Shown here: in pieces, positions 1 to 64,000 of the stretch | How positions within the stretch are numbered: position 1 is the first letter of the stretch | Layout of the letters: every line of letters starts with the position of its first letter | Assembly: GCA_002346475.1 (NCBI GenBank) | Contig: DDZV01000005.1 | Span: forward strand, 2,393 to 66,392 | Direction: 5' to 3' | Length of the DNA stretch: 64,000 nucleotides | Source of the DNA: Acidobacteria bacterium UBA2999 | Lineage (GTDB): Bacteria; Acidobacteriota; Vicinamibacteria; Vicinamibacterales; UBA2999 | Notes under the pieces: generated by a model | What the model was told of the DNA's origin: nothing | Seen by the model: only the letters and a program-made list of their open reading frames with translations | Databases searched by the model: none | Made by a program: the position numbers and the translations under genes

Positions 1-783
1 GAGCCGAGCACCAGAAAGGCCGGCTTGTTCCATTGCCAGCAAGTTATGGCATGCAGTGACCCCTGACCCGCAGTACATCGTAGTTTTTTCAGGAGGGGTA
101 TCACCCAATACGGCTGAGAATTGTTTCCGAAGTACGGCAGGCGGTAAAAACATGTTGTCTGAATCGAGGTTGTTTTTAAAAAAATAGTTTTTTGCTCCGG
201 GGATGTGCCCAGCGGCACGATCAAGTGACTCGCTAACACCCTGGTAACGCTCTGGTGCGCGTGCATCAACCAAGAGATTTTCAGATCTAGCGAGGCCATG
301 CATTACTTGTTTGGTATCGAGAAGTTTGTGTTGCTGTGGAGAACCACTGAAGGTCACAGACGGATTAGTGTCGAGACCGCTTTGTATTTTTTTGTTTTCG
401 AGGGTCCATTTTTTAAAACCACCATCAACGACAGCTACTGCAGCGTGGCCGAGATATCGAAGCATCCACCAAAGCCGTGCTGCGTACATGCCAGTGTCCT
501 GGTCGTAGCACACAACCTGCTTGTCACGGGTAATGCCCAATTGACTAAAAGTATTGGTTATTGACTCTGGGGCAGGTAGAGGGTGGCGTCCACTTGTTGC
601 TGTTTTGGGACCAGATAAGTCCTTCGACAAGCTTGCATACACTGCTCCTTGAATGTGTCCGGCAAGGTACTGTTCGAAGCCCCATTCTTTGTTGCGAAGA
701 TCATATCGACAATCCACAACAACCCAAGAAGGGTCTGCCAGACAAGTGGAAAGCTGACTTGTCGATATAAGCGTTTGATACAT
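1..783 (-). CDS. sseA: 3-mercaptopyruvate/thiosulfate sulfurtransferase (tandem rhodanese), C-terminus cut by window edge
   Basis: Translated by hand from the ATG at 783-781 on the minus strand: MYQTLISTSQLSTCLADPSWVVVDCRYDL...MYCGSGVTACHNLLAMEQAGLSGARL. The frame stays open to base 1 (261 codons). The CGSGVTA catalytic loop is typical of SseA/MST. It is absent from the ORF track because it has no stop in the window. Confidence 0.8.
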   Translation of the reverse strand, partial: MYQTLISTSQLSTCLADPSWVVVDCRYDLRNKEWGFEQYLAGHIQGAVYASLSKDLSGPKTATSGRHPLPAPESITNTFSQLGITRDKQVVCYDQDTGMYAARLWWMLRYLGHAAVAVVDGGFKKWTLENKKIQSGLDTNPSVTFSGSPQQHKLLDTKQVMHGLARSENLLVDARAPERYQGVSESLDRAAGHIPGAKNYFFKNNLDSDNMFLPPAVLRKQFSAVLGDTPPEKTTMYCGSGVTACHNLLAMEQAGLSGARL

Positions 784-807
784 GACGTTTCAAACTCTCT
801 ATGACTG

Positions 808-1695
808 TTAGCTATTTGCTTCTAAGGCCGAAATGCGTTTCTGTAGTGGTGGATGGGTGGAAAAAAACATTGCCCATCCCCGCCGACCATTAATTTTTAA
901 TGTGGCTAGTGATTCATGGTGAGACTCAACCATCTCAGTATTTGCCATGAGGCGTTTCAGTGCACCGACCATTTTTTCTCGACCAGCTAAACGTGCGCCT
1001 TCAGCATCAGCTTTGAATTCACGGTAACGAGAGAACCACGAAGTGACTAGTGAGCCAAGAATGCCAAGCACAACTTGCAGCACCATAATGATCATAAACT
1101 CAAGCATCCAGCTACTACGAGAGTTGCTTGAACGAGTGATCGCATTGACAATTACATAAGCAATAATCCGAGCAAAGAACATGACAAAGGCATTAATAAT
1201 GCCTTGTAACAGTGTCATCGTGACCATGTCGCCGCTACCAATGTGGGCTATTTCATGAGCAAGGACACCTTCAACTTCATCTCGGCGCATCGAACGAAGC
1301 AGTCCTGTCGAGACAGCCACGAGACTTCTTTTTTTACTTGGTCCAGTTGCAAAAGCGTTTAATTCTGATGAGTCGTAAACTCCTACCTCTGGCGTTGGCA
1401 AGTTTGCTTGTTGGGCAAGTCTAGAGACAGTCTGATATACCCAATCCAGTTCTTCTTGACCAGTCTGACCCTGAATAAGTTTGACGCCTGTAGCCTTTTT
1501 CGCAACCCAGCGTGACATTTGAAGCGAAATAAATGATCCACCCATACCCCAGACAAGACACAAGACTGCCAATGCTTGGATGTCGAGTCCGTACGGGGTT
1601 ATGTATTGTCCAATGCCAAATACAGACATCAGGACAGACAGCGTTAGGACAATGACGATATTTGTAACGAGGAAGAGAAATATTCGCTTACCCAT
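808..1695 (-). CDS. htpX: M48 zinc metalloprotease HtpX
   Basis: 295 aa with N-terminal TM helices, the HEIAH zinc motif (GVLAHEIAHIGSGD) and HtpX-like overall layout. Confidence 0.9.
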   Translation of the reverse strand: MGKRIFLFLVTNIVIVLTLSVLMSVFGIGQYITPYGLDIQALAVLCLVWGMGGSFISLQMSRWVAKKATGVKLIQGQTGQEELDWVYQTVSRLAQQANLPTPEVGVYDSSELNAFATGPSKKRSLVAVSTGLLRSMRRDEVEGVLAHEIAHIGSGDMVTMTLLQGIINAFVMFFARIIAYVIVNAITRSSNSRSSWMLEFMIIMVLQVVLGILGSLVTSWFSRYREFKADAEGARLAGREKMVGALKRLMANTEMVESHHESLATLKINGRRGWAMFFSTHPPLQKRISALEANS

Positions 1696-1715
1696 AGTAA
1701 ATCAGCATAGCATGA

Positions 1716-2933
1716 CTACTTCTTTTTAGTCAGTTGTGTCGCGAGTTGATGCAGGAATAATCCAACGTCGGTGACAACACCGACGGTTTGCATTGAGCCC
1801 CGGTCACTCAACTTTGTAACAACAGCTGGATTTATATCAACGCAGACAACTCTGACCCACGACGGCAGCATGTTGCCAACTCCGATACTGTGCAGCATCG
1901 AGGACAACATAAGGACGAGCTGTACGTCAGCTAGGGCAGTGGCATAATTATCCTGCGCCACAGTGAGATCCATGATCGTATCCGGGAGTGGGCCATCATC
2001 ACGAATACTTCCTGCCAGGATGTAGTCAACATTGCGTTTTGCGCACTCGTACATTACGCCCGATTGGAGCACACCGGATTCTACAGCCTGACGGATGCCG
2101 CCCGCCCTGTTTACAACGTTAATGGCAGCCATGTGGTTACGATGCCCTTGTTCAACAGCGACGCCAGCAGCAAGATCGATCCCCAGTGAAGTTCCTGAAA
2201 GTGCATATTCAATATCGTGAACTGCGAGGGCGTTACCGGCGAGCACAACATCAACAAAGCCATTGCGAATGAGAGTCGAGAAGTGTTCCACCCCGCCAGT
2301 GTGTACAACAACTGGGCCCGCGACTACTGCAATCCGCCCGCCCTCTTGTTTGACTTCTTGCATCATCGCTGCAATTCGCCCAACACTAGCTTCAACACGT
2401 CGTTCGGAGGAGACGTCGTTGCTCATGAAGGCAAAGCCAAGGCGGTCGCGCTCACGATACTCTGGGAGCACCCGAATCCCTCCATGTCCGCAAACAACCA
2501 TTTCTCCTTTAAGAACATCTCGGAGTTTACGGCACTCTGCCTGATTGTTATTCAGAACAATAACTGCATCCATTCTTTGTTTTTTGACTTCTACCCACTG
2601 TCCATTACGTCGAATATGTGTCTTATGATTAGTGGTTGAATAAAAATCATCAGGCACACACTGATCCTTTTCAGCAGGCTTGAATTCAGCATCCTGTTGT
2701 TGCACTGGATGACAGCCATATAGAGTCAGCTGTTGCAGTAAATCGTCTAGGGTTTCACGTTTTGAAGCCATCAAGCGCATCTGGATGCGCGAAACATCGT
2801 CGTTCGTCCTGCCGATATCAAAGTCAACGACCTCGTATGAGGCATTGAGTTCAATAATCTTGTCGAAAATTGCGCTCAGGTGACCTGAGTCAATTAAATG
2901 ACCTGTAGCTTCAATTGTTTCGCTGGCTGCCAT
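1716..2933 (-). CDS. TIGR00300 / LOR-SDH conserved-domain protein (archaeal-type ornithine cyclodeaminase-like)
   Basis: 405 aa. The N-terminus, IEATGHLIDSGHLSAIFDKIIE...DFDIG, matches my memory of the TIGR00300 family. The assignment is from recall, not a search. Confidence 0.55.
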   Translation of the reverse strand: MAASETIEATGHLIDSGHLSAIFDKIIELNASYEVVDFDIGRTNDDVSRIQMRLMASKRETLDDLLQQLTLYGCHPVQQQDAEFKPAEKDQCVPDDFYSTTNHKTHIRRNGQWVEVKKQRMDAVIVLNNNQAECRKLRDVLKGEMVVCGHGGIRVLPEYRERDRLGFAFMSNDVSSERRVEASVGRIAAMMQEVKQEGGRIAVVAGPVVVHTGGVEHFSTLIRNGFVDVVLAGNALAVHDIEYALSGTSLGIDLAAGVAVEQGHRNHMAAINVVNRAGGIRQAVESGVLQSGVMYECAKRNVDYILAGSIRDDGPLPDTIMDLTVAQDNYATALADVQLVLMLSSMLHSIGVGNMLPSWVRVVCVDINPAVVTKLSDRGSMQTVGVVTDVGLFLHQLATQLTKKK

Positions 2934-3003
2934 AGTTCCATTATGTGCCGAGAACTCAAGCGACAGATAACTTAGTGAAAAATTGATTGTTTCTGAAGAA
3001 ATT

Positions 3004-3900
3004 TCAGGCTATTGCCTTTTCTTCACTGGAACGCTTGTCGTTTTCAATAGGTTTGGAGAGTTGTGCCACCTTAACGTCCCATGCAAGTCCAAGAAGCTGC
3101 AGTGACCGAATTCCAATCCAGTTCATGTCAAACTCATACCAGGCTAGTCCGTGGCGGGCTGAAGTTGGATGCGCGTGATGATTGTTATGCCAGCCTTCTC
3201 CAAATGTCAGCAGGGCAATCCACCAGTTATTAGTGGAGTCGTCACGAGTATTGAAGCGCTGCGATCCCCACATGTGTGTCCCAGAGTTTACGAGCCACGT
3301 GACGTGCAGCAGAAATGTTGTTCGGAAAAAGATGCCCCAAAGGACGTAGGGAATGCCGCCAAACACTAACAATCCTAAGCCGACGACGACCTGTGGCACC
3401 CAGTGCCAACGTGTTAACCATACATAAAAACGAACACGTGATAAGTCTGGAGCGTACTTGCCTAGGATTTCAGTGTTGGAATGTAGACCATGCCCCGAAA
3501 GGATCCAACCCATGTGGGCCCAGTACCCGCCTTCTCGTGGTGTGTGGGGGTCTCCATCACGATCAGAGTTTTGATGGTGGATACGGTGTGTCGCTACCCA
3601 AAAGATAGGACCGCCTTCCATCGCCAGGGTTGCACATACGGCTAAGAAATACTCAACTGGCTTAAATGTTTTGTAGCTGCGATGAGTCAGTAGCCGGTGA
3701 TAAGACATTCCGATACCAAGCATCCCAGCAACGAAATATAGGACAACAGCAGAGAGAATGGCACCGAGGTCGATAAAGAAGAACGCAGCAATAGCAAGAA
3801 TATGGAAAATTGCCAGTATGGTACCCGTTTGCCAGTTGAAGCCTTGCTGATTTCTTCGGCCGTACACATCAACAGGTGCAGAAAGATTACTTGATGTCAT
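3004..3900 (-). CDS. Membrane acyl-CoA/acyl-lipid delta-9 type fatty acid desaturase
   Basis: Three histidine boxes (HRLLTHRSY, HRIHHQNSD, HNNHHAHP) and N-terminal TM helices. Confidence 0.9.
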   Translation of the reverse strand: MTSSNLSAPVDVYGRRNQQGFNWQTGTILAIFHILAIAAFFFIDLGAILSAVVLYFVAGMLGIGMSYHRLLTHRSYKTFKPVEYFLAVCATLAMEGGPIFWVATHRIHHQNSDRDGDPHTPREGGYWAHMGWILSGHGLHSNTEILGKYAPDLSRVRFYVWLTRWHWVPQVVVGLGLLVFGGIPYVLWGIFFRTTFLLHVTWLVNSGTHMWGSQRFNTRDDSTNNWWIALLTFGEGWHNNHHAHPTSARHGLAWYEFDMNWIGIRSLQLLGLAWDVKVAQLSKPIENDKRSSEEKAIA

Positions 3901-3949
3901 GTGTTCCTTTGAAAATCCTACGTGGAATGTTCATACGATAACAGGTTTA

Positions 3950-4390
3950 TTAGACTCTGAGCCAGTCCGCCTGCCAATCCACGACCATTTCCTTAATAGT
4001 TTTTCGACTCTGGATGTTGTCTGATAGGACAGTTCTAGCTAGTTCTGGGAGTTCAGTGTCACTGGCAAATCTAAGTCCAATAAGTTGATTCACGGTAAAG
4101 TGATCGATTTTATTCTGTAAGTCTGGCGGAAGCAGTTTCGCTAATCTTAGGCGCATTTCTAGACGAATAATCCGATCTTGAACCGTGAGTGTAAAAACAC
4201 GTACATAGAAAAAAATCAGCAACAGCCCTACGGCAACAAATAAAGCCATAAGAGCATCTAGCGAGAAGGCTACGATGACGCGATACAGTGACCATAAAGT
4301 ATTAGCTACAACGATAGCGAATGTAAAACGCCAGGCAAGAGGTGGCATTCTGAAATGATTTTTAAAATTCTGTACTTCCTTGTCGGCCAT
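3950..4390 (-). CDS. Hypothetical two-TM membrane protein
   Basis: 146 aa ORF with two hydrophobic helices after a basic N-terminus. No recognisable catalytic motif. Confidence 0.5.
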   Translation of the reverse strand: MADKEVQNFKNHFRMPPLAWRFTFAIVVANTLWSLYRVIVAFSLDALMALFVAVGLLLIFFYVRVFTLTVQDRIIRLEMRLRLAKLLPPDLQNKIDHFTVNQLIGLRFASDTELPELARTVLSDNIQSRKTIKEMVVDWQADWLRV

Positions 4391-4465
4391 GCGTTACGCT
4401 CCTGACTCATGAGTTACCGGGTCAACAACCAAATACCATAACAGGTTTGGCTACCGATTGAGTGT

Positions 4466-4948
4466 CTAGGTTGCAGTGGGTGATTCCACAACAAAGTCTG
4501 TCCACTCAGAAATTTTCCCATCCACTAAATAGAAAATCCCAATAACCGTGATGTCGAATTTTGTGTCCGGAAGTGTAAACCGGTCTATGCGTTCATTCAC
4601 GACAATTGGCCCGCGTGCCCATGTATCAAGAATTTCAAATTCTGCCGAAGTTGCATTGTCACCAAAGGTTTTAAGAAATTCGACGATAGCTTGAGGGCCT
4701 TCAACCATAGGGATGTTTTGGCTTGCTCTGTACTTACAGTCTGTCGTCAAGAATGAAGCCATTTTGTCCCAATCAAACGGGACAAGAAAGGTAGCGCAGA
4801 AGCCATTGACTACACTAATGTTTTCCTGTTCTTCCGGAGCAGGTTGGGATGCATCAACTTGGTGAGGCATGCTGATTGCAGCCATAGTGCCAACACTGCC
4901 GGTTGCAAGAAACTTTCTCCGTGTTACGTGGTTAGTGGATTTTCGCAT
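4466..4948 (-). CDS. Tat-signal NTF2/SnoaL-like (limonene-epoxide-hydrolase-like) protein
   Basis: Twin-arginine leader TRRKFLATGSVGTMAA, followed by a domain of about 125 aa whose size and pattern fit the NTF2-like fold. Confidence 0.55.
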   Translation of the reverse strand: MRKSTNHVTRRKFLATGSVGTMAAISMPHQVDASQPAPEEQENISVVNGFCATFLVPFDWDKMASFLTTDCKYRASQNIPMVEGPQAIVEFLKTFGDNATSAEFEILDTWARGPIVVNERIDRFTLPDTKFDITVIGIFYLVDGKISEWTDFVVESPTAT

Positions 4949-5084
4949 ATCCTTGTTCCCCCCTGTCTGCCTAAGTTTGTCATGATTGATAATAGAGCGG
5001 TTAGATTAAATAGTTTTTAGAATTTAGTGAACAATTCAGAAAAACAGTTAAGAAACAGACCGTAACACACGTTAATATTTCGTT

Positions 5085-5897
5085 ATGCATAATCCGTTCG
5101 TTCCTGAAACACTTGAAGGTTGGAGTTTGCTCCATCTCATGTACCGTGTCCGTTGGGATCGTGTGCAGAAGGTATCCTCGGCTGAGCGAACACGCCTCGC
5201 TAAGGAGGCTGTTGACTCCCTGACTGTACCTGACGGCTCGACAGCCTTTGCACAGATGCTTGGTCACAAAGCTGATTTCATGGTGACTTGCTTCAGAAAA
5301 GATTTTGAAGAATTAGCGCAGGCGCAGCTGGCATTTGCTCAAACGCAATTACACGAGTTAATCGAACTAACGACATCTTATGTATCTGTAGTGGAACTAG
5401 GCATGTACGAGATGACGGCAAAAATACATGATCAGGTCGGGCAGAAATTTAAACCAGGGTCTGACGAGTTTGATCAAGCGTTTGACACAGAGCTAGACCA
5501 GCAACGCCAACGAATGATGGGGCGTCTTTTTTTAGATACGCCAAAGAAAAGATACATTTGTTTCTATCCTATGAATAAAAGACGTGGTGAAACGGTCAAT
5601 TGGTACTCTGAGACATTTGAGCGTCGTGCAGCGATGATGCGTGAACACGGAATGATTGGGCGAGGGTATGCGGGGCAGGTGCTTCAAGTTATCTCTGGGT
5701 CAATTGGTTTTGATGACTGGGAATGGGGTGTCGATCTCTTTGCGGACGATCCGTTAGTTTTCAAGAACCTGATTTACGAAATGCGGTTCGATGAAGCTAG
5801 TGCAAAATATGCTGAGTTTGGTCCTTTCTATATCGGGTTGCAGTTTTCTTCTTCCCAGCTAGCGGCGTATCTTGGGGGATCTGTTCCTGAGTTATAA
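5085..5897 (+). CDS. hemQ: Chlorite dismutase-family protein, HemQ/ChdC-like (coproheme decarboxylase candidate)
   Basis: 270 aa with no signal peptide and a Cld-family pattern: EGWSLLHLMYRV..., FYPMNKRR, MMREHGMIGRGYAG, FDDWEWGV. HemQ versus a true Cld is not resolved. Confidence 0.7.
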   Translation: MHNPFVPETLEGWSLLHLMYRVRWDRVQKVSSAERTRLAKEAVDSLTVPDGSTAFAQMLGHKADFMVTCFRKDFEELAQAQLAFAQTQLHELIELTTSYVSVVELGMYEMTAKIHDQVGQKFKPGSDEFDQAFDTELDQQRQRMMGRLFLDTPKKRYICFYPMNKRRGETVNWYSETFERRAAMMREHGMIGRGYAGQVLQVISGSIGFDDWEWGVDLFADDPLVFKNLIYEMRFDEASAKYAEFGPFYIGLQFSSSQLAAYLGGSVPEL

Positions 5898-5939
5898 AGT
5901 TCTTGCTTAAATTTTATTTTTATTTTTTACTGAGGGCTT

Positions 5940-6665
5940 ATGAGATTTCGTGTTTTGGCAATAGTTTTGGTGCTTGTCGGAATACCAGTATTAGCAATAG
6001 CCAACCAATCCAACCCATGGGACTACCAAGACCGAAGAATGCGTGAACGTGGAATGATTGGACGTGGGGGACTATCGATTATTTCTGGTGATTTAAGAAA
6101 TATGGCAACTCGTTCTGATGTTTCGGAGGAAGATTCTGATCGTTCCGCCAGCCGTCCACGAGCGTCTAAGGAACGAGTTACTGTTAATTACAGCGCACAG
6201 CAGCCAAACCGTGCCCCAGATGTAATCTTTGTTCCTACACCGCAGGAAGTTGTTGACGCCATGCTCAAAGTTGCCAAGGTCACTGAGAAAGATATTGTTT
6301 ATGACTTGGGTTCTGGGGATGGACGTATTCCTGTTACCGCGGCGAGAGTTTATGGTGCTCGTGCTGTGGGCATTGACATCGATCCAGAGCGTATTGCTGA
6401 AGCTAATGCTAATGCCGAAGCCTCAGGAGTTACTGACAAGGTAAAATTCTTGAATCAAGATTTATTTACCACTGATTTCAGTGAAGCAACAGTAGTGACG
6501 CTTTATTTGTTACCGTCGCTGAATAAAAAACTTCAACCAAAATTAATGGAAGAGTTAAAGCCAGGAACTCGGATTGTGTCTCACGCGTTTGATATGGGTG
6601 ACTGGGAGCCTGAGCTGAAACTTAATGTTGGTGGTCGGATAGTTTATTTGTGGACTATCCCTTAG
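5940..6665 (+). CDS. Class I SAM-dependent methyltransferase with N-terminal signal peptide/anchor
   Basis: SAM motif I, VYDLGSGDGRIPV, and a post-I acidic residue (GIDID). The N-terminus MRFRVLAIVLVLVGIPVLAIA|NQ looks like a signal peptide, followed by a low-complexity linker. Confidence 0.75.
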   Translation: MRFRVLAIVLVLVGIPVLAIANQSNPWDYQDRRMRERGMIGRGGLSIISGDLRNMATRSDVSEEDSDRSASRPRASKERVTVNYSAQQPNRAPDVIFVPTPQEVVDAMLKVAKVTEKDIVYDLGSGDGRIPVTAARVYGARAVGIDIDPERIAEANANAEASGVTDKVKFLNQDLFTTDFSEATVVTLYLLPSLNKKLQPKLMEELKPGTRIVSHAFDMGDWEPELKLNVGGRIVYLWTIP

Positions 6666-6694
6666 GTAGAATTTATATTTTTTGAGAGAAACTC

Positions 6695-7468
6695 ATGTTT
6701 GAAGCTTTTGTTATTACGCTACGTGAAGGCCTGGAAGCTTTCTTGATTATCGCTATTAGTCTTGCGTACTTGCGGAAGACGGGTCGAGAAGTGTTGATCC
6801 CTGCAATCCATTGGGGTATCGGTGTATCCATCATCTTAAGTATTGGCTTAGGAGTTTTATTCCAGCGTGCGTCAAATCAGGCACTTTGGGAAGGGGTGTT
6901 GGCGATCGCCGCTGCTGTACTGGTGACGACCCTCATCGTACATATGTGGCGACATGCCAAGCGGCTAAAAAGTGAGATTGAGACACGTTTGGCACAATCT
7001 GCTGCGGAGACTGGTGTACGAGCTTTTGGGGGAGTGTTCCTATTTACATTACTCATGATTTCTAGAGAAGGCATGGAAACAGCGTTACTGATGGGCACGT
7101 TATTGTTTCAAGTTCAGGCTATGGATGTAATTCTCGGCGCGACCGCCGGTATTGTAGTTGCAGCATGTGTTGCGTTGATGTGGTCACGTTATGGCCATCG
7201 GGTAAATCTTGGACTCTTTTTCCAGGTGACAGCAGTATTTCTTTTAGTGTTCGTTTTCCAACTCTTAATTTATGGTTTTCATGAACTAACAGAGGCCTAC
7301 ATGTCAAACCCCACGCTGAACCGACTTCATTGGGCAACTGAACCATATGGTCCAGATGGGCGTTATGGTAAGTACCTGACCTATTTGCTTGTTGCAATGC
7401 CTATGGGGTGGCTCATTGTAAGCAACATATTGGGAGCACGAAAAACGATACCATCGCGTGCCAAGTAA
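6695..7468 (+). CDS. efeU: FTR1/EfeU-family high-affinity iron permease
   Basis: Two REXXE motifs (REGLEAF, REGMETA) in a polytopic membrane protein of 257 aa. Confidence 0.85.
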   Translation: MFEAFVITLREGLEAFLIIAISLAYLRKTGREVLIPAIHWGIGVSIILSIGLGVLFQRASNQALWEGVLAIAAAVLVTTLIVHMWRHAKRLKSEIETRLAQSAAETGVRAFGGVFLFTLLMISREGMETALLMGTLLFQVQAMDVILGATAGIVVAACVALMWSRYGHRVNLGLFFQVTAVFLLVFVFQLLIYGFHELTEAYMSNPTLNRLHWATEPYGPDGRYGKYLTYLLVAMPMGWLIVSNILGARKTIPSRAK

Positions 7469-7517
7469 ATAATTAAAGATCCCGCTTAAGGGTTTATCCA
7501 AAATCTGTAAAAAAGGT

Positions 7518-8279
7518 ATGCGAATAGACTTGAACGCAGACGTGGGTGAGTCTTTGGATGCACACACGCTTGCGAATGATGCAGCACTGATGCCGCATCT
7601 TACGTCTGCAAGTATCGCCTGTGGATTTCACGCTGGTAACCCCGCAGTCATGAGTGCCACACTGGCTTTGGCAAAGGAGCACGGTGTTGCTGTTGGTGCC
7701 CATCCGAGTTTTCCAGATCAGATTGGTTTTGGAAGACGAGACTTTGAAATGGCACCCCAAGAAATCGAAGACATGGTCGTGTACCAGGTTGGAGCGTTAG
7801 CAGTGATGGCAAAAGCTAAACGCATGCGTCTCCAGCATGTCAAACCCCACGGTGCTTTGTACGTCAGAGCAGGGAAGGATCCTTTGATTGCAGAGGCTGT
7901 GACTCGTGCAGTGGCAGCTGTCGATCGATCACTTATGCTCTTTGGTCTTTCAGGGTCGGCACTAATTTCGGCTGGTCAGGATTATGGATTAACCACAGTA
8001 GCTGAAGTATTTGCAGATCGTGCTTATGAATCAGATGGAAGCCTTGTATCACGCAAGAAACCTGGGGCAGTCATCCAAGATCCAGATCAGGTTGTTAAGC
8101 AAGCGCTTAATTTAGTGAAGGAGCGGTTCACAGTCGCAGTAGATGGAAGTGTAATGCAGCTGGATAGAGACACTATTTGTCTACACGGAGATACACCCGG
8201 CGCAGTCAATTTAGCTATAAGGCTTCGTCACGCATTCGACGATGCAGATGTACAAGTTCTGGCTCTCGGGAAGCGTTAA
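7518..8279 (+). CDS. pxpA: 5-oxoprolinase subunit A (LamB/YcsF family)
   Basis: The N-terminus MRIDLNADVGES and the ACGFHAG motif are typical of LamB/YcsF. Confidence 0.85.
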   Translation: MRIDLNADVGESLDAHTLANDAALMPHLTSASIACGFHAGNPAVMSATLALAKEHGVAVGAHPSFPDQIGFGRRDFEMAPQEIEDMVVYQVGALAVMAKAKRMRLQHVKPHGALYVRAGKDPLIAEAVTRAVAAVDRSLMLFGLSGSALISAGQDYGLTTVAEVFADRAYESDGSLVSRKKPGAVIQDPDQVVKQALNLVKERFTVAVDGSVMQLDRDTICLHGDTPGAVNLAIRLRHAFDDADVQVLALGKR

Positions 8280-9979
8280 ACGCTTTCTTTTTCACGATGT
8301 TCTGCTGCGAGTTCTCGTCTTAAGATTTTTCCAACCAATGTTTTTGGCAGTGTTGATCTGAATTCGATGGCAATAGGGATCTTGTACGCACTCAGTCGTT
8401 CCCGACAGAAGTCTCGTAATTGACTTTCTGTGACGGTGCAGTCCTCTTTTAATACAACCCACCCTTTTGGTGCTTCTCCTTTGTGAGGATCTGGAATTCC
8501 TGCTACTCCTACTTCCATTACAGCAGGGTGGCTAGCGAGCACTTCCTCAATTTCACGAGGCCAAACTTGAAAGCCGCTTGTCTTAATCATGTCTTTTTTT
8601 CGATCTACTAAAAAAATGTAGCCATCTTCATCCATATATGCGAGGTCGCCAGTGTGTACCCAAGGTTGTCCCGATCCGTGATTTTGTAAGGTTTCTGAGT
8701 TTTGCTCTGAGGCGTTCCAATAACCAACCATTTGTTGGGGTGCACGCAGGAGGAGTTCGCCAACTTTTCCACAGGCGAGTTCCTGCGCGCCTGTTTCACT
8801 ATCCACAATTCGCACCTCCACATCGGGAAGTGGCATGCCAATTGAACCAACTTTTTGAATGCCCTTTACAGGATTCAGGCAACAGGCCATCATGCTTTCT
8901 GTTAATGAATATCCCTCCACAATTGTGGCGCCTATCTGTTCTTTGAATTGCTGTTTAGTCTCAGAGAGCAGTGCTGAGGCTCCAGATACGAACACTTTGA
9001 CTGAACTGAGTTTGACTTTGCCTGCTTTAACGTCTGGATGATTAAGCATGGCCGTGTACAGCGTTGGAACACCATTAAAGCAAGCAGGTTGAACTCGCTC
9101 TGTTGTTTTTAAAACATCTGAAATATCTCTCGGATTTGGGACGAGTGCTAGTGGATTTCCCCCAATGAATGCTAGAGACTGTGCACCGACGTTGGCATAG
9201 ACATGGAACAGGGGGAGTGGCAACAGAATGGTGTCGTTCCAGCCTAGAGCTGACTTTGTCCACGCCTGAACTTGGAGACCAGAAGTCACGTAGTGACGAT
9301 GCAGGCCTATTACACCCTTTGGCGTTCCAGTTGTTCCACCACTGGAGAGGATGACAGCGGGATCGTCGGGAGTTACTGGAAGAAGTGTTCTTGGTTTACC
9401 TTTGTGCTTTCGCACTAGGTCTTTCATCCAAACATCGCCATGGGCGATATTAATGCGGTGCCCTTCTTGTCGTTCTTTAAAAAGGGTGAAAAGTATTCGG
9501 AGTGTTGGTGGCAGGTGGTCCTTGATAGATGTTGCAATAACTCTGTGGATTTGTGTTCGTTCTTGGACGGCTTTTAGTCGTTGGTAAAAAGGTGTTAGCA
9601 CAATAATTGTTTCTGCTTCTGTGTTGACGAGTACGTGTTCGAGTTCTGGTTCTGCGGAAAGCGGATTAATTGGAACGACAATTGCGCCGGCTTTCCAAAT
9701 TCCAAACTCTGCGACCATAAACTGTGGGGTGTTTGGCAGTAGCAACGCTACACGCTCCTGTGGTCGGACGCCAAGTTCGATCAGGGCATTAGCAAAGGCG
9801 TCGCTTTGGAGATTTAATTCCCTCGCCGATATTGTTGAGCCCTTAAAGATCAGTGCAGGGTGGTCGGGTTTGTGAGCGGATATTTTGTCGAGATAGTGGA
9901 GTAACGTTGTCTTTGGATAAGGGTCCAGCGAGTGCGGAACTCCAGCGTCGTAATGGTCAAGCCACGGTCTATGAGACAT
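8276..9979 (-). CDS. fadD: Long-chain fatty acid-CoA ligase (AMP-forming)
   Basis: AMP-binding motif SSGGTTGTPKGV, GEL..RAPQ.M.GYW and a C-terminal K-containing motif. 567 aa. Confidence 0.85.
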   Translation of the reverse strand: MSHRPWLDHYDAGVPHSLDPYPKTTLLHYLDKISAHKPDHPALIFKGSTISARELNLQSDAFANALIELGVRPQERVALLLPNTPQFMVAEFGIWKAGAIVVPINPLSAEPELEHVLVNTEAETIIVLTPFYQRLKAVQERTQIHRVIATSIKDHLPPTLRILFTLFKERQEGHRINIAHGDVWMKDLVRKHKGKPRTLLPVTPDDPAVILSSGGTTGTPKGVIGLHRHYVTSGLQVQAWTKSALGWNDTILLPLPLFHVYANVGAQSLAFIGGNPLALVPNPRDISDVLKTTERVQPACFNGVPTLYTAMLNHPDVKAGKVKLSSVKVFVSGASALLSETKQQFKEQIGATIVEGYSLTESMMACCLNPVKGIQKVGSIGMPLPDVEVRIVDSETGAQELACGKVGELLLRAPQQMVGYWNASEQNSETLQNHGSGQPWVHTGDLAYMDEDGYIFLVDRKKDMIKTSGFQVWPREIEEVLASHPAVMEVGVAGIPDPHKGEAPKGWVVLKEDCTVTESQLRDFCRERLSAYKIPIAIEFRSTLPKTLVGKILRRELAAEHREKESV

Positions 9980-10016
9980 TCCGTGCCATTCTAAACTGAG
10001 GAGTACTAGAAAGTCC

Positions 10017-10982
10017 TCAACTGAGTAGCATTAGCAAAAGTGCCTTCTGAGTATGCAGTCGATTCTCAGCCTGGTCAAAGACGACGGACGCCTGTGATTC
10101 GATCACCTCTCTAGTGACTTCTTCACCTCGATGTGCTGGTAGGCAATGGAGGAATAACGCTTTTGGATTAGCGATAGACATGAGCTTTTCATTGACTTGA
10201 TATGCAGAAAAAACCTCTTTGCGTTTTGAGGTCTCACTTTCATGACCCATAGAAGTCCAGACGTCTGTGTAGACAGCATCAGCACCAACTACAGCTTCTC
10301 TTGGTTCTCGGAAGTGACGAATGGCAGCACCATTGGTTGCTATTTTTGAAGCTCTTTTAAGAACATCGTCTGGTATCTCGTGTCCGCTTGGGGATGCCAC
10401 GGCAACTGAGACCCCAAGCATCAGTGCGGCTTGTGTCAACGATACTGCAACGTTATTACCGTCCCCGACGTATGCAATAGTTCGATTCTGCCAATTACCC
10501 CAATGCTCTTTAAGTGTCATCAGGTCTGCTAGCGCTTGGCAAGGGTGTTGTTCGTCAGTAAGTGCGTTCACAATATGTAATGTGGTGGTGGCCGAAGATA
10601 AGGCGACGGTTTTTTGTTGAGCGAACGTCCTGACAACGAGAGCTTTAACCCACCGCTCCAAATTACGTGCGACGTCCTCAAGTGGTTCCCGCGTACCGTC
10701 GATCGTATCCTTCGGAATGTGGAGTACTTCTCCTCCAAGTTCTCGTACAGCGATTTCAAACGTTGCGCGTGTTCGGAGGGAGGGCTTTTCAAAAAGCAAA
10801 GCCACATGGGCACCAGATAATACTTCCGCTGTAGGTGCATGGTTGCCTAGACTGCGTTCACTCTTGAGTTGAATAGCGAGCTCAATCAGGCGAACAAGGT
10901 TCTCCGGTACCAGATCGAGCACGGATAAAAAATCCTTTTGAAGTTTTTTCGAATGACTGTTAGTCATATTTTCTACTGGCAC
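10017..10982 (-). CDS. argF: Ornithine carbamoyltransferase
   Basis: Motifs FEKPSLRTR, HPCQALADL and HCLPAHRGEEV. Confidence 0.92.
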   Translation of the reverse strand: MPVENMTNSHSKKLQKDFLSVLDLVPENLVRLIELAIQLKSERSLGNHAPTAEVLSGAHVALLFEKPSLRTRATFEIAVRELGGEVLHIPKDTIDGTREPLEDVARNLERWVKALVVRTFAQQKTVALSSATTTLHIVNALTDEQHPCQALADLMTLKEHWGNWQNRTIAYVGDGNNVAVSLTQAALMLGVSVAVASPSGHEIPDDVLKRASKIATNGAAIRHFREPREAVVGADAVYTDVWTSMGHESETSKRKEVFSAYQVNEKLMSIANPKALFLHCLPAHRGEEVTREVIESQASVVFDQAENRLHTQKALLLMLLS

Positions 10983-10996
10983 TTTTATCGTTATGG

Positions 10997-12208
10997 TTAT
11001 GTTCGGTATTCACCATTGATTCTTACGTATTCTGCACTCAGATCACAGGTCCAGACAGTCGCTGAAAATCCTGACTTTAAACCGAGTCCTACTTCAATTT
11101 CGATAGTATCGCCTTGCAAATGTAGACCAGCTTTCGATGAAGCTTCGTCATGTGGCATGCCATGTTCAAACAGTAGGACGCCACCGACACTTACAGTTGC
11201 AAGTGAGGGGTTAAACGTGACACCGGATCGGCCCGCCGCAGCCAAGATTCTTCCCCAGTTAGGGTCTGCTCCGTGGACAGCCGTTTTTACCAAAAGAGAA
11301 TTAGCAACTGTCCGTGCAACACGACGTGCCTCATCTTTGGATTTAGCATCACTCACAGTGATCGCTACTAGCTTTGTTGCTCCTTCACCGCCGCGTACAA
11401 TTTCCATTGCCAAATGCTTCGAAACTATCTGTAGTCCTTTGAGTAATGCTTGGTAATTACTGTCATTGATTACTACATCACTTGCCCCTGAGGCCAGTGC
11501 AAAGAGTGAATCGTTTGTAGAGCAGTCACCGTCAACTGTGATCGCATTGAAGGTTTTGTCTGCAACTTCATTTAGAGCTTGCTGTAATAGTGCCGGAGGC
11601 ACTTGGGCGTCCGTTGTTAGAAACCCAAGCATTGTTGCCATCATTGGCTCAATCATGCCAGAACCTTTGGCCATCCCTCCTACTGTGAACGTGCCTGTTT
11701 TTGTTTGTATGGTGACAGCGTGTTCTTTTGGGAAAGGGTCTGTAGTCATGATTGCTCGAGATGCTGCTTCGCTTTCGTCTCTCGTCAGTGCAGTAGCCGC
11801 AGTTTTAATGCCAGCTGTGGTTAGTTCAATTGGCAAATCCACTCCTATAACGCCAGTTGATGCCAAGAGAATTTCATGTGATTGACACCCAAGCGCTCTC
11901 GCAGCGGTTATTGCTGTTTGCTGTGCATTTTCCCAGCCTTTAGCGCCTGTACATGCATTGGCACAACCGCTGTTTACAACAATTCCCCTTGCATGCCCAC
12001 CTGACTTTTTTAGGTTTTGTTGAGAGAGTATGACCGGTGCTGCTCGGACAAGATTTGTGGTGAATAGCCCTGCAGCAGGGATTGGTGAATTTGCTGTCAG
12101 TAACACCAAGTCCAATTCAGATTTTTTGATCCCGCAGTGTAGCGCTGCCGATTGAAATCCCAGCGGAGCTGTAATACCACCCTCTACCGTTAACACAGAC
12201 GCAGTCAT
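10997..12208 (-). CDS. argJ: Bifunctional glutamate N-acetyltransferase / amino-acid acetyltransferase
   Basis: ArgJ family layout, with the autoprocessing site context MMATMLGFLTTDA. Confidence 0.92.
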   Translation of the reverse strand: MTASVLTVEGGITAPLGFQSAALHCGIKKSELDLVLLTANSPIPAAGLFTTNLVRAAPVILSQQNLKKSGGHARGIVVNSGCANACTGAKGWENAQQTAITAARALGCQSHEILLASTGVIGVDLPIELTTAGIKTAATALTRDESEAASRAIMTTDPFPKEHAVTIQTKTGTFTVGGMAKGSGMIEPMMATMLGFLTTDAQVPPALLQQALNEVADKTFNAITVDGDCSTNDSLFALASGASDVVINDSNYQALLKGLQIVSKHLAMEIVRGGEGATKLVAITVSDAKSKDEARRVARTVANSLLVKTAVHGADPNWGRILAAAGRSGVTFNPSLATVSVGGVLLFEHGMPHDEASSKAGLHLQGDTIEIEVGLGLKSGFSATVWTCDLSAEYVRINGEYRT

Positions 12209-13416
12209 TCTGAGGACTCCGCGTCTATTTGATCAAAGATCTTGTCTAAGATGTCCACAGCGCAGTCAATATCTGTTTTATCTATTGTTAGAGGCGGCAG
12301 CATACGCAAGACTCTTTCGTCGGTGCGATTTACTAGCAGTCCTTGCTCACGTGCAGCATCTACTACAGATGTAGCATCGACACGAAGTTGTACGCCTCTC
12401 ATTAATCCAGCACCGCGAATTTCAGTGACACATGGATGACGTAGAGCCAGCGATCTAAGGCACCTTTCAAAATGCATTCCCACAGATTTGACCTGGTCTA
12501 ACAAATCACCGTCTGCCAGTGCTGTCAATATCACGATAGCTGCACGACAAGCCAGGAGGTTTCCACCGTAGGTGCTTCCGTGATCACCCGGAGAAATATG
12601 GCTTGCAACTTTAGCCGAGCAGATTGTTGCACCGATAGGAATACCGCCGCCGAGTGCTTTACCAACAGAAACAAGATCTGGATGGAGATCGAGTGCCTGA
12701 AAATAAAACGGGTACCCAGTTCTCCCAACCCCAGTCTGTACCTCATCTGCTATAAATAAAGCGCCAGTACGATTGCACGCTTCTTTAATAGCGCTTGCAA
12801 AATCTTTGGTTAGTGGCCTGATCCCGCCTTCGCCCTGGATCGGCTCTGCGATGATAGCGGCGGTACGCTCTGTTACCGCTGAATGCAGGGCAGCTGGATC
12901 TTTTGGATCCACAAATGTTACCCCAGGAACTAGTGGTGCGAACGGGTCTCGATAATGGTGGTCGTGTGTAACGGAGAGTGCTCCGAATGTTCGTCCTGAA
13001 AATGCACCTTCGAGGGCAACAAATTCTGTCCGTTCAGTCTGACCTTGGGTGTACCAATACCTGCGTGAAAATTTTAAGGAGGCTTCAACAGCTTCAGTAC
13101 CGCTGTTGCAAAAAAACACGCGATCTAGCCCAGACAAAGAAGTTAATAACTGTGCAGCTTGACCCTGCAGTGGGTGATAGTAGAGGTTAGAGACTTGTAT
13201 CAGTGTAGCTGCCTGATCTCTAATCGCTTCAGTAAGGTCTCGGTCACTGTGACCACGAGCTGCCACACCGATACCTGAGAGAAAATCGAGATATTTTTTC
13301 CCATCACTGTCTATAAGGTACGCACCATCGCCACGCACGAACACCACTGGTTGACGCTTGTACGTACCAAGTACATGTTGTTCTTCAAGCTTGCTGATGT
13401 CGTCTAATAGCTTCAT
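12205..13416 (-). CDS. argD: Acetylornithine aminotransferase
   Basis: Class III aminotransferase motifs DEVQTGVGRTG and the PLP-lysine context SVGKALGGG. 4-nt overlap with argJ. Confidence 0.9.
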   Translation of the reverse strand: MKLLDDISKLEEQHVLGTYKRQPVVFVRGDGAYLIDSDGKKYLDFLSGIGVAARGHSDRDLTEAIRDQAATLIQVSNLYYHPLQGQAAQLLTSLSGLDRVFFCNSGTEAVEASLKFSRRYWYTQGQTERTEFVALEGAFSGRTFGALSVTHDHHYRDPFAPLVPGVTFVDPKDPAALHSAVTERTAAIIAEPIQGEGGIRPLTKDFASAIKEACNRTGALFIADEVQTGVGRTGYPFYFQALDLHPDLVSVGKALGGGIPIGATICSAKVASHISPGDHGSTYGGNLLACRAAIVILTALADGDLLDQVKSVGMHFERCLRSLALRHPCVTEIRGAGLMRGVQLRVDATSVVDAAREQGLLVNRTDERVLRMLPPLTIDKTDIDCAVDILDKIFDQIDAESSE

Positions 13417-14273
13417 GGTAAAACCTTGGTACTACGACCTTTTCTCAGACCTTTATCTGCAGCCAAGAACTTTTCAATCTTTTCTTTATAGCCATTTACA
13501 ATCAAACTCTCAGTTACGCCACCATCTAAGGCTGTACGACAGGCTTGTAATTTCGCTACCATTCCAGCTTTGACTGTGCCGAGTCTGATTAGCCGTGTAG
13601 CTTCGCGACAATCAATCTGACCAATTGTTTGACCATAGTCATCAAGGACACCTTCAGTGCTCCCTGCAATGATGAGACATCTGGCTTTGAGAGTTATTGC
13701 TAAATGTGCTGCCAGCGTGTCTGCATTGACATTAAGCAACTGCCCGCTTTGACTAGTGCCGATGCAAGCTACAATGGGCGTGTACCCTTCAGCTAGCAGA
13801 CTAGTTAGCAGTGTTGATGTGCTATTTTTGACAGGCACACCTACGAATCCAAGCTTAACAAGTTTCCCCCTCGTTGTTTTATGCGCCGTTGCACGTTTGA
13901 GCGTGGCGACATCAGCATCAGCGCCGGTTAAACCTACGGGTTTTCCACCTGCTTTTTTCACTGCTGCAACTAGGCGTGTATTGATTGTGCCGGATAGCAC
14001 GGCTACTACTACCTCCAGGGTTCGAGCATCAGTTATGCGAAGGCCATCAACTTGCAACTTCTGGATTCCAGCGCGCTTCAGTCCATAGTCGATTTCTTTC
14101 CCTCCTCCATGTACAAGAACGACATGTGACTTCTGAGACAGACGGGCAACTCCACGAGCGATACGTGTGACATCAGCGGGCTTTTCCAAGAGCTCTCCAC
14201 CAAGTTTAAGAACAAGACAGTTATTAACTGTTCTGGAGCTTTGATATTTAGAAGGTGCAGTTTTAGCTGTCAT
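13413..14273 (-). CDS. argB: Acetylglutamate kinase
   Basis: LVLKLGGELL and VLVHGGG amino-acid kinase motifs. 4-nt overlaps with both neighbours. Confidence 0.9.
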   Translation of the reverse strand: MTAKTAPSKYQSSRTVNNCLVLKLGGELLEKPADVTRIARGVARLSQKSHVVLVHGGGKEIDYGLKRAGIQKLQVDGLRITDARTLEVVVAVLSGTINTRLVAAVKKAGGKPVGLTGADADVATLKRATAHKTTRGKLVKLGFVGVPVKNSTSTLLTSLLAEGYTPIVACIGTSQSGQLLNVNADTLAAHLAITLKARCLIIAGSTEGVLDDYGQTIGQIDCREATRLIRLGTVKAGMVAKLQACRTALDGGVTESLIVNGYKEKIEKFLAADKGLRKGRSTKVLP

Positions 14274-15271
14274 AAGAGCCCTGTCCGTTCATCGAATCCA
14301 GCTACAATATTTAAGTTTTGCACTGCTTGCCCAGCAGCCCCTTTAATAAGATTGTCAAGACATGACACTAGGACAGCACTTTGAGTCGCTTCGTCGACTA
14401 CCCATCCCAAATCACAGAAATTAGTGTAAGCAACATTTTTAATTTCAGGCAGCACTTCACCTGTGAGTCGCACAAAAGGTGCGTCGGCGTACGCTGTTTT
14501 CAGTGCTTCTTCAACTTGCTTTGCACTTGTGGCTGGACGAAGTTTGACGTAGATCGTTTCTAAAATCCCTCTGTTCAGTGGTACAAGGTGTGGCACAAAA
14601 ATAACGGATTTTTGCAGCTCTTGAATAATCTCTGGCCCGTGTCTGTGTGAGAACACTCCATAAGCTGCAACACTGCCATGGTTTTCTGAAAAATGGGTAC
14701 GATCGCTTGGTGTCTTACCTGCCCCTGAGAGCCCGGATTTGGCATCAATAATAATTGGTTCCTCGATTAGGCCAGCCGCCTCAAGTGGTTCGAGGGCGAG
14801 CAGAGCAGCCGTCGGATAGCATCCTGGGCAAGCTAGGACACGAGCAAGTCGCATATGGTCACGGTGTCGTTCTGGTAATGCGTAAACAACTCCCTCAGGC
14901 AAATCAACTGTTTCCGGATACCACTGACGTCGTTGTTCGTTATTGCGGATGCGAAATGCTCCAGAGAGATCAATTACACGGCATTCTTTTTTTAGCAATG
15001 ACGGTACAATTTTTGCGGCAATTGCCTCTGGCAAAGCGAGAAAGACAAAATCTGCTTCTGCGGTCAAGCGGTCAAGGTCTAGGGGAACAATAGGATTGTC
15101 CCAGATATGGTTCAGCGCTGGCATGGACCTTGGTTTACTTGTGGTACCAGACGACATCGCAGTAGTTAATGTGACACTAGGATGTCTGGCCAAAATTCGC
15201 AAAAGTTCTTGGCCGGCATATCCTGTAGCACCAGCAATTGCCACGCGCGGTTTTTCTGCGCCAGGATCCAT
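14270..15271 (-). CDS. argC: N-acetyl-gamma-glutamyl-phosphate reductase
   Basis: Rossmann N-terminus VAIAGATGYAGQEL and the catalytic Cys context ACPGCYPTA. Confidence 0.92.
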   Translation of the reverse strand: MDPGAEKPRVAIAGATGYAGQELLRILARHPSVTLTTAMSSGTTSKPRSMPALNHIWDNPIVPLDLDRLTAEADFVFLALPEAIAAKIVPSLLKKECRVIDLSGAFRIRNNEQRRQWYPETVDLPEGVVYALPERHRDHMRLARVLACPGCYPTAALLALEPLEAAGLIEEPIIIDAKSGLSGAGKTPSDRTHFSENHGSVAAYGVFSHRHGPEIIQELQKSVIFVPHLVPLNRGILETIYVKLRPATSAKQVEEALKTAYADAPFVRLTGEVLPEIKNVAYTNFCDLGWVVDEATQSAVLVSCLDNLIKGAAGQAVQNLNIVAGFDERTGLL

Positions 15272-15289
15272 ATTTTTCTAGCTCCTTTT

Positions 15290-15334
15290 GTGGACAGTTG
15301 GTTTTAGCGAACTAGTTTTAGTCAACTTGTCCAC
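15290..15334 (-). promoter_or_regulatory. Inverted repeat (11-12 bp arms, one indel) in the argC leader, immediately upstream of its Shine-Dalgarno
   Basis: Forward strand: GTGGACAGTTG (15290-15300) pairs with CAACTTGTCCAC (15323-15334). The 22-nt loop contains GTTTTAG twice. The argC SD (AAAGGAG on the minus strand) lies at about 15282-15288. Confidence 0.35.
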
Positions 15335-15343
15335 ATCCTTATA

Positions 15344-15382
15344 AAAGTATATTTATACATCATTGTTGAATATTTAGTCAAT
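15344..15382. promoter_or_regulatory. Putative tandem ARG boxes (ArgR operator) in the argC / argR-argH divergent region
   Basis: 15365-15382, gtTGAATATTTAgTCAAT, matches the E. coli ARG-box consensus TNTGAATWWWWATTCANW at all but 2 specified positions. A weaker box (aaaGtATATTTATaCAtc) sits at 15344-15361, exactly 3 bp away, which is the classic tandem spacing. Confidence 0.45.
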
Positions 15383-15437
15383 TATTTGCTTGTTATTATT
15401 GGATATATAGTATAATTATAAGCAAACAAGCATAATT

Positions 15438-15887
15438 ATGAAAACTCGACGGCAATCTATCATTCTTGACATTGTGCAGCGTGAACCAATTCACAACCAA
15501 GAACAGTTGCGTCACTGCGTTAAGGCGGCTGGGTTCGACGTAACGCAGGCGACTTTGTCTCGTGATATTCGAGATCTTGGCCTAGTAAAAGGTGGCAGTG
15601 ATGGTGTGTACCGAACCCCGTCACAGCCTGGGACAAATCCAATGGCCGTTGCTTCAATACTGCAGCGGTCTTTATCTGATTACTTAGCGCGTGTAGATCG
15701 CGTTAATCATATGCTGCTTTTACGGACTGGACCGGGACAAGCACAAGTGCTAGGTGTTGCGCTGGATCGCGCTGGCCTTCCAGAGATTGTTGGTACTGTT
15801 GCTGGTGACGACACAATTTTAGTCATTGCGCCTGACGTACGTCGCGCGCGCACACTCGTTAAACGGCTAGAGGATTTTTCCTCATGA
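15438..15887 (+). CDS. argR: Arginine repressor
   Basis: 149 aa. Winged-helix N-terminus (RQSIILDIVQREPIHNQEQL...VTQATLSRDIRDLGLVK) and a C-terminal oligomerisation domain with GTVAGDDTILVI. Confidence 0.9.
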   Translation: MKTRRQSIILDIVQREPIHNQEQLRHCVKAAGFDVTQATLSRDIRDLGLVKGGSDGVYRTPSQPGTNPMAVASILQRSLSDYLARVDRVNHMLLLRTGPGQAQVLGVALDRAGLPEIVGTVAGDDTILVIAPDVRRARTLVKRLEDFSS

Positions 15888-17284
15888 CTATTTGGTCAGG
15901 AAGATTCGACACGTTGCCAGATCCAGTTGCATTTGATTTTGGTGTCTCATTTAGTTTTGACCGTAGACTATTTGAGGATGATGTAACCGGCAGTATTGCT
16001 TGGGCTGAGGCGCTTGGCGCTGCAGGTGTTTTGTCAAAAGAGGAAACTGCTGCCATTACAGATGGGCTAAAGCAAATTCTTGATGAAGGCAGAAAGAACT
16101 CTAGTTTTATTGCTGGAAAAGACGAGGATATTCATAGTTTTGTTGAACGTGAACTCATTGCAAGGATTGGTGATGCAGGGCGACGGCTTCATACGGGTCG
16201 TTCTCGCAATGAGCAGGTTTCTCTTGATCTGCGCCTTTACTTGAAACGAAGAATCCCTGTATTGCAAAAAGCTGTTGCTAGTGTAGTGAAAGCTTGTGTA
16301 GATCAAGCTACTTCTGCACGCGAAGTAATGATGCCAGCATACACACACCTGCGGCGCGCACAGCCTGTACTTGTAGCTCATTTCTTTCTAGGCCATGTGA
16401 CTGCCTTACGGCGTGACTATGCGAGGCTTGCCATGTCAGCAGATGAGGCAGATGAACTGACTCTAGGTTCTGGAGCAGTGGCTGGCACGAGCTATCCAAT
16501 TGACACGGCAGCTTTAGCTGCACGACTTGGTTTTAAGCGAGTTGTTTCTAACAGTCTAGAAGCGTCTTCTGAGCGGGATTTTGTTGCCTCATTTTTGTAT
16601 GCCGTGGCACTAACGATGATTCACCTAAGTCGTTTAGCTGAGGATGTGATTATTTTTACTGGAGAGGAGCACAGATTTTTTGAGCTATCTGATGCCTCAG
16701 CCACGGGTAGCAGCATGATGCCCCAGAAAAAGAATCCAGATCCTCTTGAACTAGTCCGTGGAAAAAGTGGGCGTGCACTTGGGCGGCTTACCGGTTGGTT
16801 AGCGACAATGAAAGGTTTGCCTAGTGGTTACAACAAAGATCTTCAGGAAGACAAAGAAGCCATCTTTGATGCTGAAGCCACACTCTTATCGTCGCTAACT
16901 GCGACAGGCATTGTTGTTTCAAGCCTTCGTCTTAATGAAGCTCGATCTGAACAGGCAGCGTCAGGATTATTATTAGCCACGGACGTAGCAGATTATCTGG
17001 TTGCAAAGGGCATGCCCTTTCGACAGGCACATGAAGTTGTTGGTGCGATGGTTCGTCAGTTGATATCGCGCGGACAAGATTTTAGTGATTTAACGCTTAG
17101 TGAATGGCAAGAAGCCAGTGAGATGTTTGATGAAGATGTGCCGACAGTCATTACCGCAAAAGCTTCTGTTTTGGCACGATGCACGCCTCAGTCAACAAAT
17201 CCTCAAGCTGTGCAGAAAGCGCTAGATGAATGCATGACATGGTTAGCGGAGATTACTGAAAGACCTGATTCAGGAACAGTTTAG
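15884..17284 (+). CDS. argH: Argininosuccinate lyase
   Basis: Fumarate-lyase signature GSSMMPQKKNPD and an ATGA overlap with argR. Confidence 0.93.
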   Translation: MTIWSGRFDTLPDPVAFDFGVSFSFDRRLFEDDVTGSIAWAEALGAAGVLSKEETAAITDGLKQILDEGRKNSSFIAGKDEDIHSFVERELIARIGDAGRRLHTGRSRNEQVSLDLRLYLKRRIPVLQKAVASVVKACVDQATSAREVMMPAYTHLRRAQPVLVAHFFLGHVTALRRDYARLAMSADEADELTLGSGAVAGTSYPIDTAALAARLGFKRVVSNSLEASSERDFVASFLYAVALTMIHLSRLAEDVIIFTGEEHRFFELSDASATGSSMMPQKKNPDPLELVRGKSGRALGRLTGWLATMKGLPSGYNKDLQEDKEAIFDAEATLLSSLTATGIVVSSLRLNEARSEQAASGLLLATDVADYLVAKGMPFRQAHEVVGAMVRQLISRGQDFSDLTLSEWQEASEMFDEDVPTVITAKASVLARCTPQSTNPQAVQKALDECMTWLAEITERPDSGTV

Positions 17285-17383
17285 GGCTTAACGGTAAGGC
17301 GCTTGCCTTGCCATTGCCTTCGCCCCCTGTTACACTTTTGCCTACCTATACGATCAGTTTTCGATATCCCACCTGAACTGATC

Positions 17384-18097
17384 ATGGATATTAGAGAAAC
17401 TCCGGGGGAGTTAATGCAGCAACGCCGTCTTCGGCTTGGTGACAGCGTGGATGATTATTGTCCACGAGAACGACGTATCACAAACCATGCAATCGTTTCG
17501 ATGGTTGACGATGAAATAAAGCAGACTCGTTGTACCACTTGTGACGTTGATCATGAATACAAGCAGGCCAAAGTGCCATCACCACGTCGAAAAAAATCTA
17601 AGAATTCAGCACTTGCTAATGATGTCGTAGCAGGTGAATCAGAGATGCATCCTGATGCCCCATTGGCTGATGAAAGTATAGACAAGGCAATACTTTCTGA
17701 CTCTGTTCTTAAGCAGGAACCGTCGGCCAGTAATGATCAATCGTCAATAACTAATTCTGAAACTAATGCCGTTGATGATGGTGTGTCTGCAACATCTCGT
17801 AACGAATCTGAGGACGAAGGCCCAGTAAACAGGCCTTTAATTCGGGCGACACTTCCGCGTCCTGAAGGTCAGACACCTGAGCGAAAGTTGCCTGACTTTA
17901 CGGTGCGCCAACCTGGGTTTCGTGGACGACCTGACTCAGGGAATAATAAGGCTCCACGCAAAAGTCGGCGGAGGAATGGCCGTGGACAGCAGTCTGGAGG
18001 CAACCACCAGCATCGCGGACAACGCAAGAATAGTAACCGCACTGATGGGTCTCAACGGCAGGGAGCTTCTGGTCGAGCGCGTAAGCGTGGACGTTGA
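17384..18097 (+). CDS. Hypothetical protein: Cys/His N-terminal module, acidic/Ser-rich middle, Arg/Gly/Gln-rich basic tail
   Basis: The track ORF starts at 17303 (non-ATG). I prefer the in-frame ATG at 17384 (MDIRETPGEL...). The N-terminus has YCP...CTTCDVDHEY, and the C-terminal ~60 aa are RK/RG-rich (RKSRRRNGRGQQSGGNHQHRGQRKN...RARKRGR). Confidence 0.5.
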   Translation: MDIRETPGELMQQRRLRLGDSVDDYCPRERRITNHAIVSMVDDEIKQTRCTTCDVDHEYKQAKVPSPRRKKSKNSALANDVVAGESEMHPDAPLADESIDKAILSDSVLKQEPSASNDQSSITNSETNAVDDGVSATSRNESEDEGPVNRPLIRATLPRPEGQTPERKLPDFTVRQPGFRGRPDSGNNKAPRKSRRRNGRGQQSGGNHQHRGQRKNSNRTDGSQRQGASGRARKRGR

Positions 18098-18140
18098 GAG
18101 TGAGACTAGTTTAATTTTTTGCTTTTTCTTCTAACTAACG

Positions 18141-18926
18141 ATGATTGATTTTAGTGATAAAAAAGGATTAATCGTAGGAGTAGCCAATAAGCGCTCCATT
18201 GCATGGGCTATTGCGCAAGCAACAGCTCGGTGCGGTGCTCAGTTAGCACTTACTTACCAGGGGCGATTCGAGGAAAAAGTTAAGGATCTATCTAAGGGGC
18301 TGGATCAGCCACTTGTTATACCGTGCGACCTTAGTTCTGATACTGAGATCGATGCTTTGTTTACAGAGGTTGATCGGGTTTTTGGCGGGTTAGATTTTCT
18401 CGTGCACAGTGTGGCATTTGCACCTCGTGATGAACTAACATCACAATTTTCAAATACATCAAGAGCAGGATTTCAAACGGCTCTTGATATTTCAACATAC
18501 TCACTTATCGCACTTGCTCGTGGTGCCGCACCGCTTATGGAGCGTCGAGGTGGCGGTAGTATTCTTACGCTTACTTATCTTGGGAGTCAGCGGGTTTTTC
18601 CAAATTACAACGTTATGGGTGTTGCGAAAGCAGCGCTTGAAGCTTCTGTTCGTTATCTCGCTTCCGATCTCGGCCCACAAAATATTCGTGTGAACGCTGT
18701 TTCGGCTGGTCCAATTAAGACACTGGCAGCCGCTGGTATTTCTGGGTTTTCTAATATTCTTTCGGTTTACCGTGATCGAGCTCCACTCAAACGTAATATT
18801 GCAGCTTCAGAAATTGGAGAAGTTTCTGCATTCCTTCTCAGTGATGTTGCAGGTGGTATAACTGGTGAAGTGCTGATAGTTGATGGAGGATTTCACGCTG
18901 TTGGTACGGAGAGTATTTCCAGCTAG
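18141..18926 (+). CDS. fabI: Enoyl-[acyl-carrier-protein] reductase (NADH)
   Basis: SDR fold with the FabI-type N-terminus GLIVGVANKRSIAWAIA and the Y..M....K catalytic context (YNVMGVAKAALE). Confidence 0.9.
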   Translation: MIDFSDKKGLIVGVANKRSIAWAIAQATARCGAQLALTYQGRFEEKVKDLSKGLDQPLVIPCDLSSDTEIDALFTEVDRVFGGLDFLVHSVAFAPRDELTSQFSNTSRAGFQTALDISTYSLIALARGAAPLMERRGGGSILTLTYLGSQRVFPNYNVMGVAKAALEASVRYLASDLGPQNIRVNAVSAGPIKTLAAAGISGFSNILSVYRDRAPLKRNIAASEIGEVSAFLLSDVAGGITGEVLIVDGGFHAVGTESISS

Positions 18927-18946
18927 GGACAATCTAGTGCCCTGCT

Positions 18947-19666
18947 TCAACTTTTGTTAGACCATTGTTCCATTCGGATTGCTTCCCTGGGAACTCCTAG
19001 TGCATTGAGTGTTGAAGTTGCCTGATCTACCATTGCAGTTGGCCCACAGACGAAGCAAAGTGTTTCTGCCGGATTTTCTATAACAGCTTTAAAATTTAAC
19101 AAGCTAATACGGCCGCGTGCTCCCTGCCACGCCAGGTCGTCGCGTGTTACTGTTTGATGTAGTTTTATTTGACCTGTCCTTGCGTAATGATCAAATTCTT
19201 CCATGAAAGCAAAATCTTCTGTGCGCCGTGCGCTGTAAACTAATGTGATAGTTTTTTTGAGTTTCATACGAAGTGCGTGGTCAAGCATTGATCTAAGTGG
19301 TGCGATGCCAGTCCCTCCTCCAATAAACAGCAGATTTTCTTCAATTGGAAGTTTTGGCAAAACAAAAGAGCCAATAGGGCCTTCAATATCTATTAATTGA
19401 CCTTTCTCAAGTGCAGGTAAATGTGTCCCAGGGGATCCGTTATCCTCCACAGCTACGAGCACTTCAAGCATTCTTGAAGAAGCCGCCTGTTCAGGTGAAC
19501 AAGCAATTGAATATGGACGCTTTAGGTCAAGTCCATGCTGACCGATCACGATGGCCTGCCCTGGGTTAAACGGGAAGCTCTTCTTCTCAAGATTCAGCTG
19601 AACGAGGAGCGCACGCGGAGTTGCAGGTATTACAGCGGCAATTGGAATAGTTATGTTTGAAGTCAC
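18947..19666 (-). CDS. Ferredoxin-NADP reductase-family FAD/NAD(P)-binding oxidoreductase
   Basis: RPYSIA FAD-binding motif and the LLFIGGGTGIAPLRSM NAD(P)-binding motif. Confidence 0.8.
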   Translation of the reverse strand: MTSNITIPIAAVIPATPRALLVQLNLEKKSFPFNPGQAIVIGQHGLDLKRPYSIACSPEQAASSRMLEVLVAVEDNGSPGTHLPALEKGQLIDIEGPIGSFVLPKLPIEENLLFIGGGTGIAPLRSMLDHALRMKLKKTITLVYSARRTEDFAFMEEFDHYARTGQIKLHQTVTRDDLAWQGARGRISLLNFKAVIENPAETLCFVCGPTAMVDQATSTLNALGVPREAIRMEQWSNKS

Positions 19667-19700
19667 GATCTTAGAGTGTAACTCAGGACATAATATCTAC

Positions 19701-19928
19701 ATGTCACGTATTCGTCGTCTTAGAGGAGTACTGCTCCGTTTCACCCAACGTCGATTACTGGCCACGATGTCTGGCATAGTAATTGCTGCGCCTGGGATAA
19801 TTCTCCTATTTTTCGATTACATCTGGGAAACAGGAGTGACTGATGGCCTGGCATTGATTGTTTTAGCTACAGGGCTTTCTTTGGTTTTTATTGGATTAAT
19901 GGGGCGTCAGCCTGATTGGGTGGATTAG
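19701..19928 (+). CDS. Small hypothetical two-TM membrane protein
   Basis: In-frame ATG at 19701 (MSRIRRLRG...). The track start at 19653 would overlap the divergent gene start. Two hydrophobic helices and no homology recognised. Confidence 0.35.
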   Translation: MSRIRRLRGVLLRFTQRRLLATMSGIVIAAPGIILLFFDYIWETGVTDGLALIVLATGLSLVFIGLMGRQPDWVD

Positions 19929-19939
19929 AGGCTATTCTT

Positions 19940-20623
19940 TTATCTTGGGGGGAGAACCGCGTACTTAGTAAGGTCTTCTATTCCAGCGTTGGCAAATCCA
20001 TCTCGTCGTTCTCGACATTTACTACACTGACCACAATGATGCACGCCATCTGGATTCATACAAGACAACGTGAGCTCAAGTGGTACGTGCAAGGTAGCCC
20101 CTAGTCGAATAACATCAGGTTTGTGCATTGAGGCAAAGGGCGTGGCAATTTGAATCTTTGTAGAGAGTGCCAGTGAGAGAGCGTGAGCAATAGCATGAAA
20201 GAATTCAGGTGTTGCGTCAGGGAACGGATTTCCTGCCAACGATCCAAGCGCGATTCGCTCAATGCCATGCTGAGAACAATAGATTGCTGCTTTGCTAAGC
20301 AGGATGATATTACGGCCAGTTAGATAAACATCTTCATCTGGCGTGTCGAAGTCAGGCGGATTTCCACTTATAGCCCAATGTGTAGGGGGATAAAGATCGC
20401 TCACGCTGAAGAAGAGATTTACAAGTGGTCGAGCATGAGCGAGTGGTGGTGAATCAAGAATCGTAGTTAGAGCTTTTAATTCAGCTTTTTCCCAGGCTAG
20501 CCCTGTGCTTATGTAGAGTGGCTGCACGATCGATGCCTGTGCTTCCCTTGCAGCAAGCACTGTGCTATCAAGGCCTGCTGAAAGAAGAACCGCTGTTACA
20601 GTTTTATCCATTTCGCGTACCAT
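19940..20623 (-). CDS. queC: 7-cyano-7-deazaguanine synthase
   Basis: PP-loop-like LLSAGLDSTV and the C-terminal zinc cluster CMNPDGVHHCGQCSKCRERRDGF. Confidence 0.85.
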   Translation of the reverse strand: MVREMDKTVTAVLLSAGLDSTVLAAREAQASIVQPLYISTGLAWEKAELKALTTILDSPPLAHARPLVNLFFSVSDLYPPTHWAISGNPPDFDTPDEDVYLTGRNIILLSKAAIYCSQHGIERIALGSLAGNPFPDATPEFFHAIAHALSLALSTKIQIATPFASMHKPDVIRLGATLHVPLELTLSCMNPDGVHHCGQCSKCRERRDGFANAGIEDLTKYAVLPPR

Positions 20624-20675
20624 TAACTAACTTGACAGTTTACCGTGGTTTTAACAGGTAGTATTTGGAGCGACT

Positions 20676-21077
20676 ATGTATTCCGTTACTAAGCGTATTG
20701 AATTCTGTTATGGGCATCGTTTGCTTGATTACGATGGTATTTGTAAACATCCGCATGGGCATAATGCAATTGCCGAAATTGAAGTCCGCACGGATGTTCT
20801 TGATAATCGAAATATGGTTGTAGATTTTAGTGACATCAAACGCATGGTTAAGGGTTGGATCGATCGTGAACTCGATCACAAAATGATTTTACGTCATGAT
20901 GATCCTATGGTTGAGCCATTGAAAGCACTGGGTGAGCCATTATATTTATTGGATAGCAATCCGACAGTTGAACGTATAGCCCAGTTGGTTTTTGAGGTTT
21001 CTCGTAATGAAGGGTTGCCTGTAGTACGTGTTACTGTTTGGGAAACGCCAACATCTTGGGCCACCTACAGCGATTAA
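20676..21077 (+). CDS. queD: 6-carboxy-5,6,7,8-tetrahydropterin synthase
   Basis: 133 aa with the motifs FCYGHRL and CKHPHGHN of PTPS/QueD. Confidence 0.88.
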   Translation: MYSVTKRIEFCYGHRLLDYDGICKHPHGHNAIAEIEVRTDVLDNRNMVVDFSDIKRMVKGWIDRELDHKMILRHDDPMVEPLKALGEPLYLLDSNPTVERIAQLVFEVSRNEGLPVVRVTVWETPTSWATYSD

Positions 21078-21736
21078 TCGTTTTCGATCTTGATGGTACA
21101 CTGATTGACTCTCGGCACGATCTAGCTGACGCGGCAAATCAGCTTGTTAAGGAACTAGGCGGCACACCACTGGATCTGGATACAGTGACTCAAATGGTTG
21201 GCGGTGGCGCTGAAACTCTTGTAAGGCGAGCACTTCACGCTGCTGGTCTTCCTTCAGGGACTGAGAAAGAGCTAGAACGATTCCTTCAACTTTACGATAA
21301 TTGTCTTCTTAACCATACCTGTATTTATCCTGGACTAATCGAAACGTTGGTGCAGGCTAGCTGTCTCGCGACACTGTCTCTACTTACTAATAAACCGAGC
21401 GATCCAAGTGAGCGTATCCTTCGTGGGTTAGGGATCCGTAGGTTCTTCGATCAAGTCATTGGTGGAGATAGTCCATGGCCGCGAAAGCCAGACCCGACTG
21501 CATTGTTTCAGCTGATGGCAGCTGCTGGGACTGACCGTTCAAGGACATTGCTTGTTGGAGATTCGTATGTTGATCTTGAAACAGCTAGACAGGCTGAAAT
21601 ACCGTGCTGTTTAGTTTCGTACGGATTTGGTTTCCAAGGCGTTGATCAAGATCGTCTCGATGAGCAAGACTGTATTGCAGTTGATGCAGTTTCTCTTACT
21701 GCGGTGATTAAAAAATTTGTTCGTGAGTTTACCTAG
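21038..21736 (+). CDS. gph: HAD-family phosphatase (phosphoglycolate phosphatase-like)
   Basis: HAD motif I IVFDLDGTLIDS, motif II LLTNK and motif IV GDSYVD. The start is uncertain: the track start overlaps queD by 40 nt, and an in-frame TTG at 21056 is an alternative. Confidence 0.78.
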   Translation: MGNANILGHLQRLIVFDLDGTLIDSRHDLADAANQLVKELGGTPLDLDTVTQMVGGGAETLVRRALHAAGLPSGTEKELERFLQLYDNCLLNHTCIYPGLIETLVQASCLATLSLLTNKPSDPSERILRGLGIRRFFDQVIGGDSPWPRKPDPTALFQLMAAAGTDRSRTLLVGDSYVDLETARQAEIPCCLVSYGFGFQGVDQDRLDEQDCIAVDAVSLTAVIKKFVREFT

Positions 21737-21757
21737 TACTAGTTGTTAAATCTAATT

Positions 21758-22552
21758 TTATGGCTTTGTGCTAAATGGTAGTTCATACGAAAAATAGCCG
21801 AATGCTCCTACAGAGACTTGGTTTTTTGTAATGATTACTGGAACCGAAAACCCAAGGATTGTTTGTGTGTTACCTACGTTCCAACCCGTACGGAAACCAG
21901 GCGCCAAAGTCCACACGGTTGTCCAATTAGTTGCTTCGGCCTGAGCGTCTTCGAATTCAATAACAGCTTCGAGCATTGGCTGGAACATGGGGGAAGCTCG
22001 CCAGATATTACTTAAAGCTAGATGAGGTGTAAAAGTTTTATTGTCTTCGGAAGGTATGTGCGTGAAGCCTGCGTTCCAGTGTAGATAGCTGTTCCCCAAT
22101 TGCTTGCTGAAGGGTAGATTCAATTGCCATCCTGCAGTCCCTCCAAGGTTTTTTGAAGCACTTCCGCTAGGAAGGATTAGTGTGAGCCGAGGCGAGAACG
22201 CTGGCAGAGTAGCTGTCTCAGGCATTGCTTGTAATCGATAGTGTAGTTGTAAGTCGCCGACACCTTGGCCTAGGCCGGTAGTGCTATAAGGTACGGTGTA
22301 AGATAGCTGGTGACGCCAGCCGAGGAGTGGCCACTCCTGCGTAAAGGTTGTTTCCCATTCTGTACGATTCCGAAAGTTCACTCCAACAATATTCTGAAAG
22401 ATACCTGCTTCTTGGTTGAAGGCTTCTTCAACAAAAAAAGAATTGTCAAGCATTTCAAATGGTTGTGTCGTGTTACTACCCTTTGGAGCAGGTTGTGCGG
22501 CAGCAGGTAGTGCTAGCATTGCGAGCAGGATCAATGTTTGCGCTGCCCGCAC
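21758..22552 (-). CDS. Alternative reading: separately translated secreted/outer-membrane beta-rich protein starting at the internal GTG
   Basis: The in-frame GTG at 22552-22550 (codon 220 of the long ORF) would give MRAAQTLILLAMLALPAAA|QPAPKG, a textbook signal peptide. I see no obvious Shine-Dalgarno upstream (…ggcagcatcaaaattatta GTG). Confidence 0.35.
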   Translation of the reverse strand: MRAAQTLILLAMLALPAAAQPAPKGSNTTQPFEMLDNSFFVEEAFNQEAGIFQNIVGVNFRNRTEWETTFTQEWPLLGWRHQLSYTVPYSTTGLGQGVGDLQLHYRLQAMPETATLPAFSPRLTLILPSGSASKNLGGTAGWQLNLPFSKQLGNSYLHWNAGFTHIPSEDNKTFTPHLALSNIWRASPMFQPMLEAVIEFEDAQAEATNWTTVWTLAPGFRTGWNVGNTQTILGFSVPVIITKNQVSVGAFGYFSYELPFSTKP

Positions 22553-23209
22553 TAATAATTTTGATGCTGCCTGTGTTCCAATAGTGATGGTCTGGTGATT
22601 TTCTTTTCGTAGACGGACGCTGTCTGCTACTCCATCACGTGCTTCAACTTGAATAGATTGGCCAGGTTTTAAATCGTGATGTTCGAGAAATCTTAGAAAT
22701 GGTTTGTCTTGATCAATAACTCGAACAACTTTTACCTCAGTATCTAGAGGACATGTCAGAAGACTTTGTGTATTTTGTGGTTTTAAGGATCCTTTCGAGT
22801 CAGGAATCGGATCTCCATGAGGATCGGTAGCTGGACGACCTAACATTTCGTCCATTCGGTCAACCAGACGATCTGATACAGCATGCTCAAGCTGTTCGGC
22901 ATCCTCGTGAACTTCGTCCCATTTCAGTCCCATCACGTTGACCAAAAAAAGCTCAATGAGTCGATGCCTACGTAGGACTAGGGTCGCAAGTTTCTTACCA
23001 GCGGACGTGAGCATTACACCTGCATAGGGCTCGTATTCCACTAGTCCGGACTCAGCCAGTGTCTTGACCATTGTTGTCGCCGTACCAGGAGAAATATCTA
23101 ATGTCGCTGCAAGTTGACCCATCGGCAGGAGTCGTTGTTTAGGCTCTAGTCCTGCAGTGCCTTGGTAGATAGCTTTGAGATAGTCTTCAACAGTGCTTGA
23201 TGGGGACAT
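21758..23209 (-). CDS. DtxR/MntR-family metal-dependent repressor (HTH + dimerisation + FeoA/SH3 domain), continuous in frame with a signal-peptide/TM segment and a ~245-aa beta-rich domain (putative outer-membrane barrel-like)
   Basis: Residues 1-~222 form a DtxR layout: EDYLKAIY, TTMVKTLAESGLVEYEPY, RRHRLIELFL, HPHGDPIP and a FeoA-like end ...ITIGTQAASKLLV. This runs straight into RAAQTLILLAMLALPAAAQPAP. The remaining sequence is rich in aromatic/Gly alternation and ends GAFGYFSYELPFSTKP. The track shows one uninterrupted 483-aa ORF. Confidence 0.7.
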   Translation of the reverse strand: MSPSSTVEDYLKAIYQGTAGLEPKQRLLPMGQLAATLDISPGTATTMVKTLAESGLVEYEPYAGVMLTSAGKKLATLVLRRHRLIELFLVNVMGLKWDEVHEDAEQLEHAVSDRLVDRMDEMLGRPATDPHGDPIPDSKGSLKPQNTQSLLTCPLDTEVKVVRVIDQDKPFLRFLEHHDLKPGQSIQVEARDGVADSVRLRKENHQTITIGTQAASKLLVRAAQTLILLAMLALPAAAQPAPKGSNTTQPFEMLDNSFFVEEAFNQEAGIFQNIVGVNFRNRTEWETTFTQEWPLLGWRHQLSYTVPYSTTGLGQGVGDLQLHYRLQAMPETATLPAFSPRLTLILPSGSASKNLGGTAGWQLNLPFSKQLGNSYLHWNAGFTHIPSEDNKTFTPHLALSNIWRASPMFQPMLEAVIEFEDAQAEATNWTTVWTLAPGFRTGWNVGNTQTILGFSVPVIITKNQVSVGAFGYFSYELPFSTKP

Positions 23210-23238
23210 TACTTCTGTCAGTTTAACCGACCACTACC

Positions 23239-23290
23239 AGTCAAATCATTGACTTTTGCTTCTCATATATATAATTTTGACTAATCAAAA
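23239..23290. promoter_or_regulatory. Two 16-bp (6-4-6) perfect palindromes overlapping a sigma70-like promoter for the MCO-ZIP operon; candidate DtxR-family operator
   Basis: AGTCAA-ATCA-TTGACT at 23239-23254 and TTTTGA-CTAA-TCAAAA at 23275-23290. TTGACT (23249-23254) can serve as -35 and TATAAT (23270-23275) as -10, although the spacing is only 15 bp. The second palindrome ends on the A of the MCO ATG. Confidence 0.45.
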
Positions 23291-24345
23291 TGAGTTGGAG
23301 ACTTATTAATCGAAGAAAATGGCTTCATCTGACTGGTCTAGGTTCGCTGGCTAGTGGATTACTTCAGGGCACTCGACTTGCTGGACAGGTACCTAAGAGC
23401 CAAAGCCATTTATCCGAAAAACATATGGCTGGGGCCATGGGCACTGTTGGCCAGGTGTCATCAATGGATTTTAGTCCTACAAATTTTCTTCGGAGTTGGA
23501 ATTTTTCTGACATGCCGTTACCTGATCGGAATCAGTACTATCGAGAGACGCCAAGACCAGATGGTACGTTGTTTCGGGAATATGAACTCTATGCTTCCGA
23601 TCGTGAGATAGAGATTGCACCTGGAATTTTCTTCCCTGCCTGGACTTTTAATAATCAGGTCCCTGGTCCTACACTGAGAGCAACAGAAGGCGATCGAGTT
23701 CGAATTAATTTTAGAAATCTTGGTTCACACCCTCACACTATCCATTTTCATGGTTGGCACCCACCGGCGATGGACGGTTCATTACCAGGTCAAGAAGTTG
23801 AGCCTGGAGAGACATTTGTGTACGAATTTGATGCAGAGCCATTTGGTTTACATTTGTATCATTGTCATGCGGTGCCTTTGAAACGCCATATCCATAAAGG
23901 TTTGTACGGCACATTCATCGTAGACCCAAAATCAAAAAGAACAGTGGCTGATGAAATGGTGATGGTGATGAACGCCTTTGATTCTAACTTTGATACAGAG
24001 AACGAAGTTTACGCTGTTAACACAGTAGCAAATGCGTATATGCGTGAGCCAATACGAGTTAATGTTGGACAGCTGGTGCGCATCTATTTGGTTAACTTGA
24101 CAGAATTCGATTTGATTAACAGCTTACACCTGCACGGCATGTTTTTTGATGTGTACCCGACTGGTACATCACTCAAACCATCACTGAACACGGACACGCT
24201 TATGTTGTGTCAAGGTGAGCGGGCCATTATTGAGACTACTTTTCGTTATTCAGGTGATTTTATGTTCCATGCCCATCAGAGTGAATTTGCCGAGTTAGGG
24301 TGGATGGGGCTCTTCCGGGCTGAGGAACAGCATGATGTCGCCTAA
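23290..24345 (+). CDS. Tat-exported two-domain multicopper oxidase (T1 copper site in domain 1; NirK-related type)
   Basis: Tat leader NRRKWLHLTGLGSLASG. The copper ligand motifs occur in the order HTIHFHGWH, LYHCHAVPLKRHIHKGL, HLHGMFF, FHAHQSEF. 351 aa fits two cupredoxin domains. Confidence 0.85.
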   Translation: MSWRLINRRKWLHLTGLGSLASGLLQGTRLAGQVPKSQSHLSEKHMAGAMGTVGQVSSMDFSPTNFLRSWNFSDMPLPDRNQYYRETPRPDGTLFREYELYASDREIEIAPGIFFPAWTFNNQVPGPTLRATEGDRVRINFRNLGSHPHTIHFHGWHPPAMDGSLPGQEVEPGETFVYEFDAEPFGLHLYHCHAVPLKRHIHKGLYGTFIVDPKSKRTVADEMVMVMNAFDSNFDTENEVYAVNTVANAYMREPIRVNVGQLVRIYLVNLTEFDLINSLHLHGMFFDVYPTGTSLKPSLNTDTLMLCQGERAIIETTFRYSGDFMFHAHQSEFAELGWMGLFRAEEQHDVA

Positions 24346-25543
24346 TCAAATGATAGTTCGTAATAATCTTTTTTTAGCACTGCTGCCACTAGTGCTTCTT
24401 GGTTGTGTGCTTGCTTTACTTGTTTGGTCACCTTCCACAGAAATTTTTCAGGTTCCCGGCACACCACCTGTTGAGCAATTAACATTTCAGCGTGTCGTGT
24501 TGGATGATGATGGCATTGTGGCAACAGTACTCAATGATGGCCCAGATTCAGTCACGATTGCCCAGGTACAGGTAGACGATGCTTTTTGGATGTTTGAGGC
24601 TAGTAATGGACAAGTCATTGGTCATCTTGGCCGTACGGCACTGCGTATTCCCTATCCTTGGATAGAAGGAGAAGCACATCTACTGAGAGTCCTTACTTCG
24701 ACAGGTGCAACATTTGAGTATGTAATATCGGTAGCTGTAGAAACACCAAAGCCCAGTGTTAGATTATTTGGAGTTTTTGCGTTGATTGGGATCTACGTTG
24801 GTGTGTTACCAGTAGCCATTGGCTTGCTATGGTTTCCTTTTTTAGCACAACTTTCTTCCAGAAGCATGGATTTCTTATTGGCATTAACAGTCGGTCTATT
24901 AGTCTTTCTATTTGTTGATGGATCACATGATGGCCTGGAACTAGCTACGGCATTACCGGAGTCGTTTCAAGGGGCTACTTTGTTTATTGTCGCAACTGCT
25001 GGTGCCTTCTTGTTGCTCGAAGCTGTTAGTGGCTGGCTTCGTGTCAGACGTTACAGATCGACTACTGAATCTAGTAACAGTGCCTGGGTTCTTGCGGTCC
25101 TCATTGCTATTGGGATTGGACTGCACAATTTTGCTGAAGGCTTGGCAATTGGCTCTGCATTTGCTCTTGGCGAAGCTACTTTTGGGATTCTCCTAATTGT
25201 AGGTTTCACTTTACACAACACAACTGAGGGTCTGGCAATTGTTGCGCCTCTTGCTCGAGCACATGTCCCTGTACGTGTCATACGGTTAATCCAGCTTGGG
25301 CTAATCGGCGGCCTTCCAACGATTGCTGGGGCTTGGCTCGGAGGTTTTGTGTACTCACCAGTGTGGTCAGTTTTTTTTCTTGCCTGCGGTGTAGGAGCAA
25401 TTGGGCAGGTTGTTACGCAAGTTACTCGTCAAATAGTCGGTACAAAATCTGTTGTTGGTGAATTAGCTAGTGTGCCAGTTCTGGGAGGACTTGTGACGGG
25501 TTGTGCTGTTATGTATGTCACAGGAATGATTGTGGGGGGATGA
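24332..25543 (+). CDS. ZIP-family divalent metal permease with ~115-aa extracytoplasmic N-terminal domain
   Basis: ZIP signature helices HNFAEGLAIG and HNTTEGLAIV. There is one N-terminal TM helix, then a soluble segment, before the ZIP core. 14-nt overlap with the MCO gene. Confidence 0.85.
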   Translation: MMSPNQMIVRNNLFLALLPLVLLGCVLALLVWSPSTEIFQVPGTPPVEQLTFQRVVLDDDGIVATVLNDGPDSVTIAQVQVDDAFWMFEASNGQVIGHLGRTALRIPYPWIEGEAHLLRVLTSTGATFEYVISVAVETPKPSVRLFGVFALIGIYVGVLPVAIGLLWFPFLAQLSSRSMDFLLALTVGLLVFLFVDGSHDGLELATALPESFQGATLFIVATAGAFLLLEAVSGWLRVRRYRSTTESSNSAWVLAVLIAIGIGLHNFAEGLAIGSAFALGEATFGILLIVGFTLHNTTEGLAIVAPLARAHVPVRVIRLIQLGLIGGLPTIAGAWLGGFVYSPVWSVFFLACGVGAIGQVVTQVTRQIVGTKSVVGELASVPVLGGLVTGCAVMYVTGMIVGG

Positions 25544-25630
25544 GTATTTTTACTCGGCGTTAGGGATCGTTCTAAGAGCGCAGTAGTTTTTAATTTTTTT
25601 TTTGGTTTTAGTCCAGGCTATATTGATTAG

Positions 25631-26050
25631 GTGGATCTAGATAAATCTCGTTGGTCCGGCGAAGGGCAATTTACTGAAACGCTCATTGAGGCATTAAAAG
25701 CACTTCAATCAATATCCTATCTGCTTGTCGAAGACGCGCCTGCAACTCGATCAGACGCGGACTACAATTTCATCAGCAATGAGATGTTTGTGCGGTTTCA
25801 GACGAAACAAAGCATTGAACGTAGGAAATGGATGGGGATCATTCCAGTTCGACGAACGTTCTTACTGCCAGTGATGACGCTTGCCGATCTAGGGAAGTCT
25901 TTTGTTGAGACTGAGACGGTTGGAGAACCTGATTATATCGATGAGGGAATGATTCAGTTTTTAAAGTCTGAACGAATCATTCCACCATATCAGACTAGAG
26001 GTTATAAACTCGTAGAGCTTGTTCGTATCTACGAAGTAAAGGACTCATAA
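25631..26050 (+). CDS. Hypothetical soluble protein
   Basis: 139-aa ORF with a GTG start, no TM helix and no motif I recognise. Confidence 0.4.
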   Translation: MDLDKSRWSGEGQFTETLIEALKALQSISYLLVEDAPATRSDADYNFISNEMFVRFQTKQSIERRKWMGIIPVRRTFLLPVMTLADLGKSFVETETVGEPDYIDEGMIQFLKSERIIPPYQTRGYKLVELVRIYEVKDS

Positions 26051-26105
26051 TGCTTGTGAGAATTTTTAATAATGTACCTCATAGAACCCAGGTTGGGAGT
26101 TAGCG

Positions 26106-27236
26106 ATGAAGAAACTTGTACTAGTCGCATTGTTGATGGCAAGCCAAGCGCTTGTGTACTCAGCGGATGAACTGCCACTGGAGCAGATCACATTGCCGGC
26201 AGGTTTTACGATCGATGTTTATGCTTCGGATATTCCGTTTGCTCGAGAGATGGTGCTATCGCCTTCGGGCACACTTTTTGTAGGTTCGAGAAATTTTGGA
26301 AAAAAAGAAGGCACAAATGTTTATGCCGTGCTCGATACCGACCAGGACCAGAAAGCAGACGAAGTCTTAATTATTGCGAGTAACCTTTTAAGTCCAAATG
26401 GTGTGGCATTTCACAACGATGCTCTTTATGTAGCTCAGCAGAACCAGATACTACGTTTTGATGATATTGAAACTAAACTCAAGAATCCTCCTGAACCAGT
26501 AGTGGTTGCTGAAGTGCCTGGTGAACCTGCACATGGATGGAAGTTCATAGCATTTGGACCAGATGGCAAGCTCTATGTTCCCGTTGGAGCACCTTGCAAC
26601 GTTTGTAATAGACGGGATGATGACCCACGTTTTGCTACGGTCCTTCGTATGAACCCAGACGGATCAGATGTTGAGATTGTTGCACATGGTGTTAGAAACT
26701 CTGTGGGCTTTGACTGGCATCCAGTGACTGAGGAGTTCTGGTTTACAAGTAATGGACGCGACATGCTTGGAGACAATCTTCCGCCAGACACTTTGAATCG
26801 AGTATCTACGGTAGGCATGGATTTCGGGTTTCCTTTCTGTCACGCAGGGGATTTGCCAGATCCCGAGTTTGGACATATTCATTCGTGTGGGGACTTTACA
26901 CCACCAGCCCAGAAACTTGGACCACACGTTGCTTCACTTGGAATGACCTTCTATACCGGTGCTATGTTTCCATCAAAATACCGAAACCAGATTTTCATTG
27001 CTGAGCACGGTTCGTGGAATCGAAGTCAAAAGATTGGATATCGTGTCACGCTTGTGCAATTAGACATGAACAGCGAAGCAATCTCATACGAACCATTTGC
27101 AGAAGGTTGGCTTAATGGTCAGGATAATTGGGGTCGCCCCGTAGACGTTTTAGTAATGCCAGACGGTGCTCTCCTTGTATCAGATGATCAAACAGGTACG
27201 ATTTATCGTATTAGTTATGCAAGGGGCAATTCTTGA
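26106..27236 (+). CDS. Periplasmic PQQ-dependent sugar (sorbosone/aldose) dehydrogenase-like beta-propeller
   Basis: Signal peptide MKKLVLVALLMASQALVYSA. The layout is YliI/sorbosone-dehydrogenase-like (PNGVAF, HGVRNSVGFDWHP, DNLPPDTLN, FIAEHGSWNRS). Confidence 0.78.
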   Translation: MKKLVLVALLMASQALVYSADELPLEQITLPAGFTIDVYASDIPFAREMVLSPSGTLFVGSRNFGKKEGTNVYAVLDTDQDQKADEVLIIASNLLSPNGVAFHNDALYVAQQNQILRFDDIETKLKNPPEPVVVAEVPGEPAHGWKFIAFGPDGKLYVPVGAPCNVCNRRDDDPRFATVLRMNPDGSDVEIVAHGVRNSVGFDWHPVTEEFWFTSNGRDMLGDNLPPDTLNRVSTVGMDFGFPFCHAGDLPDPEFGHIHSCGDFTPPAQKLGPHVASLGMTFYTGAMFPSKYRNQIFIAEHGSWNRSQKIGYRVTLVQLDMNSEAISYEPFAEGWLNGQDNWGRPVDVLVMPDGALLVSDDQTGTIYRISYARGNS

Positions 27237-27346
27237 TTTTTACCTTTTAATAAGTATTGCTCCTCACAAAACAATATGAAGAATTTATACCTAGCACTTA
27301 AGAATATTGACCCAATTGAACGAATAACGTTAGATTCTGATTTGTT

Positions 27347-28315
27347 TTGTCAAACATGAGTAGTTTCGTTTCCGAACCACGCAGTGTTGTTTCCGTTGTT
27401 GACCTAATAGGCAATACGCCACTTGTGCGGCTTTCTCGTTTTGAGAAGGGTCTTAATAAAGTCAAGCTTTATGCAAAGCTTGAAGGAAAAAACCCTGGTG
27501 GCTCAGTTAAGGACCGTCCAGCAGTTCGGATGATTGCTGAGGGTGAACGGTCTGGGGCTCTTCGCCCTGGGAAAATAATCTTGGATGCAACATCTGGCAA
27601 CACTGGGATTGCCTACGCGATGATTGCAGCATCACAACAGTATCCCGTCAAGTTGTGCATTCCTGACAACGTTAGTTTGGAGCGGAAACGTATTTTGCGT
27701 GCTTACGGTGCAGACCTTGTAATGACAAATCCACTCGAAGGTTCCGATGGTGCCATTCGCATGGCGCGGCACTTGTATGCAGAAACGCCAGACGTGTACT
27801 TTTATCCTGATCAATACAATAACGATGCGAATTGGCGTTCCCATTTTGAAACAACAGGACTTGAAATTATTAAACAAACAAGTGGAGCATTGACGCATTT
27901 TGTTACAGGTCTTGGTACGAGTGGAACTTTCATGGGTGTAGGGCGCCGGCTTCGTGAGTACAACTCGTCAATTCGTTTAATTTCGATGCAACCTGCTGAG
28001 GCTCTGCATGGTCTTGAGGGTTTAAAACAGATGGAGTCTGCAATTGTTCCTGGCATATATGATCCAGAACTGGCAGATGAGGATATTCGGATTGGTACGG
28101 AAGAAGCGTACGAAACAACTAGACGCTTGGCTAGAGAAGAAGGCTTACTAATAGGTATTTCTGGCGGAGCTAATTTAGCTGCTGCTTTGCGTATTGCCCG
28201 CGAGACATCAGACGCTGTGATTGTCACAATTTTTTGTGACAATGGTGATAAGTACTTATCCGAGCGCTTCTGGGACGAATCGATAAAAAATTCCTCGTTG
28301 AAGGGGACTTCGTAA
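27347..28315 (+). CDS. cysM: Cysteine synthase, CysM type (PLP-dependent)
   Basis: PLP lysine context NPGGSVKDRPA and the SGNTGIA loop. The track start is TTG 27347; ATG 27356 is an alternative. The stop overlaps the next start (TAATG). Confidence 0.85.
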   Translation: MSNMSSFVSEPRSVVSVVDLIGNTPLVRLSRFEKGLNKVKLYAKLEGKNPGGSVKDRPAVRMIAEGERSGALRPGKIILDATSGNTGIAYAMIAASQQYPVKLCIPDNVSLERKRILRAYGADLVMTNPLEGSDGAIRMARHLYAETPDVYFYPDQYNNDANWRSHFETTGLEIIKQTSGALTHFVTGLGTSGTFMGVGRRLREYNSSIRLISMQPAEALHGLEGLKQMESAIVPGIYDPELADEDIRIGTEEAYETTRRLAREEGLLIGISGGANLAAALRIARETSDAVIVTIFCDNGDKYLSERFWDESIKNSSLKGTS

Positions 28316-28746
28316 TGGCTCTTAAATTTAGTTCACGCGTTGCAGATGCCATTCGACAGCATGGAACAGAGACGTACCCGAACGAGTGTTGTGGGGCTTT
28401 AATTGGGAATGATGGTATTGTTCATAGAGCGGTGGCTTTGCCCAATAAAACTGAAGAGGGTCCAAGAAGACGTTTCCTAGTTCGACCTCAAGATTATCGA
28501 GAGGCAGAGCAGACGGCCTCTGATTCCGGCGTCGAGTTACTTGGGTTCTATCATTCTCATCCGGACCACCCCGCTCGTCCATCAGAGTACGATCTCAATC
28601 ATGCTTGGCCTTTCTTCTCCTACGTGATTGTTTCAGTTCGTGATGGAGTGCCTGGTGATATGACTTCCTGGCGGTTGCTTGATGATCGTTCTACTTTTAC
28701 TGAAGAAGATTTATTAGAAACTATTGAGGCATCTCGAAAGATATGA
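28315..28746 (+). CDS. mec: JAMM/MPN+ metalloprotease (Mec-type CysO hydrolase)
   Basis: JAMM motif E(CCG)...HSHPDHPARPSEYD. 143 aa. Confidence 0.85.
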   Translation: MALKFSSRVADAIRQHGTETYPNECCGALIGNDGIVHRAVALPNKTEEGPRRRFLVRPQDYREAEQTASDSGVELLGFYHSHPDHPARPSEYDLNHAWPFFSYVIVSVRDGVPGDMTSWRLLDDRSTFTEEDLLETIEASRKI

Positions 28747-29024
28747 CAAAAGTAATGATTCCTACTCCGTTGCGGCCTTTTACAGATAAGCAAGATGCCG
28801 TAGAGATCACTGGTAGCACAGTCGGCGAAATTCTTACTCAGTTGACTGCGAAGCATGAAGGTTTGCAAAAGCACCTATATAACGAGGATGGCAAGTTGCG
28901 AAGCTTTGTCAATATTTACCTCAACGACGAAGACATTCGTTATTTACAACGTGAAGAGACCCCTGTGAAGTCAGGTGATACCCTTAGCATTATTCCATCT
29001 GTTGCTGGTGGAGTTCCTCAGTGA
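28743..29024 (+). CDS. cysO: ThiS/MoaD-family sulfur carrier (CysO-like) with C-terminal GG followed by a 3-residue extension
   Basis: 93 aa, beta-grasp size, ending ...SIIPSVAGGVPQ*. ATGA overlap upstream and GTGATG overlap downstream. Confidence 0.8.
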   Translation: MTKVMIPTPLRPFTDKQDAVEITGSTVGEILTQLTAKHEGLQKHLYNEDGKLRSFVNIYLNDEDIRYLQREETPVKSGDTLSIIPSVAGGVPQ

Positions 29025-30196
29025 TGCCAGAACTCCCAACATTAGAAGGGGAAGAGGTCAAACGATACAGTCGCCACTTGATCATGCCGGAAGTTGGCAT
29101 GGATGGGCAACGGAAGCTAAAAGCAGCAAGTGTGCTTTGTGTTGGAGCAGGTGGTCTCGGATCCCCAGTTGCAATATATCTAGCAGCAGCCGGAATCGGT
29201 CGTATTGGGATCGTCGACTACGATGTGGTCGATTACAGTAATCTTCAACGTCAAATAATTCATGCCACACCAGATGTAGGCCGTTCAAAGTTAGAATCTG
29301 CAAAGGATCGGATTGAGGCTTTAAATCCACATGTTCATGTTGAGACGCATGAGACGTCACTCAGTTCGGCTAACGCCCTTAAGTTGTTTGATTCCTACGA
29401 CGTTATTCTTGATGGTACGGATAATTTCCCAACAAGATATTTAGTGAATGATGCTTGTGTATTGACTGGCAAACCAAATGCCTATGGCAGTATTTTTCGC
29501 TTCGAAGGCCAGGCATCGGTATTTGCTACAAAAGAGGGTCCGTGCTATCGCTGTTTATATCCAGAGCCACCACCTCCAGGTCTCGTTCCAAGTTGCGCAG
29601 AAGGTGGCGTGCTTGGTGTCTTACCAGGAGTCGTTGGTCTCATTCAGGCCACCGAAGCAATTAAACTCATTCTTGGGATTGGCGAACCATTAATCGGGCG
29701 CTTTGTTATTTATGACGCATTGAAAATGCGTTTTCGGGAACTAAAGCTCAAAAAAGATCCCGAGTGTCCTGTATGTGGTGTCCATCCTACGGTAACTAAG
29801 CTTATTGACTATGAACAGTTTTGTGGTTTACGTGCCGAGGTAACTTCTACTGGAGGAAACGGACTCATGTCTTCAGAAGCTCTTGAGATTATGCCTGTGG
29901 AATTACAGAAACAGATAGATGCTGGCAAGACACCCATTATCTTGGATGTAAGGGAACCTCAGGAATATCAAATTAATAAGATTGCTGGATCTGTCCTCAT
30001 TCCGTTAGGAGAATTACCGCAACGGTATCAGGAGCTTGATCCAGACAAAGAAATTGTGGCGCATTGCAAAATGGGACAGCGGAGCGCGAAAGCCGCTGAC
30101 TTTCTTCGCACGGTAGGATTTACAAAGGTTAAAAATTTACGGGGCGGCATTTTGGCATGGATTGATCAGGTTGATCCTAGCCAACCTAAGTATTAA
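29021..30196 (+). CDS. moeZ: MoeB/ThiF-type adenylyltransferase fused to a rhodanese domain (MoeZ-type)
   Basis: GAGGLGS nucleotide loop, two CxxC pairs (CYRC, CPVC), and a C-terminal rhodanese with the active-site loop HCKMGQRS. Confidence 0.88.
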   Translation: MMPELPTLEGEEVKRYSRHLIMPEVGMDGQRKLKAASVLCVGAGGLGSPVAIYLAAAGIGRIGIVDYDVVDYSNLQRQIIHATPDVGRSKLESAKDRIEALNPHVHVETHETSLSSANALKLFDSYDVILDGTDNFPTRYLVNDACVLTGKPNAYGSIFRFEGQASVFATKEGPCYRCLYPEPPPPGLVPSCAEGGVLGVLPGVVGLIQATEAIKLILGIGEPLIGRFVIYDALKMRFRELKLKKDPECPVCGVHPTVTKLIDYEQFCGLRAEVTSTGGNGLMSSEALEIMPVELQKQIDAGKTPIILDVREPQEYQINKIAGSVLIPLGELPQRYQELDPDKEIVAHCKMGQRSAKAADFLRTVGFTKVKNLRGGILAWIDQVDPSQPKY

Positions 30197-30295
30197 GCAA
30201 GCCTGATTTTCATAGTCTCTTCTATCAGTGAGAAGGGGCAAAAAAACGCCTTAATTTACTAAGAGTCTTGACCTTAGCCCCTGTTACTGTGATAA

Positions 30296-30318
30296 ATTAG
30301 GACAAGTTTGGTCGTAAT
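30296..30318. promoter_or_regulatory. Imperfect palindrome upstream of iscR; candidate IscR (Rrf2) autoregulatory operator
   Basis: ATTAGGAC-aagtttg-GTCGTAAT, with 7 of 8 arm positions complementary, ending 6 nt before the iscR ATG. A possible -35 TTGACC sits at 30268-30273. Confidence 0.4.
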
Positions 30319-30323
30319 TAATA

Positions 30324-30776
30324 ATGTTGAGACTATCTAAAAAAGCTGACTATGCGCTAATGGCGATGAAGCACCTGGCGCAAACTCAAACAGGGACGTC
30401 AACCAGTGCTCGAGAAATTGCTGAAAGCTATGACATCCCAATTGAGCTAATGGCTAAAGTACTGCAAAAGTTGGTTAGAAAGGGTTTGCTTGTCTCCACG
30501 CAAGGCACGCGTGGGGGTTACTTGTTAAAAGAAAGACCTGCGTCGATCAGTGTCGCTGATGTAATTCAAGCAATAGATGGTCCTCTGATGGTAACAGCTT
30601 GCTCAACTGAAAATAGTGATTGTGACCAGTACGACAAATGTAATATTCGTGATCCACTCTGGCGGATTCGTACACGGATTTTAGATACGCTTGGTATGGT
30701 GAGCTTGGCTGAGATAGCTACTGAAACACAAGATATCACCCCGGTGCAACAGCCTTCGGCAGTCATGAGGGTTTAA
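30324..30776 (+). CDS. iscR: Fe-S cluster assembly transcription regulator (Rrf2 family)
   Basis: Rrf2 N-terminus MLRLSKKADYALMAM, plus cluster-ligand cysteines (CSTENSDCDQYDKC). Confidence 0.9.
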   Translation: MLRLSKKADYALMAMKHLAQTQTGTSTSAREIAESYDIPIELMAKVLQKLVRKGLLVSTQGTRGGYLLKERPASISVADVIQAIDGPLMVTACSTENSDCDQYDKCNIRDPLWRIRTRILDTLGMVSLAEIATETQDITPVQQPSAVMRV

Positions 30777-30811
30777 AACTTAAAGAATAGGTTATCGGAT
30801 TAACAGTAATT

Positions 30812-32029
30812 ATGAAGCTACCAATTTATATGGATTATCACGCCACGACTCCTGTCGACCCACGTGTGGTTGAGACGATGTTGCCTTATTTCACGGAAGA
30901 TTTTGGTAATGCTGCAAGTCGAAATCATCCGTTTGGGTGGAAGGCAGAAAAGGCTGTAGATCGCGCACGTAAGCAGGTAGCCGATTTAGTCAGTGCTAAG
31001 CCAAGAGAAATTATTTTTACAAGTGGTGCAACTGAATCAAACAACCTGGCTATTAAAGGTGTTGCTGAGATGTACCGCGAGAAAGGCAACCATATCATCA
31101 CTTGCGTTACTGAACATAAAGCAGTAATTGACACGTGTAAATGGCTTGAAAAACAAGGTTCCCGAGTCACTTACTTGCCAGTTCAAAAAGACGGTCGTAT
31201 TAACTTGGATGATTTGCTCACCGCTATTACCAGTGAAACCATTCTCATAACAATCATGGCTGCAAATAACGAGATTGGTGTTCTTCAACCTATCGAAGAG
31301 ATTGGAACGATTGCAAAAGAGCATGGCATTATTTTTCATACGGACGCCGTGCAAGCTGTAGGAAAAGTACCATTCAATGTTAACGAGATGAAAGCCGATC
31401 TAGTGTCGTTAAGTGCCCACAAGATGTACGGTCCAAAGGGGATTGGCGCACTATACGTTCGGCGGAGAAATCCACGCGTACTGCTGTCAGAGCAAATTAA
31501 TGGCGGCGGTCATGAGCGGGGCATGCGATCTGGCACTCTAAATGTTCCTGGCATTATTGGATTAGGTGCGGCAGCGGAGCTCTGTTATGAGGAAATGGAT
31601 GCAGATACAGCACGGTTGAGTGGCTTGCGAGACAGGTTGAATAAAAGGTTGCATCAGAAACTTGATGAAATATATGTCAATGGATCAATCGAACATCGTT
31701 TACCTCATAGTTTAAATATTAGCTTTGCATATGTAGAAGGCGAGTCGCTGCTTATGGGTATTAATGACGTAGCAGTTTCATCAGGCTCAGCTTGCACGTC
31801 AGCAAGCCTTGAACCGTCTTATGTGCTGAAAGCACTTGGTGCTGGAGATGATCTCGCACACTCTTCTATAAGATTTGGACTTGGCCGTTGGACAACCGAA
31901 GAAGAGGTTGACTATGTTGCTGATAAATTAACAAGTGTTGTACGGCGGCTCCGTGAGATGTCACCTCTTTATGAGATGGTTAAGGAAGAAGGTATTGATC
32001 TTTCAACTGTGGTGTGGACAGCCGATTAG
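30812..32029 (+). CDS. iscS: Cysteine desulfurase
   Basis: PLP lysine [10 protein letters not shown] and the catalytic loop SSGSACTS. 405 aa. Confidence 0.95.
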
Positions 32030-32088
32030 GGTTTGTAAAGAGTAAGTGCAAAAAACTAGCAAGTAGTTCGTTTTAAGGAGTTTGAAAC

Positions 32089-32517
32089 ATGGCGTATTCA
32101 GAAAAAGTTCTTGATCATTATGAGAGTCCTCGCAATGTTGGATCTTTACCAAAAGATGACAGCAGCGTTGGGACTGGCTTAGTCGGAGCTCCAGAGTGTG
32201 GAGATGTGATGAAGTTGCAGGTCAAGGTGAATCAAGAGACCGGTGTCATCGATGATGCAAAATTTAAGACTTTTGGTTGTGGTTCAGCTATTGCAAGTTC
32301 AAGCCTGGCGACTGAGTGGTTAAAGGGAAAGACTGTTGAACAAGCGTTAGACATCAAAAACACTGACATTGTGACGGAACTTGCACTGCCGCCTGTCAAA
32401 ATACATTGTTCTGTTTTAGCTGAGGATGCTATTAAAGCTGCTATTTCAGATTACAAAAAGAAGCAGGAGACTGTGAGCACGAAACAGCCTGTTGCTGAAC
32501 CGCAGTCAACGAGTTAA
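32089..32517 (+). CDS. iscU: Fe-S cluster scaffold protein
   Basis: The three ligand Cys contexts GAPECGD, FGCGSAIAS and HCSVLAEDA, plus LPPVK. Confidence 0.95.
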   Translation: MAYSEKVLDHYESPRNVGSLPKDDSSVGTGLVGAPECGDVMKLQVKVNQETGVIDDAKFKTFGCGSAIASSSLATEWLKGKTVEQALDIKNTDIVTELALPPVKIHCSVLAEDAIKAAISDYKKKQETVSTKQPVAEPQSTS

Positions 32518-32538
32518 GTTGCGTTTAGTTAGCTAAGC

Positions 32539-32865
32539 ATGATTCAAATTTCTGATATGGCCGCTCAAAAGATACGTTCCCTTATGGCAAAGCAAGGTAT
32601 CACTGAGGGTGGACTTCGTGTGGGAGTAAAAGGCGGCGGCTGTTCAGGTTTGAGCTATACGTTTTCTTGGGAGCGTGAGTCAAGGATCGGTGACGAAGTA
32701 TTTGAGGGCCCTCAAGGTTCAAAGATCTTTGTCGATAAGAAAAGCTACCTTTTTTTAAAAGGTACCATGCTTGACTACGATACGGCTCTGATGACTAAGG
32801 GTTTCGTTTTTAATAATCCAAACGCGAAACAAACCTGTGGTTGCGGGAGCTCGTTCGGCGCGTAG
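32539..32865 (+). CDS. iscA: A-type Fe-S carrier
   Basis: GGGCSG motif and the C-terminal CGCGSSF. Confidence 0.92.
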   Translation: MIQISDMAAQKIRSLMAKQGITEGGLRVGVKGGGCSGLSYTFSWERESRIGDEVFEGPQGSKIFVDKKSYLFLKGTMLDYDTALMTKGFVFNNPNAKQTCGCGSSFGA

Positions 32866-32941
32866 ATTGAGGTTTTAAGTCTTTAGTCGAGAGCAGTCAT
32901 AGGCCACAAACCATTCTTCGTGTTTACGTTTTCATCTATCA

Positions 32942-33628
32942 ATGACTTCCCAATCTAAATTAGCACCTTCCATGATTGCATGTCTTGAGTGTGGGGCTGG
33001 GTCTCCTTTGGATGCACATTTTTGTCAACAGTGTGAACACATTTTGCCACTTCCACGAGGGAGTGATTATTTTTCATTTTTTGGATTTAAGCCAAAGCTT
33101 GTGATTGACTCTGATAGTCTCCAGGATCGCTTTCGCACACTTAGTCGTCAATTGCATCCAGATTATTTCTATAACGCCCAAGCGGCTGAACGAAGAGCTA
33201 GTCTTGAACGATCTTCGTATTTGAATGATGCGTATCGAACGTTAAATGACTTAGTCTCTCGAGCTGAATACTTATTAAGACTTGAAGGATTGATATCAAT
33301 AAAGAGTGATGATGAGAGTAGCCAGGTTCCACCTGCGCTTCTCGAAGAAGTTTTTGCTCTTAACGAGGAACTTCAGGAGATTCGTGAGTTTCGGGAAGCA
33401 GGAGGAGATTCGAGAGAAGTTCAAGTAAGACTAGAAGCAGCTCGTGATCAGGTCAAGGGCAAACAAGATTCTCATGAGAAGCAACTTTTCGATCTCAGTT
33501 TAGAATGGGACGAATCTCAGGAACGAGGCATTCTTGAAACGCTTCGGGAATGCCTTTTGGAGCGTAACTATCTGAGGAATCTATTAACAACAATTGATAA
33601 GGAATTGGAAGTTCTAGGGCAGATATAA
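32942..33628 (+). CDS. hscB: Fe-S co-chaperone HscB with N-terminal CxxC...CxxC zinc-finger extension
   Basis: J-domain with HPD (RQLHPDYF), preceded by CLECGAGSPLDAHFCQQCEHIL. Confidence 0.85.
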   Translation: MTSQSKLAPSMIACLECGAGSPLDAHFCQQCEHILPLPRGSDYFSFFGFKPKLVIDSDSLQDRFRTLSRQLHPDYFYNAQAAERRASLERSSYLNDAYRTLNDLVSRAEYLLRLEGLISIKSDDESSQVPPALLEEVFALNEELQEIREFREAGGDSREVQVRLEAARDQVKGKQDSHEKQLFDLSLEWDESQERGILETLRECLLERNYLRNLLTTIDKELEVLGQI

Positions 33629-35476
33629 ATGGGAAAAGTTGTAGGCATTGATCTCGGTACAACTAATAGCCTTGTTGCGTATGTAAAAGACAGTATGCCT
33701 GTTGTTATCCGTGATCCAAACGGTGACGCGCTTGTTCCCTCTGTTGTTTCTTTTGGAGACGATGGGACAGTTTACGTTGGGCGAGAGGCGCAGAGACGTT
33801 TGCTGACGGAACCAAATCGAACAGTGTACTCGGTGAAACGTTTTATGGGACGTGGGATCGATGATCTACGTGGAGAGTCCACATCCTTGCCTTTTAATTT
33901 TAACGGAGAAGCGGGGGGGGTTGTTCGTCTCACAGTTGGAGAGCGTGAACTGACACCTCCAGAGATATCAGCTTACATCTTGCGTGAACTGAAACGTCGA
34001 GCAGAGCAGTACTTTCAAAATCAGGGTGAGTTTGATTTTGAAGTAGACCAGGCAGTTATCACAGTGCCTGCCTATTTTAATGATGCACAACGCACAGCAA
34101 CAAAAGATGCTGGAAAAATTGCTGGCCTTGAGGTCCTCAGGATTATCAACGAACCAACAGCAGCATCACTTGCCTACGGTCTTGATCAACGCAACCATGG
34201 TACAGTCGCTGTGTATGATCTCGGTGGAGGGACGTTCGACATTTCCATTCTCAAGATTGAAGATGGTGTATTCCAAGTGTTGGCAACGAATGGGGATACT
34301 TTTCTTGGCGGTGACGATATTGACTCGCTTTTAATCGAAGGTATTCTTGCTGATATTGGTCATAAGACGACACCAGAGGGGTTTCAAGCAATTCGTAAGG
34401 CAGTGATTCAAGCAAAGTGGGACTTGTCTGATGCAGAGGCGACTGAAATTAAAGTCCAACCAGCACCTGGTTTAACAGAGGGTTACCAGATTTCACTCAA
34501 ACGTTCAGAGTTCGCTGCGCGCATCCAGCCATTTATTGAACGAACACTAATACCATGTCAGCAAGCTCTTACTGACGCGGGCTTGCAACCTAAAGATTTA
34601 GACGAAGTAGTGCTTGTTGGTGGATCAACTAGGATCCCAGCTGTTCGTGCAGCTGTTGAGAAACTTTTTGGCCGAAGCCCTCATACTGAATTACATCCAG
34701 ATGAAGTTATAGCAATTGGCGCTTCTGTACAGGCAGATGTGCTAGTCAGTGGGCGCCGTGAGATGCTCTTGCTTGATGTGACACCGTTATCTTTAGGTAT
34801 TGAGACTATGGGTGGTGCAGCGTCTAAGATTATTCTTCGTAACTCAACGGTTCCAGCCAGTGGGCATGAAATGTTCACTACATTTGTAGAGAATCAGACT
34901 GCCGTGGATATTCACGTATTACAAGGGGAGCGTGAACTGGCTGCAGACTGTCGTTCATTAGCGCGATTCCGTCTTAGCGGGATTCCACCGATGCCAGCTG
35001 GCTTACCTAGGATTGAAGTTCGTTTCCAGATTGATGCAAACGGTATCCTGGATGTAACAGCTCACGAGCAGCGTACTGATATCGAGCAAAAAATTGAGGT
35101 TAAGCCTTCTTATGGACTCACTGATGAAGAGGTTGAACAAAGGCTTATTGAATCATTCGAGCATGCAGAGGAAGATTTTGAGTCCCGTCTACTCATTGAA
35201 GCTAGGAATGAAGCAGAAACAGTTGTGAATGCTACCGAGAAATCTCTTCGTCGTCCTGATTTTGAGATGTTAGCAAGAGAAGAACTAGATTCTGGGGAGA
35301 AGGATCGTATTGAAGAAGCATTATCTACTCTAAAAAATGCAATGCTAGGTGAAGATCGTACAAAGATCCAAGAAGCCACGCATGCTTTAAACGAAGCAAC
35401 GCAACACCTCGCAGAGATCGTGATGAACCGCACTGTACTCGAGGCACTATCAGGTAAAAACGTAGGGGACATCTAA
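33629..35476 (+). CDS. hscA: Fe-S chaperone (Hsp70 class)
   Basis: Hsp70 motifs IDLGTTNS and [10 protein letters not shown]. 615 aa, positioned in the isc operon. Confidence 0.95.
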
Positions 35477-35877
35477 TGCCAAAAGTGACGTTCAATATCG
35501 ATGGGAAAGAACACGTTGTTGAATTTATACCTGGGACACTCAAATATAGTCACCATGGGTTGCCAGAGTCATTCCTCGATGTAGCGATAAATTTGGGAAT
35601 TTCACTAGAGCATGCTTGTGGCGGAAGCTGTGCCTGCACGACTTGCCATGTCATTGTGCGCCAAGGTATGGACTCCCTTAGTGAAATGGAAGATGACGAG
35701 GCAGATCGTCTTGATACAGCCTGGGACTTAACGACAGCCTCTCGCCTTGGATGTCAGGCTATTATTAAAGGCGATGTAGTTGTTGAGATTCCGATGTACA
35801 CAAGAAACTATGTGCAAGAGGGAGGCGACATTCAGCTTGGAAAGTCAGATCGGAAGACGAACGAGGGGTCTAAATGA
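35476..35877 (+). CDS. fdx: ISC-type [2Fe-2S] ferredoxin (with ~20-aa C-terminal extension)
   Basis: Ligand motif CGGSCACTTCH...C (RLGCQA). 133 aa. Confidence 0.9.
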   Translation: MPKVTFNIDGKEHVVEFIPGTLKYSHHGLPESFLDVAINLGISLEHACGGSCACTTCHVIVRQGMDSLSEMEDDEADRLDTAWDLTTASRLGCQAIIKGDVVVEIPMYTRNYVQEGGDIQLGKSDRKTNEGSK

Positions 35878-35880
35878 GGT

Positions 35881-36093
35881 GTGATAATGAAATGGACCGA
35901 TTCTGAAAACATTGGGTTCGCATTATTTGAGCGTTTCCCAGAGATTGAACCATTGACTGTCAGATTTACTGATCTCCGTGAGAAAGTAATCAATCTCGAA
36001 GGATTTGACGACGATCCAAAAACATCCAACGAGCCAAAACTTGAAGCCATCCAGATGGCTTGGTACGAAGAATGGAAAGAGGATCAAGAGTAG
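35881..36093 (+). CDS. iscX: Fe-S assembly protein IscX
   Basis: ~68 aa acidic protein, MKWTDSENIGFALFERFPEIEPLTVRFTDL, at the canonical position after fdx. Confidence 0.8.
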   Translation: MIMKWTDSENIGFALFERFPEIEPLTVRFTDLREKVINLEGFDDDPKTSNEPKLEAIQMAWYEEWKEDQE

Positions 36094-36167
36094 ACGTGCA
36101 ATGTTAGTAAGTACTTCTTGATGTAATTTTCTAAAAAAATTCGCAGAATAAATGTTTTTGAAATATC

Positions 36168-37505
36168 TTAGAATCCTTCTGAGGATGCATGTTGTTCTTC
36201 AAGGTTTGCATCTAGCTTGCCTATTTCGCCAGCTTTGGAAAGTGCAGATCGAAAGATTACAGGTCCAACAAGCACGTGTAGTCCTGTTAAAGCAACAATT
36301 AGTGTTCGGATTTCCGAGCCCCAACCTGGGAATTCTGTTGCCACAATTGTAGCGAGTCCAAGTGTGACGCCAGCTTGGGAGATTAGTCCCATCCAAATCA
36401 GATTGTCAGGTATTTCTGTGAGGCCGGCAAGTTTGGTGCCAATTGCTGTTGCTTTTCGAATAAGGATTAATCGTAAAGCGGCAAGTCCAAGAGCGAGCCA
36501 CCCAATTGTTGCCAGTGCATCAAGTTGTAGGGATGCTCCTGCTGCTGCGAAGAAAACTATTAGTACCGGAAGAGCGCTACGCTCAACTGCTTCTTTAAGT
36601 TCATTGCCTTCACTTGAAACAATATTTTCAACAACAAGACCAGCTGCAAGCGCTGAGAGGACTAGTTCCAGGTGTAATGCTGCACTAGCGATCGCAAGCA
36701 GCACACAGAGCCCAAGTAAAATTAGTGTCAGTTCTCGTCCCACGTACTTCAGATAGAGCCCAAAAAATCCTCCTACTAATGCACCAAAGGCTAAAGAACC
36801 TACTAATTCCCAAGATAGGTGTACAAGAATACTTACATCGGATGTTGGACCACCAATAGCCCACTGTGCAAATTGCATTGCCAATGCAAAAAAAACAATC
36901 AGAACAAGATCACCCATGACTACGATTGCAAGAACCAGCTCGCTAAGAGGGCCTTTTGCACGACTTTCTGCAATAACAGCAATCGATACCGTTGGGGAGA
37001 AACTAACAACAAGGCCGGCAGTAACTGCAGAAGCAGCAAGTCTGGCTAATGGGCCACCTGGACTTGCAAAAGGTAGCCAAGGCCATGCAATCCAAAGCAC
37101 TATAGTTAAAAGAGTAAACAAGCCAACAATTGAGACGCCACCGATAATTAACATTGCTCGCATGCGTTGACGAAGGTGTTTTAAATTGAGCTCAAGCCCT
37201 GCAATGAAGGCAATGAGTCCAATTGCCAGACCGTTGACAATTTCAAGTTCTTGGGCCATGGAAGAGGTGATGAGATTTAAAAGGTATGGTCCACACAGTA
37301 GGCCAAAAAGCAGGTAGCCACTCAAGCGTGGAAGTCGAAGTAATTCAGTAAGATGGCCGAGCAAGCTTGCAGCAATAAGTGCAAAACCCAGTGCTAGTGC
37401 GACTGAACGTTCAGGGATAGCTGTGTCAGGTGCAAACCGTTGCACTATGACAACTGCCATAATGACAAAGAAAAGTCCCCCAACACGTCGCACTAATTGA
37501 ACCAT
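36168..37505 (-). CDS. Cation:proton antiporter (CPA2/Kef-like membrane domain)
   Basis: 445 aa and polytopic. LLFGLLCGPYLLNLI and IAFIAGLELN are typical of the Na_H_exchanger family. Confidence 0.72.
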   Translation of the reverse strand: MVQLVRRVGGLFFVIMAVVIVQRFAPDTAIPERSVALALGFALIAASLLGHLTELLRLPRLSGYLLFGLLCGPYLLNLITSSMAQELEIVNGLAIGLIAFIAGLELNLKHLRQRMRAMLIIGGVSIVGLFTLLTIVLWIAWPWLPFASPGGPLARLAASAVTAGLVVSFSPTVSIAVIAESRAKGPLSELVLAIVVMGDLVLIVFFALAMQFAQWAIGGPTSDVSILVHLSWELVGSLAFGALVGGFFGLYLKYVGRELTLILLGLCVLLAIASAALHLELVLSALAAGLVVENIVSSEGNELKEAVERSALPVLIVFFAAAGASLQLDALATIGWLALGLAALRLILIRKATAIGTKLAGLTEIPDNLIWMGLISQAGVTLGLATIVATEFPGWGSEIRTLIVALTGLHVLVGPVIFRSALSKAGEIGKLDANLEEQHASSEGF

Positions 37506-38668
37506 TCTTCTTTAACTGTTAACAATGCAACAGCAAGAATCTCTGAAGCAATGGCAGCCATTATGATGCTAGATACAAGGATAGTATCGCCAGTGCCAAG
37601 AACTTGTTGTATGTTGAGAGCAATTGCAATTCCTATTGCACCAGGTGGAACCAGAACGGTGCCAAGGAATGCAGCTGGTGCACCAACGATGCGGGCAGCG
37701 GCGGTACTGGCTATTAACTTTCCTGATAAGCGAAATAAAACGAGAGGCACTGTAATCCAAAGCAATAGTGGACTCAGTTGAATAGAGGCCCCTGCGACTA
37801 TTAATAGGAGTGGAACAAGAGGTTGCTGTAATTTACGTAGATCAGAAGCAATAATACGATCTGCGGATCCTGGCATATATACCCAGGCAAGTCCAGCAAC
37901 TACACCACTGACGAGAGGAGAAGCTCCGATGAATGCTGGCAATCCTCCGAGTAATGCGATAGCCCCTGTAACAAACACCGCACGTTCAGCATCGCTACGC
38001 GCACGTTCAAATAATAACCAGCCAGCGATGCTGATAGCCAAGCTTGCAATAATGGCTAGTCGCATTTGGCCAAATGGATCGATCCCTGCACTTGCCAGTG
38101 TTACTGCTAGACCCCCTAGGATAATAAGCGGGACATCTTCTAGTTCAGCAATGCGCGCAGCAATATGTCTATGAGGACGAATGTCATAGCCTAGTGATGC
38201 CGCTGCTGAGGCACAACCGCAAATACCGATCGAGAAAGCAAAGATTGCAGTACTTGAAGGTAGGTCTAACTCCAAAAACTGAAACAGGCTATACATAGCA
38301 ATTGCAATAACAGCAGCTGTTATTACTGCTCCAATTGTTGCAGCAAGCAGTGCCCATCTCGTAGTACGTGCGTGATGGCTACCTAGACCAAGCCCTACAA
38401 AGACTCCGAGTGCAGCTAGTCCTATTGATACAGCAGGATCAAGATGACCTAAAATTTCACTTGATAGGATGTCTAGCGATTGTGGGCCAAGAATGAATCC
38501 AACGAGCACATAAATCATTGAAGGCATTGCTGAGGCACGGAGACCGAGCGCGACAATACGTTTTGGCAATACAACACCACCCCTTGGGTTGGACATTTGG
38601 GTAGCTGTCGATGTGGCAATCCCAGACAACTTTTTGTTTGAGAGATTAGTGAAGGGTAGCTGTGTCAT
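37493..38668 (-). CDS. Polytopic membrane protein, cation:proton antiporter-like
   Basis: 391 aa with ~11 hydrophobic helices. FILGPQSLDIL resembles the CPA N-terminal motif. 13-nt overlap with the downstream gene. Confidence 0.5.
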   Translation of the reverse strand: MTQLPFTNLSNKKLSGIATSTATQMSNPRGGVVLPKRIVALGLRASAMPSMIYVLVGFILGPQSLDILSSEILGHLDPAVSIGLAALGVFVGLGLGSHHARTTRWALLAATIGAVITAAVIAIAMYSLFQFLELDLPSSTAIFAFSIGICGCASAAASLGYDIRPHRHIAARIAELEDVPLIILGGLAVTLASAGIDPFGQMRLAIIASLAISIAGWLLFERARSDAERAVFVTGAIALLGGLPAFIGASPLVSGVVAGLAWVYMPGSADRIIASDLRKLQQPLVPLLLIVAGASIQLSPLLLWITVPLVLFRLSGKLIASTAAARIVGAPAAFLGTVLVPPGAIGIAIALNIQQVLGTGDTILVSSIIMAAIASEILAVALLTVKEEWFN

Positions 38669-39047
38669 GAGAGATTGGAGCAGTTAGCACAACAATTTTT
38701 TGACGTCCGTCACGTTGGATAGTTAGCAATAAGTGTTGGCCTTGGGAGAGCTCATCTATTAGACGTTTGACCTGTGCTGGGGAGGGCGCTGCTATTCCAC
38801 CGGCGGCAATTAATAAATCTCCACTGATTATTCCAGCTGATGCAGCTAATGATTCTGGAGCTACGGTGCCAACGATCGTTCCGTGCCCATCCTGATAATG
38901 AAGATCAAGAATCTCATTAGTCGTTGTTTCTGAAAATCGTAACTGGGCTAGCAGTAGAAGTACTATTGCTGAGATGCTAATCGTAACGATTAGTAAAAGA
39001 GCTTCTCGTGATTTACTCTTTGGTCGGTGAATACTGGTGTCTTCCAT
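38646..39047 (-). CDS. Membrane-anchored PDZ domain protein
   Basis: One N-terminal TM helix (ALLLIVTISISAIVLLLLA), then a PDZ-like segment (GIISGDLLIAAGG...LLLTIQRDGRQKIVVL). 23-nt overlap with the next gene. Confidence 0.65.
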   Translation of the reverse strand: MEDTSIHRPKSKSREALLLIVTISISAIVLLLLAQLRFSETTTNEILDLHYQDGHGTIVGTVAPESLAASAGIISGDLLIAAGGIAAPSPAQVKRLIDELSQGQHLLLTIQRDGRQKIVVLTAPISHDTATLH

Positions 39048-39206
39048 ACAACGATAGATATTACAACCTTAAGTTTACACCCTCTATTCTCTAGTAATTC
39101 CAGTAAGTTAGTTTTAATTCAGTCATGGTATAACTCAATACTGATTCGGGTGTACACTCGCTGAATGTCGTCGAGTTGTCGGCTTATATCGATCAGGTAA
39201 TTACGA

Positions 39207-39665
39207 ATGAGTGCGTATTATCTTCCTTTATCTGCAGGGATTGTGTTAGTTGGAAGCGCTTTCTTCCCATGGGTGATGCTGGGTGAAGTCAGTTTTGGCG
39301 GTGTGCCCAGTTTTTCTGCAATCTGGATTCTAGTACTAGGACTAGTTACTATATTACTAGCGGTCTTAAGTTTGATTACGCGCAAGAATTCCAGGCATCC
39401 TCTTTTACTTGTCGGTCTTTTAGCGCTTGGCATTCAGTTTTTATCTTGGCAGTGGTTAGAACATTCAGTGTCTGAACAAGCCTGGGCAACGGCTGAGGCA
39501 GCCGCTATTGTTGAGGGACATGACGTAGTGAGACCAGCACCAACAAGCCTTGGCACAGGTATTTATCTTGGCCTCGTGGCTTCTATAGTGATTGTTGGGT
39601 TTGGGTTAACAATAGTTTTTAAACAGGCAACTGTCTCTTATATCCCACCAGATGATGATATTTAA
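39207..39665 (+). CDS. Hypothetical four-TM membrane protein
   Basis: 152 aa and hydrophobic throughout. No motif recognised. Confidence 0.45.
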   Translation: MSAYYLPLSAGIVLVGSAFFPWVMLGEVSFGGVPSFSAIWILVLGLVTILLAVLSLITRKNSRHPLLLVGLLALGIQFLSWQWLEHSVSEQAWATAEAAAIVEGHDVVRPAPTSLGTGIYLGLVASIVIVGFGLTIVFKQATVSYIPPDDDI

Positions 39666-39680
39666 GGTTAGTGGTTTACG

Positions 39681-40508
39681 ATGAAAATTACCGTTGCACA
39701 TAGTCCTGATTCTGATGATGCGTTCATGTTTTACGGCTTAGCAAGTGGCCGTGTACCGACCAAGGATCTTCAGGTTGGCCATGTTCTAGCTGATATTGAG
39801 ACGTTGAATCGCGCTGCTTTTGAAGGCAAGTATGAAGTTACGGCCGTTTCTTTTCACGCTTATGCGCATCTGACCGACAAGTATCTTCTACTGCCTCATG
39901 GATCAAGCATGGGTGATGATTACGGTCCAATTCTAGTGGTTCGAAAAGACGGCCCAAGCACTGTTTCCGAAAGCATTGTTGCGGTACCAGGAACATTGAC
40001 AACTGCATTGCTAGTACTGCGCCTCTACAACCCTTCCGTAAATTATGTTGTGATGCCATTTGATCAAATACAGGGGGCAGTATTGAGTGGAGATGTTGAC
40101 GCCGGGCTTTTAATTCATGAAGGGCAGCTTACTTATGAATCTGAGGGGCTGAAGAAAATTGTTGATCTTGGCGAATGGTGGGCTGCACGTACGGATGGTC
40201 TGCCACTTCCACTCGGTGGGAATGTGATCCGACGCGATCTTGGGTCTTCCATGATTAGTACAGTGTCTCGCTTGTTGCACGACAGCATTGCATACGGTTT
40301 GGATCATCGACAAGAAGCACTTGATTATGCATTAAAGTTTGGTCGGGGCCTGGATCGTGACAAGGCGGATCAGTTTGTTGGAATGTACGTTAATGAATTA
40401 ACCCTTCAGTATGGTGAACGTGGACGTGAAGCGGTGAACAGGCTTTTTCAGGATGCTTGGGATCATCAATTAATTCCAAAGAAAATCGATGTAGAGTTTA
40501 GTTCGTAA
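39681..40508 (+). CDS. mqnD: 1,4-dihydroxy-6-naphthoate synthase (futalosine pathway)
   Basis: The N-terminus KITVAHSPDSDDAFMFYGL, the periplasmic-binding-like fold and the size (275 aa) are typical of MqnD. Confidence 0.82.
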   Translation: MKITVAHSPDSDDAFMFYGLASGRVPTKDLQVGHVLADIETLNRAAFEGKYEVTAVSFHAYAHLTDKYLLLPHGSSMGDDYGPILVVRKDGPSTVSESIVAVPGTLTTALLVLRLYNPSVNYVVMPFDQIQGAVLSGDVDAGLLIHEGQLTYESEGLKKIVDLGEWWAARTDGLPLPLGGNVIRRDLGSSMISTVSRLLHDSIAYGLDHRQEALDYALKFGRGLDRDKADQFVGMYVNELTLQYGERGREAVNRLFQDAWDHQLIPKKIDVEFSS

Positions 40509-40549
40509 GTTGCTTACGATAAGTTTATTTAGAAACAAATTTGTCACTG

Positions 40550-41332
40550 TTATTGGGTGGCTTTGGTAAAGATTTCGTGTAGTTGACGAACACCTTCGGT
40601 AAGTGCAGCTGGTCCTGGCTGGAGTATATAAGCAGATTTGATTTCGTGAATCTGTCCATTCCGCACAGCGGGCACTTGTTGCCAGTCTTGGCGAGACTCA
40701 ATTTTCTTCTTTTGAAGTGACTTTCCACACCATGAGCCAACAATGATGTCTGGCTGGCGTCGTACTACTTCATCTGGTGACACGATACGGTCTTTGCCAA
40801 GTTTGGAGTGTCGAAGTTCAGGAAAGATAGGGTCACCGCCAGCGACTTCCACTAACTCTTCTACCCATTCGATCCCTGAAATTAAGGGATCGTCCCATTC
40901 TTCAAAAAATACCCGTGGACGTTTGGAAAACTGTTTTGCAGTCATGCGAACATTATCAAGCCCAGTCTCTAGACTTGTTGCGAGTGTTTCAGCTTTTGAT
41001 GTACATCCAATGAGTCCACCGAGCATTCTGATCATCTCAAGAATTTCAGCTATTGAACGTTGGTTAAAGGTGACTACCGTGTAGCCACGACGAATGAGTT
41101 CGTTAACGATATCTGCCTGAAGATCAGAGAACGCTAAAATAAGATCTGGTTCGAGTGCTTCAATCTTGTCAAAGCGGGCATGCAGGTACGCAGAGATGCG
41201 CGGTTTCTTTCTAGCTTCTGGTGGCCTGACTGTGTATCCAGATACACCCACAACACGATTACCCTCTCCTAAGAGGTAAAGTGTTTCAGTTGTTTCCTCT
41301 GTTAGACAGACAATACGTTGTGGATAGGACAT
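40550..41332 (-). CDS. BtuF/FhuD-class (cluster A) substrate-binding protein paralogue lacking a signal peptide
   Basis: I start it at the in-frame ATG 41332 (MSYPQRIVCLTEETTETLYLLG...), because the track start at 41422 would overlap the upstream gene by 71 nt. The RIVxLxxxxTExL pattern is shared with its neighbour. There is no hydrophobic leader. Confidence 0.68.
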   Translation of the reverse strand: MSYPQRIVCLTEETTETLYLLGEGNRVVGVSGYTVRPPEARKKPRISAYLHARFDKIEALEPDLILAFSDLQADIVNELIRRGYTVVTFNQRSIAEILEMIRMLGGLIGCTSKAETLATSLETGLDNVRMTAKQFSKRPRVFFEEWDDPLISGIEWVEELVEVAGGDPIFPELRHSKLGKDRIVSPDEVVRRQPDIIVGSWCGKSLQKKKIESRQDWQQVPAVRNGQIHEIKSAYILQPGPAALTEGVRQLHEIFTKATQ

Positions 41333-41351
41333 CGTTTTATGCAGTGGAAAA

Positions 41352-42236
41352 CTAAAAAGCTTTTGGGTGAAGTGCACGTCCAAGTATTTCTGCGGCTTCT
41401 CCCATTCTTGGTCCAGGGACAACCAAATAATCTTCGTAGAGTTTATAAATGCGACCCGTGCTAACTGCAGGAATTGACGGTAACCGTTTCCAGATTGTCT
41501 GTTCAGTGATGGGCTTAGTAGTGCTTCCAGTTGTTTGGTAATGTAGATCGATTACAACCTCTGGGTTACGTGAGAGCAGCATTTCAGTAGAGACTCGTAC
41601 TGCTTCTTGTTTCACGTCAGCAAATATATTAGCGCCTCCAGCGACATCTAATAGGTCGTGGAGAAATCCGAGACCACCACTGGCATCCATATTACGAAGA
41701 GATCGTGGTTCATGACCTATTAGTAGCAGTGTGCGTGGCCGAGGCAGACCAGAAACTCTCGCTCGAATTGATGTTAGCTTCGATTCGAGCGCGGATGCTT
41801 GTGCTATAGCTTCAGCTTTGTGTCCTGTGAGGCTGCCAAGTTGCAAGAACACACGTCTAATATCTGCCAGATTAGTGTGGAAATAGTTAAATGTTTTAAT
41901 ACCAGCTCTGTGGAGTTGATCCTTTAATTCATCCTGCGATCCATAGATCACCACAAGGTCTGGACGGAGCGAGAGTATACGCTCAGTATCTGGGTCAAGC
42001 AGTGCACCTACACGTGGTAATGACAGCACTTCTTTCGGATAGTCATCAAAACTACTAACAGCGATGACTTGGTGTCCAGCACCAATAGAAAACAAAATTT
42101 CAGTTAATGCTGGTACAAGTGAAACGATACGTTGACTAGGCATTGTTTGAGTTTTAGTGTTTCCGCCGATAATCGTAGTGCCAAGGATGGCAACAATCGC
42201 GAAGACGACGCCTAGATTTTTTTGACGAGCAGCCAT
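41352..42236 (-). CDS. btuF: Periplasmic cobalamin/siderophore-type substrate-binding protein
   Basis: Signal anchor LGVVFAIVAILGTTIIGG, then QRIVSLVPALTEILFSIG and the BtuF-like layout. Confidence 0.78.
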   Translation of the reverse strand: MAARQKNLGVVFAIVAILGTTIIGGNTKTQTMPSQRIVSLVPALTEILFSIGAGHQVIAVSSFDDYPKEVLSLPRVGALLDPDTERILSLRPDLVVIYGSQDELKDQLHRAGIKTFNYFHTNLADIRRVFLQLGSLTGHKAEAIAQASALESKLTSIRARVSGLPRPRTLLLIGHEPRSLRNMDASGGLGFLHDLLDVAGGANIFADVKQEAVRVSTEMLLSRNPEVVIDLHYQTTGSTTKPITEQTIWKRLPSIPAVSTGRIYKLYEDYLVVPGPRMGEAAEILGRALHPKAF

Positions 42237-43276
42237 AAGAAGAAGGGCCCTCCAATTAACGCTGTTACGATGCCAACGGGAATTTCAATAGGCGCCATGA
42301 TCGTACGTGCGACAGTGTCGCAGCTAACAAGGAAAGATGCTCCAAAAAGCACGGATACTGGGAGGACGATTCTATGGTCTACGCCTACTAGTAAGCGGAC
42401 TAGGTGTGGAACAACGATTCCAATGAAGCCAATTGGTCCTGCCAAGGAGACTGCAGCACTTGTAGCAAGCGAGGAACTTAAAAAAGCAAGACGTTGTACT
42501 CTTCCGACGTTAACACCTCGACTAATAGCTGTATCGTTTCCAACACCTAGCAAATTGAGCGATGAAGGGAGAAATGCAAATATTGCAAACGCCATGACTA
42601 AAAATGGTAGAGCACCTATTACTGGTGCGTACCCTCCGGTATCAAGGTCACCCATGAGCCATCGAACTGCTCTGTACGCTTCAGTGAAGTTCGCCATATA
42701 TTGAACGAAAAGAATTAGTGCTGATAGAAACGCATTTAGTGTAACGCCAGCTAAGAGTAAAACAGATGTTGAAATTGTTCGACCAGGGCGGTTAGCCAAA
42801 AAGTAGATAATAACTATCGCGACTAGCGATCCAGCAAAGCTAGCGATAGGGATTGGAGAAAAGAATCCGATAGTAAAGGTTGCACCAAATGTGATTGCCA
42901 GAATTGCTCCGAGGGAAGCTCCAGCTGAGACACCAAGTGTAAATGGGGTGGCAAGCGGGTTTCTGAGCAATGCTTGTAACACGACACCAGCAGCTGAAAG
43001 GGCAGCACCGACGATTGCTCCGGCGATTACTCTTGGCAGACGTGCGACGAAGAATATTTGCGCGTCAATATTTTCAGTAAATGGAATTGATCGGTCAAAT
43101 GCTCGTATGAGACTAATTTTCGTGGTTCCAATCACAGGAGCAAGTAAACAAATTACGAGAGTCATTACTCCAAATCCCACGACTGTTAGTATGAGTCGTG
43201 AGCGAATTGCTACTTGTGCACGATTCCTTAGAAGTGATTCATCTGTTCGCTTTCCAATTTTTTGAACACTGATCAC
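42212..43276 (-). CDS. btuC: FecCD-family ABC permease
   Basis: 354 aa, ~10 TM helices and FecCD patterns (RLPRVIAGAIVGAAL, GPIGFIGIVVPHL). Confidence 0.88.
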   Translation of the reverse strand: MISVQKIGKRTDESLLRNRAQVAIRSRLILTVVGFGVMTLVICLLAPVIGTTKISLIRAFDRSIPFTENIDAQIFFVARLPRVIAGAIVGAALSAAGVVLQALLRNPLATPFTLGVSAGASLGAILAITFGATFTIGFFSPIPIASFAGSLVAIVIIYFLANRPGRTISTSVLLLAGVTLNAFLSALILFVQYMANFTEAYRAVRWLMGDLDTGGYAPVIGALPFLVMAFAIFAFLPSSLNLLGVGNDTAISRGVNVGRVQRLAFLSSSLATSAAVSLAGPIGFIGIVVPHLVRLLVGVDHRIVLPVSVLFGASFLVSCDTVARTIMAPIEIPVGIVTALIGGPFFLWLLVKKI

Positions 43277-44079
43277 AGATTAGTGTCCTTTCTGCGAAGT
43301 GGGACGATTAATAAATCACCTGTTTCTGATTGCAACTTGACACTAGCCTCGACTCCGTAGAGCTGGCGTACCATGTCTACTGTAAGCACTTCCTGAGTTA
43401 GGCCTTGAGCTAGAATTTTCCCCCTATGCATTAAAACAAGGTTTTCACACAGCGAGGCAGCCATGTTTAGATCGTGTGTTGCTACTACAAGTGTCATGTT
43501 TCGCTCACGGCTTAGCTTTTTAAGAAGTAGAGATATTTCAATTTGATAACCAAGATCTAGAGATGCTGTTGGTTCGTCAAGTAACAAAATATCTGGTGAT
43601 TGTGTAAGGGCGCTCGCGATGATGACACGTTGTTTCTCGCCTCCAGATAAAGTCATGTAGGGGCGGTTGGCTAGATGGTCAGTACCGGTCACTGTTAGGG
43701 CGTTGTACGCAATTTCAATATCAGCTGGACCTTCAAGAGTAAACGGTTTGAGATAGGGATGACGTCCCATCAGTGCCATCTCAAGTACGGTGTAGTCAAA
43801 AGCTGGGTGCGTTTCCTGAGGAACAATGGCAATACACTGTGCGATTTTTCGCTTTGTAATACTTGTTAGAGGTTCGTCGTCAAGTGTAACCTTTCCATTT
43901 TGCGGTCTCTGTATTCCAGCCATTAAGGTGAGCAGGGTTGTTTTCCCGCAGCCATTCGGTCCGATAAGACCAGTTAGAGAACCACTTTTTATCTTGAGCG
44001 ATATGTCACGTAACTTGAAGTTATTAGGAATCGATTTTTGTCTATACCCGAAGGAAATTTTATCGACTTGTAATAACAC
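43273..44079 (-). CDS. btuD: ABC transporter ATP-binding protein (FecE/BtuD type)
   Basis: Walker A GPNGCGKTT, signature LSGGEKQR and Walker B LLLDEPT. Confidence 0.9.
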   Translation of the reverse strand: MLLQVDKISFGYRQKSIPNNFKLRDISLKIKSGSLTGLIGPNGCGKTTLLTLMAGIQRPQNGKVTLDDEPLTSITKRKIAQCIAIVPQETHPAFDYTVLEMALMGRHPYLKPFTLEGPADIEIAYNALTVTGTDHLANRPYMTLSGGEKQRVIIASALTQSPDILLLDEPTASLDLGYQIEISLLLKKLSRERNMTLVVATHDLNMAASLCENLVLMHRGKILAQGLTQEVLTVDMVRQLYGVEASVKLQSETGDLLIVPLRRKDTNL

Positions 44080-46345
44080 GTATTCCTACCATTGCGGTAC
44101 GTCCGGGCGCTGGGAAACCAAACGCTTGTTCGTACGTTGTATTGCTTAAGTTTTCAATCCGTGCCAGAACCTGTGCCCATGGTGCTAATTGAATAGCCCC
44201 TCCGATACTCATCGTCCTGTAGCCATTAGCCATGAATACTCCACCAAAAGTTCCTAATGAAGGTTCAATATCACGAACTTTTCCTCTAAACACAGTCTCA
44301 AAAAATCCGCTCAAACGTTGGTGGGTATAGGTCAAACTGACTGACCCTTGATTCCGTGGTCGGCGAATGAGCGCTTCTCCAACTTTGTAAGGGGGAGGGA
44401 CCTCGCTATTGGTACCGTCAATAGCAATAATTTTTGTGTTTAGCCATGTGTATGAAGTACGTAGGTTAATGCTAGCCAACGGCCTTATTCCTATCGCAAG
44501 TTCAAACCCGTTTGATCGTGCATTTGAAATATTGTCAGTGCGGAATTGGCTAGCATCTCTAAACGAGTTCCCAACGGTGACAATAAGATCGTCATAGGAA
44601 TTGACGAACATGGTTGCGTCGATACTTCCAGTACCACCAGCGAACGTTTGTTGAATACCAATATCTAAACTTCGACTACGCTCTGGTTTTAGGCCAGGAT
44701 TATCTGTAAACGCAATTTCAAATGCATCTGGTGGCCGTATACCAATCCCAGTGCTAATTCGAAGTTTTGTTTGATTGCTACTTGTATTCCTGCTGAGCAG
44801 ATAAGCAAGTGAGACTTTTGGATTCACGGAGATAACCGTCTCTGTGTTGAAGAATGGCCGTGGTGCGAACGGACTAGGATTTGAGACTAGCGCATCTCTG
44901 CGAATCTGCTCTACGCGGACTCCCGCTGCGATAGATAATCGATTGGTAGGCGAGACACGTAGCTCTCCAAAGTACCCTACAAGCCAGCGTTGTACAGGCA
45001 CTTGCTGAAAATTGCTATCCGTAATGAAGGTGCTTCTAGCACTTTCTCTTTGGACTTCAAAACCCGTTGAAAGATCAAGAGTATTAGTTAAGACAGCATC
45101 GATTTGGCTACGAACGGATGTTCTCTTTGACTTGTTGTCAGATGTGCCAAATGGACTAGTAAACGTTGAGTCAAAGTCGATTAAGGTTAAGGCAGTTCGC
45201 TGGCGTAGCTTGTTAGTAAAAGCAGACCATGGTTGTGTCCATTGCAGCCCAAATTGGTGACGAGTATTTATGCCACGAGAGATCCGATCCACACTTGTGT
45301 ACGCACCAATAGGATTGGATCCGTATGGTCCAGGGAAGCCACGCTCAGTCCATGATAATTGTCCGGTGCCGCGTAATTCGACTCCAGACGAACTACGCCA
45401 TCCAGCCCCAAAACCTAGATGTCTGGCTGTTCCATCATCATTACTAACTTGCTGTCCTGTCGAAGCTGCTAGGCCCGTGTAACCATTACTGCGCGTATCT
45501 TCTAAACGTAAGTTCAAAGACCATGGGCCAATGTTTCCGGATGCTATAGCACGTGCGCGCACGGTTCCTTGGCTCCCACCTTCAAGGAGTCCTTCAATTC
45601 TTTCTTGAGTGCTTTGACGCGAAACAATTTGAATGACACCGCCAATAGAATCAGATCCAAACAAAGCACTTTGGGGTCCACGTACAATTTCTATGCGATC
45701 AACATCAACAACTGGAACCTGCGAAAGATCTAGGCTCCCTCCAAAAGCATTGATGCGTACTCCGTCTAGCAGTACGAGCATAAAGTCAGATTCTCCGCCA
45801 CGAGTAAAGAGAGAGGTCAGGCTGTGGAGACCTCCGTTTCTAGTAATGCTTAGACCTGGTACGAATGCCAGTGCGTTATCCACAGTGCGTGACTGTCGTG
45901 CATCTAGCTCTGCACCACTGATAATCGTGATCGTTGAGGAGGCTTCAGATAACGGGAGGCCGGTCTGTGCTGCCGATACGACGAGAGATTCGCTTAGTGC
46001 AGTTATTTGAAGTTTGAGTGATAAATCACGCTTATCCTCAGCAGCAACTGTGATAGTTACTGGTTTTGCGGTAAAGCCATGCAGTACAACACGCAGTTTG
46101 TAGGTTCCTGCAGGGAGATTAGTGAGTGTGAAGTGCCCATTAGTGTCTGTGTAGGTTTCGCTGATACCAGGCTTGACGCCAGTGACCACAATTCTGACAG
46201 TTGGGACTGGGTACCCATCTGGATCGAGGACAGTCCCTCTTATTTCAGCTGCGTGAGTGGGAAGTGAAATGCTGCAGAAGAGCAAAGAAAGCACAAGTAT
46301 AAGGAATAGAGTGCTTTGTTGGTTCGGAAAACCCGGCCAGGTCAT
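44060..46345 (-). CDS. TonB-dependent receptor with N-terminal carboxypeptidase-regulatory-like domain
   Basis: Signal peptide from ATG 46345 (MTWPGFPNQQSTLFLILVLSLLFCSISLPTHA|AE), then an IRGTVLDPDGYPV Ig-like domain, a plug (DRIEIVRGPQSALFGSDSIGGVI) and a long beta-barrel. The track GTG at 46381 lies inside a leader hairpin. Confidence 0.87.
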   Translation of the reverse strand: MTWPGFPNQQSTLFLILVLSLLFCSISLPTHAAEIRGTVLDPDGYPVPTVRIVVTGVKPGISETYTDTNGHFTLTNLPAGTYKLRVVLHGFTAKPVTITVAAEDKRDLSLKLQITALSESLVVSAAQTGLPLSEASSTITIISGAELDARQSRTVDNALAFVPGLSITRNGGLHSLTSLFTRGGESDFMLVLLDGVRINAFGGSLDLSQVPVVDVDRIEIVRGPQSALFGSDSIGGVIQIVSRQSTQERIEGLLEGGSQGTVRARAIASGNIGPWSLNLRLEDTRSNGYTGLAASTGQQVSNDDGTARHLGFGAGWRSSSGVELRGTGQLSWTERGFPGPYGSNPIGAYTSVDRISRGINTRHQFGLQWTQPWSAFTNKLRQRTALTLIDFDSTFTSPFGTSDNKSKRTSVRSQIDAVLTNTLDLSTGFEVQRESARSTFITDSNFQQVPVQRWLVGYFGELRVSPTNRLSIAAGVRVEQIRRDALVSNPSPFAPRPFFNTETVISVNPKVSLAYLLSRNTSSNQTKLRISTGIGIRPPDAFEIAFTDNPGLKPERSRSLDIGIQQTFAGGTGSIDATMFVNSYDDLIVTVGNSFRDASQFRTDNISNARSNGFELAIGIRPLASINLRTSYTWLNTKIIAIDGTNSEVPPPYKVGEALIRRPRNQGSVSLTYTHQRLSGFFETVFRGKVRDIEPSLGTFGGVFMANGYRTMSIGGAIQLAPWAQVLARIENLSNTTYEQAFGFPAPGRTAMVGIRVITSR

Positions 46346-46399
46346 TCTGTCTCCCCTTGGTGTCCAACGCACCAGACTCACGATTTTGCAGTCGTGAAA

Positions 46400-46630
46400 A
46401 AGGAATAAACGCTAGGGCCAGGTTTCCTGACTTGCAGATTCTTACGATTTGGTTAGTCTTCCCATGTTCTACAGTGCTGGTGATAAATTTAGCAATGCTG
46501 TAGCACGGACCATGATAGACCCGTTATACACAGTGACTTATATGACCAAGATCTTTCTGCTTACAGTGGCGGGACCGTGTGGGCATTAAACCCACTTCCC
46601 TGTTCCCTTACGGTATCAGTTGTAGCTATC
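46400..46630 (-). promoter_or_regulatory. Cobalamin (B12) riboswitch
   Basis: The minus-strand RNA contains AAGGGAAC, a GUGGGuuuaauGCCCAC hairpin, ACGGUCCCGCCACUGU, CACUG...GGGAAGAC, and the B12 box AAGUCAGGAAACCUGGCC (forward coordinates 46416-46431). A downstream hairpin TCACGA-n8-TCGTGA (46378-46397) and the SD AAGGGGAGA precede the receptor ATG. Confidence 0.8.
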
Positions 46631-46661
46631 AGTATAGCACGTTAAAATTTCAAGCGATTCC

Positions 46662-47786
46662 ATGATGCGGTCACGTTTAGCAGACGCTCAGTTGCTTGAC
46701 ATTGATACCAAATTAAAGGCTGGTGAGCGACTCACATTTGATGATGGTGTTCGTCTATTTGAAAGTAGCGATGTGTTAGCAGTTGGGTGGCTGGCAAACC
46801 GCGAACGCGAGCGTCGACACGGTCCACGGACTTATTTTAATTACAATCTTCGTCTTGAAGCGACGAACGTTTGTGTGGCGAGTTGTCTCTTTTGTTCTTT
46901 TGCACGTCTCAAAGTAGGCGATCCTGGTTCCTATACGATGTCACTTGAAGAAGCATGGAACAAACTAGAAGCACGTGCTAATCAGCCACTCACAGAAGTG
47001 CACATTGTTAATGGACTTCATCCAGATTTACCTTTTGATTACTATACGAAGCTACTGAGTGGTTTTAAACGCATCCGTTCGGATATTCACTTGAAATGTT
47101 TTACAGCGGTAGAGATTGCTTTTTTTGCCGATCTTTATGGCATGAGTGATGAAGAGGTATTGCGTCAGTTGATAGTTGCCGGACTTGATTCCTTGCCTGG
47201 TGGTGGCGCCGAGATTTTTGCAGAACGTGTTCGACAAAAAATCTGCCACGACAAGTGTGGAACTGAGCGATATCTAGAAATCCATCGAACAGCTCATCGG
47301 TTGGGTCTTCCCTCTAATGTAACGATGTTGTATGGACATATTGAAACAGTTGGTGAGCGCGTTGATCACATGCTTCGCTGTCGCGCTTTGCAAGATGAAA
47401 CGGGAGGGTTCCAAGCATTCATTCCTCTAGCATTTCATCCTGATAACAACCAGATGCGAAAACTTCCTGCGCCGAGTGCAACTGATACGCTCATGGTGCA
47501 TGCAGTAGCGAGGTTGATGTTAGACAATGTGCCACATGTGAAAGCCTTCTGGATTGCCACAGGAGTAGAGGTGGCTCAAATGGCACTCTGGTTTGGTGCG
47601 GACGACCTAGATGGAACTGTACAGGAGGAGAAAATCTATCATATGGCTGGTGCTACTACACCGGAAACCATGACACCAGCAGAGATCTCACGTTTAGTGT
47701 TGGCTGCTGGCCGTCAACCACTTGAACGAGATACGTTGTACAATATTGTTAATGTTCCAGAGCCACTTGCGACTTCAGGACCTTAG
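46662..47786 (+). CDS. mqnE: Radical-SAM futalosine-pathway enzyme, aminofutalosine synthase-like (MqnE; MqnC not excluded)
   Basis: Radical SAM cluster motif CVASCLFCSFA. The CofH/MqnC/MqnE family size (374 aa) and the N-terminal pattern (GERLTFDDGVRLFE...) fit. Confidence 0.72.
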   Translation: MMRSRLADAQLLDIDTKLKAGERLTFDDGVRLFESSDVLAVGWLANRERERRHGPRTYFNYNLRLEATNVCVASCLFCSFARLKVGDPGSYTMSLEEAWNKLEARANQPLTEVHIVNGLHPDLPFDYYTKLLSGFKRIRSDIHLKCFTAVEIAFFADLYGMSDEEVLRQLIVAGLDSLPGGGAEIFAERVRQKICHDKCGTERYLEIHRTAHRLGLPSNVTMLYGHIETVGERVDHMLRCRALQDETGGFQAFIPLAFHPDNNQMRKLPAPSATDTLMVHAVARLMLDNVPHVKAFWIATGVEVAQMALWFGADDLDGTVQEEKIYHMAGATTPETMTPAEISRLVLAAGRQPLERDTLYNIVNVPEPLATSGP

Positions 47787-47806
47787 CAGTTCATAGCCTA
47801 GTAAAC

Positions 47807-48943
47807 GTGACATCATCTTTGCCACTTTTAACTGAGTTTGAGAAGGAAAGCCTGTCTGAGCGTCAGGCTCTACCTCAGGCCTATCTTGGTTTATCGGATG
47901 CTGAGATGGACACTCGTATTGCTGCTGCCAGAGCAAAACTTGGTGATAGGTTAATGATCTTAGGTCATCACTATCAGCGGGATGAGGTGATCAAGTTCGC
48001 TGATCATACGGGTGATTCTTATAGTTTGGCTCGGCAAATTACCTACAACCCAGACGTAGACTTTATTGTATTTTGCGGCGTCCATTTTATGGCTGAAAGT
48101 GCAGATGTCCTTTGTGAGTCACATCAGCAGGTGATTCTTCCAGACCTAGCAGCTGGATGCTCAATGGCTGATATGGCAGAGCCAGATCAGCTTGAGACAT
48201 GCTGGGAAGAACTTGAGCAAATGGGAGTTTCTGGGGTTGTCCCAGTGACCTACATCAACTCTGCTGCTTCGATTAAGTCATATGTGGGTGAATGGGGCGG
48301 CACGGTGTGTACGTCATCGAATGCACCTGCGACTCTTCGGTGGGCGTTCGAACGTGGCGACAAGGTACTGTTTCTTCCAGATCAACACCTCGGGCGAAAT
48401 ACGGCTTACAAAATGGGTATTTCCCTTGATCAGATGGTGGTGTGGGATCCTAATGAGATTTTTGGCGGATTAAATCCTGATCAGGTTATGTCGGCAAAGA
48501 TGATTCTATGGAAGGGTCATTGCTCGGTTCATACGCGGTTTTCTACGAATCAGATCAAAAACCTCCGACAACAGCATCCAGATGTTCGTGTCATTGTACA
48601 TCCAGAGGTTCCCTTTGAAGTTGTTCAGGAAGCTGATGAAAGTGGTAGTACCGAGCACATCATCCAGCAGGTTTCCAAGAGTCCGGTAGGTTCTATATGG
48701 GCTGTAGGAACGGAGATCCACCTTGTCAGTCGATTAGCTGAGCAATTAGCCCCTGAACGCACAGTGCTGTCACTTGATCAGTTTGGGTGTCTTTGTTCTA
48801 CGATGTTTCGTGTATCACCTAATCATCTGCTTTGGATTCTTGAAGAACTCTTAGCCGGACGAGTTCAGAACCGTATTGCGGTACCCAAAGAACAAAAACA
48901 CTGGAATAAGATAGCGCTCGATAGAATGTTGTCAATTCGGTAG
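47807..48943 (+). CDS. nadA: Quinolinate synthase
   Basis: GHHYQRDEV, FCGVHFMAES, YINSAA and HPE motifs. 378 aa long form, GTG start. Confidence 0.9.
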   Translation: MTSSLPLLTEFEKESLSERQALPQAYLGLSDAEMDTRIAAARAKLGDRLMILGHHYQRDEVIKFADHTGDSYSLARQITYNPDVDFIVFCGVHFMAESADVLCESHQQVILPDLAAGCSMADMAEPDQLETCWEELEQMGVSGVVPVTYINSAASIKSYVGEWGGTVCTSSNAPATLRWAFERGDKVLFLPDQHLGRNTAYKMGISLDQMVVWDPNEIFGGLNPDQVMSAKMILWKGHCSVHTRFSTNQIKNLRQQHPDVRVIVHPEVPFEVVQEADESGSTEHIIQQVSKSPVGSIWAVGTEIHLVSRLAEQLAPERTVLSLDQFGCLCSTMFRVSPNHLLWILEELLAGRVQNRIAVPKEQKHWNKIALDRMLSIR

Positions 48944-49059
48944 GACATAAATTTCATGAGTGTCAGTAAGCTTGTTTGTGCTTTACGAAATGCTTTCTTG
49001 CTACGGACACTGTTTCCCGGATACGATCGGCCGACTTTCCATGTGACAAGGAGGATTTG

Positions 49060-49689
49060 ATGGCTCTTTCAGATCTATTTACCAACGTGCAGTTGCTCTT
49101 GAGATGGGTTCACGTTTTTGCCGGCATTGTCTGGATTGGCCATCTGTATTTCTTTAATTTCGTTAACATTCCTTTTCAGGGCACGATTGGTCCAGATGTT
49201 AAAAGAGTAGTGAATCCACAGATCATGTCACGAGCTCTCTGGTGGTTTCGTTGGGGAGCGATGATTACCTTCGTAGCAGGGTTGTTATTGTTCACGCAAC
49301 TTTACATGTATGACCCTGTATCCGGATTTGGACCGAGTCTCGCTTTTAGTGGAGAAGATGGTATTACAGGTCGGGCAGTCTGGATTCTTATGGGGATGGT
49401 CTTTGGCACCATTATGTGGTTCAACGTGTGGTTTATTATTTGGCCGGCCCAGCAAAAAATTCTTCCTGCCGTAAGAGATGGTGTTGCTCCGGATCCAGCT
49501 CTCCCAAAACGTGCAGCGATGGCATCACGCGTGAACACTTACCTTTCTGGCCCAATGCTTTTTGGGATGCTGGCGGCAAATCACTATGGCGCTGTAAATT
49601 TCCTCACTGCAGTTGTGGCAGTTGCGCTTGGATTGTTGGCAATTTGGTGGTCTTATAAATCGGCGCCTCAAGTTGGGAAGTCTGTGTAA
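49060..49689 (+). CDS. Membrane protein of the HemJ/PuuD/CopD-like class (function unassigned)
   Basis: The ATG at 49060 is preceded by the SD AAGGAGG (49048-49054), so the track start at 48976 is rejected. LLLRWVHVFAGIVWIGHLYFFNFVN resembles the His-bearing first helix of that class. This is from recall only. Confidence 0.5.
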   Translation: MALSDLFTNVQLLLRWVHVFAGIVWIGHLYFFNFVNIPFQGTIGPDVKRVVNPQIMSRALWWFRWGAMITFVAGLLLFTQLYMYDPVSGFGPSLAFSGEDGITGRAVWILMGMVFGTIMWFNVWFIIWPAQQKILPAVRDGVAPDPALPKRAAMASRVNTYLSGPMLFGMLAANHYGAVNFLTAVVAVALGLLAIWWSYKSAPQVGKSV

Positions 49690-49715
49690 GACGGTTTGCT
49701 TGAAGTAGGTTGGTA

Positions 49716-49765
49716 TGTGCCTGGCTGGATTGTTTCGGCAATTTAGCTAGGCACATTATTCTTTT
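49716..49765 (+). terminator. Rho-independent terminator candidate
   Basis: TGTGCCTGGCT (49716-49726) pairs with AGCTAGGCACA (49745-49755) with one mismatch, giving an 11-bp stem. It is followed by TTATTCTTTT. Confidence 0.55.
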
Positions 49766-49811
49766 ACAGTTGTCCTAAAGTTTCATTAAATCTGTCTGTG
49801 TCTTCTAATCG

Positions 49812-50612
49812 ATGTCCTTCGTCCTCTACCTTTTTTTAGTGCATCTGGGTGTTGGCATTAGTCTTACTTTGCTACTTGTATCAAAAGAGGCTGGCCTAAA
49901 GTTTTTTCGCTTCAATGCAGGGGTTGCCGCGTTGCTCCTTGCGACGGCGATGGCGTTTCGTCCACCTACGGATGTCATTGGCGATACTGTGATTGGTGCA
50001 ACAAGTATCACTATGCTCGGTATTGCGCTGGCGACATTAACGATTTATTGGCTTATCGCTGGTCGTATTTTGTCACAATTGCGACCGGTCCTTCCCGTAG
50101 TAGCTACAGTGGCAGGCTTAATCGCAGTTTCACTTCACAGTCTTGTGGCTGCAACACCAGTAGTTTCTGGCGGACTCTTAACCGCAATAAGTGCATTGAC
50201 TGCGGTGGCGTTACTTGGTTGCACGTGCACGGCAATGGTTCTTGGTCATTGGTATCTTGTGATTCCCTCAATGGACATTCGGCATCTACAGCGCATTGTT
50301 TTTTTACATATCATCACATTGGGAGCGCGAATTGTTATCGTTGCCATTGCACTGATTATTGCTCTAAGCGAACCGCTCCTAACAGGGCAGTCACTTCAAC
50401 AGTACGTTGTGTCAATTGATGGTGTTTTTTTATGGCAGCGTATTCTATTCGGTCTTGCTGTCCCTATGGTGTTAGCTTATTTGACTTGGGAAACCGCAAA
50501 GATTCGTTCTACGCAGTCAGCCACTGGCATTCTTTATGTTGATTTCTTTACGGTGATGGTTGGGGAGATTCTATCAGGGTATCTGTGGCTTTCAACAGGG
50601 CTGGCTGTCTAA
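49812..50612 (+). CDS. Hypothetical polytopic (~8 TM) membrane protein
   Basis: 266 aa and hydrophobic throughout. A conserved-looking LGHWYLVIPSMD segment is present, but no family is recognised. Confidence 0.5.
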   Translation: MSFVLYLFLVHLGVGISLTLLLVSKEAGLKFFRFNAGVAALLLATAMAFRPPTDVIGDTVIGATSITMLGIALATLTIYWLIAGRILSQLRPVLPVVATVAGLIAVSLHSLVAATPVVSGGLLTAISALTAVALLGCTCTAMVLGHWYLVIPSMDIRHLQRIVFLHIITLGARIVIVAIALIIALSEPLLTGQSLQQYVVSIDGVFLWQRILFGLAVPMVLAYLTWETAKIRSTQSATGILYVDFFTVMVGEILSGYLWLSTGLAV

Positions 50613-50613
50613 T

Positions 50614-51078
50614 ATGGAAGTCACGGTTCGTTGTCCTCAGTGTGATGCGGCGTTGCCCATCAATGTTGACGAAGCCGAAGTAAAAATTTGTTGCCAACGC
50701 TGCGGGCGAGAAACCCGGCTTAAGGGCACCAATGCTGTGATATCTGACACTGCTGTGGACAGTTGTCCAGTTTGTCAGGGAAACGATTTTTACATACGAA
50801 AAGATTTTGATCCAAAGACCGGCGTGGCAATTGTTGCAACAGGCGCAATCATCAGTGCTGTTTTTTATTACTTTGGCCAAGACATCATTGCTTATGGTGT
50901 TTTAGGTAGTGGCGCACTCATTGATTTAATTGTCTACGGTCGATTAAAAAATGTGACCATTTGTTACCGTTGCCATGCAGAGTTTAGAGGTGCATATAAA
51001 CGAACAGCTGATGTGTTCGATTTGCATACTGCAGATATTCTTGAGCCCGAATGGGAGAGAAAAATCCGTCGCCGCTAA
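50614..51078 (+). CDS. Double zinc-ribbon membrane protein (hypothetical)
   Basis: The ATG at 50614 lies 1 nt after the upstream stop. Cys pairs: CPQC...CQRC, CPVC...CYRC. Two central TM helices are present. The track start at 50560 overlaps the upstream gene. Confidence 0.55.
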   Translation: MEVTVRCPQCDAALPINVDEAEVKICCQRCGRETRLKGTNAVISDTAVDSCPVCQGNDFYIRKDFDPKTGVAIVATGAIISAVFYYFGQDIIAYGVLGSGALIDLIVYGRLKNVTICYRCHAEFRGAYKRTADVFDLHTADILEPEWERKIRRR

Positions 51079-52295
51079 AACAGTGTTACCTGAACAGGTT
51101 CCCCTTGCTCAACAGTGATTGTCGTAGGTGCGATTTCGATATAGCCGTCTGCCTGCGACATGCTAGTGATATCACCTGAAGCTTTGAAGGCTGGTACCGC
51201 TATGCCTTGTTCCACTCGTACCGTATAGAACTGGTGTTTATCTATCGCTGATCGTATTTTCTTGCCGAGCGGAACGGTAATGGTACGAGCGTGATGAGCG
51301 GGCAAGTGTGCTAGATGGCGAATTACAGGTACAAGTAATATGTGTGCATTGGAGAGGCATGACGTCGGGTAACCAGGCATGCCAAAGATGAGCTTGTCAT
51401 TGATTATACCTACCACAGTGGGTTTGCCAGGCTTGATAGCGAGGCCGTGGAAAAGGATGGTTCCTTTTTGTCCAATGACATCAACCATAAAGTCCCGTGT
51501 CCCTACAGAACTTCCGCCAGAGAATACCAGGAGGTCTGATTCCAGGCACCGCTCGACAGCATCAGACAAGTCCTTAATGTTGTCTGATGCGGTACGATGT
51601 GGTTCTGGATATCCACCGTGCTCTGTCACGATGGCCGTGAGTGTGAACTTATTGATGTCATAGATTTGTCCAGGTTTAAGTGGTTGTCCAAGATCCGCAA
51701 TCTCATTACCAGTTGATAGAATTGCAACCCGTGGACGCACATAGACTCTTACTTCGGTAGTGCCAACTGCAGCAAGTGCACCGATACGGCTTGCATTAAG
51801 GACTTCGCCTGTTCTTAGAACGATCTGGCCTTCCTGAATGTCAGCACCTTGCTGGCCGACGTGCTGTTGTGGCTCAACAGGGCTCATGATGTAGACAGTG
51901 TTAGATGAATCAGACTTTGTTTTTTCTACCATGACTACGGCATTAGCGTTATCTGGCATTGGTGCCCCAGTAGAAATTTCTGAACATTGCCCAGATTCTA
52001 TTGGGCATGTCGGTATTTGACCGGTGAACACACGTTCCACACAGGTTAAATATTTTGGGTTTTCTTGAGTCGCTCCGAATGTATCTTCAGCGCGGACGGC
52101 GTAGCCATCCATGGCGGCACGTGCGAAGGACGGCACATCAGCACTGGCAATACACTCCTGCGCGAGCACTCGACCATTTGCTTCAGACAGCGATACAATT
52201 TCAATACGATCAATCGTTTTCATCTGTGATTCGATTAGTGCTTTCGCTTGCGCTAGTGGAATTGTATTTTTGATTGGGCGCATCTTCACAGTCAT
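51075..52295 (-). CDS. moeA: Molybdopterin molybdenumtransferase
   Basis: 406 aa with the MoeA domain order and SGGSSVG / GLAIKPGKP motifs. Confidence 0.9.
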   Translation of the reverse strand: MTVKMRPIKNTIPLAQAKALIESQMKTIDRIEIVSLSEANGRVLAQECIASADVPSFARAAMDGYAVRAEDTFGATQENPKYLTCVERVFTGQIPTCPIESGQCSEISTGAPMPDNANAVVMVEKTKSDSSNTVYIMSPVEPQQHVGQQGADIQEGQIVLRTGEVLNASRIGALAAVGTTEVRVYVRPRVAILSTGNEIADLGQPLKPGQIYDINKFTLTAIVTEHGGYPEPHRTASDNIKDLSDAVERCLESDLLVFSGGSSVGTRDFMVDVIGQKGTILFHGLAIKPGKPTVVGIINDKLIFGMPGYPTSCLSNAHILLVPVIRHLAHLPAHHARTITVPLGKKIRSAIDKHQFYTVRVEQGIAVPAFKASGDITSMSQADGYIEIAPTTITVEQGEPVQVTLF

Positions 52296-52795
52296 CGGTT
52301 CATTTGCTGTACAACGTGACCAAGTTCAGGCACGATAAGTTTTGTTAGTGCGAGCTGCACAGCAGGTTCTGAACCTGGAAGTACAAAGATCGCTGTATGG
52401 TTTACAGTGCCGGCAGTAGCACGACTTAGCATTGCGGCAGCGCCTATTTCTTGAAAACTTAGAACTCGGAATAATTCACCGAAGCCATCAAGCTTCTTAG
52501 TCAGGAGCTTGTTCACTATTTCGAATGTACTGTCTCGAGATGTGATACCTGTTCCACCTGTTGTGAGGATAACTTGTACTTCTGAGTTTGCAATTTGTTT
52601 CTGGATAACCTCTTCAATTTGTACAGGGTCGTCAGGAACAAGCTTATATCCAACAATATTGTGTCCGTTTTTAATGAGGCCATTTCGCACTGCACGCCCG
52701 CTAGTGTCTGTTTCAGAAGTACGTGTATCACTGACGGTCAGGATGAAGCAGTTAATCGTAGCGGGGGCTGCCGCTCGGTGCTTAAGGTAATTCAC
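52292..52795 (-). CDS. moaB: Molybdenum cofactor biosynthesis protein B (MogA/MoaB family)
   Basis: LTVSDTRT and TTGGTGITSRD motifs. 4-nt overlap with moeA. Confidence 0.87.
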   Translation of the reverse strand: MNYLKHRAAAPATINCFILTVSDTRTSETDTSGRAVRNGLIKNGHNIVGYKLVPDDPVQIEEVIQKQIANSEVQVILTTGGTGITSRDSTFEIVNKLLTKKLDGFGELFRVLSFQEIGAAAMLSRATAGTVNHTAIFVLPGSEPAVQLALTKLIVPELGHVVQQMNR

Positions 52796-52882
52796 ATAGG
52801 AATTATAGGTGGTGTATAGTTATTTCTTATATCTTAGTATCACCATCGCTACAGACTGTATTAGTTGAACGTATTCCTATAA

Positions 52883-52959
52883 GCGCCCTTAGCTCAGCTG
52901 GATAGAGTGTCTGGCTACGAACCAGGAGGTCGCAGGTTCGAATCCTGCAGGGCGCGCCA
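52883..52959 (+). tRNA. tRNA-Arg (anticodon ACG), CCA encoded
   Basis: Folded by hand. Acceptor stem GCGCCCT/AGGGCGC; D arm GCTC-AGCTGGATA-GAGT; anticodon stem TCTGG/CCAGG with loop CTACGAA; T arm GCAGG-TTCGAAT-CCTGC; discriminator G followed by CCA. Confidence 0.93.
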
Positions 52960-54531
52960 TTACTGCTTTCCGATGGAAGATTGGCCTTGTCGTAAAACGT
53001 ATTTCTGGATTTTTCCAGTTGCGGTCTTTGGTAGTTGGTCGACAAACACAATTTTTCGTGGTGCTTTAAAATGTGCCAGTTTTTCTCTGGCATAGGTAAT
53101 CAGTTCTTTGTCAGTCGCAGAAGTGCCTTGATTCAGCACGACGAAGGCACACGGAGTTTCTCCCCATTTTTCATCTGGCACACCAATCACTGCAATCTCA
53201 CAGATGCTCGGGTGTTGCATCATTACGCCTTCAACCTCAACTGAAGAGATGTTTTCCCCGCCACTGATGATCACGTCTTTAAAGCGATCGCGAATCTCGA
53301 TATACCCATCGGGGTGCATGACGGCGGCATCTCCACTGTGGAACCAGCCACCACGCATGGCAGTTGCTGTAGCTTCCGAGTCGTTATAGTAGCCAGCCAT
53401 GATGACGTTTCCGCGCATAATAATTTCTCCAAGGGTCTGTCCATCTCTCGGCACGTCATGCTCAGATTCGTCAACAACACGTAGTGCGCCAGCTGTCATG
53501 ATTTCGACACCTTGCCTTGCTTTGATAGTTGCCTGCTCTTTCGAGGAACGGGTTTTGTGCTCGGCCTGAGGTTCACACACAGTCATGAATGGAGATGTTT
53601 CTGTTAGTCCGTAAGCATGTAGAAGGTTCCATCCGAATTCACCTTCGACTCGCTGAATTGTGGCCGCTGCAGGCGGGGCGCCAGCAGTTATGACTTTGAT
53701 GCCACGGCGTACCTCGCCGCGTTTATGAGCGGGTGCGTTGGCTAACATAATGAGGACAGTCGGCGCTGCACACATATGTGTTACTTCTTCTTCACGCATT
53801 AGTCGAAATGAAGTTTCAGGATCAAGTGCACGGAGACAAATATGCGTGCCTCCAATAGCAGTTATCAACCAAGTAAATGTCCACCCATTTGCATGGAACA
53901 TTGGCAGTGTCCAGAGATACCGATCAGCCGATGTCATTGGCCAATGAATTAAGACGCCGACGATGTTTATGTAGGCATTTCGATGGGTAATCATTACGCC
54001 TTTTGGACGGGACGTTGTACCACTGGTGTAGTTGATTGTGAGCAAGTCAGTTTCTTTAATAGTAGGCGTTTCAAAAATAGGCTCTTCGACAGCAAGTAAT
54101 GCTTCGTAGTCAAGGAAGTCTTTACCAGCACCTTCAAGTGCTACAAAGTGTTGAACGTCTGGACAGTTTGTACGGATAGTATCCACTGCATCGAGATAAT
54201 CCTTGTGGACACAAACAACCTTTGCTTCGCTGTGGTTAATGATGTACTCGAATTCGGCTGGGTTTAATCGAAAATTAATTGGAACTAGTACTGCACCAAT
54301 TTGTGGTACAGCATAGAACGATTCAAGTTGTGCGTGCGTATTTGGAGAGAGGTATGCAACTTTGTCCCCTTTGGTAATCCCGAGACGTTGCAGCGCGGCT
54401 GACCATCGGTCACAACGGCTAAAAAACTTAGCATAAGTAAGGCGTAGTGTCCCATCAACTACAGCTTCTTTAGTTGCGTAAAGTTTTCGCGTTCGGCGTT
54501 GAAATTCTAATGGCGTTAGTGGTGTTTCCAC
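52960..54531 (-). CDS. AMP-forming acyl-CoA synthetase (medium/long-chain or aromatic acid)
   Basis: YTSGTTSRPKGV, the GWFHSGD and GGENISS motifs, and a C-terminal PKTATGKIQK. Confidence 0.87.
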   Translation of the reverse strand: METPLTPLEFQRRTRKLYATKEAVVDGTLRLTYAKFFSRCDRWSAALQRLGITKGDKVAYLSPNTHAQLESFYAVPQIGAVLVPINFRLNPAEFEYIINHSEAKVVCVHKDYLDAVDTIRTNCPDVQHFVALEGAGKDFLDYEALLAVEEPIFETPTIKETDLLTINYTSGTTSRPKGVMITHRNAYINIVGVLIHWPMTSADRYLWTLPMFHANGWTFTWLITAIGGTHICLRALDPETSFRLMREEEVTHMCAAPTVLIMLANAPAHKRGEVRRGIKVITAGAPPAAATIQRVEGEFGWNLLHAYGLTETSPFMTVCEPQAEHKTRSSKEQATIKARQGVEIMTAGALRVVDESEHDVPRDGQTLGEIIMRGNVIMAGYYNDSEATATAMRGGWFHSGDAAVMHPDGYIEIRDRFKDVIISGGENISSVEVEGVMMQHPSICEIAVIGVPDEKWGETPCAFVVLNQGTSATDKELITYAREKLAHFKAPRKIVFVDQLPKTATGKIQKYVLRQGQSSIGKQ

Positions 54532-54686
54532 GATGGTTCAGGATAATACCATGCGTACAGTCATGGATTCTTTAGGGAACTTTTCACATGTCCCTGTTTT
54601 TGCCTCGCTGTGCATTTGCACTATCGTTGACTGTATAAGCAGTTACCTATGAATTTCTTTAGAGAGTTGTTGGACTTATTTTTTAT

Positions 54687-56222
54687 TTATTGAGGGATGG
54701 TACAAGTAAAGTTGCTTTCGTTATTTGAATCGCCACTTCCATCGTAAACTGCTACTTCTGGGTAAGGACAGACGGGACGTGTTAGTGCTATGTGTCCATC
54801 TTGATTACGTTTCGAGGCCACAAGACGATTAGGGGCTTGTCCATCTTCTACCCATGTACGTATTGCCTCAACCCAGTCAACTTGGTCTGGCCCTGGCCCA
54901 TTTGCGCAGTGCAAGACACCAGGTAACATGTAGAGTCGCGCATAGTCACGAACATTGTTATCACGTGCTTCGAGTTCTTCGTAATAATTGATTGTCCCGA
55001 GTGGTGTTAGTGCAAGGTCAGACCACCCGGTCCAGTAGATAATTTTTCCGTTTTGCTCCCGAAACGCGCTCAGGTCTGTGTCAATTGCATCAAGTATTTT
55101 TGATGCAGCCGCTGTGTCTGTTTTCCATGTTGAGAAATCGTATGTCGTGTAGTCCCATTCAGGATCGTTAAATACGAAGTACTTATAAAGTTCAGTGCCA
55201 AAGCCATAATGCGCGTTTGGCATGCCTGGCATTTGTAATGGTCCGCCACCAACGACCCATGAATCCCATCCACCTGGTTCGTTTTCTCCACCGTAATTAA
55301 ATCCAAAGAAGAGCTGTTCGTCGTTGGCAGTTGGTCCGTTATAGACCGCTTGGATAGCAGCAAGTTGACGTGACGTTACACAATCAGTTGCGCTCGTGTC
55401 GTTAGGACATAATGGGAGGTCTGTCGGAGAGAATGGGCACTGCCGAGGATCGGTCATCATCCCGTCCTTTACTCCATCAGCTTCGTCACAGGCAGAGAGA
55501 ATGCTTGAGCTTAACAGTTCAAGATTTTCTGGTGTTAAAACAGGATTGTTAGTATCCCCAGTGGGATAGATGGCTTGCTGAGTTTGCACAAACCCAGCCG
55601 TGAGTGCAGTCCAGTAATAAGCTGGGGCACCAGCGACAATGCCATCAAAATCGTTCGGGTATCGCTGTGATTCCATCATTCCTTGTCCGCCACCGCGTGA
55701 ACAGCCAATAAAGTATGAGTATTCTGGTGCTTGTGTGTAGTAATGCTCGATAAGCGCTTTAGCTACTTCAGCAGTTAAATGAATAGCACGGTGTCCAAAA
55801 TTTTCTTGTCGTTCAGGATTATTCAGAGCCCAACTGGCCTCAATGCCTCCGCCTACATGTCCAGTATCCGTTCCTACGGTTGCATAGCCTTGTTCAAGTG
55901 CGCCATAGCTCAGCGCGGAGTTTTGTACTGTGCCAACATAGCCACCGCCACCTCCCATCATAAAGCGACCGTTCCATTCTTCTGGCAGTAACAGTTCAAA
56001 ATTAATTTCAGTTTCGATCACACCTGTAACCTTGCAGTGACTTGGGCCAACTTCACTTGCTCGGATGTTCTCAGTTTTAGTGATCCTGGAATTGTTTAAT
56101 GTCAGTGCAGTGAGTTCAGTACACGAGCTTTCAACATCCCTTGCTGGACCTGCACAAGCACCAATCACAATAAGAGACGTACCAAGAGTGATCGTGCATG
56201 CATAGCGGGTCAGCAGGTCCAT
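54687..56222 (-). CDS. Tannase/feruloyl-esterase-family alpha/beta hydrolase, lipoprotein
   Basis: Lipobox LIVIGAC. The nucleophile motif is GCSRGGGQG and the family is Cys-rich. 511 aa. Confidence 0.82.
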   Translation of the reverse strand: MDLLTRYACTITLGTSLIVIGACAGPARDVESSCTELTALTLNNSRITKTENIRASEVGPSHCKVTGVIETEINFELLLPEEWNGRFMMGGGGGYVGTVQNSALSYGALEQGYATVGTDTGHVGGGIEASWALNNPERQENFGHRAIHLTAEVAKALIEHYYTQAPEYSYFIGCSRGGGQGMMESQRYPNDFDGIVAGAPAYYWTALTAGFVQTQQAIYPTGDTNNPVLTPENLELLSSSILSACDEADGVKDGMMTDPRQCPFSPTDLPLCPNDTSATDCVTSRQLAAIQAVYNGPTANDEQLFFGFNYGGENEPGGWDSWVVGGGPLQMPGMPNAHYGFGTELYKYFVFNDPEWDYTTYDFSTWKTDTAAASKILDAIDTDLSAFREQNGKIIYWTGWSDLALTPLGTINYYEELEARDNNVRDYARLYMLPGVLHCANGPGPDQVDWVEAIRTWVEDGQAPNRLVASKRNQDGHIALTRPVCPYPEVAVYDGSGDSNNESNFTCTIPQ

Positions 56223-56263
56223 TGTTGATCTCCTTGGGTAGAGTACAGCGTTAGTATGGTTAA

Positions 56264-57166
56264 TTAGTGTAGGGCGATGGTTGTGTCAAGAGGCTGGTAC
56301 TCAATTAAGTCCTGACGAATGTGGCGACGTATGCCTCGAAAAAAGACACTTAAGTCTAGGTGGAGATCAAAAGTTGACGGATACCAGACTTCTGGACTAA
56401 CACGTATAAAATCAAGTTGTCCTTTTGCGTGCCGAAGTGTTGCAACAATACCCCAGAGATAGCGAAATGGTTTTTGCATTTCAAATGAGATGCGTGCTAC
56501 TCCGTAGTCGTTTTGCGTGATCCACATTTTTCCTGTCGAACGATTCAATGCTTTGTCCATTCGTTTTTCGTCTGGTAGTTTCCCTTCACGAGGGACAAAT
56601 TCAAGAACCCAGCACAGGTCTTCTCCCACGGTGTCTGTGCCAACAAGTGCTATGTTGTAGCGAGACATCATTTCACGATTAAATTTAACACTGCTGTATT
56701 CGTCGGGTTCATATTCTTCATCCCGTTCTGCATGTTTTTGAACTTCCTCGATAAATTCTCTTTTATCTTTTGCTGCCTTGCGGACATCATCTTCGTCGAG
56801 GGCAAGTCCATCGCGTTCGATGAGTTCTTCGTAAAGAAGTCCTTCGAGTGGGTAGCGTCGGTACTTAGTAGTTTCTGTGTCGGTTACTTCGCCATCACCA
56901 TTAAGTTTCTCGACCGTATACAAAACAATAGATTCAAAATCAAGCTCGCGGTTTGACTCGTCCTGTGCCTCACTTCGTTCAATGGCACGGTCAAGAATCA
57001 TCTCAGCTGTTGCTCGGTTTTGGTCGGCCTCTCGGATGGCCTCGTCTGATGAGACAGACGTGTCTGGCTGAGGACTTTGCGCAAGTATTGTCGTTGTTAC
57101 AAGTGCGAACCCAAGGCACTGTGCTGTAACAAAACTGAGAATAATAATAATCAGTCGCCTACACAC
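56264..57166 (-). CDS. Hypothetical secreted protein (possibly LolA-like fold)
   Basis: N-terminal hydrophobic leader, an acidic middle, and a C-terminal half resembling outer-membrane lipoprotein-sorting-like proteins. The assignment is weak and from recall. Confidence 0.45.
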   Translation of the reverse strand: MCRRLIIIILSFVTAQCLGFALVTTTILAQSPQPDTSVSSDEAIREADQNRATAEMILDRAIERSEAQDESNRELDFESIVLYTVEKLNGDGEVTDTETTKYRRYPLEGLLYEELIERDGLALDEDDVRKAAKDKREFIEEVQKHAERDEEYEPDEYSSVKFNREMMSRYNIALVGTDTVGEDLCWVLEFVPREGKLPDEKRMDKALNRSTGKMWITQNDYGVARISFEMQKPFRYLWGIVATLRHAKGQLDFIRVSPEVWYPSTFDLHLDLSVFFRGIRRHIRQDLIEYQPLDTTIALH

Positions 57167-57415
57167 TGAACAGATTCTCTCCTTGCTTTCGAGATTGCCG
57201 AGTATTATGTGACAACTACAACGATGTCTATGTTAAATACCCCATTATTTGCTCGGTTTCAACTGATAGCTCACAATCATGAAAAAGTTATCTGAGTCAC
57301 AGTGGAATTGGGGGTATATAAGGAGGCAAAGGGATATTTCGGTTGTTGACTAAGAACAGATAAAGCTAATTTCACGCCTGTTCACCTAGGACTGCGTGCT
57401 TAAGGAGATAAAGTA

Positions 57416-57952
57416 ATGGAGAAGGCGATTACTCAACTAGTAAAAGGTTATGAGACCGGTGGTCTCACACGTCGAGGCCTTATTCGAGGCCTCACTATGC
57501 TGTTTGCGGGTACAGCCGCTGCTCCCGCTGCAGCCCAATTACTTGACGGATCAAAAGTGCACGTACATCCTCCGTCACTTCCGTGGGAACCTCTTATCGA
57601 CCATATACAAATTAACTCTCGCGATCCGCAGAAGTCTGCTGAGTTTTATCAGAAGGTATTAGGGCTTGAACTATTGAGAGTAGGCCCAGCTGGTGCTGAG
57701 CGCGACTGTTGTCCAGAGCGAGATGCCTTCCTTGGTGTGAACAATCGCCTCTTGCTTGCCATTCGTAAAAGAGAACCGGTTGGTGCTATTGATCATTGGT
57801 CAATGTTGGCACCTGGCTACGATCGACACCAATTTAAGAGTATTGTCGAGAAACGTGGTGGAACAATTGCGGAACATGATTTAGGTGGACAATATGTCAA
57901 GGATCCAGATGGGGCAATGTTGCAACTGATGGGTCGTCCTGGCGGGTCCTAA
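57416..57952 (+). CDS. Tat-signal VOC (glyoxalase/dioxygenase) family protein
   Basis: Twin-arginine leader TRRGLIRGLTMLFAGTAAAPAAA, then a single VOC-like module (IDHIQINSRDPQKSAEFYQKVLGLE). Confidence 0.68.
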   Translation: MEKAITQLVKGYETGGLTRRGLIRGLTMLFAGTAAAPAAAQLLDGSKVHVHPPSLPWEPLIDHIQINSRDPQKSAEFYQKVLGLELLRVGPAGAERDCCPERDAFLGVNNRLLLAIRKREPVGAIDHWSMLAPGYDRHQFKSIVEKRGGTIAEHDLGGQYVKDPDGAMLQLMGRPGGS

Positions 57953-57976
57953 ATTATTACCATGTTTTAGTACATA

Positions 57977-58013
57977 CCCATCACACCAGTGAAAGAGTAA
58001 CTGGTGTGATGGG
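57977..58013. terminator. Perfect 14-bp stem / 9-nt loop hairpin between convergent genes
   Basis: CCCATCACACCAGT (57977-57990) and ACTGGTGTGATGGG (58000-58013) are exact reverse complements. No clear U-tract follows on either strand. Confidence 0.45.
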
Positions 58014-58031
58014 GTGTACAGTGCCAATTGT

Positions 58032-58649
58032 TTATCGAGGTTGGTACGCTGCGTGATGTCCGCCGTTTGGAGAGTAGTCAGCTGACACCGGTTCGGAAAT
58101 GATTGTGTAATCTTTGCTTCTAAATCCCCAGGCACTTGTAATGGTAAATGCTTCCCAGCACCATTTTTGTTCACCTTCATTGCGCATCACACCCTCGTAA
58201 CGTCCACCTTGTACTCCGCCTGCACCTGAAGTCATGAAATAAGCAGTTACATCAGCTTTCGCAAGGTCTTGATGTACGTTTACAGCAAGGTTTGAAGTGT
58301 GATGTCCGCCACCAATGCGGGGTCCACGAGCACTGTAGTTTTCATAGAGAGGTGCAATATCATCGCGACCTTCAAAATGCAGGTCGTCACCGCCCGCTCC
58401 AGGAAAGTTCGGTACATCGAGGATTGCGTCTTCGCAAAAGACTGCAAGAATTTGGTCATGGCCCAGACCTGAGTCCATTGAGTAGAGATACTGGTTGAAG
58501 GTGCTAAGTACTGCTTCCTTGGCTTCCAGTCGTGCGATACGTTCTCTTAACTCTTGTAGTTCTTCTGGTGGTTGACCATTTGTACAACCAAGCCCTACAG
58601 CACCCATAAAAATCACTACAGTCATTGCTGATAATCCAAATTTCGTCAT
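58032..58649 (-). CDS. SnoaL/NTF2-like lipoprotein
   Basis: Lipobox AVGLGC. The ~180-aa mature part has an NTF2-like pattern, an assignment made from size and pattern only. Confidence 0.55.
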   Translation of the reverse strand: MTKFGLSAMTVVIFMGAVGLGCTNGQPPEELQELRERIARLEAKEAVLSTFNQYLYSMDSGLGHDQILAVFCEDAILDVPNFPGAGGDDLHFEGRDDIAPLYENYSARGPRIGGGHHTSNLAVNVHQDLAKADVTAYFMTSGAGGVQGGRYEGVMRNEGEQKWCWEAFTITSAWGFRSKDYTIISEPVSADYSPNGGHHAAYQPR

Positions 58650-59025
58650 TGTTCGCCCCTCTACTTCGTAAAAAGCTACGGTAATCGCACCGACTTGTCG
58701 CGAATCATAACAGTAAGTTTGTTTGGCTGTACTGTTCTTGAAGCAATTTGGTAAAAGCTATTAAATTAAACAGAAAATTCACCATAAACCATTTATAAAT
58801 AAGCAACTTACAGTTACATGCATATTGAGTATTGGCACAAGTACCACTTTGTTTTCTATAACTTCTGGAACCTCGTCCTTGCAAAAATCGTCAATCAAAT
58901 CGTCAGCATTATGTGGAGGAGTCTGTACTAAATAGTGGGTTTTTCGAATAAATATGGATAATCGAGGTTTTTCTCGTCTGATCCAGATCAAGTTCGACCT
59001 AGGGTTTGTTAAAGCGTAGACATTA

Positions 59026-61044
59026 GTGGTGTTTTCTCAGAGAGGAGCGAGTGTGATTTTTCGGGGGGCGTTGCAGCAGGGCATAACAGTATCTGCACTA
59101 ATCGGCTTCTTAATAACGGCAGGTTGTGGTCTTGTTCCTGGAGTGACAGATCGAGAAGGTCCAGCAACCGATGCACTTGCAGTGAATACTCGACAACCTC
59201 AAGTAGCTGTCGAAGTGGCGCCGGCTACGATTGCTGATTTAGAAGTCCATCTTTCTTTTGACGGGACTCTTGAGGGGCGTGCTGAAGTAGATGTTGTTCC
59301 AGATATTGCAGGCAGACTAGAAGCAGTGCGTGTGGAACTTGGTGATCAGGTGAAGCGCGGTCAAGCAATTGCTAAAGTTCGTGACGACGATCTTGCTACC
59401 CAAGTGAGACAGGCGGAGCATGCGTACGAAGTAGCTCGAGCGACATTCCGTCAACGGGAAGTTGATTTAACTCTCGCCGAGACAACCCTCAACCGTTCCC
59501 AAGAACTCTTCGACGAACAGTTACTTGCTCGGGAAACCCTTGATGACGCGAAGGCGCGTGCTCAGGCTGCTGCGGCACAAGTTGATCTGGCTAGAGCTCA
59601 ATTCTCACAGAATGAAGCACGTGTGGACGAATTGCGAATTAAACTTGGCAAAGCGACAGTTCGCTCGCCTGTCAACGGATTCGTTGGCAAGCGACATGTC
59701 GATACAGGTGCCTTTGCATCGACAAATGCACCTATTGTGTCGGTGGTTGATATTGCCCAGGTCAAGTTAGTCGCTAACATCAGCGAGCGTGAGTTCAACC
59801 GTTTGCAAGTCGGTGCTCCAACACGACTTACTGTAGATGCGTATCCTGGTGAAATTTTTACTGGAGAGTTAGCGCGTCTTGCTCCTGTACTTGACCCTCG
59901 TACTCGTATGGCTGAGGTTGAGGTTGAGGTTGCAAACGAAAATTTCCGTTTAAGACCTGGCATGTATGCTCGGGTTGAGATAACGGCAGAGCGTCGGAAA
60001 GATAGCGTGGTCTTGCCACAAGAGGCGCTTGTTGGTGTTGGAGAGACGGCTGGAATTTTTGTTATAGAGCGAACCCCGTCTGGAGATGTTGCGAGATTTG
60101 TGTCAGTTAAAGCGGGTTTGCAGGATGGTGGCCTCGTGGAAATCTTAGAAGGTATATCCGCAGGTCAGTACGCAGTTACCACGGGTGCTTTTGGACTGAC
60201 TGACGGCGATGTCGTAACGGTGCTTGGATCTTTTGAACCGTTGACTCTTGTAGATCAAGATGAGTTATACGCGCGTAGTGAATCAACGTCTGACATGTTG
60301 TCAACAGAACTTCTGCAAGAGATTGACGGTGTAGTACCAACGAATTCTACCCAATTTGAAACAGCAAGCCCCTCTATGGCTACGACTTCTCTTGCTTCGC
60401 AGAGTGCTTTGGAAGGTAATCTCTATACTGTACAAACAAGTGCTATTCGTGAGCGTACTGAGGCCAGAGAAATAGCCAATCAACTTTTTATCAAAGGATA
60501 TGCTGCCTATGTGACGACCTTCACAGAAGGGGCAGATCGTTTATATAGGGTACGAGTTGGTACGTTTGAGGAGCGCGCCGAGGCTGAGGCAGTTGTTACT
60601 CGTCTCGTGCAGGAAGAACAGTTTGGAGATTTTGGAATTCGTGCTTTTGGAGAAGTAGCTGCCGTTAATACTGCGTCGAACCTGGACGTATCTAACCCAT
60701 TGACACCAACACTCCTGCAAGGATCTGAGATGCAGACTGTTACAGGTTCTTTGCTAGTGAACCAGCCGTCTGCGGCTGTCAATATTGAGGTTGAGACACC
60801 AGTGGCTGTGGAAGCAAGTACCTATACAGTGCAAGTAGGGGCGATTCGTGAACGTGCTGAGGCCCAGCAGATGGTCGACCAGCTTTTCGCGAAAGGGTAC
60901 GCTGCCTACGTGACGACTATTGCAGAAGGTACGAACCGCTTGTATCGAATACGAGTCGGTGCATTCACGGATCGCAGTGAAGCAGAAGCAATGGCTGCAC
61001 GTCTTCAAGAGGACGAACAATTCAAAACCTGGATTACTAAATAG
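59026..61044 (+). CDS. RND efflux periplasmic adaptor (MFP/HlyD family) with two C-terminal SPOR domains
   Basis: The adaptor core has a coiled-coil hairpin (AQVDLARAQFSQNEARVDEL), a lipoyl domain and a beta-barrel (VRSPVNGFVGKRHV). After a linker come two ~68-aa SPOR-like repeats. The in-frame GTG 59053, behind SD AGGAG, is a likelier start than 59026. A possible lipobox is ITAGC. Confidence 0.85.
   Translation: MVFSQRGASVIFRGALQQGITVSALIGFLITAGCGLVPGVTDREGPATDALAVNTRQPQVAVEVAPATIADLEVHLSFDGTLEGRAEVDVVPDIAGRLEAVRVELGDQVKRGQAIAKVRDDDLATQVRQAEHAYEVARATFRQREVDLTLAETTLNRSQELFDEQLLARETLDDAKARAQAAAAQVDLARAQFSQNEARVDELRIKLGKATVRSPVNGFVGKRHVDTGAFASTNAPIVSVVDIAQVKLVANISEREFNRLQVGAPTRLTVDAYPGEIFTGELARLAPVLDPRTRMAEVEVEVANENFRLRPGMYARVEITAERRKDSVVLPQEALVGVGETAGIFVIERTPSGDVARFVSVKAGLQDGGLVEILEGISAGQYAVTTGAFGLTDGDVVTVLGSFEPLTLVDQDELYARSESTSDMLSTELLQEIDGVVPTNSTQFETASPSMATTSLASQSALEGNLYTVQTSAIRERTEAREIANQLFIKGYAAYVTTFTEGADRLYRVRVGTFEERAEAEAVVTRLVQEEQFGDFGIRAFGEVAAVNTASNLDVSNPLTPTLLQGSEMQTVTGSLLVNQPSAAVNIEVETPVAVEASTYTVQVGAIRERAEAQQMVDQLFAKGYAAYVTTIAEGTNRLYRIRVGAFTDRSEAEAMAARLQEDEQFKTWITK
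60418..61023 (+). repeat. Intragenic tandem duplication encoding SPOR repeat 1 (60418-60624) and SPOR repeat 2 (60820-61023)
   Basis: Repeat 1: YTVQTSAIRERTEAREIANQLFIKGYAAYVTTFTEGADRLYRVRVGTFEERAEAEAVVTRL. Repeat 2: YTVQVGAIRERAEAQQMVDQLFAKGYAAYVTTIAEGTNRLYRIRVGAFTDRSEAEAMAARL. DNA similarity between the two is also visible by eye. Confidence 0.7.
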
Positions 61045-61048
61045 TGTT

Positions 61049-64000
61049 ATGAGTGTCCCACGCGTTGCAGTATCACGTCCCGTTACGATGTTTATGGTGA
61101 GCATCGTGATTGTACTGCTTGGTGCAATTTCACTCTTTCAACTGCCTGTCGATCTTCTTCCAGAAATCGAGTATCCAGCACTCACAATTAATGTGACGTA
61201 CGAAGGCGTTGGCCCTCTGGAGATTGAAGAACTTGTTACGAGACCAATAGAGCAGGCAGTGAGTGCTGTCTCTGGTCTCGATCAGCTGACGTCAACTTCT
61301 AGCGAAGGGCAAAGCACTGTTCAGTTGGGGTTTACGTGGAGCACTGATCTGAGCGAAGCGGTTGAGGATGTACGCAGCCGTCTCGACCTTGTTCGTAATG
61401 GGTTGCCTGAAGATGCTAGCGCTCCGACAATTTTTAAGTTCAGTGGGGATGCTGTACCAATTCTTTTTTTGGGAGTCGATGGCAATTTTGATCCCGTGAT
61501 GTTACGAGAAATTGCTGAAAATGACGTGGCCCCTCGCCTTGAGCGTGTACCAGGGGTTGCTGTAGTTAATGTAGTCGGCGGACAGCGACGTGAAATTCGA
61601 TTAGAGCTGTCACGTGAAAAAATTGCTGCGTTCAATATTGCCCCGGACCGTGTGATCAACGTGCTACGTGCCGCCAACCAAAATATTCCAGTTGGAGAGA
61701 TCGACGAAGGGGACACGACGTATCTCGTACGTAGCCAAGGCCAGTTTAGAAACCTTGAAGATATTAAGAGCTTAGCTGTTACGACTCGTGACGGGGTTCC
61801 AATCTACGTGCGTGATATCGCAGACGTTCGTGATACCACCGAGGATCTTCGTTCGATTGTTCGTATTAATGGCCGCCCTGGGTTGCAGATGTCTGTAACG
61901 AAGCAGTCCGGCCAGAATACAATTGCGGTCGCTCGTCTCGTACGAGAAGAACTCGTAAGAGTTAATCGCCAAGTTCCTGGAATCGAAGTTTCAGTTCTTA
62001 ATGACACCTCTGAATTCATTGAACGGTCTGTCTCCAGTGTTCAGAAGATGGTGTCGGTAGGTGCTTTGTTCGTTATATTCGTGGTCTTTACTTTCCTACG
62101 GAATTTTCGCTCAACACTAGTTATTTGTTCATCAATTCCCATTTCAATCATTGGGACATTTGCACTGTTGTACTTTGGTGGTTATACGCTCAACACTCTT
62201 ACCTTTGGTGGTCTTGCCCTTGGTGTTGGGATGATTGTTGATTCTGCAATTGTCGTGCTTGAAAACACATACCGTCACATGGAACAAGGGAAGGATCGCA
62301 TCACTGCTTCTGTAAGCGGCAGTGAAGAGGTCTGGACTGCCATTGTTGCATCTAGCTTGACGCAGGTTGCTGTTTTTGTCCCGCTACTGTTCTTGACGGG
62401 TATTGCCAGCATCATGTTTGGGGGTCTAGCTGTTGTTGTCATTTTCTCTTTAACGGTCTCACTCTTTGTTGCAGTAACACTGGTTCCAGTGCTTTGTTCC
62501 CGGTTGTTGCACTTACCGACACCTACAGAGAATCCTGGTGCAGTGCATCGATTTATCGAAGTGAGCGGACGGATGTTTGAGGCCGTGGATGCTGTGTATA
62601 GGCGTGTCCTGCTCAAGGCTCTCGCTCATCGTGCATTAGTTGTAGTGTCGGTGACCGTACTGTTTATCACCTCCATTGGGTTGCTTCCAATTGTTGGTTT
62701 TGAACTTGCGCCGTCTGCAGATGAAGGGGAAGTGGACGTTATTGCTGAGTTACCTGTTGGTACTCGTATTGAGCGTTCGCAAGAGGCCCTTGTGCAAATT
62801 GAGGAAATGATTCGGCGTGCTGTCCCAGAGCTGGAAATGCTTACTGCACAAACTGGGTCGACTCGTCCGTTTGGTCCAGGGGCACAATCTACTTCCCACC
62901 GGTTGACCTTTACGGCCACTCTTGTTCCACGTGACCAGCGGACTCGATCCAGTGAAGACATTGCTCAGTCACTTCGTCGCGAACTTACGGGTGTGCCAGG
63001 TGTCATTCCCCGGGTTCGTGCGGGTGGCGGGCAGTTTAATTTCAGTCAAGTGCTTGGTGGAGGTGGGAGCAGTCTGTCAGTTGAAATTAGAGGGCATGAT
63101 CTTAACGATCAGGCACGTCTTGGGAGCGATATCAAAGATGTCATGATGAGTACTCCTGGCGTTACGGATGTCTCACTTGAGTCCGAGCGAGGCCGTCCAG
63201 AAATCGGTGTGCTGACTGATGAACGTCGCGCAGCACTCTGGGGACTTTCAGTCACTGATGTAGCAAATGCAATGCGCACTGGTGTTGCGGGAACACAGGC
63301 AGCATTTTATCGAGAACGTGGAAACGAATACCCAATCGTCGTACGCATGCAAGAAGAAGATCGTTTAAAGATGTCAGATGTGGGTGAAATGCTTATCAAT
63401 ACTGGCGATGGAGTACTGCCGGTCAAGGATCTCATTCAACTCGGTCCTCAAGATGGGCCAGTCGAAATTCGTCGTAGGAATCAAGAACGTGTCAGTCGTG
63501 TGAATGCAGAACTTGAGACGATGTTAAATGAGGCAGTGCAAGGAGTGGATGCTCGGTTGGCTGGCGTGGAAATCCCGCAAGGCTTTGTTATTGGTTTTGG
63601 TGATGAAGTCCAGGAACAAAATGACGTATTTGAACAGTTAGTGCTTGTTCTTATACTTGCGGTGGTGCTTGTTTATGCTGTGATGGCTTCTCAGTTCGAG
63701 TCACTGAGGGATCCGTTCATTATTATGTTTTCGATCCCGTTTGCTGTGATCGGGGTTATCTGGTCACTTTTACTGACTGGCACACCGTTAAGTATGCCAG
63801 CGGGTATTGGGCTGGTGTTGCTTGCGGGGCTTGTTGTCAATAACGCGATCCTGTTAGTTGACTATACGAATACTTTACGTCGTCGTGACAAGATGCCTCT
63901 CTTTGAAGCGATTGAGACGGCAGGTCGAACCCGACTCCGTCCGATTCTTATGACATCTATTACGACAATGTTAGGACTGAGTCCGATGGCGCTGGGCATC
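61049..64000 (+). CDS. RND (HAE1/AcrB-type) efflux permease, C-terminus beyond window
   Basis: Translated by hand from ATG 61049: MSVPRVAVSRPVTMFMVSIVIVLLGAISLFQLPVDLLPEIEYPALTINVTYEGVGP... Later segments read GLALGVGMIVDSAIVVLEN and RPILMTSITTMLGLSPMALGI at the edge. The frame is open for 984 codons. It is absent from the track because there is no stop. Confidence 0.9.
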   Translation, partial: MSVPRVAVSRPVTMFMVSIVIVLLGAISLFQLPVDLLPEIEYPALTINVTYEGVGPLEIEELVTRPIEQAVSAVSGLDQLTSTSSEGQSTVQLGFTWSTDLSEAVEDVRSRLDLVRNGLPEDASAPTIFKFSGDAVPILFLGVDGNFDPVMLREIAENDVAPRLERVPGVAVVNVVGGQRREIRLELSREKIAAFNIAPDRVINVLRAANQNIPVGEIDEGDTTYLVRSQGQFRNLEDIKSLAVTTRDGVPIYVRDIADVRDTTEDLRSIVRINGRPGLQMSVTKQSGQNTIAVARLVREELVRVNRQVPGIEVSVLNDTSEFIERSVSSVQKMVSVGALFVIFVVFTFLRNFRSTLVICSSIPISIIGTFALLYFGGYTLNTLTFGGLALGVGMIVDSAIVVLENTYRHMEQGKDRITASVSGSEEVWTAIVASSLTQVAVFVPLLFLTGIASIMFGGLAVVVIFSLTVSLFVAVTLVPVLCSRLLHLPTPTENPGAVHRFIEVSGRMFEAVDAVYRRVLLKALAHRALVVVSVTVLFITSIGLLPIVGFELAPSADEGEVDVIAELPVGTRIERSQEALVQIEEMIRRAVPELEMLTAQTGSTRPFGPGAQSTSHRLTFTATLVPRDQRTRSSEDIAQSLRRELTGVPGVIPRVRAGGGQFNFSQVLGGGGSSLSVEIRGHDLNDQARLGSDIKDVMMSTPGVTDVSLESERGRPEIGVLTDERRAALWGLSVTDVANAMRTGVAGTQAAFYRERGNEYPIVVRMQEEDRLKMSDVGEMLINTGDGVLPVKDLIQLGPQDGPVEIRRRNQERVSRVNAELETMLNEAVQGVDARLAGVEIPQGFVIGFGDEVQEQNDVFEQLVLVLILAVVLVYAVMASQFESLRDPFIIMFSIPFAVIGVIWSLLLTGTPLSMPAGIGLVLLAGLVVNNAILLVDYTNTLRRRDKMPLFEAIETAGRTRLRPILMTSITTMLGLSPMALGI

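Follow-up and report, generated by a model that had tools for sequence, protein, structure and literature searches.

Organization of the locus

The window, meaning the whole stretch of DNA that was analysed, comprises 64,000 nucleotides from Acidobacteria bacterium UBA2999 (DDZV01000005.1:2393-66392). Three open reading frames, found at the coordinates given previously, make up the locus (Table 1), with genes for a multicopper oxidase (MCO) and a ZIP permease running divergently, across a spacer of 80 bp, from a repressor ORF that continues into a beta-rich domain. An earlier note, made from the sequence alone, had described this anatomy, including the overlapping N-extended ZIP and two palindromes on the shared promoter; all of it was found as claimed, both palindromes lying in the spacer, and the interpretation attached to it is partly supported.

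Table 1. Features of the locus, with positions counted from the first nucleotide of the window.
Feature	Position	Strand	Size or basis
Repressor-barrel ORF	21758-23209	-	483 aa
Repressor part, aa 1-220 of the 483-aa ORF	22550-23209	-	Pfam, closest solved structures, Foldseek
Signal-peptide-like internal segment, aa 221-238, RAAQTLILLAMLALPAAA	22496-22549	-	Sequence; junction conservation
Predicted outer-membrane beta-barrel domain, aa 239-483	21758-22495	-	Homologues, AlphaFold, Foldseek
Palindrome AGTCAA-N4-TTGACT	23239-23254	+	Sequence; right arm (23249-23254) is the -35-like box
Candidate operator ATTTTGA-N4-TCAAAAT	23274-23291	+	Palindrome kept at the same place in relatives
Tat-signal two-domain MCO, type C	23290-24345	+	351 aa; Pfam, PDB matches, ligands
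ZIP permease, GufA/ZupT-like, N-extended	24332-25543	+	403 aa; Pfam, AlphaFold
Cupredoxin gene remnant	25540-25585	+	blastn and tblastn against relative L004

The note had also counted four parts, and these are present, but most relatives have a five-part locus in which a membrane-anchored cupredoxin gene comes next after the ZIP, or a Rieske protein in its place in actinobacteria. The source genome has deleted the cupredoxin gene, a loss recognized here by searching the whole window with the L004 cupredoxin (tblastn) and by blastn against L004, which gave flanks of 94-96% identity and showed L004 positions 6758-7106 to be absent. The start codon, seven further codons and a TAG are kept (25540-25563), and the 349-bp deletion has its junction between 25571 and 25572, beyond which the few final codons of the gene are left.

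The multicopper oxidase and its ZIP partner

The oxidase matches Cu-oxidase_3 and Cu-oxidase_2 (Pfam) and belongs to a family of more than 8000 homologous clusters. Its copper ligands (H149-x2-H152-x-H154, H191-C192-H193, H280-x-H282 and H327-x-H329), with the trinuclear-cluster histidines divided between domains 1 and 2, are all invariant in an alignment of 24 homologues, and their order places the T1 site in domain 1 as had been read. In the same alignment the twin arginine of the Tat signal (R8-R9) is nearly invariant, in keeping with the export claimed earlier, and the sequence makes Leu205 the probable T1 axial residue. The best PDB matches are 7rab (5e-109) and 3gdc (5e-96), both structures without assigned function, followed by archaeal MCO4 9cck (4.5e-53), and nitrite reductases match only at about 1e-26; checked in this way, the enzyme groups with uncharacterized two-domain MCOs and not with nitrite reductases. 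With the type C two-domain MCOs (3gdc, 7rab and, farther off, N. europaea 3g5w and archaeal MCO4 Nmar_1354, 9cck) it shares two cupredoxin domains, a T1 site in domain 1 and the HxH/HCH/HxH/HxH ligands. Nmar_1354 oxidizes hydroxylamine and has a fused cupredoxin (PMC11761707), whereas relatives of the present locus encode their cupredoxin in a gene of its own, one that the source genome has lost by deletion.

The reading frames of the MCO and the ZIP overlap by 14 nt, as reported before, with a GAGGA Shine-Dalgarno sequence 5 nt ahead of the ZIP ATG, and a ZIP start overlapping the MCO stop is available in 68 of 83 loci. The Pfam Zip match in the permease is restricted to residues 247-339, and the AlphaFold model (pLDDT 85) agrees with the proposed extra extracytoplasmic domain, in that a TM helix (residues 4-32) and a periplasmic, Ig-like, 7-strand beta-sandwich (residues 50-133; 24479-24730) are predicted ahead of an 8-TM core (residues 143-402). 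The core matches BbZIP (Foldseek 1.5e-7) and carries the ZupT-like transport-site motifs HNFAEG in TM4 and HNTTEG in TM5. It thus resembles BbZIP and ZupT (GufA subfamily) in its 8-TM core and its HNxxEG motifs in TM4 and TM5, and differs from them in the N-terminal helix and the periplasmic beta-sandwich of about 85 residues, which occur only in the MCO-linked subfamily. The N-domain was found in all 120 of the best ZIP homologues; in Nitrososphaera viennensis it is a stand-alone 135-aa membrane-anchored protein encoded immediately after an MCO that is 51.5% identical to the present one and matches the same PDB entries. By its distribution among these sequences the domain appears tied to the oxidase. 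A structure search with it returned no informative match, the fold matches to PCuAC and CopC, both copper chaperones, being not significant (E 0.2-0.4).

Synteny beyond the source genome had been set beforehand as a test of the proposal. An N-extended ZIP lies immediately 3' of the MCO in every one of the 86 related loci, which represent eight phyla or more (Acidobacteriota, Gemmatimonadota, Latescibacterota, Poribacteria, Marinimicrobia, TA06, Chloroflexota and DPANN archaea), and directly after it in the five plasmid loci inspected (Rhodococcus, Deinococcus, Shinella, Sinorhizobium and Rubrobacter), so that synteny between this MCO subfamily and the N-extended ZIP is essentially absolute. 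The plasmid pairs are often found inside copper-homeostasis islands with CopD, PCuAC, SCO, CopZ and CsoR-like genes.

The earlier note knew of no characterized MCO-ZIP pairing. The literature indeed contains no biochemically characterized member, but in the comparative genomics of ammonia-oxidizing archaea MCO1 next to a ZIP permease is an established marker, and a Fet3/Ftr1-like role in copper uptake has been proposed for it (PMC7785015; PMC5817080). As presented in these accounts (Kerou et al. 2016, via PMC7785015 and PMC5817080), the archaeal system likewise has a two-domain MCO beside a ZIP permease, and MCO1 shares the trinuclear cluster and a Leu at the T1 axial position. It differs in that these accounts present the pair as known from archaea only and linked to copper, and their descriptions of it include no regulator, outer-membrane channel or cupredoxin. 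In the one N. viennensis locus that could be read, the MCO is followed by the stand-alone N-domain protein, where the present locus has a full ZIP.

The regulator and its candidate operator

Within the 483-aa ORF, Pfam assigns residues 5-221 to Fe_dep_repress, Fe_dep_repr_C and FeoA, that is, a winged-helix DNA-binding domain, a metal-binding and dimerization domain and an SH3-like FeoA domain with a conserved end (AASKLLV). The closest solved relatives are manganese sensors, namely Mtb MntR (5zr4, 6e-42), DR2539 (8pvt), SloR and ScaR, with a Foldseek match to 5zr6 at 3e-18 (TM 0.9), and the iron-type IdeR and DtxR are farther away. The Asp of EDYLK occupies the position of DtxR Met10 and the Glu of DAEQLEH that of Cys102; among the linked regulators scored, Asn or Asp at the former and Glu at the latter are present in 41 of 41, and the iron-type Met/Cys pair in none of the 41. 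The DtxR-family assignment made earlier is thus confirmed, and closest structures and ligand positions both point to a repressor of the manganese type, although metal selectivity in this family is not certain from sequence. Where the note had left the metal as iron or manganese, the evidence favours manganese as the probable metal.

Gene order in other phyla carries the same association, recognized here together with the manganese type of the regulator: Nramp/MntH or a true mntR lies in the same cluster. The order is DtxR-Nramp-MCO-ZIP-OMP in Gemmatimonadales and MCO-ZIP-Nramp in Woesearchaeota; in Deinococcus a DtxR-Nramp pair diverges from MCO-ZIP, and so does, in both Shinella and S. meliloti, a small regulator of the E. 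coli type to which PGAP gives the name MntR.

The two palindromes differ in their conservation. In the first, the right arm TTGACT, the -35-like box of the MCO promoter, is kept throughout the acidobacterial loci, and the left arm only in the 95%-identical relatives L004-L006. The second lies just 3' of a -10-like TATAAT and runs into the start codon of the MCO; in the single window chance could account for such a palindrome (expected number 0.57 if one mismatch is allowed), and the exact TTTTGA-N4-TCAAAA recurs at the same place, immediately ahead of the MCO start, in 34 of the 86 loci. It also stands ahead of a second operon adjoining the regulator in five loci (L003, L008, L015, L018 and L048), of which L015 and L018 pair this exact copy with a one-mismatch variant at the MCO. 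Conserved in both position and sequence, TTTTGA-N4-TCAAAA is put forward here as a candidate operator of the MCO promoter.

The same sequence was also observed in several Acidobacteriota before an operon for a porin, a cupredoxin and a di-haem peroxidase, a hint that the regulon is wider and concerned with redox processes or defence in the periplasm.

A repressor and a barrel in one reading frame

The repressor ORF had been described as continuing into a signal-peptide-bearing beta domain, and the frame is indeed open: no stop codon separates the two parts here, nor in any relative in which a barrel gene lies behind the repressor gene, and the junction is conserved in divergent homologues. The internal segment (aa 221-238) leads to a conserved signal-peptidase-type site, AxA/Q, in which A238 and Q239 are nearly invariant. 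The last 260 or so residues have no significant Pfam match, and scanned alone they give a sub-threshold match to Phenol_MetA_deg (E 0.47). Their 4039 homologous clusters are mostly stand-alone proteins of 255-295 aa, some of which carry PF13557 or bear names such as transporter and outer membrane beta-barrel porin. AlphaFold models the barrel at pLDDT above 90 and residues 226-246 below 50, and the fold matches FapF (5o68, Foldseek 2.8e-9). The outer-membrane component proposed earlier is therefore identified here as a predicted 12-strand outer-membrane barrel related to COG4313/FapF. It shares the predicted fold of those channels, and PF13557 in some homologues, and differs from them in missing the Pfam threshold and in being encoded in frame behind a cytoplasmic repressor.

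It is possible, though we think it less likely than not, that the two products are made separately, with the barrel starting at GTG 22550-22552 (V220), the sole plausible internal start, and the missing stop codon having no function. Most fused genes have a GTG at the junction or two codons before it (14 of 20 at V220 itself), and a start there would yield a canonical signal peptide, MRAAQTLILLAMLALPAAA, ahead of Q239. A start within the last repressor strand also leaves no room for a stop codon, and the conserved open frame is therefore no proof of selection for fusion. However, the internal GTG lacks a Shine-Dalgarno sequence, which the ZIP start has, three loci (L037, L034 and L012) offer no usable start ahead of the hydrophobic core, and without a stop codon the translation of each repressor molecule must run through the barrel. 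A precedent for a single ORF is FbcH of Bradyrhizobium japonicum, a cytochrome b/c1 polyprotein that is cut at a signal peptide lying within it. In both cases an internal signal sequence would let one bacterial ORF yield one product that faces the cytoplasm and another that is exported; the FbcH products are both membrane subunits of one complex, whereas those of the present ORF would be a repressor that binds DNA and a barrel in the outer membrane.

Possible roles of the oxidase-permease module

There is reason to think, with a probability only a little above even (about 0.55), that the module is a manganese-regulated, oxidase-linked metal uptake system. The repressor would bind TTTTGA-N4-TCAAAA over the -10/+1 region of the MCO promoter and switch the operon off while the cytoplasm has enough Mn(II). 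Under manganese scarcity the 12-strand channel would be made and admit metal ions, together with the GufA/ZupT-like importer, whose Ig-like domain may serve as a docking platform, and the trimeric MCO, which would be seated on it; the cupredoxin or Rieske protein would be a fifth, accessory component in most relatives. The ZIP would import a divalent cation, most likely Mn(II), and at the permease entrance the MCO would oxidize redox-active ions with O2. In the reading we prefer, the oxidase might act as a gatekeeper removing Fe(II) and Cu(I), two classical MCO substrates that, if not removed, would compete for a manganese importer or poison it, but this role is tentative, and an oxidase so employed has no obvious need of strict physical coupling. 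Alternatively the oxidized product could be handed off as in Fet3/Ftr1, against which only the oxidation of Cu(I) to Cu(II) gives a divalent cation.

Manganese uptake is favoured by the obligate pair, the conserved operator, the Mn-sensor-like regulators, the Nramp neighbours and the ZupT-like core. As in MntR/DtxR-MntH regulons (Mtb MntR 5zr4, D. radiodurans DR2539 8pvt/8pw0, SloR and ScaR), a three-domain repressor with the manganese-type ligand pattern is coupled to a palindromic operator over an importer promoter, with Nramp in the cluster in several phyla; unlike in those regulons, the importer is an MCO-ZIP pair, and the repressor ORF of many Acidobacteriota continues in frame into an outer-membrane barrel. 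TmpA, a bacterial ZIP, is a known manganese importer (PMC8844249), and MCO-dependent manganese oxidation raises intracellular manganese in P. putida (PMC3798386). Weighing against this reading are the plasmid copies in copper islands, the mild response of the archaeal pair to copper limitation, the uncertain metal selectivity of DtxR-family proteins and the uninformative N-domain search. A complex would also have to reconcile ZIPs, usually dimers, with two-domain MCOs, which are trimers.

Copper acquisition, in which the oxidase turns Cu(I) into Cu(II) for import by the ZIP while cupredoxin and Ig-like domain handle copper, is unlikely in our view. For the archaeal pair this is the hypothesis in print, and copper limitation induces that pair mildly (PMC7785015). 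The N. viennensis MCO falls in the same tight family as the present one, the plasmid islands fit, the product, being a divalent cation, could be transported by a ZIP, and the weak matches to PCuAC and CopC, though not significant, point the same way. Against it, the dedicated regulator is always of the DtxR/MntR type with manganese-type ligands, and Nramp, a manganese/iron importer, shares the operon in three lineages. We know of no copper-sensing DtxR.

High-affinity iron uptake, with a ferroxidase delivering iron to the ZIP through the periplasmic domain, seems to us quite improbable. The obligate oxidase-permease pair and its translational coupling are analogous to yeast Fet3p-Ftr1p and bacterial EfeUOB/FTR1-type systems, which are also co-expressed under metal limitation. 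The T1 site of Fet3p has an axial Leu, as the present MCO probably does, and ZupT-type ZIPs transport Fe(II). Some DtxR-like regulators with manganese-type ligands, such as MtsR, are reported to respond to iron too (PMC6698748). But ZIPs take divalent cations and are not known to take Fe(III), the iron-type pair is absent from all 41 regulators scored, and the manganese sensors are closer relatives of the regulator than IdeR and DtxR. The Fet3p-Ftr1p likeness is itself limited: that permease is FTR1 rather than a ZIP, Fet3p is a membrane-anchored three-domain MCO and not a trimeric two-domain type C enzyme, the regulator here points to manganese, and the ion oxidized is unlikely to be the ion transported unless it is Cu(II). 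No more probable than iron uptake is an oxidase uncoupled from transport, a periplasmic protective or laccase-like enzyme for copper or oxidative-stress defence that shares a metal-regulated operon with an importer. Rhodococcus members of the family are handled as laccase-like oxidases (PMC13613843), and the operator recurs before the di-haem peroxidase operon, yet co-regulation alone does not predict adjacency in 86 of 86 loci across phyla, a frame overlap and a ZIP-specific domain, nor the N-domain standing alone beside the MCO in an archaeon.

The manganese-regulated reading would apply to a very widespread, biochemically uncharacterized MCO-ZIP module, in which the oxidase probably works with the ZIP.

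Distribution and layout of the oxidase–permease pair

The multicopper oxidase (MCO) and the ZIP permease downstream of it form an obligate, translationally coupled gene pair. A profile scan for the MCO, one genome per species, found the enzyme in at least 594 genomes. In all 86 loci examined (the 80 best loci and six metagenome loci) both the extra N-terminal domain of the ZIP (the N-domain) and the ZIP core are encoded directly downstream, and a ZIP start codon overlaps the MCO stop in 68 of 83. The earlier note had staked its proposal, an oxidase-coupled Fe or Mn handling system built on a ZIP permease, on the pair recurring outside this genome, and it clearly does. The bacterial phyla concerned are Acidobacteriota (Vicinamibacteria, Thermoanaerobaculia, Terriglobia), Gemmatimonadota, Latescibacterota, Poribacteria, Marinimicrobia and TA06, and the pair is found further in Caldilineaceae and in DPANN and Methanosarcinales MAGs. 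A further 153 plasmids carry the N-extended ZIP, and an MCO gene lies directly upstream of it in all five inspected (from Rhodococcus qingshengii, Deinococcus sp. D7000, Shinella sumterensis, Sinorhizobium meliloti and Rubrobacter marinus).

In the window the two genes overlap by 14 nt, with a GAGGA Shine–Dalgarno sequence 5 nt ahead of the ZIP ATG, and diverge from an ORF of 483 aa across an 80-bp spacer. All three ORFs fall exactly where the earlier note had placed them, and its observation of the locus was confirmed as a whole. Window G+C is ∼46 per cent, and the top homologues are from Acidobacteriota MAGs, above all Vicinamibacteria. The divergent queC and queD-like genes and the HAD phosphatase gene that flank the module are kept beside it in distant Acidobacteriota (L001, L003 and L004 among the compared loci). 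On the other side lie an ORF that is kept in close relatives, a signal-peptide beta-propeller protein whose match to a PVC-type haem-binding family is partial and below cut-off, and a gene cluster that in L004 runs on into ThiF-rhodanese, an Rrf2 regulator and cysteine desulfurase; we take this cluster to resemble the CysM/Mec+/CysO protein-thiocarboxylate cysteine pathway. Rfam matched nothing in the window but a tRNA and a cobalamin riboswitch; no manganese riboswitch was among the matches.

Features of the window and of the related loci compared with it
Feature	Sequence	Position	Strand	Basis or remark
queC and queD-like (PTPS) genes, divergent, then HAD phosphatase	window	19940-21736
483-aa ORF	window	21758-23209	-	ORF and Pfam/NCBIfam scan
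MCO, 351 aa	window	23290-24345	+	ORF and Pfam/NCBIfam scan
ZIP, 403 aa	window	24332-25543	+	ORF and Pfam/NCBIfam scan
Cupredoxin remnant	window	25540-25585		ATG, seven codons and TAG (25540-25563), plus last few codons; comparison with L004
139-aa ORF	window	25631-26050		no family match
Beta-propeller protein	window	26106-27236		DUF7133/GSDH
PLP-dependent cysteine-synthase-like protein, JAB/MPN protease, ThiS-like sulfur carrier	window	27347-29024 and beyond
Cobalamin riboswitch	window	46400-46648	-	Rfam, 76.8 bits
tRNA-Arg(ACG)	window	52883-52959	+	Rfam
302-aa regulator	L001/L002	4984-5892		internal in-frame deletion in barrel
Second operon	L003	2487-5165		regulator not fused to barrel
Second operon	L008	1161-3897		regulator not fused to barrel
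Second operon	L015	2376-5164		regulator not fused to barrel
Second operon	L048	2201-4974		regulator not fused to barrel
Stand-alone N-domain protein, 135 aa	L087 (Nitrososphaera viennensis)	1039-1446		directly after MCO
Rieske (2Fe-2S) protein	L088 (Rhodococcus plasmid)	8053-8472		directly after ZIP
Rieske (2Fe-2S) protein	L091 (Rubrobacter plasmid)	7835-8296		one gene beyond ZIP, after DoxX gene

The oxidase

Pfam places two cupredoxin domains in the MCO (Cu-oxidase_3 at residues 116–215, Cu-oxidase_2 at 238–346). Its N-terminus, INRRKWLHLTGLGSLASG (family consensus SRRSWLQATGLGSLAG), has a twin-arginine motif, R8/R9, that is nearly invariant among 24 homologues and is followed by a hydrophobic stretch, so that Tat export is predicted. 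The order of copper ligands read in the earlier note was correct: H149-x2-H152-x-H154, H191-C192-H193, H280-x-H282 and H327-x-H329 are invariant in 24 homologues. H149, C192 and H200, the last likewise invariant, form a T1 site wholly within domain 1, where the leucine L205 is probably the axial residue; the trinuclear-cluster histidines come from domain 1 (H152/H154 and H191/H193) and domain 2 (H280/H282 and H327/H329). Judged by these residues the enzyme is a type C two-domain MCO: domain 1 contains the T1 copper, and the trinuclear cluster, which is complete, is predicted to be common to neighbouring subunits. Its family is very large, at more than 8000 clusters below 1e-20.

The closest solved structures, aligned over the full length, are the two-domain enzymes 7rab (5e-109) and 3gdc (5e-96), and the archaeal MCO4 Nmar_1354 (9cck, 4.5e-53) ranks third; our literature search found no paper mentioning 7rab. 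Identity with the copper nitrite reductase NirK was rejected, given that the TIGR02376 score, 96 bits, falls far short of the 296-bit cut-off, that the full set of trinuclear ligands is present and that copper nitrite reductase structures match at only ∼1e-26, as against 1e-109 for two-domain MCOs. Assignment as a laccase was rejected on the same family-model and structure comparisons.

The permease and its N-terminal domain

The Pfam match of the ZIP is confined to its C-terminal part, and the last 260 residues of the protein align with BbZIP (1e-5 by sequence, 1.5e-7 by fold). The transport-site motifs HNFAEG (TM4) and HNTTEG (TM5) align with HNLPEG and QDVPEG of BbZIP and are ZupT-like, and the ZupT model itself matches at 3.5e-10, under its equivalog cut-off. 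By its core of eight TM helices and the binuclear-site motifs of TM4 and TM5, the permease belongs to the GufA/ZupT subfamily.

In the AlphaFold model (pLDDT 85) the first helix of this core starts at residue 143, preceded by a TM helix (4–32), a disordered linker and a seven-strand beta-sandwich (50–133). All of the 120 best ZIP homologues have the N-terminal extension, with NDGPD, Q78/Q80/D82, H98, PYPW and H116 invariant. Pfam has no match for the N-domain, and a fold search returned generic beta-sandwich or Ig-like matches alone (FlaF/FlaG, pilins, PCuAC and CopC; E 0.004–0.4); none of these was taken as a sign of copper binding.

The best available hint that the N-domain is the oxidase's partner comes from an archaeon. 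In host DNA of N. viennensis (L087, beside the provirus Pro-Nvie1), an MCO 51.5 per cent identical to that of the window is followed directly by a stand-alone protein that consists of a TM anchor and an N-domain homologue and has no ZIP core. The archaeal MCO matches 3gdc, a closer relative of it than 7rab, at 9e-110, and the archaeal and bacterial enzymes are thus one tight family. The gene after the stand-alone N-domain protein is precorrin methyltransferase-like, as judged by eye from its sequence.

Regulator, candidate operator and probable metal

Residues 5–221 of the 483-aa ORF are a DtxR-family repressor (Fe_dep_repress, Fe_dep_repr_C and FeoA/SH3 in Pfam/NCBIfam) with the three domains of the DtxR/MntR type: winged helix, dimerisation and metal-binding domain, and SH3-like domain. 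Foldseek aligns it with Mycobacterium tuberculosis (Mtb) MntR (5zr6) at TM 0.9, and by both sequence and fold it is nearer the manganese sensors Mtb MntR (5zr4/5zr6), DR2539, SloR and ScaR than IdeR or DtxR. The Asp of EDYLK and the Glu of DAEQLEH replace Met10 and Cys102 of the Fe-sensing DtxR, and at these positions all 41 linked regulators scored have Asn or Asp and Glu.

Gene order adds to this picture, with DtxR-Nramp-MCO-ZIP-barrel in five Gemmatimonadales loci, MCO-ZIP-Nramp in three DPANN loci and, in Deinococcus, DtxR-Nramp divergent from MCO-ZIP. The Rhizobiaceae have another divergent regulator, a small protein of the E. coli type to which PGAP gives the name MntR; that two distinct manganese-sensor subfamilies were recruited to one gene pair would be difficult to account for if the pair were not part of the manganese regulon. 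Several independent lines of evidence point to manganese as the metal of the module. Contrary to this, plasmid copies often lie inside copper-homeostasis islands, and the data on the archaeal pair concern copper. Of the two metals named in the earlier note, iron or manganese, the type of regulator favors manganese.

Both palindromes that the earlier note had described were found in the 80-bp spacer. Alignment of 45 spacers reveals a conserved TTGACT −35 box followed, ∼17 nt on, by TAT-ATTTTGA-N4-TCAAAA. The first palindrome is mostly this −35 box with a lineage-specific left arm. The second, TTTTGA-N4-TCAAAA, lies over −10/+1, a position typical of a repressor operator, and is a candidate operator. 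Of the 86 loci, 34 have an exact copy shortly before the MCO start, and L015 and L018 have one with a single mismatch at the same place; in the window the palindrome reaches into the MCO ATG, implying that the leader is very short. Within the window alone a chance test was not significant, and the case for the operator is one of conservation across loci rather than of window statistics. In nine marine Vicinamibacterales loci (L016, L019, L021, L023, L025, L029, L031, L041 and L045) a second conserved element, AAACTGTCAATGACTCAAA, lies a few bases downstream of the operator, before the MCO start.

The same motif also stands ahead of a neighbouring operon in L003, L008, L015, L018 and L048, with genes for a porin-like protein, for a cupredoxin and for a protein resembling di-haem peroxidases. 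In the four loci checked, the products are Porin_O_P-like and di-haem peroxidase-like (DHOR) proteins, with the cupredoxin between them in three (L003, L015 and L048). This second operon looks like a further member of what would be a regulon rich in periplasmic redox proteins.

Accessory electron carriers

In relatives the ZIP gene is followed by one for a membrane-anchored cupredoxin of ∼131 aa with a complete His/Cys/His/Met site. L004 and L006, contigs 94–96 per cent identical to the window, both keep this gene; in the window a clean 349-bp deletion has removed it, and a search of the whole 64 kb turned up no other cupredoxin. Hence the small electron carrier is a frequent accessory, but a dispensable one. 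Where Acidobacteria encode a cupredoxin directly after the ZIP, the actinobacterial plasmids of Rhodococcus and Rubrobacter have a gene for a Rieske protein a short way downstream of it, which makes a small one-electron carrier a recurrent neighbour of the pair.

The repressor–barrel reading frame

In a Pfam/NCBIfam scan of the whole 483-aa ORF the last ∼260 residues were without match, and Pfam found nothing significant in the beta domain scanned by itself (PF13557 at E 0.47, below threshold). The last 245 residues have a family of their own with ∼4000 clusters; most members are exported proteins of 255–295 aa that stand alone, and a few match PF13557 or bear the names of outer-membrane transporters. 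AlphaFold (pLDDT 86.6) models a DtxR fold, a low-confidence linker (226–246) and a closed barrel (pLDDT >90) that matches FapF at 2.8e-9. With an AAA-Q site, a closed antiparallel barrel and a conserved aromatic YSYELPF motif near the C-terminus, the model is that of an outer-membrane barrel channel (COG4313/FapF-like).

The junction between the halves is conserved, and consists of AASKLLV, an n-region, a hydrophobic stretch of 10–14 residues and AxA followed by Q. No stop codon interrupts it in any of the 21 species-level genomes in which a barrel gene follows the regulator gene. The barrel is in the regulator's frame in 19, including one lineage with an in-frame internal barrel deletion, and the frame shifts at the junction in two (L011 and L051). 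Regulators without a barrel end 1–9 codons past KLLV. About 20 of the best 150 representatives of 50-per-cent-identity clusters span the junction, and among the 120 best barrel homologues the share called as fusions is ∼30 per cent. Of the barrel half, the 302-aa protein of L001 and L002 retains ∼50 N-terminal residues and the YELPF motif at the C-terminus, together with the signal peptide.

A sequencing or assembly error behind the fused ORF was rejected, since the same 483-aa ORF is present in three independent metagenome contigs and the stop-less junction recurs at ∼50 per cent identity. Without a stop at the junction, translation of the repressor must run on into the barrel every time, and there is some reason to think that the ORF is a genuine polyprotein cut at an internal signal peptide, a reading to which we would give roughly one chance in three. 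A cytoplasmic manganese-sensing repressor and an outer-membrane channel would then be translated in one piece, the internal signal peptide would send the C-terminal half to the Sec machinery, and signal peptidase would cleave after AAA238. The barrel would proceed to the outer membrane, and the repressor would be tethered briefly to the inner membrane through the signal peptide, or freed. It is also possible that the fusion product is simply tolerated and that barrel is made additionally from an internal start, for which the GTG at V220 of the window and most fused genes might serve. This codon is not universal and has no Shine–Dalgarno sequence, neither a conserved internal start nor a Shine–Dalgarno sequence at the junction is universal in the fused genes, and L037, L034 and L012 have no usable start codon ahead of the hydrophobic core. 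The stop-less repressor–barrel ORF is potentially a new feature.

Proposed working and relation to known systems

Around the obligate pair the module has a manganese-type repressor, a conserved candidate operator that lies over the promoter, an outer-membrane barrel and, as an accessory, a one-electron carrier. We infer that manganese scarcity would derepress the operon, that the barrel would let cations in and that the ZIP would import Mn(II), a transport for which there is precedent in TmpA, a bacterial ZIP acting as a manganese importer (PMC8844249). The MCO, docked on the Ig-like domain of the ZIP, would oxidise redox-active ions at the entrance.

A role for the oxidase in selectivity or protection, removing Fe(II) and Cu(I), is favored because ZIPs carry divalent cations, because a ZIP is unlikely to accept Mn(III) or Fe(III), and because such a role makes manganese regulation compatible with a location in copper islands. 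A hand-off of the oxidised ion to the ZIP in the manner of Fet3 is possible, and oxidation of Cu(I) to Cu(II) would be its chemically simplest case. Fet3/Ftr1 shares with MCO-ZIP the obligate pairing of oxidase and permease genes (86/86 loci and 5/5 plasmids here); however, its permease is of the FTR1/EfeU family with REXLE motifs, whereas that of the window is a ZIP. By analogy with Pseudomonas putida, in which manganese oxidation has been suggested to concentrate the metal at the cell (PMC3798386), it is also possible that the MCO oxidises manganese to that end. Removal of Fe(II) and Cu(I) is nevertheless the role that we favor.

Genomes of ammonia-oxidising archaea are recognised to have an MCO1 with a ZIP permease next to it (PMC5817080), and for this archaeal pair Reyes et al. 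proposed Fet3/Ftr1-like copper uptake, with modest induction under copper limitation (PMC7785015). The earlier note's interpretation thus stands in that the module is real and conserved, with its metal now narrowed towards manganese, and was overstated in holding that no MCO-ZIP pairing was known. The module would be a variant both of oxidase–permease metal uptake and of the archaeal pair. Searches for a bacterial MntR-MCO-ZIP operon or a DtxR–outer-membrane fusion found nothing relevant, and no paper on the bacterial module, its regulator or the fused repressor–barrel ORF. Although ZIPs and multicopper oxidases have both been heavily studied, we know of no ZIP that is known to work with a partner enzyme.

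The pair extends over the 594 or more species-representative genomes and thousands of metagenomic protein clusters, and its hosts include abundant soil and marine Acidobacteriota, Gemmatimonadota and nitrifying archaea, as well as conjugative plasmids. Manganese-type regulation redirects the copper-centred hypothesis of the archaeal literature, and makes the question testable in culturable Deinococcus, Sinorhizobium, Shinella and Rhodococcus. Conditioning or channelling of metal for the ZIP by the oxidase, if it takes place, would be a new principle of metal selectivity in ZIP transport, and with it the orphan structures 3gdc and 7rab would acquire a function, as would the long-unexplained MCO1 of archaea. 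Should the polyprotein prove real, the amounts of repressor and channel would be coupled one-to-one and repressor activity could depend on secretion, an unusual case of a transcription factor and an outer-membrane protein arising from a single translation product. Together with the obligate pairing of MCO and N-domain, it would be an undescribed way to build a metal-uptake pathway.

Follow-up and report, generated by a model that had tools for sequence, protein, structure and literature searches.

Does a reading frame that runs from a DtxR-family repressor straight into a signal peptide and a β-rich domain encode a membrane-bound regulator, two proteins whose separating stop codon has been lost, or a single precursor of both? 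The question is raised by a locus of Acidobacteria bacterium UBA2999, within a 64,000-nucleotide stretch of contig DDZV01000005.1 (the window). Here, one ORF of 483 aa on the minus strand (21758..23209) has no stop between ...AASKLLV (V220) and RAAQTLILLAMLALPAAA|QPAP. An earlier note, made from the letters of the sequence alone, had pointed out this uninterrupted frame, and the present analysis bears it out: the V220 frame continues through a segment resembling a signal peptide into a β domain. Sequence comparison indicates that the gene, conserved across no fewer than 61 species genomes of acidobacteria, links a repressor to a predicted outer-membrane channel via an internal signal peptide. 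Of the explanations weighed below we favor a natural polyprotein that is split at this peptide, a reading that we regard as probable though far from secure.

A regulator and a predicted channel in one frame

The first 220 residues have the layout of a DtxR/MntR regulator with an SH3/FeoA domain, as found in 5zr4/5zr6, SloR, ScaR, MtsR, IdeR and DtxR. Pfam recovers all three domains of this part (Table 1), with 46.9 bits against a cut-off of 26 for the winged helix and 107.8 bits for the metal-binding and dimerisation domain, and the FeoA/SH3 domain ends at AASKLLV, near residue 220, where it had been placed by eye. Foldseek and phmmer match the repressor to the Mn repressors 5zr4/5zr6, SloR and ScaR, Mn repressors being the top structural matches. 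Identity to 5zr4 is 38% over residues 6-220 (E 3.7e-42), and AASKLLV aligns to the final element of that protein (...AAQAIWV). The metal-ligand positions are shared with these regulators, and the corresponding residues H82, E86, H101, E105, E108, H109, D129, H131 and D133 are invariant in 62/62 fused sequences. Furthermore, the fused repressors carry Asp or Asn at the position of DtxR Met10 and Glu at that of Cys102, which we take to be the Mn-type pattern, and we infer a manganese-type specificity for this half of the protein. The NCBIfam equivalog cut-offs are not reached, the best model being NF047407 MntR with 169.5 bits against 350; judged by sequence, the repressor is a member of the DtxR/MntR family, yet the equivalog of no named regulator. 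The characterised members that we found are soluble, about 215-230 aa long and terminate right behind the SH3 domain, whereas in the fused protein the last SH3 element continues directly into a predicted signal peptide and an exported domain of 245 aa. Existing annotation names the fused proteins of 450-500 aa DtxR regulators only and overlooks the transporter half.

The C-terminal 264 aa have 4039 homologues at E<=1e-3, among them many metagenome proteins with the same in-frame junction. AlphaFold2 (AF2) models the C-terminal part as an all-β barrel with a pLDDT of about 90-98 over residues 260-478. The number of homologues and this high-confidence model together make a chance read-through unlikely as the origin of the long open frame. 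A Foldseek search with the predicted structure as query retrieves FapF (5o68, E 2e-9, TMt 0.64-0.67), so that the barrel-like periodicity remarked on in the earlier note, which had left the choice between a barrel and a soluble β-sandwich to structure prediction, corresponds to a modelled barrel. We accordingly predict that the C-terminal part folds into an outer-membrane barrel of 12 strands, with a FapF/COG4313-like fold. It comprises a conserved N-terminal segment, PFE(M/I)LDNSF(F/L)VEEAFNQE, about 12 strands and the C-terminal motif YFSYELPF, in which Y472, S474, E476 and F479 are invariant across a 94-sequence alignment. The window protein stays below the gathering score of PF13557 (Phenol_MetA_deg; 11.2 bits versus 22, E 0.38) and precomputed matches to this family are carried by a minority of close barrel homologues; we therefore regard the barrel as a distant or unclassified sister family of COG4313/PF13557. 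A sequence search of the barrel against the PDB gave no meaningful match. Orthologues of the C-terminal part also occur as stand-alone outer-membrane barrels with their own signal peptides (45-60% identity).

COG4313/PF13557 and FapF channels share the predicted 12-stranded fold behind a conserved N-terminal segment, and in Pput2725 and FapF this segment plugs the barrel lumen (PMC4493636, PMC5557850). While these channels serve the uptake of hydrophobic compounds or the secretion of amyloid, the window barrel is accompanied by an MntR-type regulator, a ZIP permease and a multicopper oxidase (MCO), and this genomic context points to metal uptake. A second difference lies in the signal peptide. 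The window protein bears the hallmarks of an outer-membrane protein, namely a signal peptidase I (SPase I) site and a C-terminal aromatic β-signal, but its signal peptide lies within the chain and not at the N-terminus.

Table 1. Coordinates of the fused gene, its parts and its neighbourhood in the window
Feature	Position	Strand	Basis
Precursor ORF (repressor, internal signal peptide and barrel)	21758..23209	-	Stop codon 21758-21760; 61/80 related loci alike
DtxR-family N-terminal winged-helix DNA-binding domain	23015..23197	-	Residues 5-65; Pfam PF01325 (Fe_dep_repress), E 3.3e-12
Metal-binding and dimerisation domain	22799..23008	-	Residues 68-137; Pfam PF02742 (Fe_dep_repr_C), E 2.7e-31
FeoA/SH3-like C-terminal repressor domain	22547..22765	-	Residues 149-221; Pfam PF04023; last residues AASKLLV
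Junction segment and predicted internal signal peptide, K217-LLV-RAAQTLILLAMLALPAAA238	22496..22561	-	AF2 helix 215-238; conserved motif
V220 GTG codon, candidate internal start of the earlier note	22550..22552	-	GTG here; 27/62 across fused genes
Predicted mature outer-membrane β-barrel, Q239-P483, 245 residues	21761..22495	-	AF2, Foldseek, weak PF13557 match, homologues
Second palindrome, AGTCAA-N4-TTGACT	23239..23254	.	Contains conserved AAAGTCAA element; TTGACT is a -35-like box on the + strand
Palindrome ATTTTGA-N4-TCAAAAT, predicted DtxR-family operator	23274..23291	.	Overlaps annotated MCO start codon
Two-domain multicopper oxidase, Tat-like N-terminus, divergent	23290..24345	+	Pfam Cu-oxidase_3 and Cu-oxidase_2; adjoins fused gene in 65/80 loci
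ZIP/ZupT-like metal permease with N-terminal extension, overlaps MCO stop	24332..25543	+	Pfam Zip; NCBIfam ZupT weak; 63/80 loci

Conservation of the junction

The fused arrangement is widespread. Among the 80 best of 391 related genome loci, 61 contain the continuous in-frame ORF, nearly all of them in Vicinamibacterales; these species-level genomes were obtained independently, in many studies and on many sequencing platforms, and their barrels are about 42-58% identical to that of the window. In six more of the 80 the genes are likewise fused but have frameshifts in the barrel part, mostly in long-read MAGs. A stop codon with a ribosome-binding site consistently present at the junction of orthologues, the pattern that the earlier note had associated with a local sequencing error or mutation, is not seen in this set. 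An artefact or pseudogene confined to the window, brought about by faulty assembly or base calling or by a recent inactivating mutation, might be suspected from the two-gene form of some relatives and the frameshifted barrels, but is effectively refuted by the recurrence of the same in-frame junction in these genomes and many metagenome proteins and by clear purifying selection on both halves (metal ligands, barrel motifs, cleavage site), which leaves it next to no probability.

The two-gene form is found in ten relatives (loci L064, L068-L075 and L077). Here the DtxR protein ends with LLVE plus 3-8 aa and a stop; the barrel has a start of its own, in most cases ATG, that adjoins or overlaps this stop, and a canonical signal peptide with a positively charged n-region. 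In three further relatives the repressor and barrel genes are convergent, so that fused, co-directional and convergent forms all occur within one order. A neighbor-joining tree of the 220-aa repressor part (unbootstrapped, midpoint-rooted) nests the two-gene clade among the fused forms, with uncertain rooting. In a library of representatives at 50% identity the fused family is reduced to one full-length representative plus fragments and yields no usable count. The same library revealed another fusion, in which the same repressor and junction are joined to a TonB-dependent receptor; it is represented by two 68%-identical proteins, both with an in-frame ATG at the junction.

At the junction, the fused genes keep K at position -22 of the predicted cleavage site in 58/58 cases, A at -1 in 55/58, A or V at -3 in 51/58 and Q at +1 in 58/58; positions -4 to -6 are occupied by small or helix-breaking residues. 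Always 18 residues separate LLV from the site, whereas the stretch directly behind it varies widely in length and in some species leaves a linker of only about 3-5 residues. The hydrophobic helix reaches a maximum 19-residue Kyte-Doolittle mean of 1.6-2.1, within the transmembrane range, and in the AF2 model residues 215-238 form one uninterrupted helix. From this motif we predict SPase I cleavage between A238 and Q239 (22496 | 22495). The A-x-A|Q site is equally well conserved in fused and split forms.

One precursor, two starts or a membrane-bound sensor

Because one gene joins a repressor to a predicted channel by way of an internal signal peptide, the two are probably synthesised as a common precursor that is cut at the inner membrane. 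Since no stop separates the halves, translation would run the whole length, from the repressor ATG (23209) through to 21761. The hydrophobic stretch K217...A238 behind the SH3/FeoA domain would serve as an N-in/C-out signal sequence within the chain; Sec, probably with the help of SRP, would thread the C-terminal 245 residues into the periplasm, and SPase I would cut behind A-A-A238. The mature protein, starting with Q239, would then form a plugged channel of 12 strands in the outer membrane. The Mn-type DtxR/MntR repressor would stay on the cytoplasmic side with a hydrophobic C-terminal tail of approximately 18-22 residues, either tethered to the inner membrane or freed once the tail is degraded. 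In its metal-bound form it may bind the conserved palindrome and repress its own gene, hence the channel, as well as the MCO/ZIP operon, which would make the locus an autoregulated metal-uptake module. The TonB-receptor fusions argue for the polyprotein, as this partner must also reach the outer membrane. To our knowledge, few bacterial cases are documented in which a C-terminal domain is exported from behind a folded cytoplasmic domain of 220 residues and then cut off by SPase I, and this counts against the polyprotein. A precedent for the principle is Bradyrhizobium FbcH, a cytochrome b-c1 precursor encoded in one ORF, whose internal signal sequence is cleaved by signal peptidase to give two mature proteins. 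The window ORF resembles it in its single frame, in its apparent signal-peptide motif and in the lack of a conserved internal start. The two FbcH products belong to a single complex, as its membrane or periplasmic subunits, whereas the fused gene is predicted to yield a transcription factor in the cytoplasm and a channel in the outer membrane, two membranes apart.

If the protein is processed in this way, it would be a widespread natural case in which the general signal peptidase of a bacterium splits one polypeptide into a cytoplasmic transcription factor and a protein of the outer membrane. Sec/SRP and SPase I would have to cope with a folded cytoplasmic domain of 220 residues upstream of a cleavable signal peptide, and a DtxR-family regulator would gain a membrane-associated stage of life. 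The family would also offer a simple model for the fusion and re-splitting of operon neighbors. Selection need not have favored the fusion, which may be neutral: after the loss of stop and start, a stop could not return without destroying the signal peptide, a situation akin to a neutral ratchet. It is conceivable, and in our view rather doubtful, that the fusion is adaptive. The repressor would then be made stoichiometrically with the channel under its control, be carried to the inner membrane by the signal peptide of that channel, and become active, whether diffusible or acting locally, only after Sec translocation, signal-peptidase cleavage and possibly intramembrane degradation of the tail, so that successful channel export is reported directly to the promoter. 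Such a feedback loop would be coupled to biogenesis through the proteases of general secretion, and the TonB-receptor fusion suggests that further outer-membrane transporters may rely on it too.

Two products could instead arise by internal initiation at or near the junction, at the GTG at 22552, giving the signal peptide MRAAQTLILLAMLALPAAA and leaving the full-length fusion as an unimportant by-product of a lost stop. What the earlier note saw at this codon is confirmed: V220 is encoded by GTG (22552-22550), without a Shine-Dalgarno (SD) motif upstream. The GTG is followed by Arg, which makes an internal start conceivable in this organism itself. The missing motif is weak evidence because, even with loose matching, only 17/46 long ORFs of the window have one; SD motifs were thus dropped as a discriminator. 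The two-gene relatives and the ATG at the junction of both TonB-receptor fusions fit such a mechanism, and 54/62 fused genes have some start-capable codon between -10 and +5 codons, largely because the segment is Val-rich. Yet at no single position does a start-capable codon occur in more than 27/62 genes, and the remaining eight species have no ATG, GTG or TTG in the region at all. The junction Val codon is GTG in 27, GTC in 27, GTT in 6 and GTA in 2 of the 62 genes; excluding the window, GTG (26/61) is at the 40.8% background among Val codons of the same genes (p=0.80), and the internal GTG was rejected as a conserved start. ATG is found near the junction in only 8/62 genes and is depleted relative to control windows (13% versus 28%). 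In addition, the net charge of the six residues past LLV is zero or negative in 35/58 fused genes, which would make a poor n-region were translation to begin there. A conserved internal start is absent from the fused family. Moreover, ribosomes on the repressor must in every case read on into the barrel, and a fusion protein would be made regardless. The two-gene state that this reading invokes is thus real among relatives, whereas a local mutation is contradicted by the 61 intact loci and the internal start is not conserved; we consider the explanation as a whole unlikely.

Still less probable, in our assessment, is an uncleaved bitopic regulator of the ToxR/CadC type, anchored in the inner membrane, whose C-terminal β domain would serve as the periplasmic sensor governing the DtxR domain. 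Membrane-spanning one-component regulators occur widely, and ToxR, CadC and TcpP likewise combine an N-terminal cytoplasmic DNA-binding module with one hydrophobic segment and an extracytoplasmic part (PMC10269533). The N-in topology, the single hydrophobic helix and its continuity in the AF2 model agree with this architecture, and membrane association as such is plausible. The DNA-binding family differs, and the terms DtxR, MntR and Fe_dep are absent from the main text of that survey. A sensor role of the β domain is, by contrast, improbable: where ToxR-like regulators have a periplasmic sensor domain, the fused protein has a predicted outer-membrane transporter behind a signal-peptidase site, with a modelled 12-stranded fold, a C-terminal aromatic motif and orthologues that are stand-alone secreted proteins with N-terminal signal peptides. 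The TonB-dependent receptor as partner in the variant fusion speaks against a sensor as well. As the A-x-A|Q site, together with the small residues at -4 to -6, is nearly invariant and as conserved in fused as in split forms, release by cleavage is likelier than a permanent bitopic protein, and the shortest linkers could not span the periplasm with the barrel in the outer membrane.

A putative metal-uptake neighborhood and its predicted operator

The fused gene and the MCO/ZIP operon diverge from a shared promoter region of 80 bp. The predicted products, an outer-membrane channel, a two-domain multicopper oxidase and a ZIP permease, point to a conserved and uncharacterised metal-uptake module in Vicinamibacterales, an abundant soil lineage. 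Our literature searches (DtxR fusions, Mn channels, polyproteins with internal signal peptides, manganese in Vicinamibacter) found this architecture described nowhere. An Rfam scan of the window returned a cobalamin riboswitch and one tRNA only, with neither a Mn riboswitch nor rRNA. A scan of 21600-23400 for sigma-70 promoters and terminators gave one intragenic promoter-like match, fewer than in shuffled sequences, and no terminators. Comparing conserved motifs across loci told us more. The AT-rich palindrome in the fused gene's own promoter, a feature shared with DtxR/MntR regulators, is the predicted operator, and a TTTTGAC-N4-6-TCAAAA element recurs in 59/66 related upstream regions, in genomes of 65-69% GC.

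Identity of the two halves

A complete DtxR architecture occupies the N-terminal part of the 483-residue frame (Pfam; see the table), and the frame then stays open throughout, from ...AASKLLV220 into RAAQTLILLAMLALPAAA238/Q239PAP (slash, predicted signal peptidase I cut) and 245 more residues. The features described from the sequence in the earlier note, namely a stopless frame, a signal-peptide segment and a GTG codon lacking a Shine-Dalgarno motif, are all present. The repressor half best matches the Mn-dependent repressors 5zr6 and 5zr4 (38% identity), followed by SloR, ScaR, MtsR and IdeR. Its metal ligands are invariant throughout the fused set, and it carries Asp/Asn at the position of DtxR Met10 and Glu at that of Cys102, residues that we take to fit the Mn-type pattern.

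An AF2 model of the full-length protein, built on an alignment of 94 sequences, has a mean pLDDT of 86.6. Its C-terminal half is a high-confidence barrel ending in ...YFSYELPF, and a fold search with the model matched FapF (E 2e-9, TMt 0.64-0.67), a 12-stranded plugged outer-membrane barrel. COG4313/PF13557 channels have the same fold as FapF (PMC4493636); the window protein falls below the PF13557 threshold, which some homologues pass. The conserved segment PFEILDNSFLVEEAFNQE ahead of strand 1 of the barrel probably corresponds to the lumen plug.

Features of the fused gene, its surroundings and variant forms (window positions unless a related locus, L, is named)
Feature	Position	Strand	Basis or remark
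Repressor-barrel ORF, 483 aa, single	21758-23209	-	open reading frame
Fe_dep_repress	residues 5-65 of 483-aa ORF	-	Pfam
Fe_dep_repr_C	residues 68-137 of 483-aa ORF	-	Pfam
FeoA	residues 149-221 of 483-aa ORF	-	Pfam
V220 junction codon GTG	22550-22552	-	sequence
Gln239 codon	22493-22495	-	+1 of predicted signal-peptidase site
AAAGTCAA-containing element	23239-23254	.	conserved element found in window
TTTTGAC-N4-6-TCAAAA-type palindrome	23274-23291	.	conserved element found in window
ORF, 139 aa	25631-26050	+	3' of ZIP gene
ORF, 773 aa	44060-46381	-	directly 3' of riboswitch
Cobalamin riboswitch	46400-46648	-	Rfam RF00174, 76.8 bits
P0135 gene, repressor-TonB-dependent receptor fusion	L084:132-2987		
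P0001/P0002 genes	L081:3486-4325, L083:4001-4840		flanked by TPR protein and PQQ dehydrogenase

The junction and the source of the barrel

In the AF2 model, residues 215-238 form a single helix, modelled with lower confidence and packed on neither domain. Across the 62 fused genes, comprising the window and 61 related loci with a continuous frame, the spacing from LLV to the predicted site is 18 residues in 58, whereas the stretch directly beyond the site differs greatly in length between genes, which points to a length constraint up to the site. Of 58 genes, 55 have Ala at -1, 51 have Ala or Val at -3 and all 58 have Gln at +1, with small or helix-breaking residues at -4 to -6; the positive flank would be supplied by an invariant Lys at -22, within the SH3 tail. 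One reading of such a segment is an uncleaved ToxR-like regulator; by its sequence, the segment resembles a signal peptide that can be cleaved.

Alternatively, the barrel might be made mainly by internal initiation, for which the earlier note had put forward the V220 codon. The failure to find an SD-like motif 5' of this GTG says little, because such motifs are scarce in the 46% GC window (17 of 46 long ORFs), but the proposed start is not conserved among the fused genes. The junction Val codon is GTG in 27, GTC in 27, GTT in 6 and GTA in 2; with the window left out, GTG is used in 26/61, against a background of 40.8% for all Val codons of the same genes (p=0.80). At any one junction position a start-capable codon occurs in at most 27/62, and eight of the 62 genes (L004, L009, L026, L027, L030, L034, L050, L056) have no ATG, GTG or TTG from -10 to +5 codons. 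Junction windows contain ATG in 8/62 (13%), against 28% for control windows from the same genes. The six-residue stretch that follows LLV is neutral or acidic in 35/58 and would be a poor n-region were translation to begin there. Since the stop is absent, the fusion is necessarily translated in all fused species, and the eight genes devoid of a start codon, together with the unconserved junction starts, argue that in at least some species the barrel is obtainable only as part of it.

Two-gene relatives (L064, L068-L075, L077) have a repressor with 3-8 residues between ...AASKLLVE and its stop codon, and behind it a barrel gene that brings a start codon of its own, in most cases ATG; stop and start overlap or lie a few nucleotides apart (TGACATG, TGATATG, TCATGA). 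The signal peptide on their barrels is a textbook one whose n-region is positively charged, as in MHARIVVIALAALVAAAPARA preceding the Gln. Compared with these loci, the fused genes lack both the repressor stop and the barrel's own start.

The model with the best support makes the product a polyprotein, in which an internal signal peptide would export the barrel half before signal peptidase I parts it from the repressor; the latter would keep a hydrophobic tail and be membrane-tethered or released. The fusion could persist as an adaptive trait or as a neutral ratchet. A new stop, once the repressor end abuts the signal peptide, would destroy export. The components are each of a known kind, and what is new is their conserved combination and the processing it implies: nothing in the literature searched describes a fusion between a DtxR-family regulator and an outer-membrane protein, and source annotations call the fused proteins DtxR regulators, nothing more.

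As a separate observation, Gln +1 is invariant in all 94 aligned family members, fused and stand-alone. This recalls the 'Q-rule' of Bacteroidetes, which involves N-terminal pyroglutamate (PMC5837995), although here the protein family is acidobacterial.

Spread and age of the fusion

The C-terminal 264 residues have 4039 homologues, and of the best 120 about one in four are proteins of 410-462 aa that contain DtxR domains too. Scanning a single genome for each species gave 391 related loci, the best 80 of which, classified at the DNA level, come nearly all from Vicinamibacterales (Acidobacteriota) MAGs with 65-69% GC from many projects. Under a ranking by whole-query match, which biases the fused fraction upward and has no effect on how many independent fused genomes there are, 61 of these 80 hold a continuous in-frame repressor-barrel ORF, six share the junction and have a frameshift deeper in the barrel (mostly long-read MAGs, taken to be errors or recent pseudogenes), ten have two co-directional genes and three convergent genes. 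That the fusion is an artefact is countered by these 61 independent genomes, which make it no local accident.

In a neighbour-joining tree of the repressor part, midpoint-rooted with uncertain rooting and without bootstrap support, the two-gene loci form a single nested clade. The midpoint root has fused genes on either side, the window's among them, which argues that the fused state is old. The window, at 46% GC, groups by synteny and protein identities of 60-86% with Vicinamibacterales-type genomes of 65-69% GC, and appears to come from a relative with unusually low GC.

Genomic context and variant forms

A two-domain multicopper oxidase and a ZIP/ZupT-like permease are divergent from the fused gene, an arrangement kept in about 65 of the best 80 loci, with QueD downstream in 66. 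The AT-rich palindrome TTTTGAC-N4-6-TCAAAA occurs in the intergenic regions of 59/66 loci of GC-rich genomes and overlaps a -35-like TTGACA, while a second conserved element, AAAGTCAA, reads as a TTGACTTT -35-like box of the opposite promoter. The palindromes fit a shared putative operator of an autoregulated metal-uptake module.

The window's operator-like palindrome (23274-23292) overlaps the annotated oxidase ATG (23290), and the oxidase start codon abuts the palindrome in many related loci as well; in several, the repressor ATG lies only ~10-15 nt past a -10-like box. This arrangement hints that transcripts in both directions from the divergent promoter region have very short leaders or none. 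The 139-aa ORF beyond the ZIP gene has no match in Pfam or NCBIfam; copies with 43-59% identity occur near the locus in 28/80, so it is a possible further member of the module that holds the fused and ZIP genes. Elsewhere in the window, a cobalamin riboswitch directly precedes a 773-aa ORF.

The same repressor and junction also precede a complete CarboxypepD_reg-Plug-TonB-dependent receptor, in the homologue P0135 (951 aa), which occurs on three contigs from two samples, and in P0268 (952 aa, 68% identical), so the C-terminal position can hold a second class of outer-membrane transporter. At the junction both carry an ATG in frame and are thus no argument against internal initiation. Upstream of the P0135 gene, the same palindrome reads TTTTGAC-TAA-TCGAAA. 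P0001 and P0002, to which the window's barrel is most closely related, are encoded by stand-alone genes in unrelated context; their N-termini keep a relic of the repressor SH3 tail (MRLGRSEVRVATFGARTAPALLV...), which suggests descent from a fused gene by partial duplication. Another barrel homologue, P0148 (420 aa, from the representative library), has an unrelated N-terminal extension of 134 residues without a Pfam match, followed by the signal peptide LVLLILAATAPA and QQ; either this too is a fusion to a cytoplasmic domain, or the start was called too far upstream, the genome being GC-rich.
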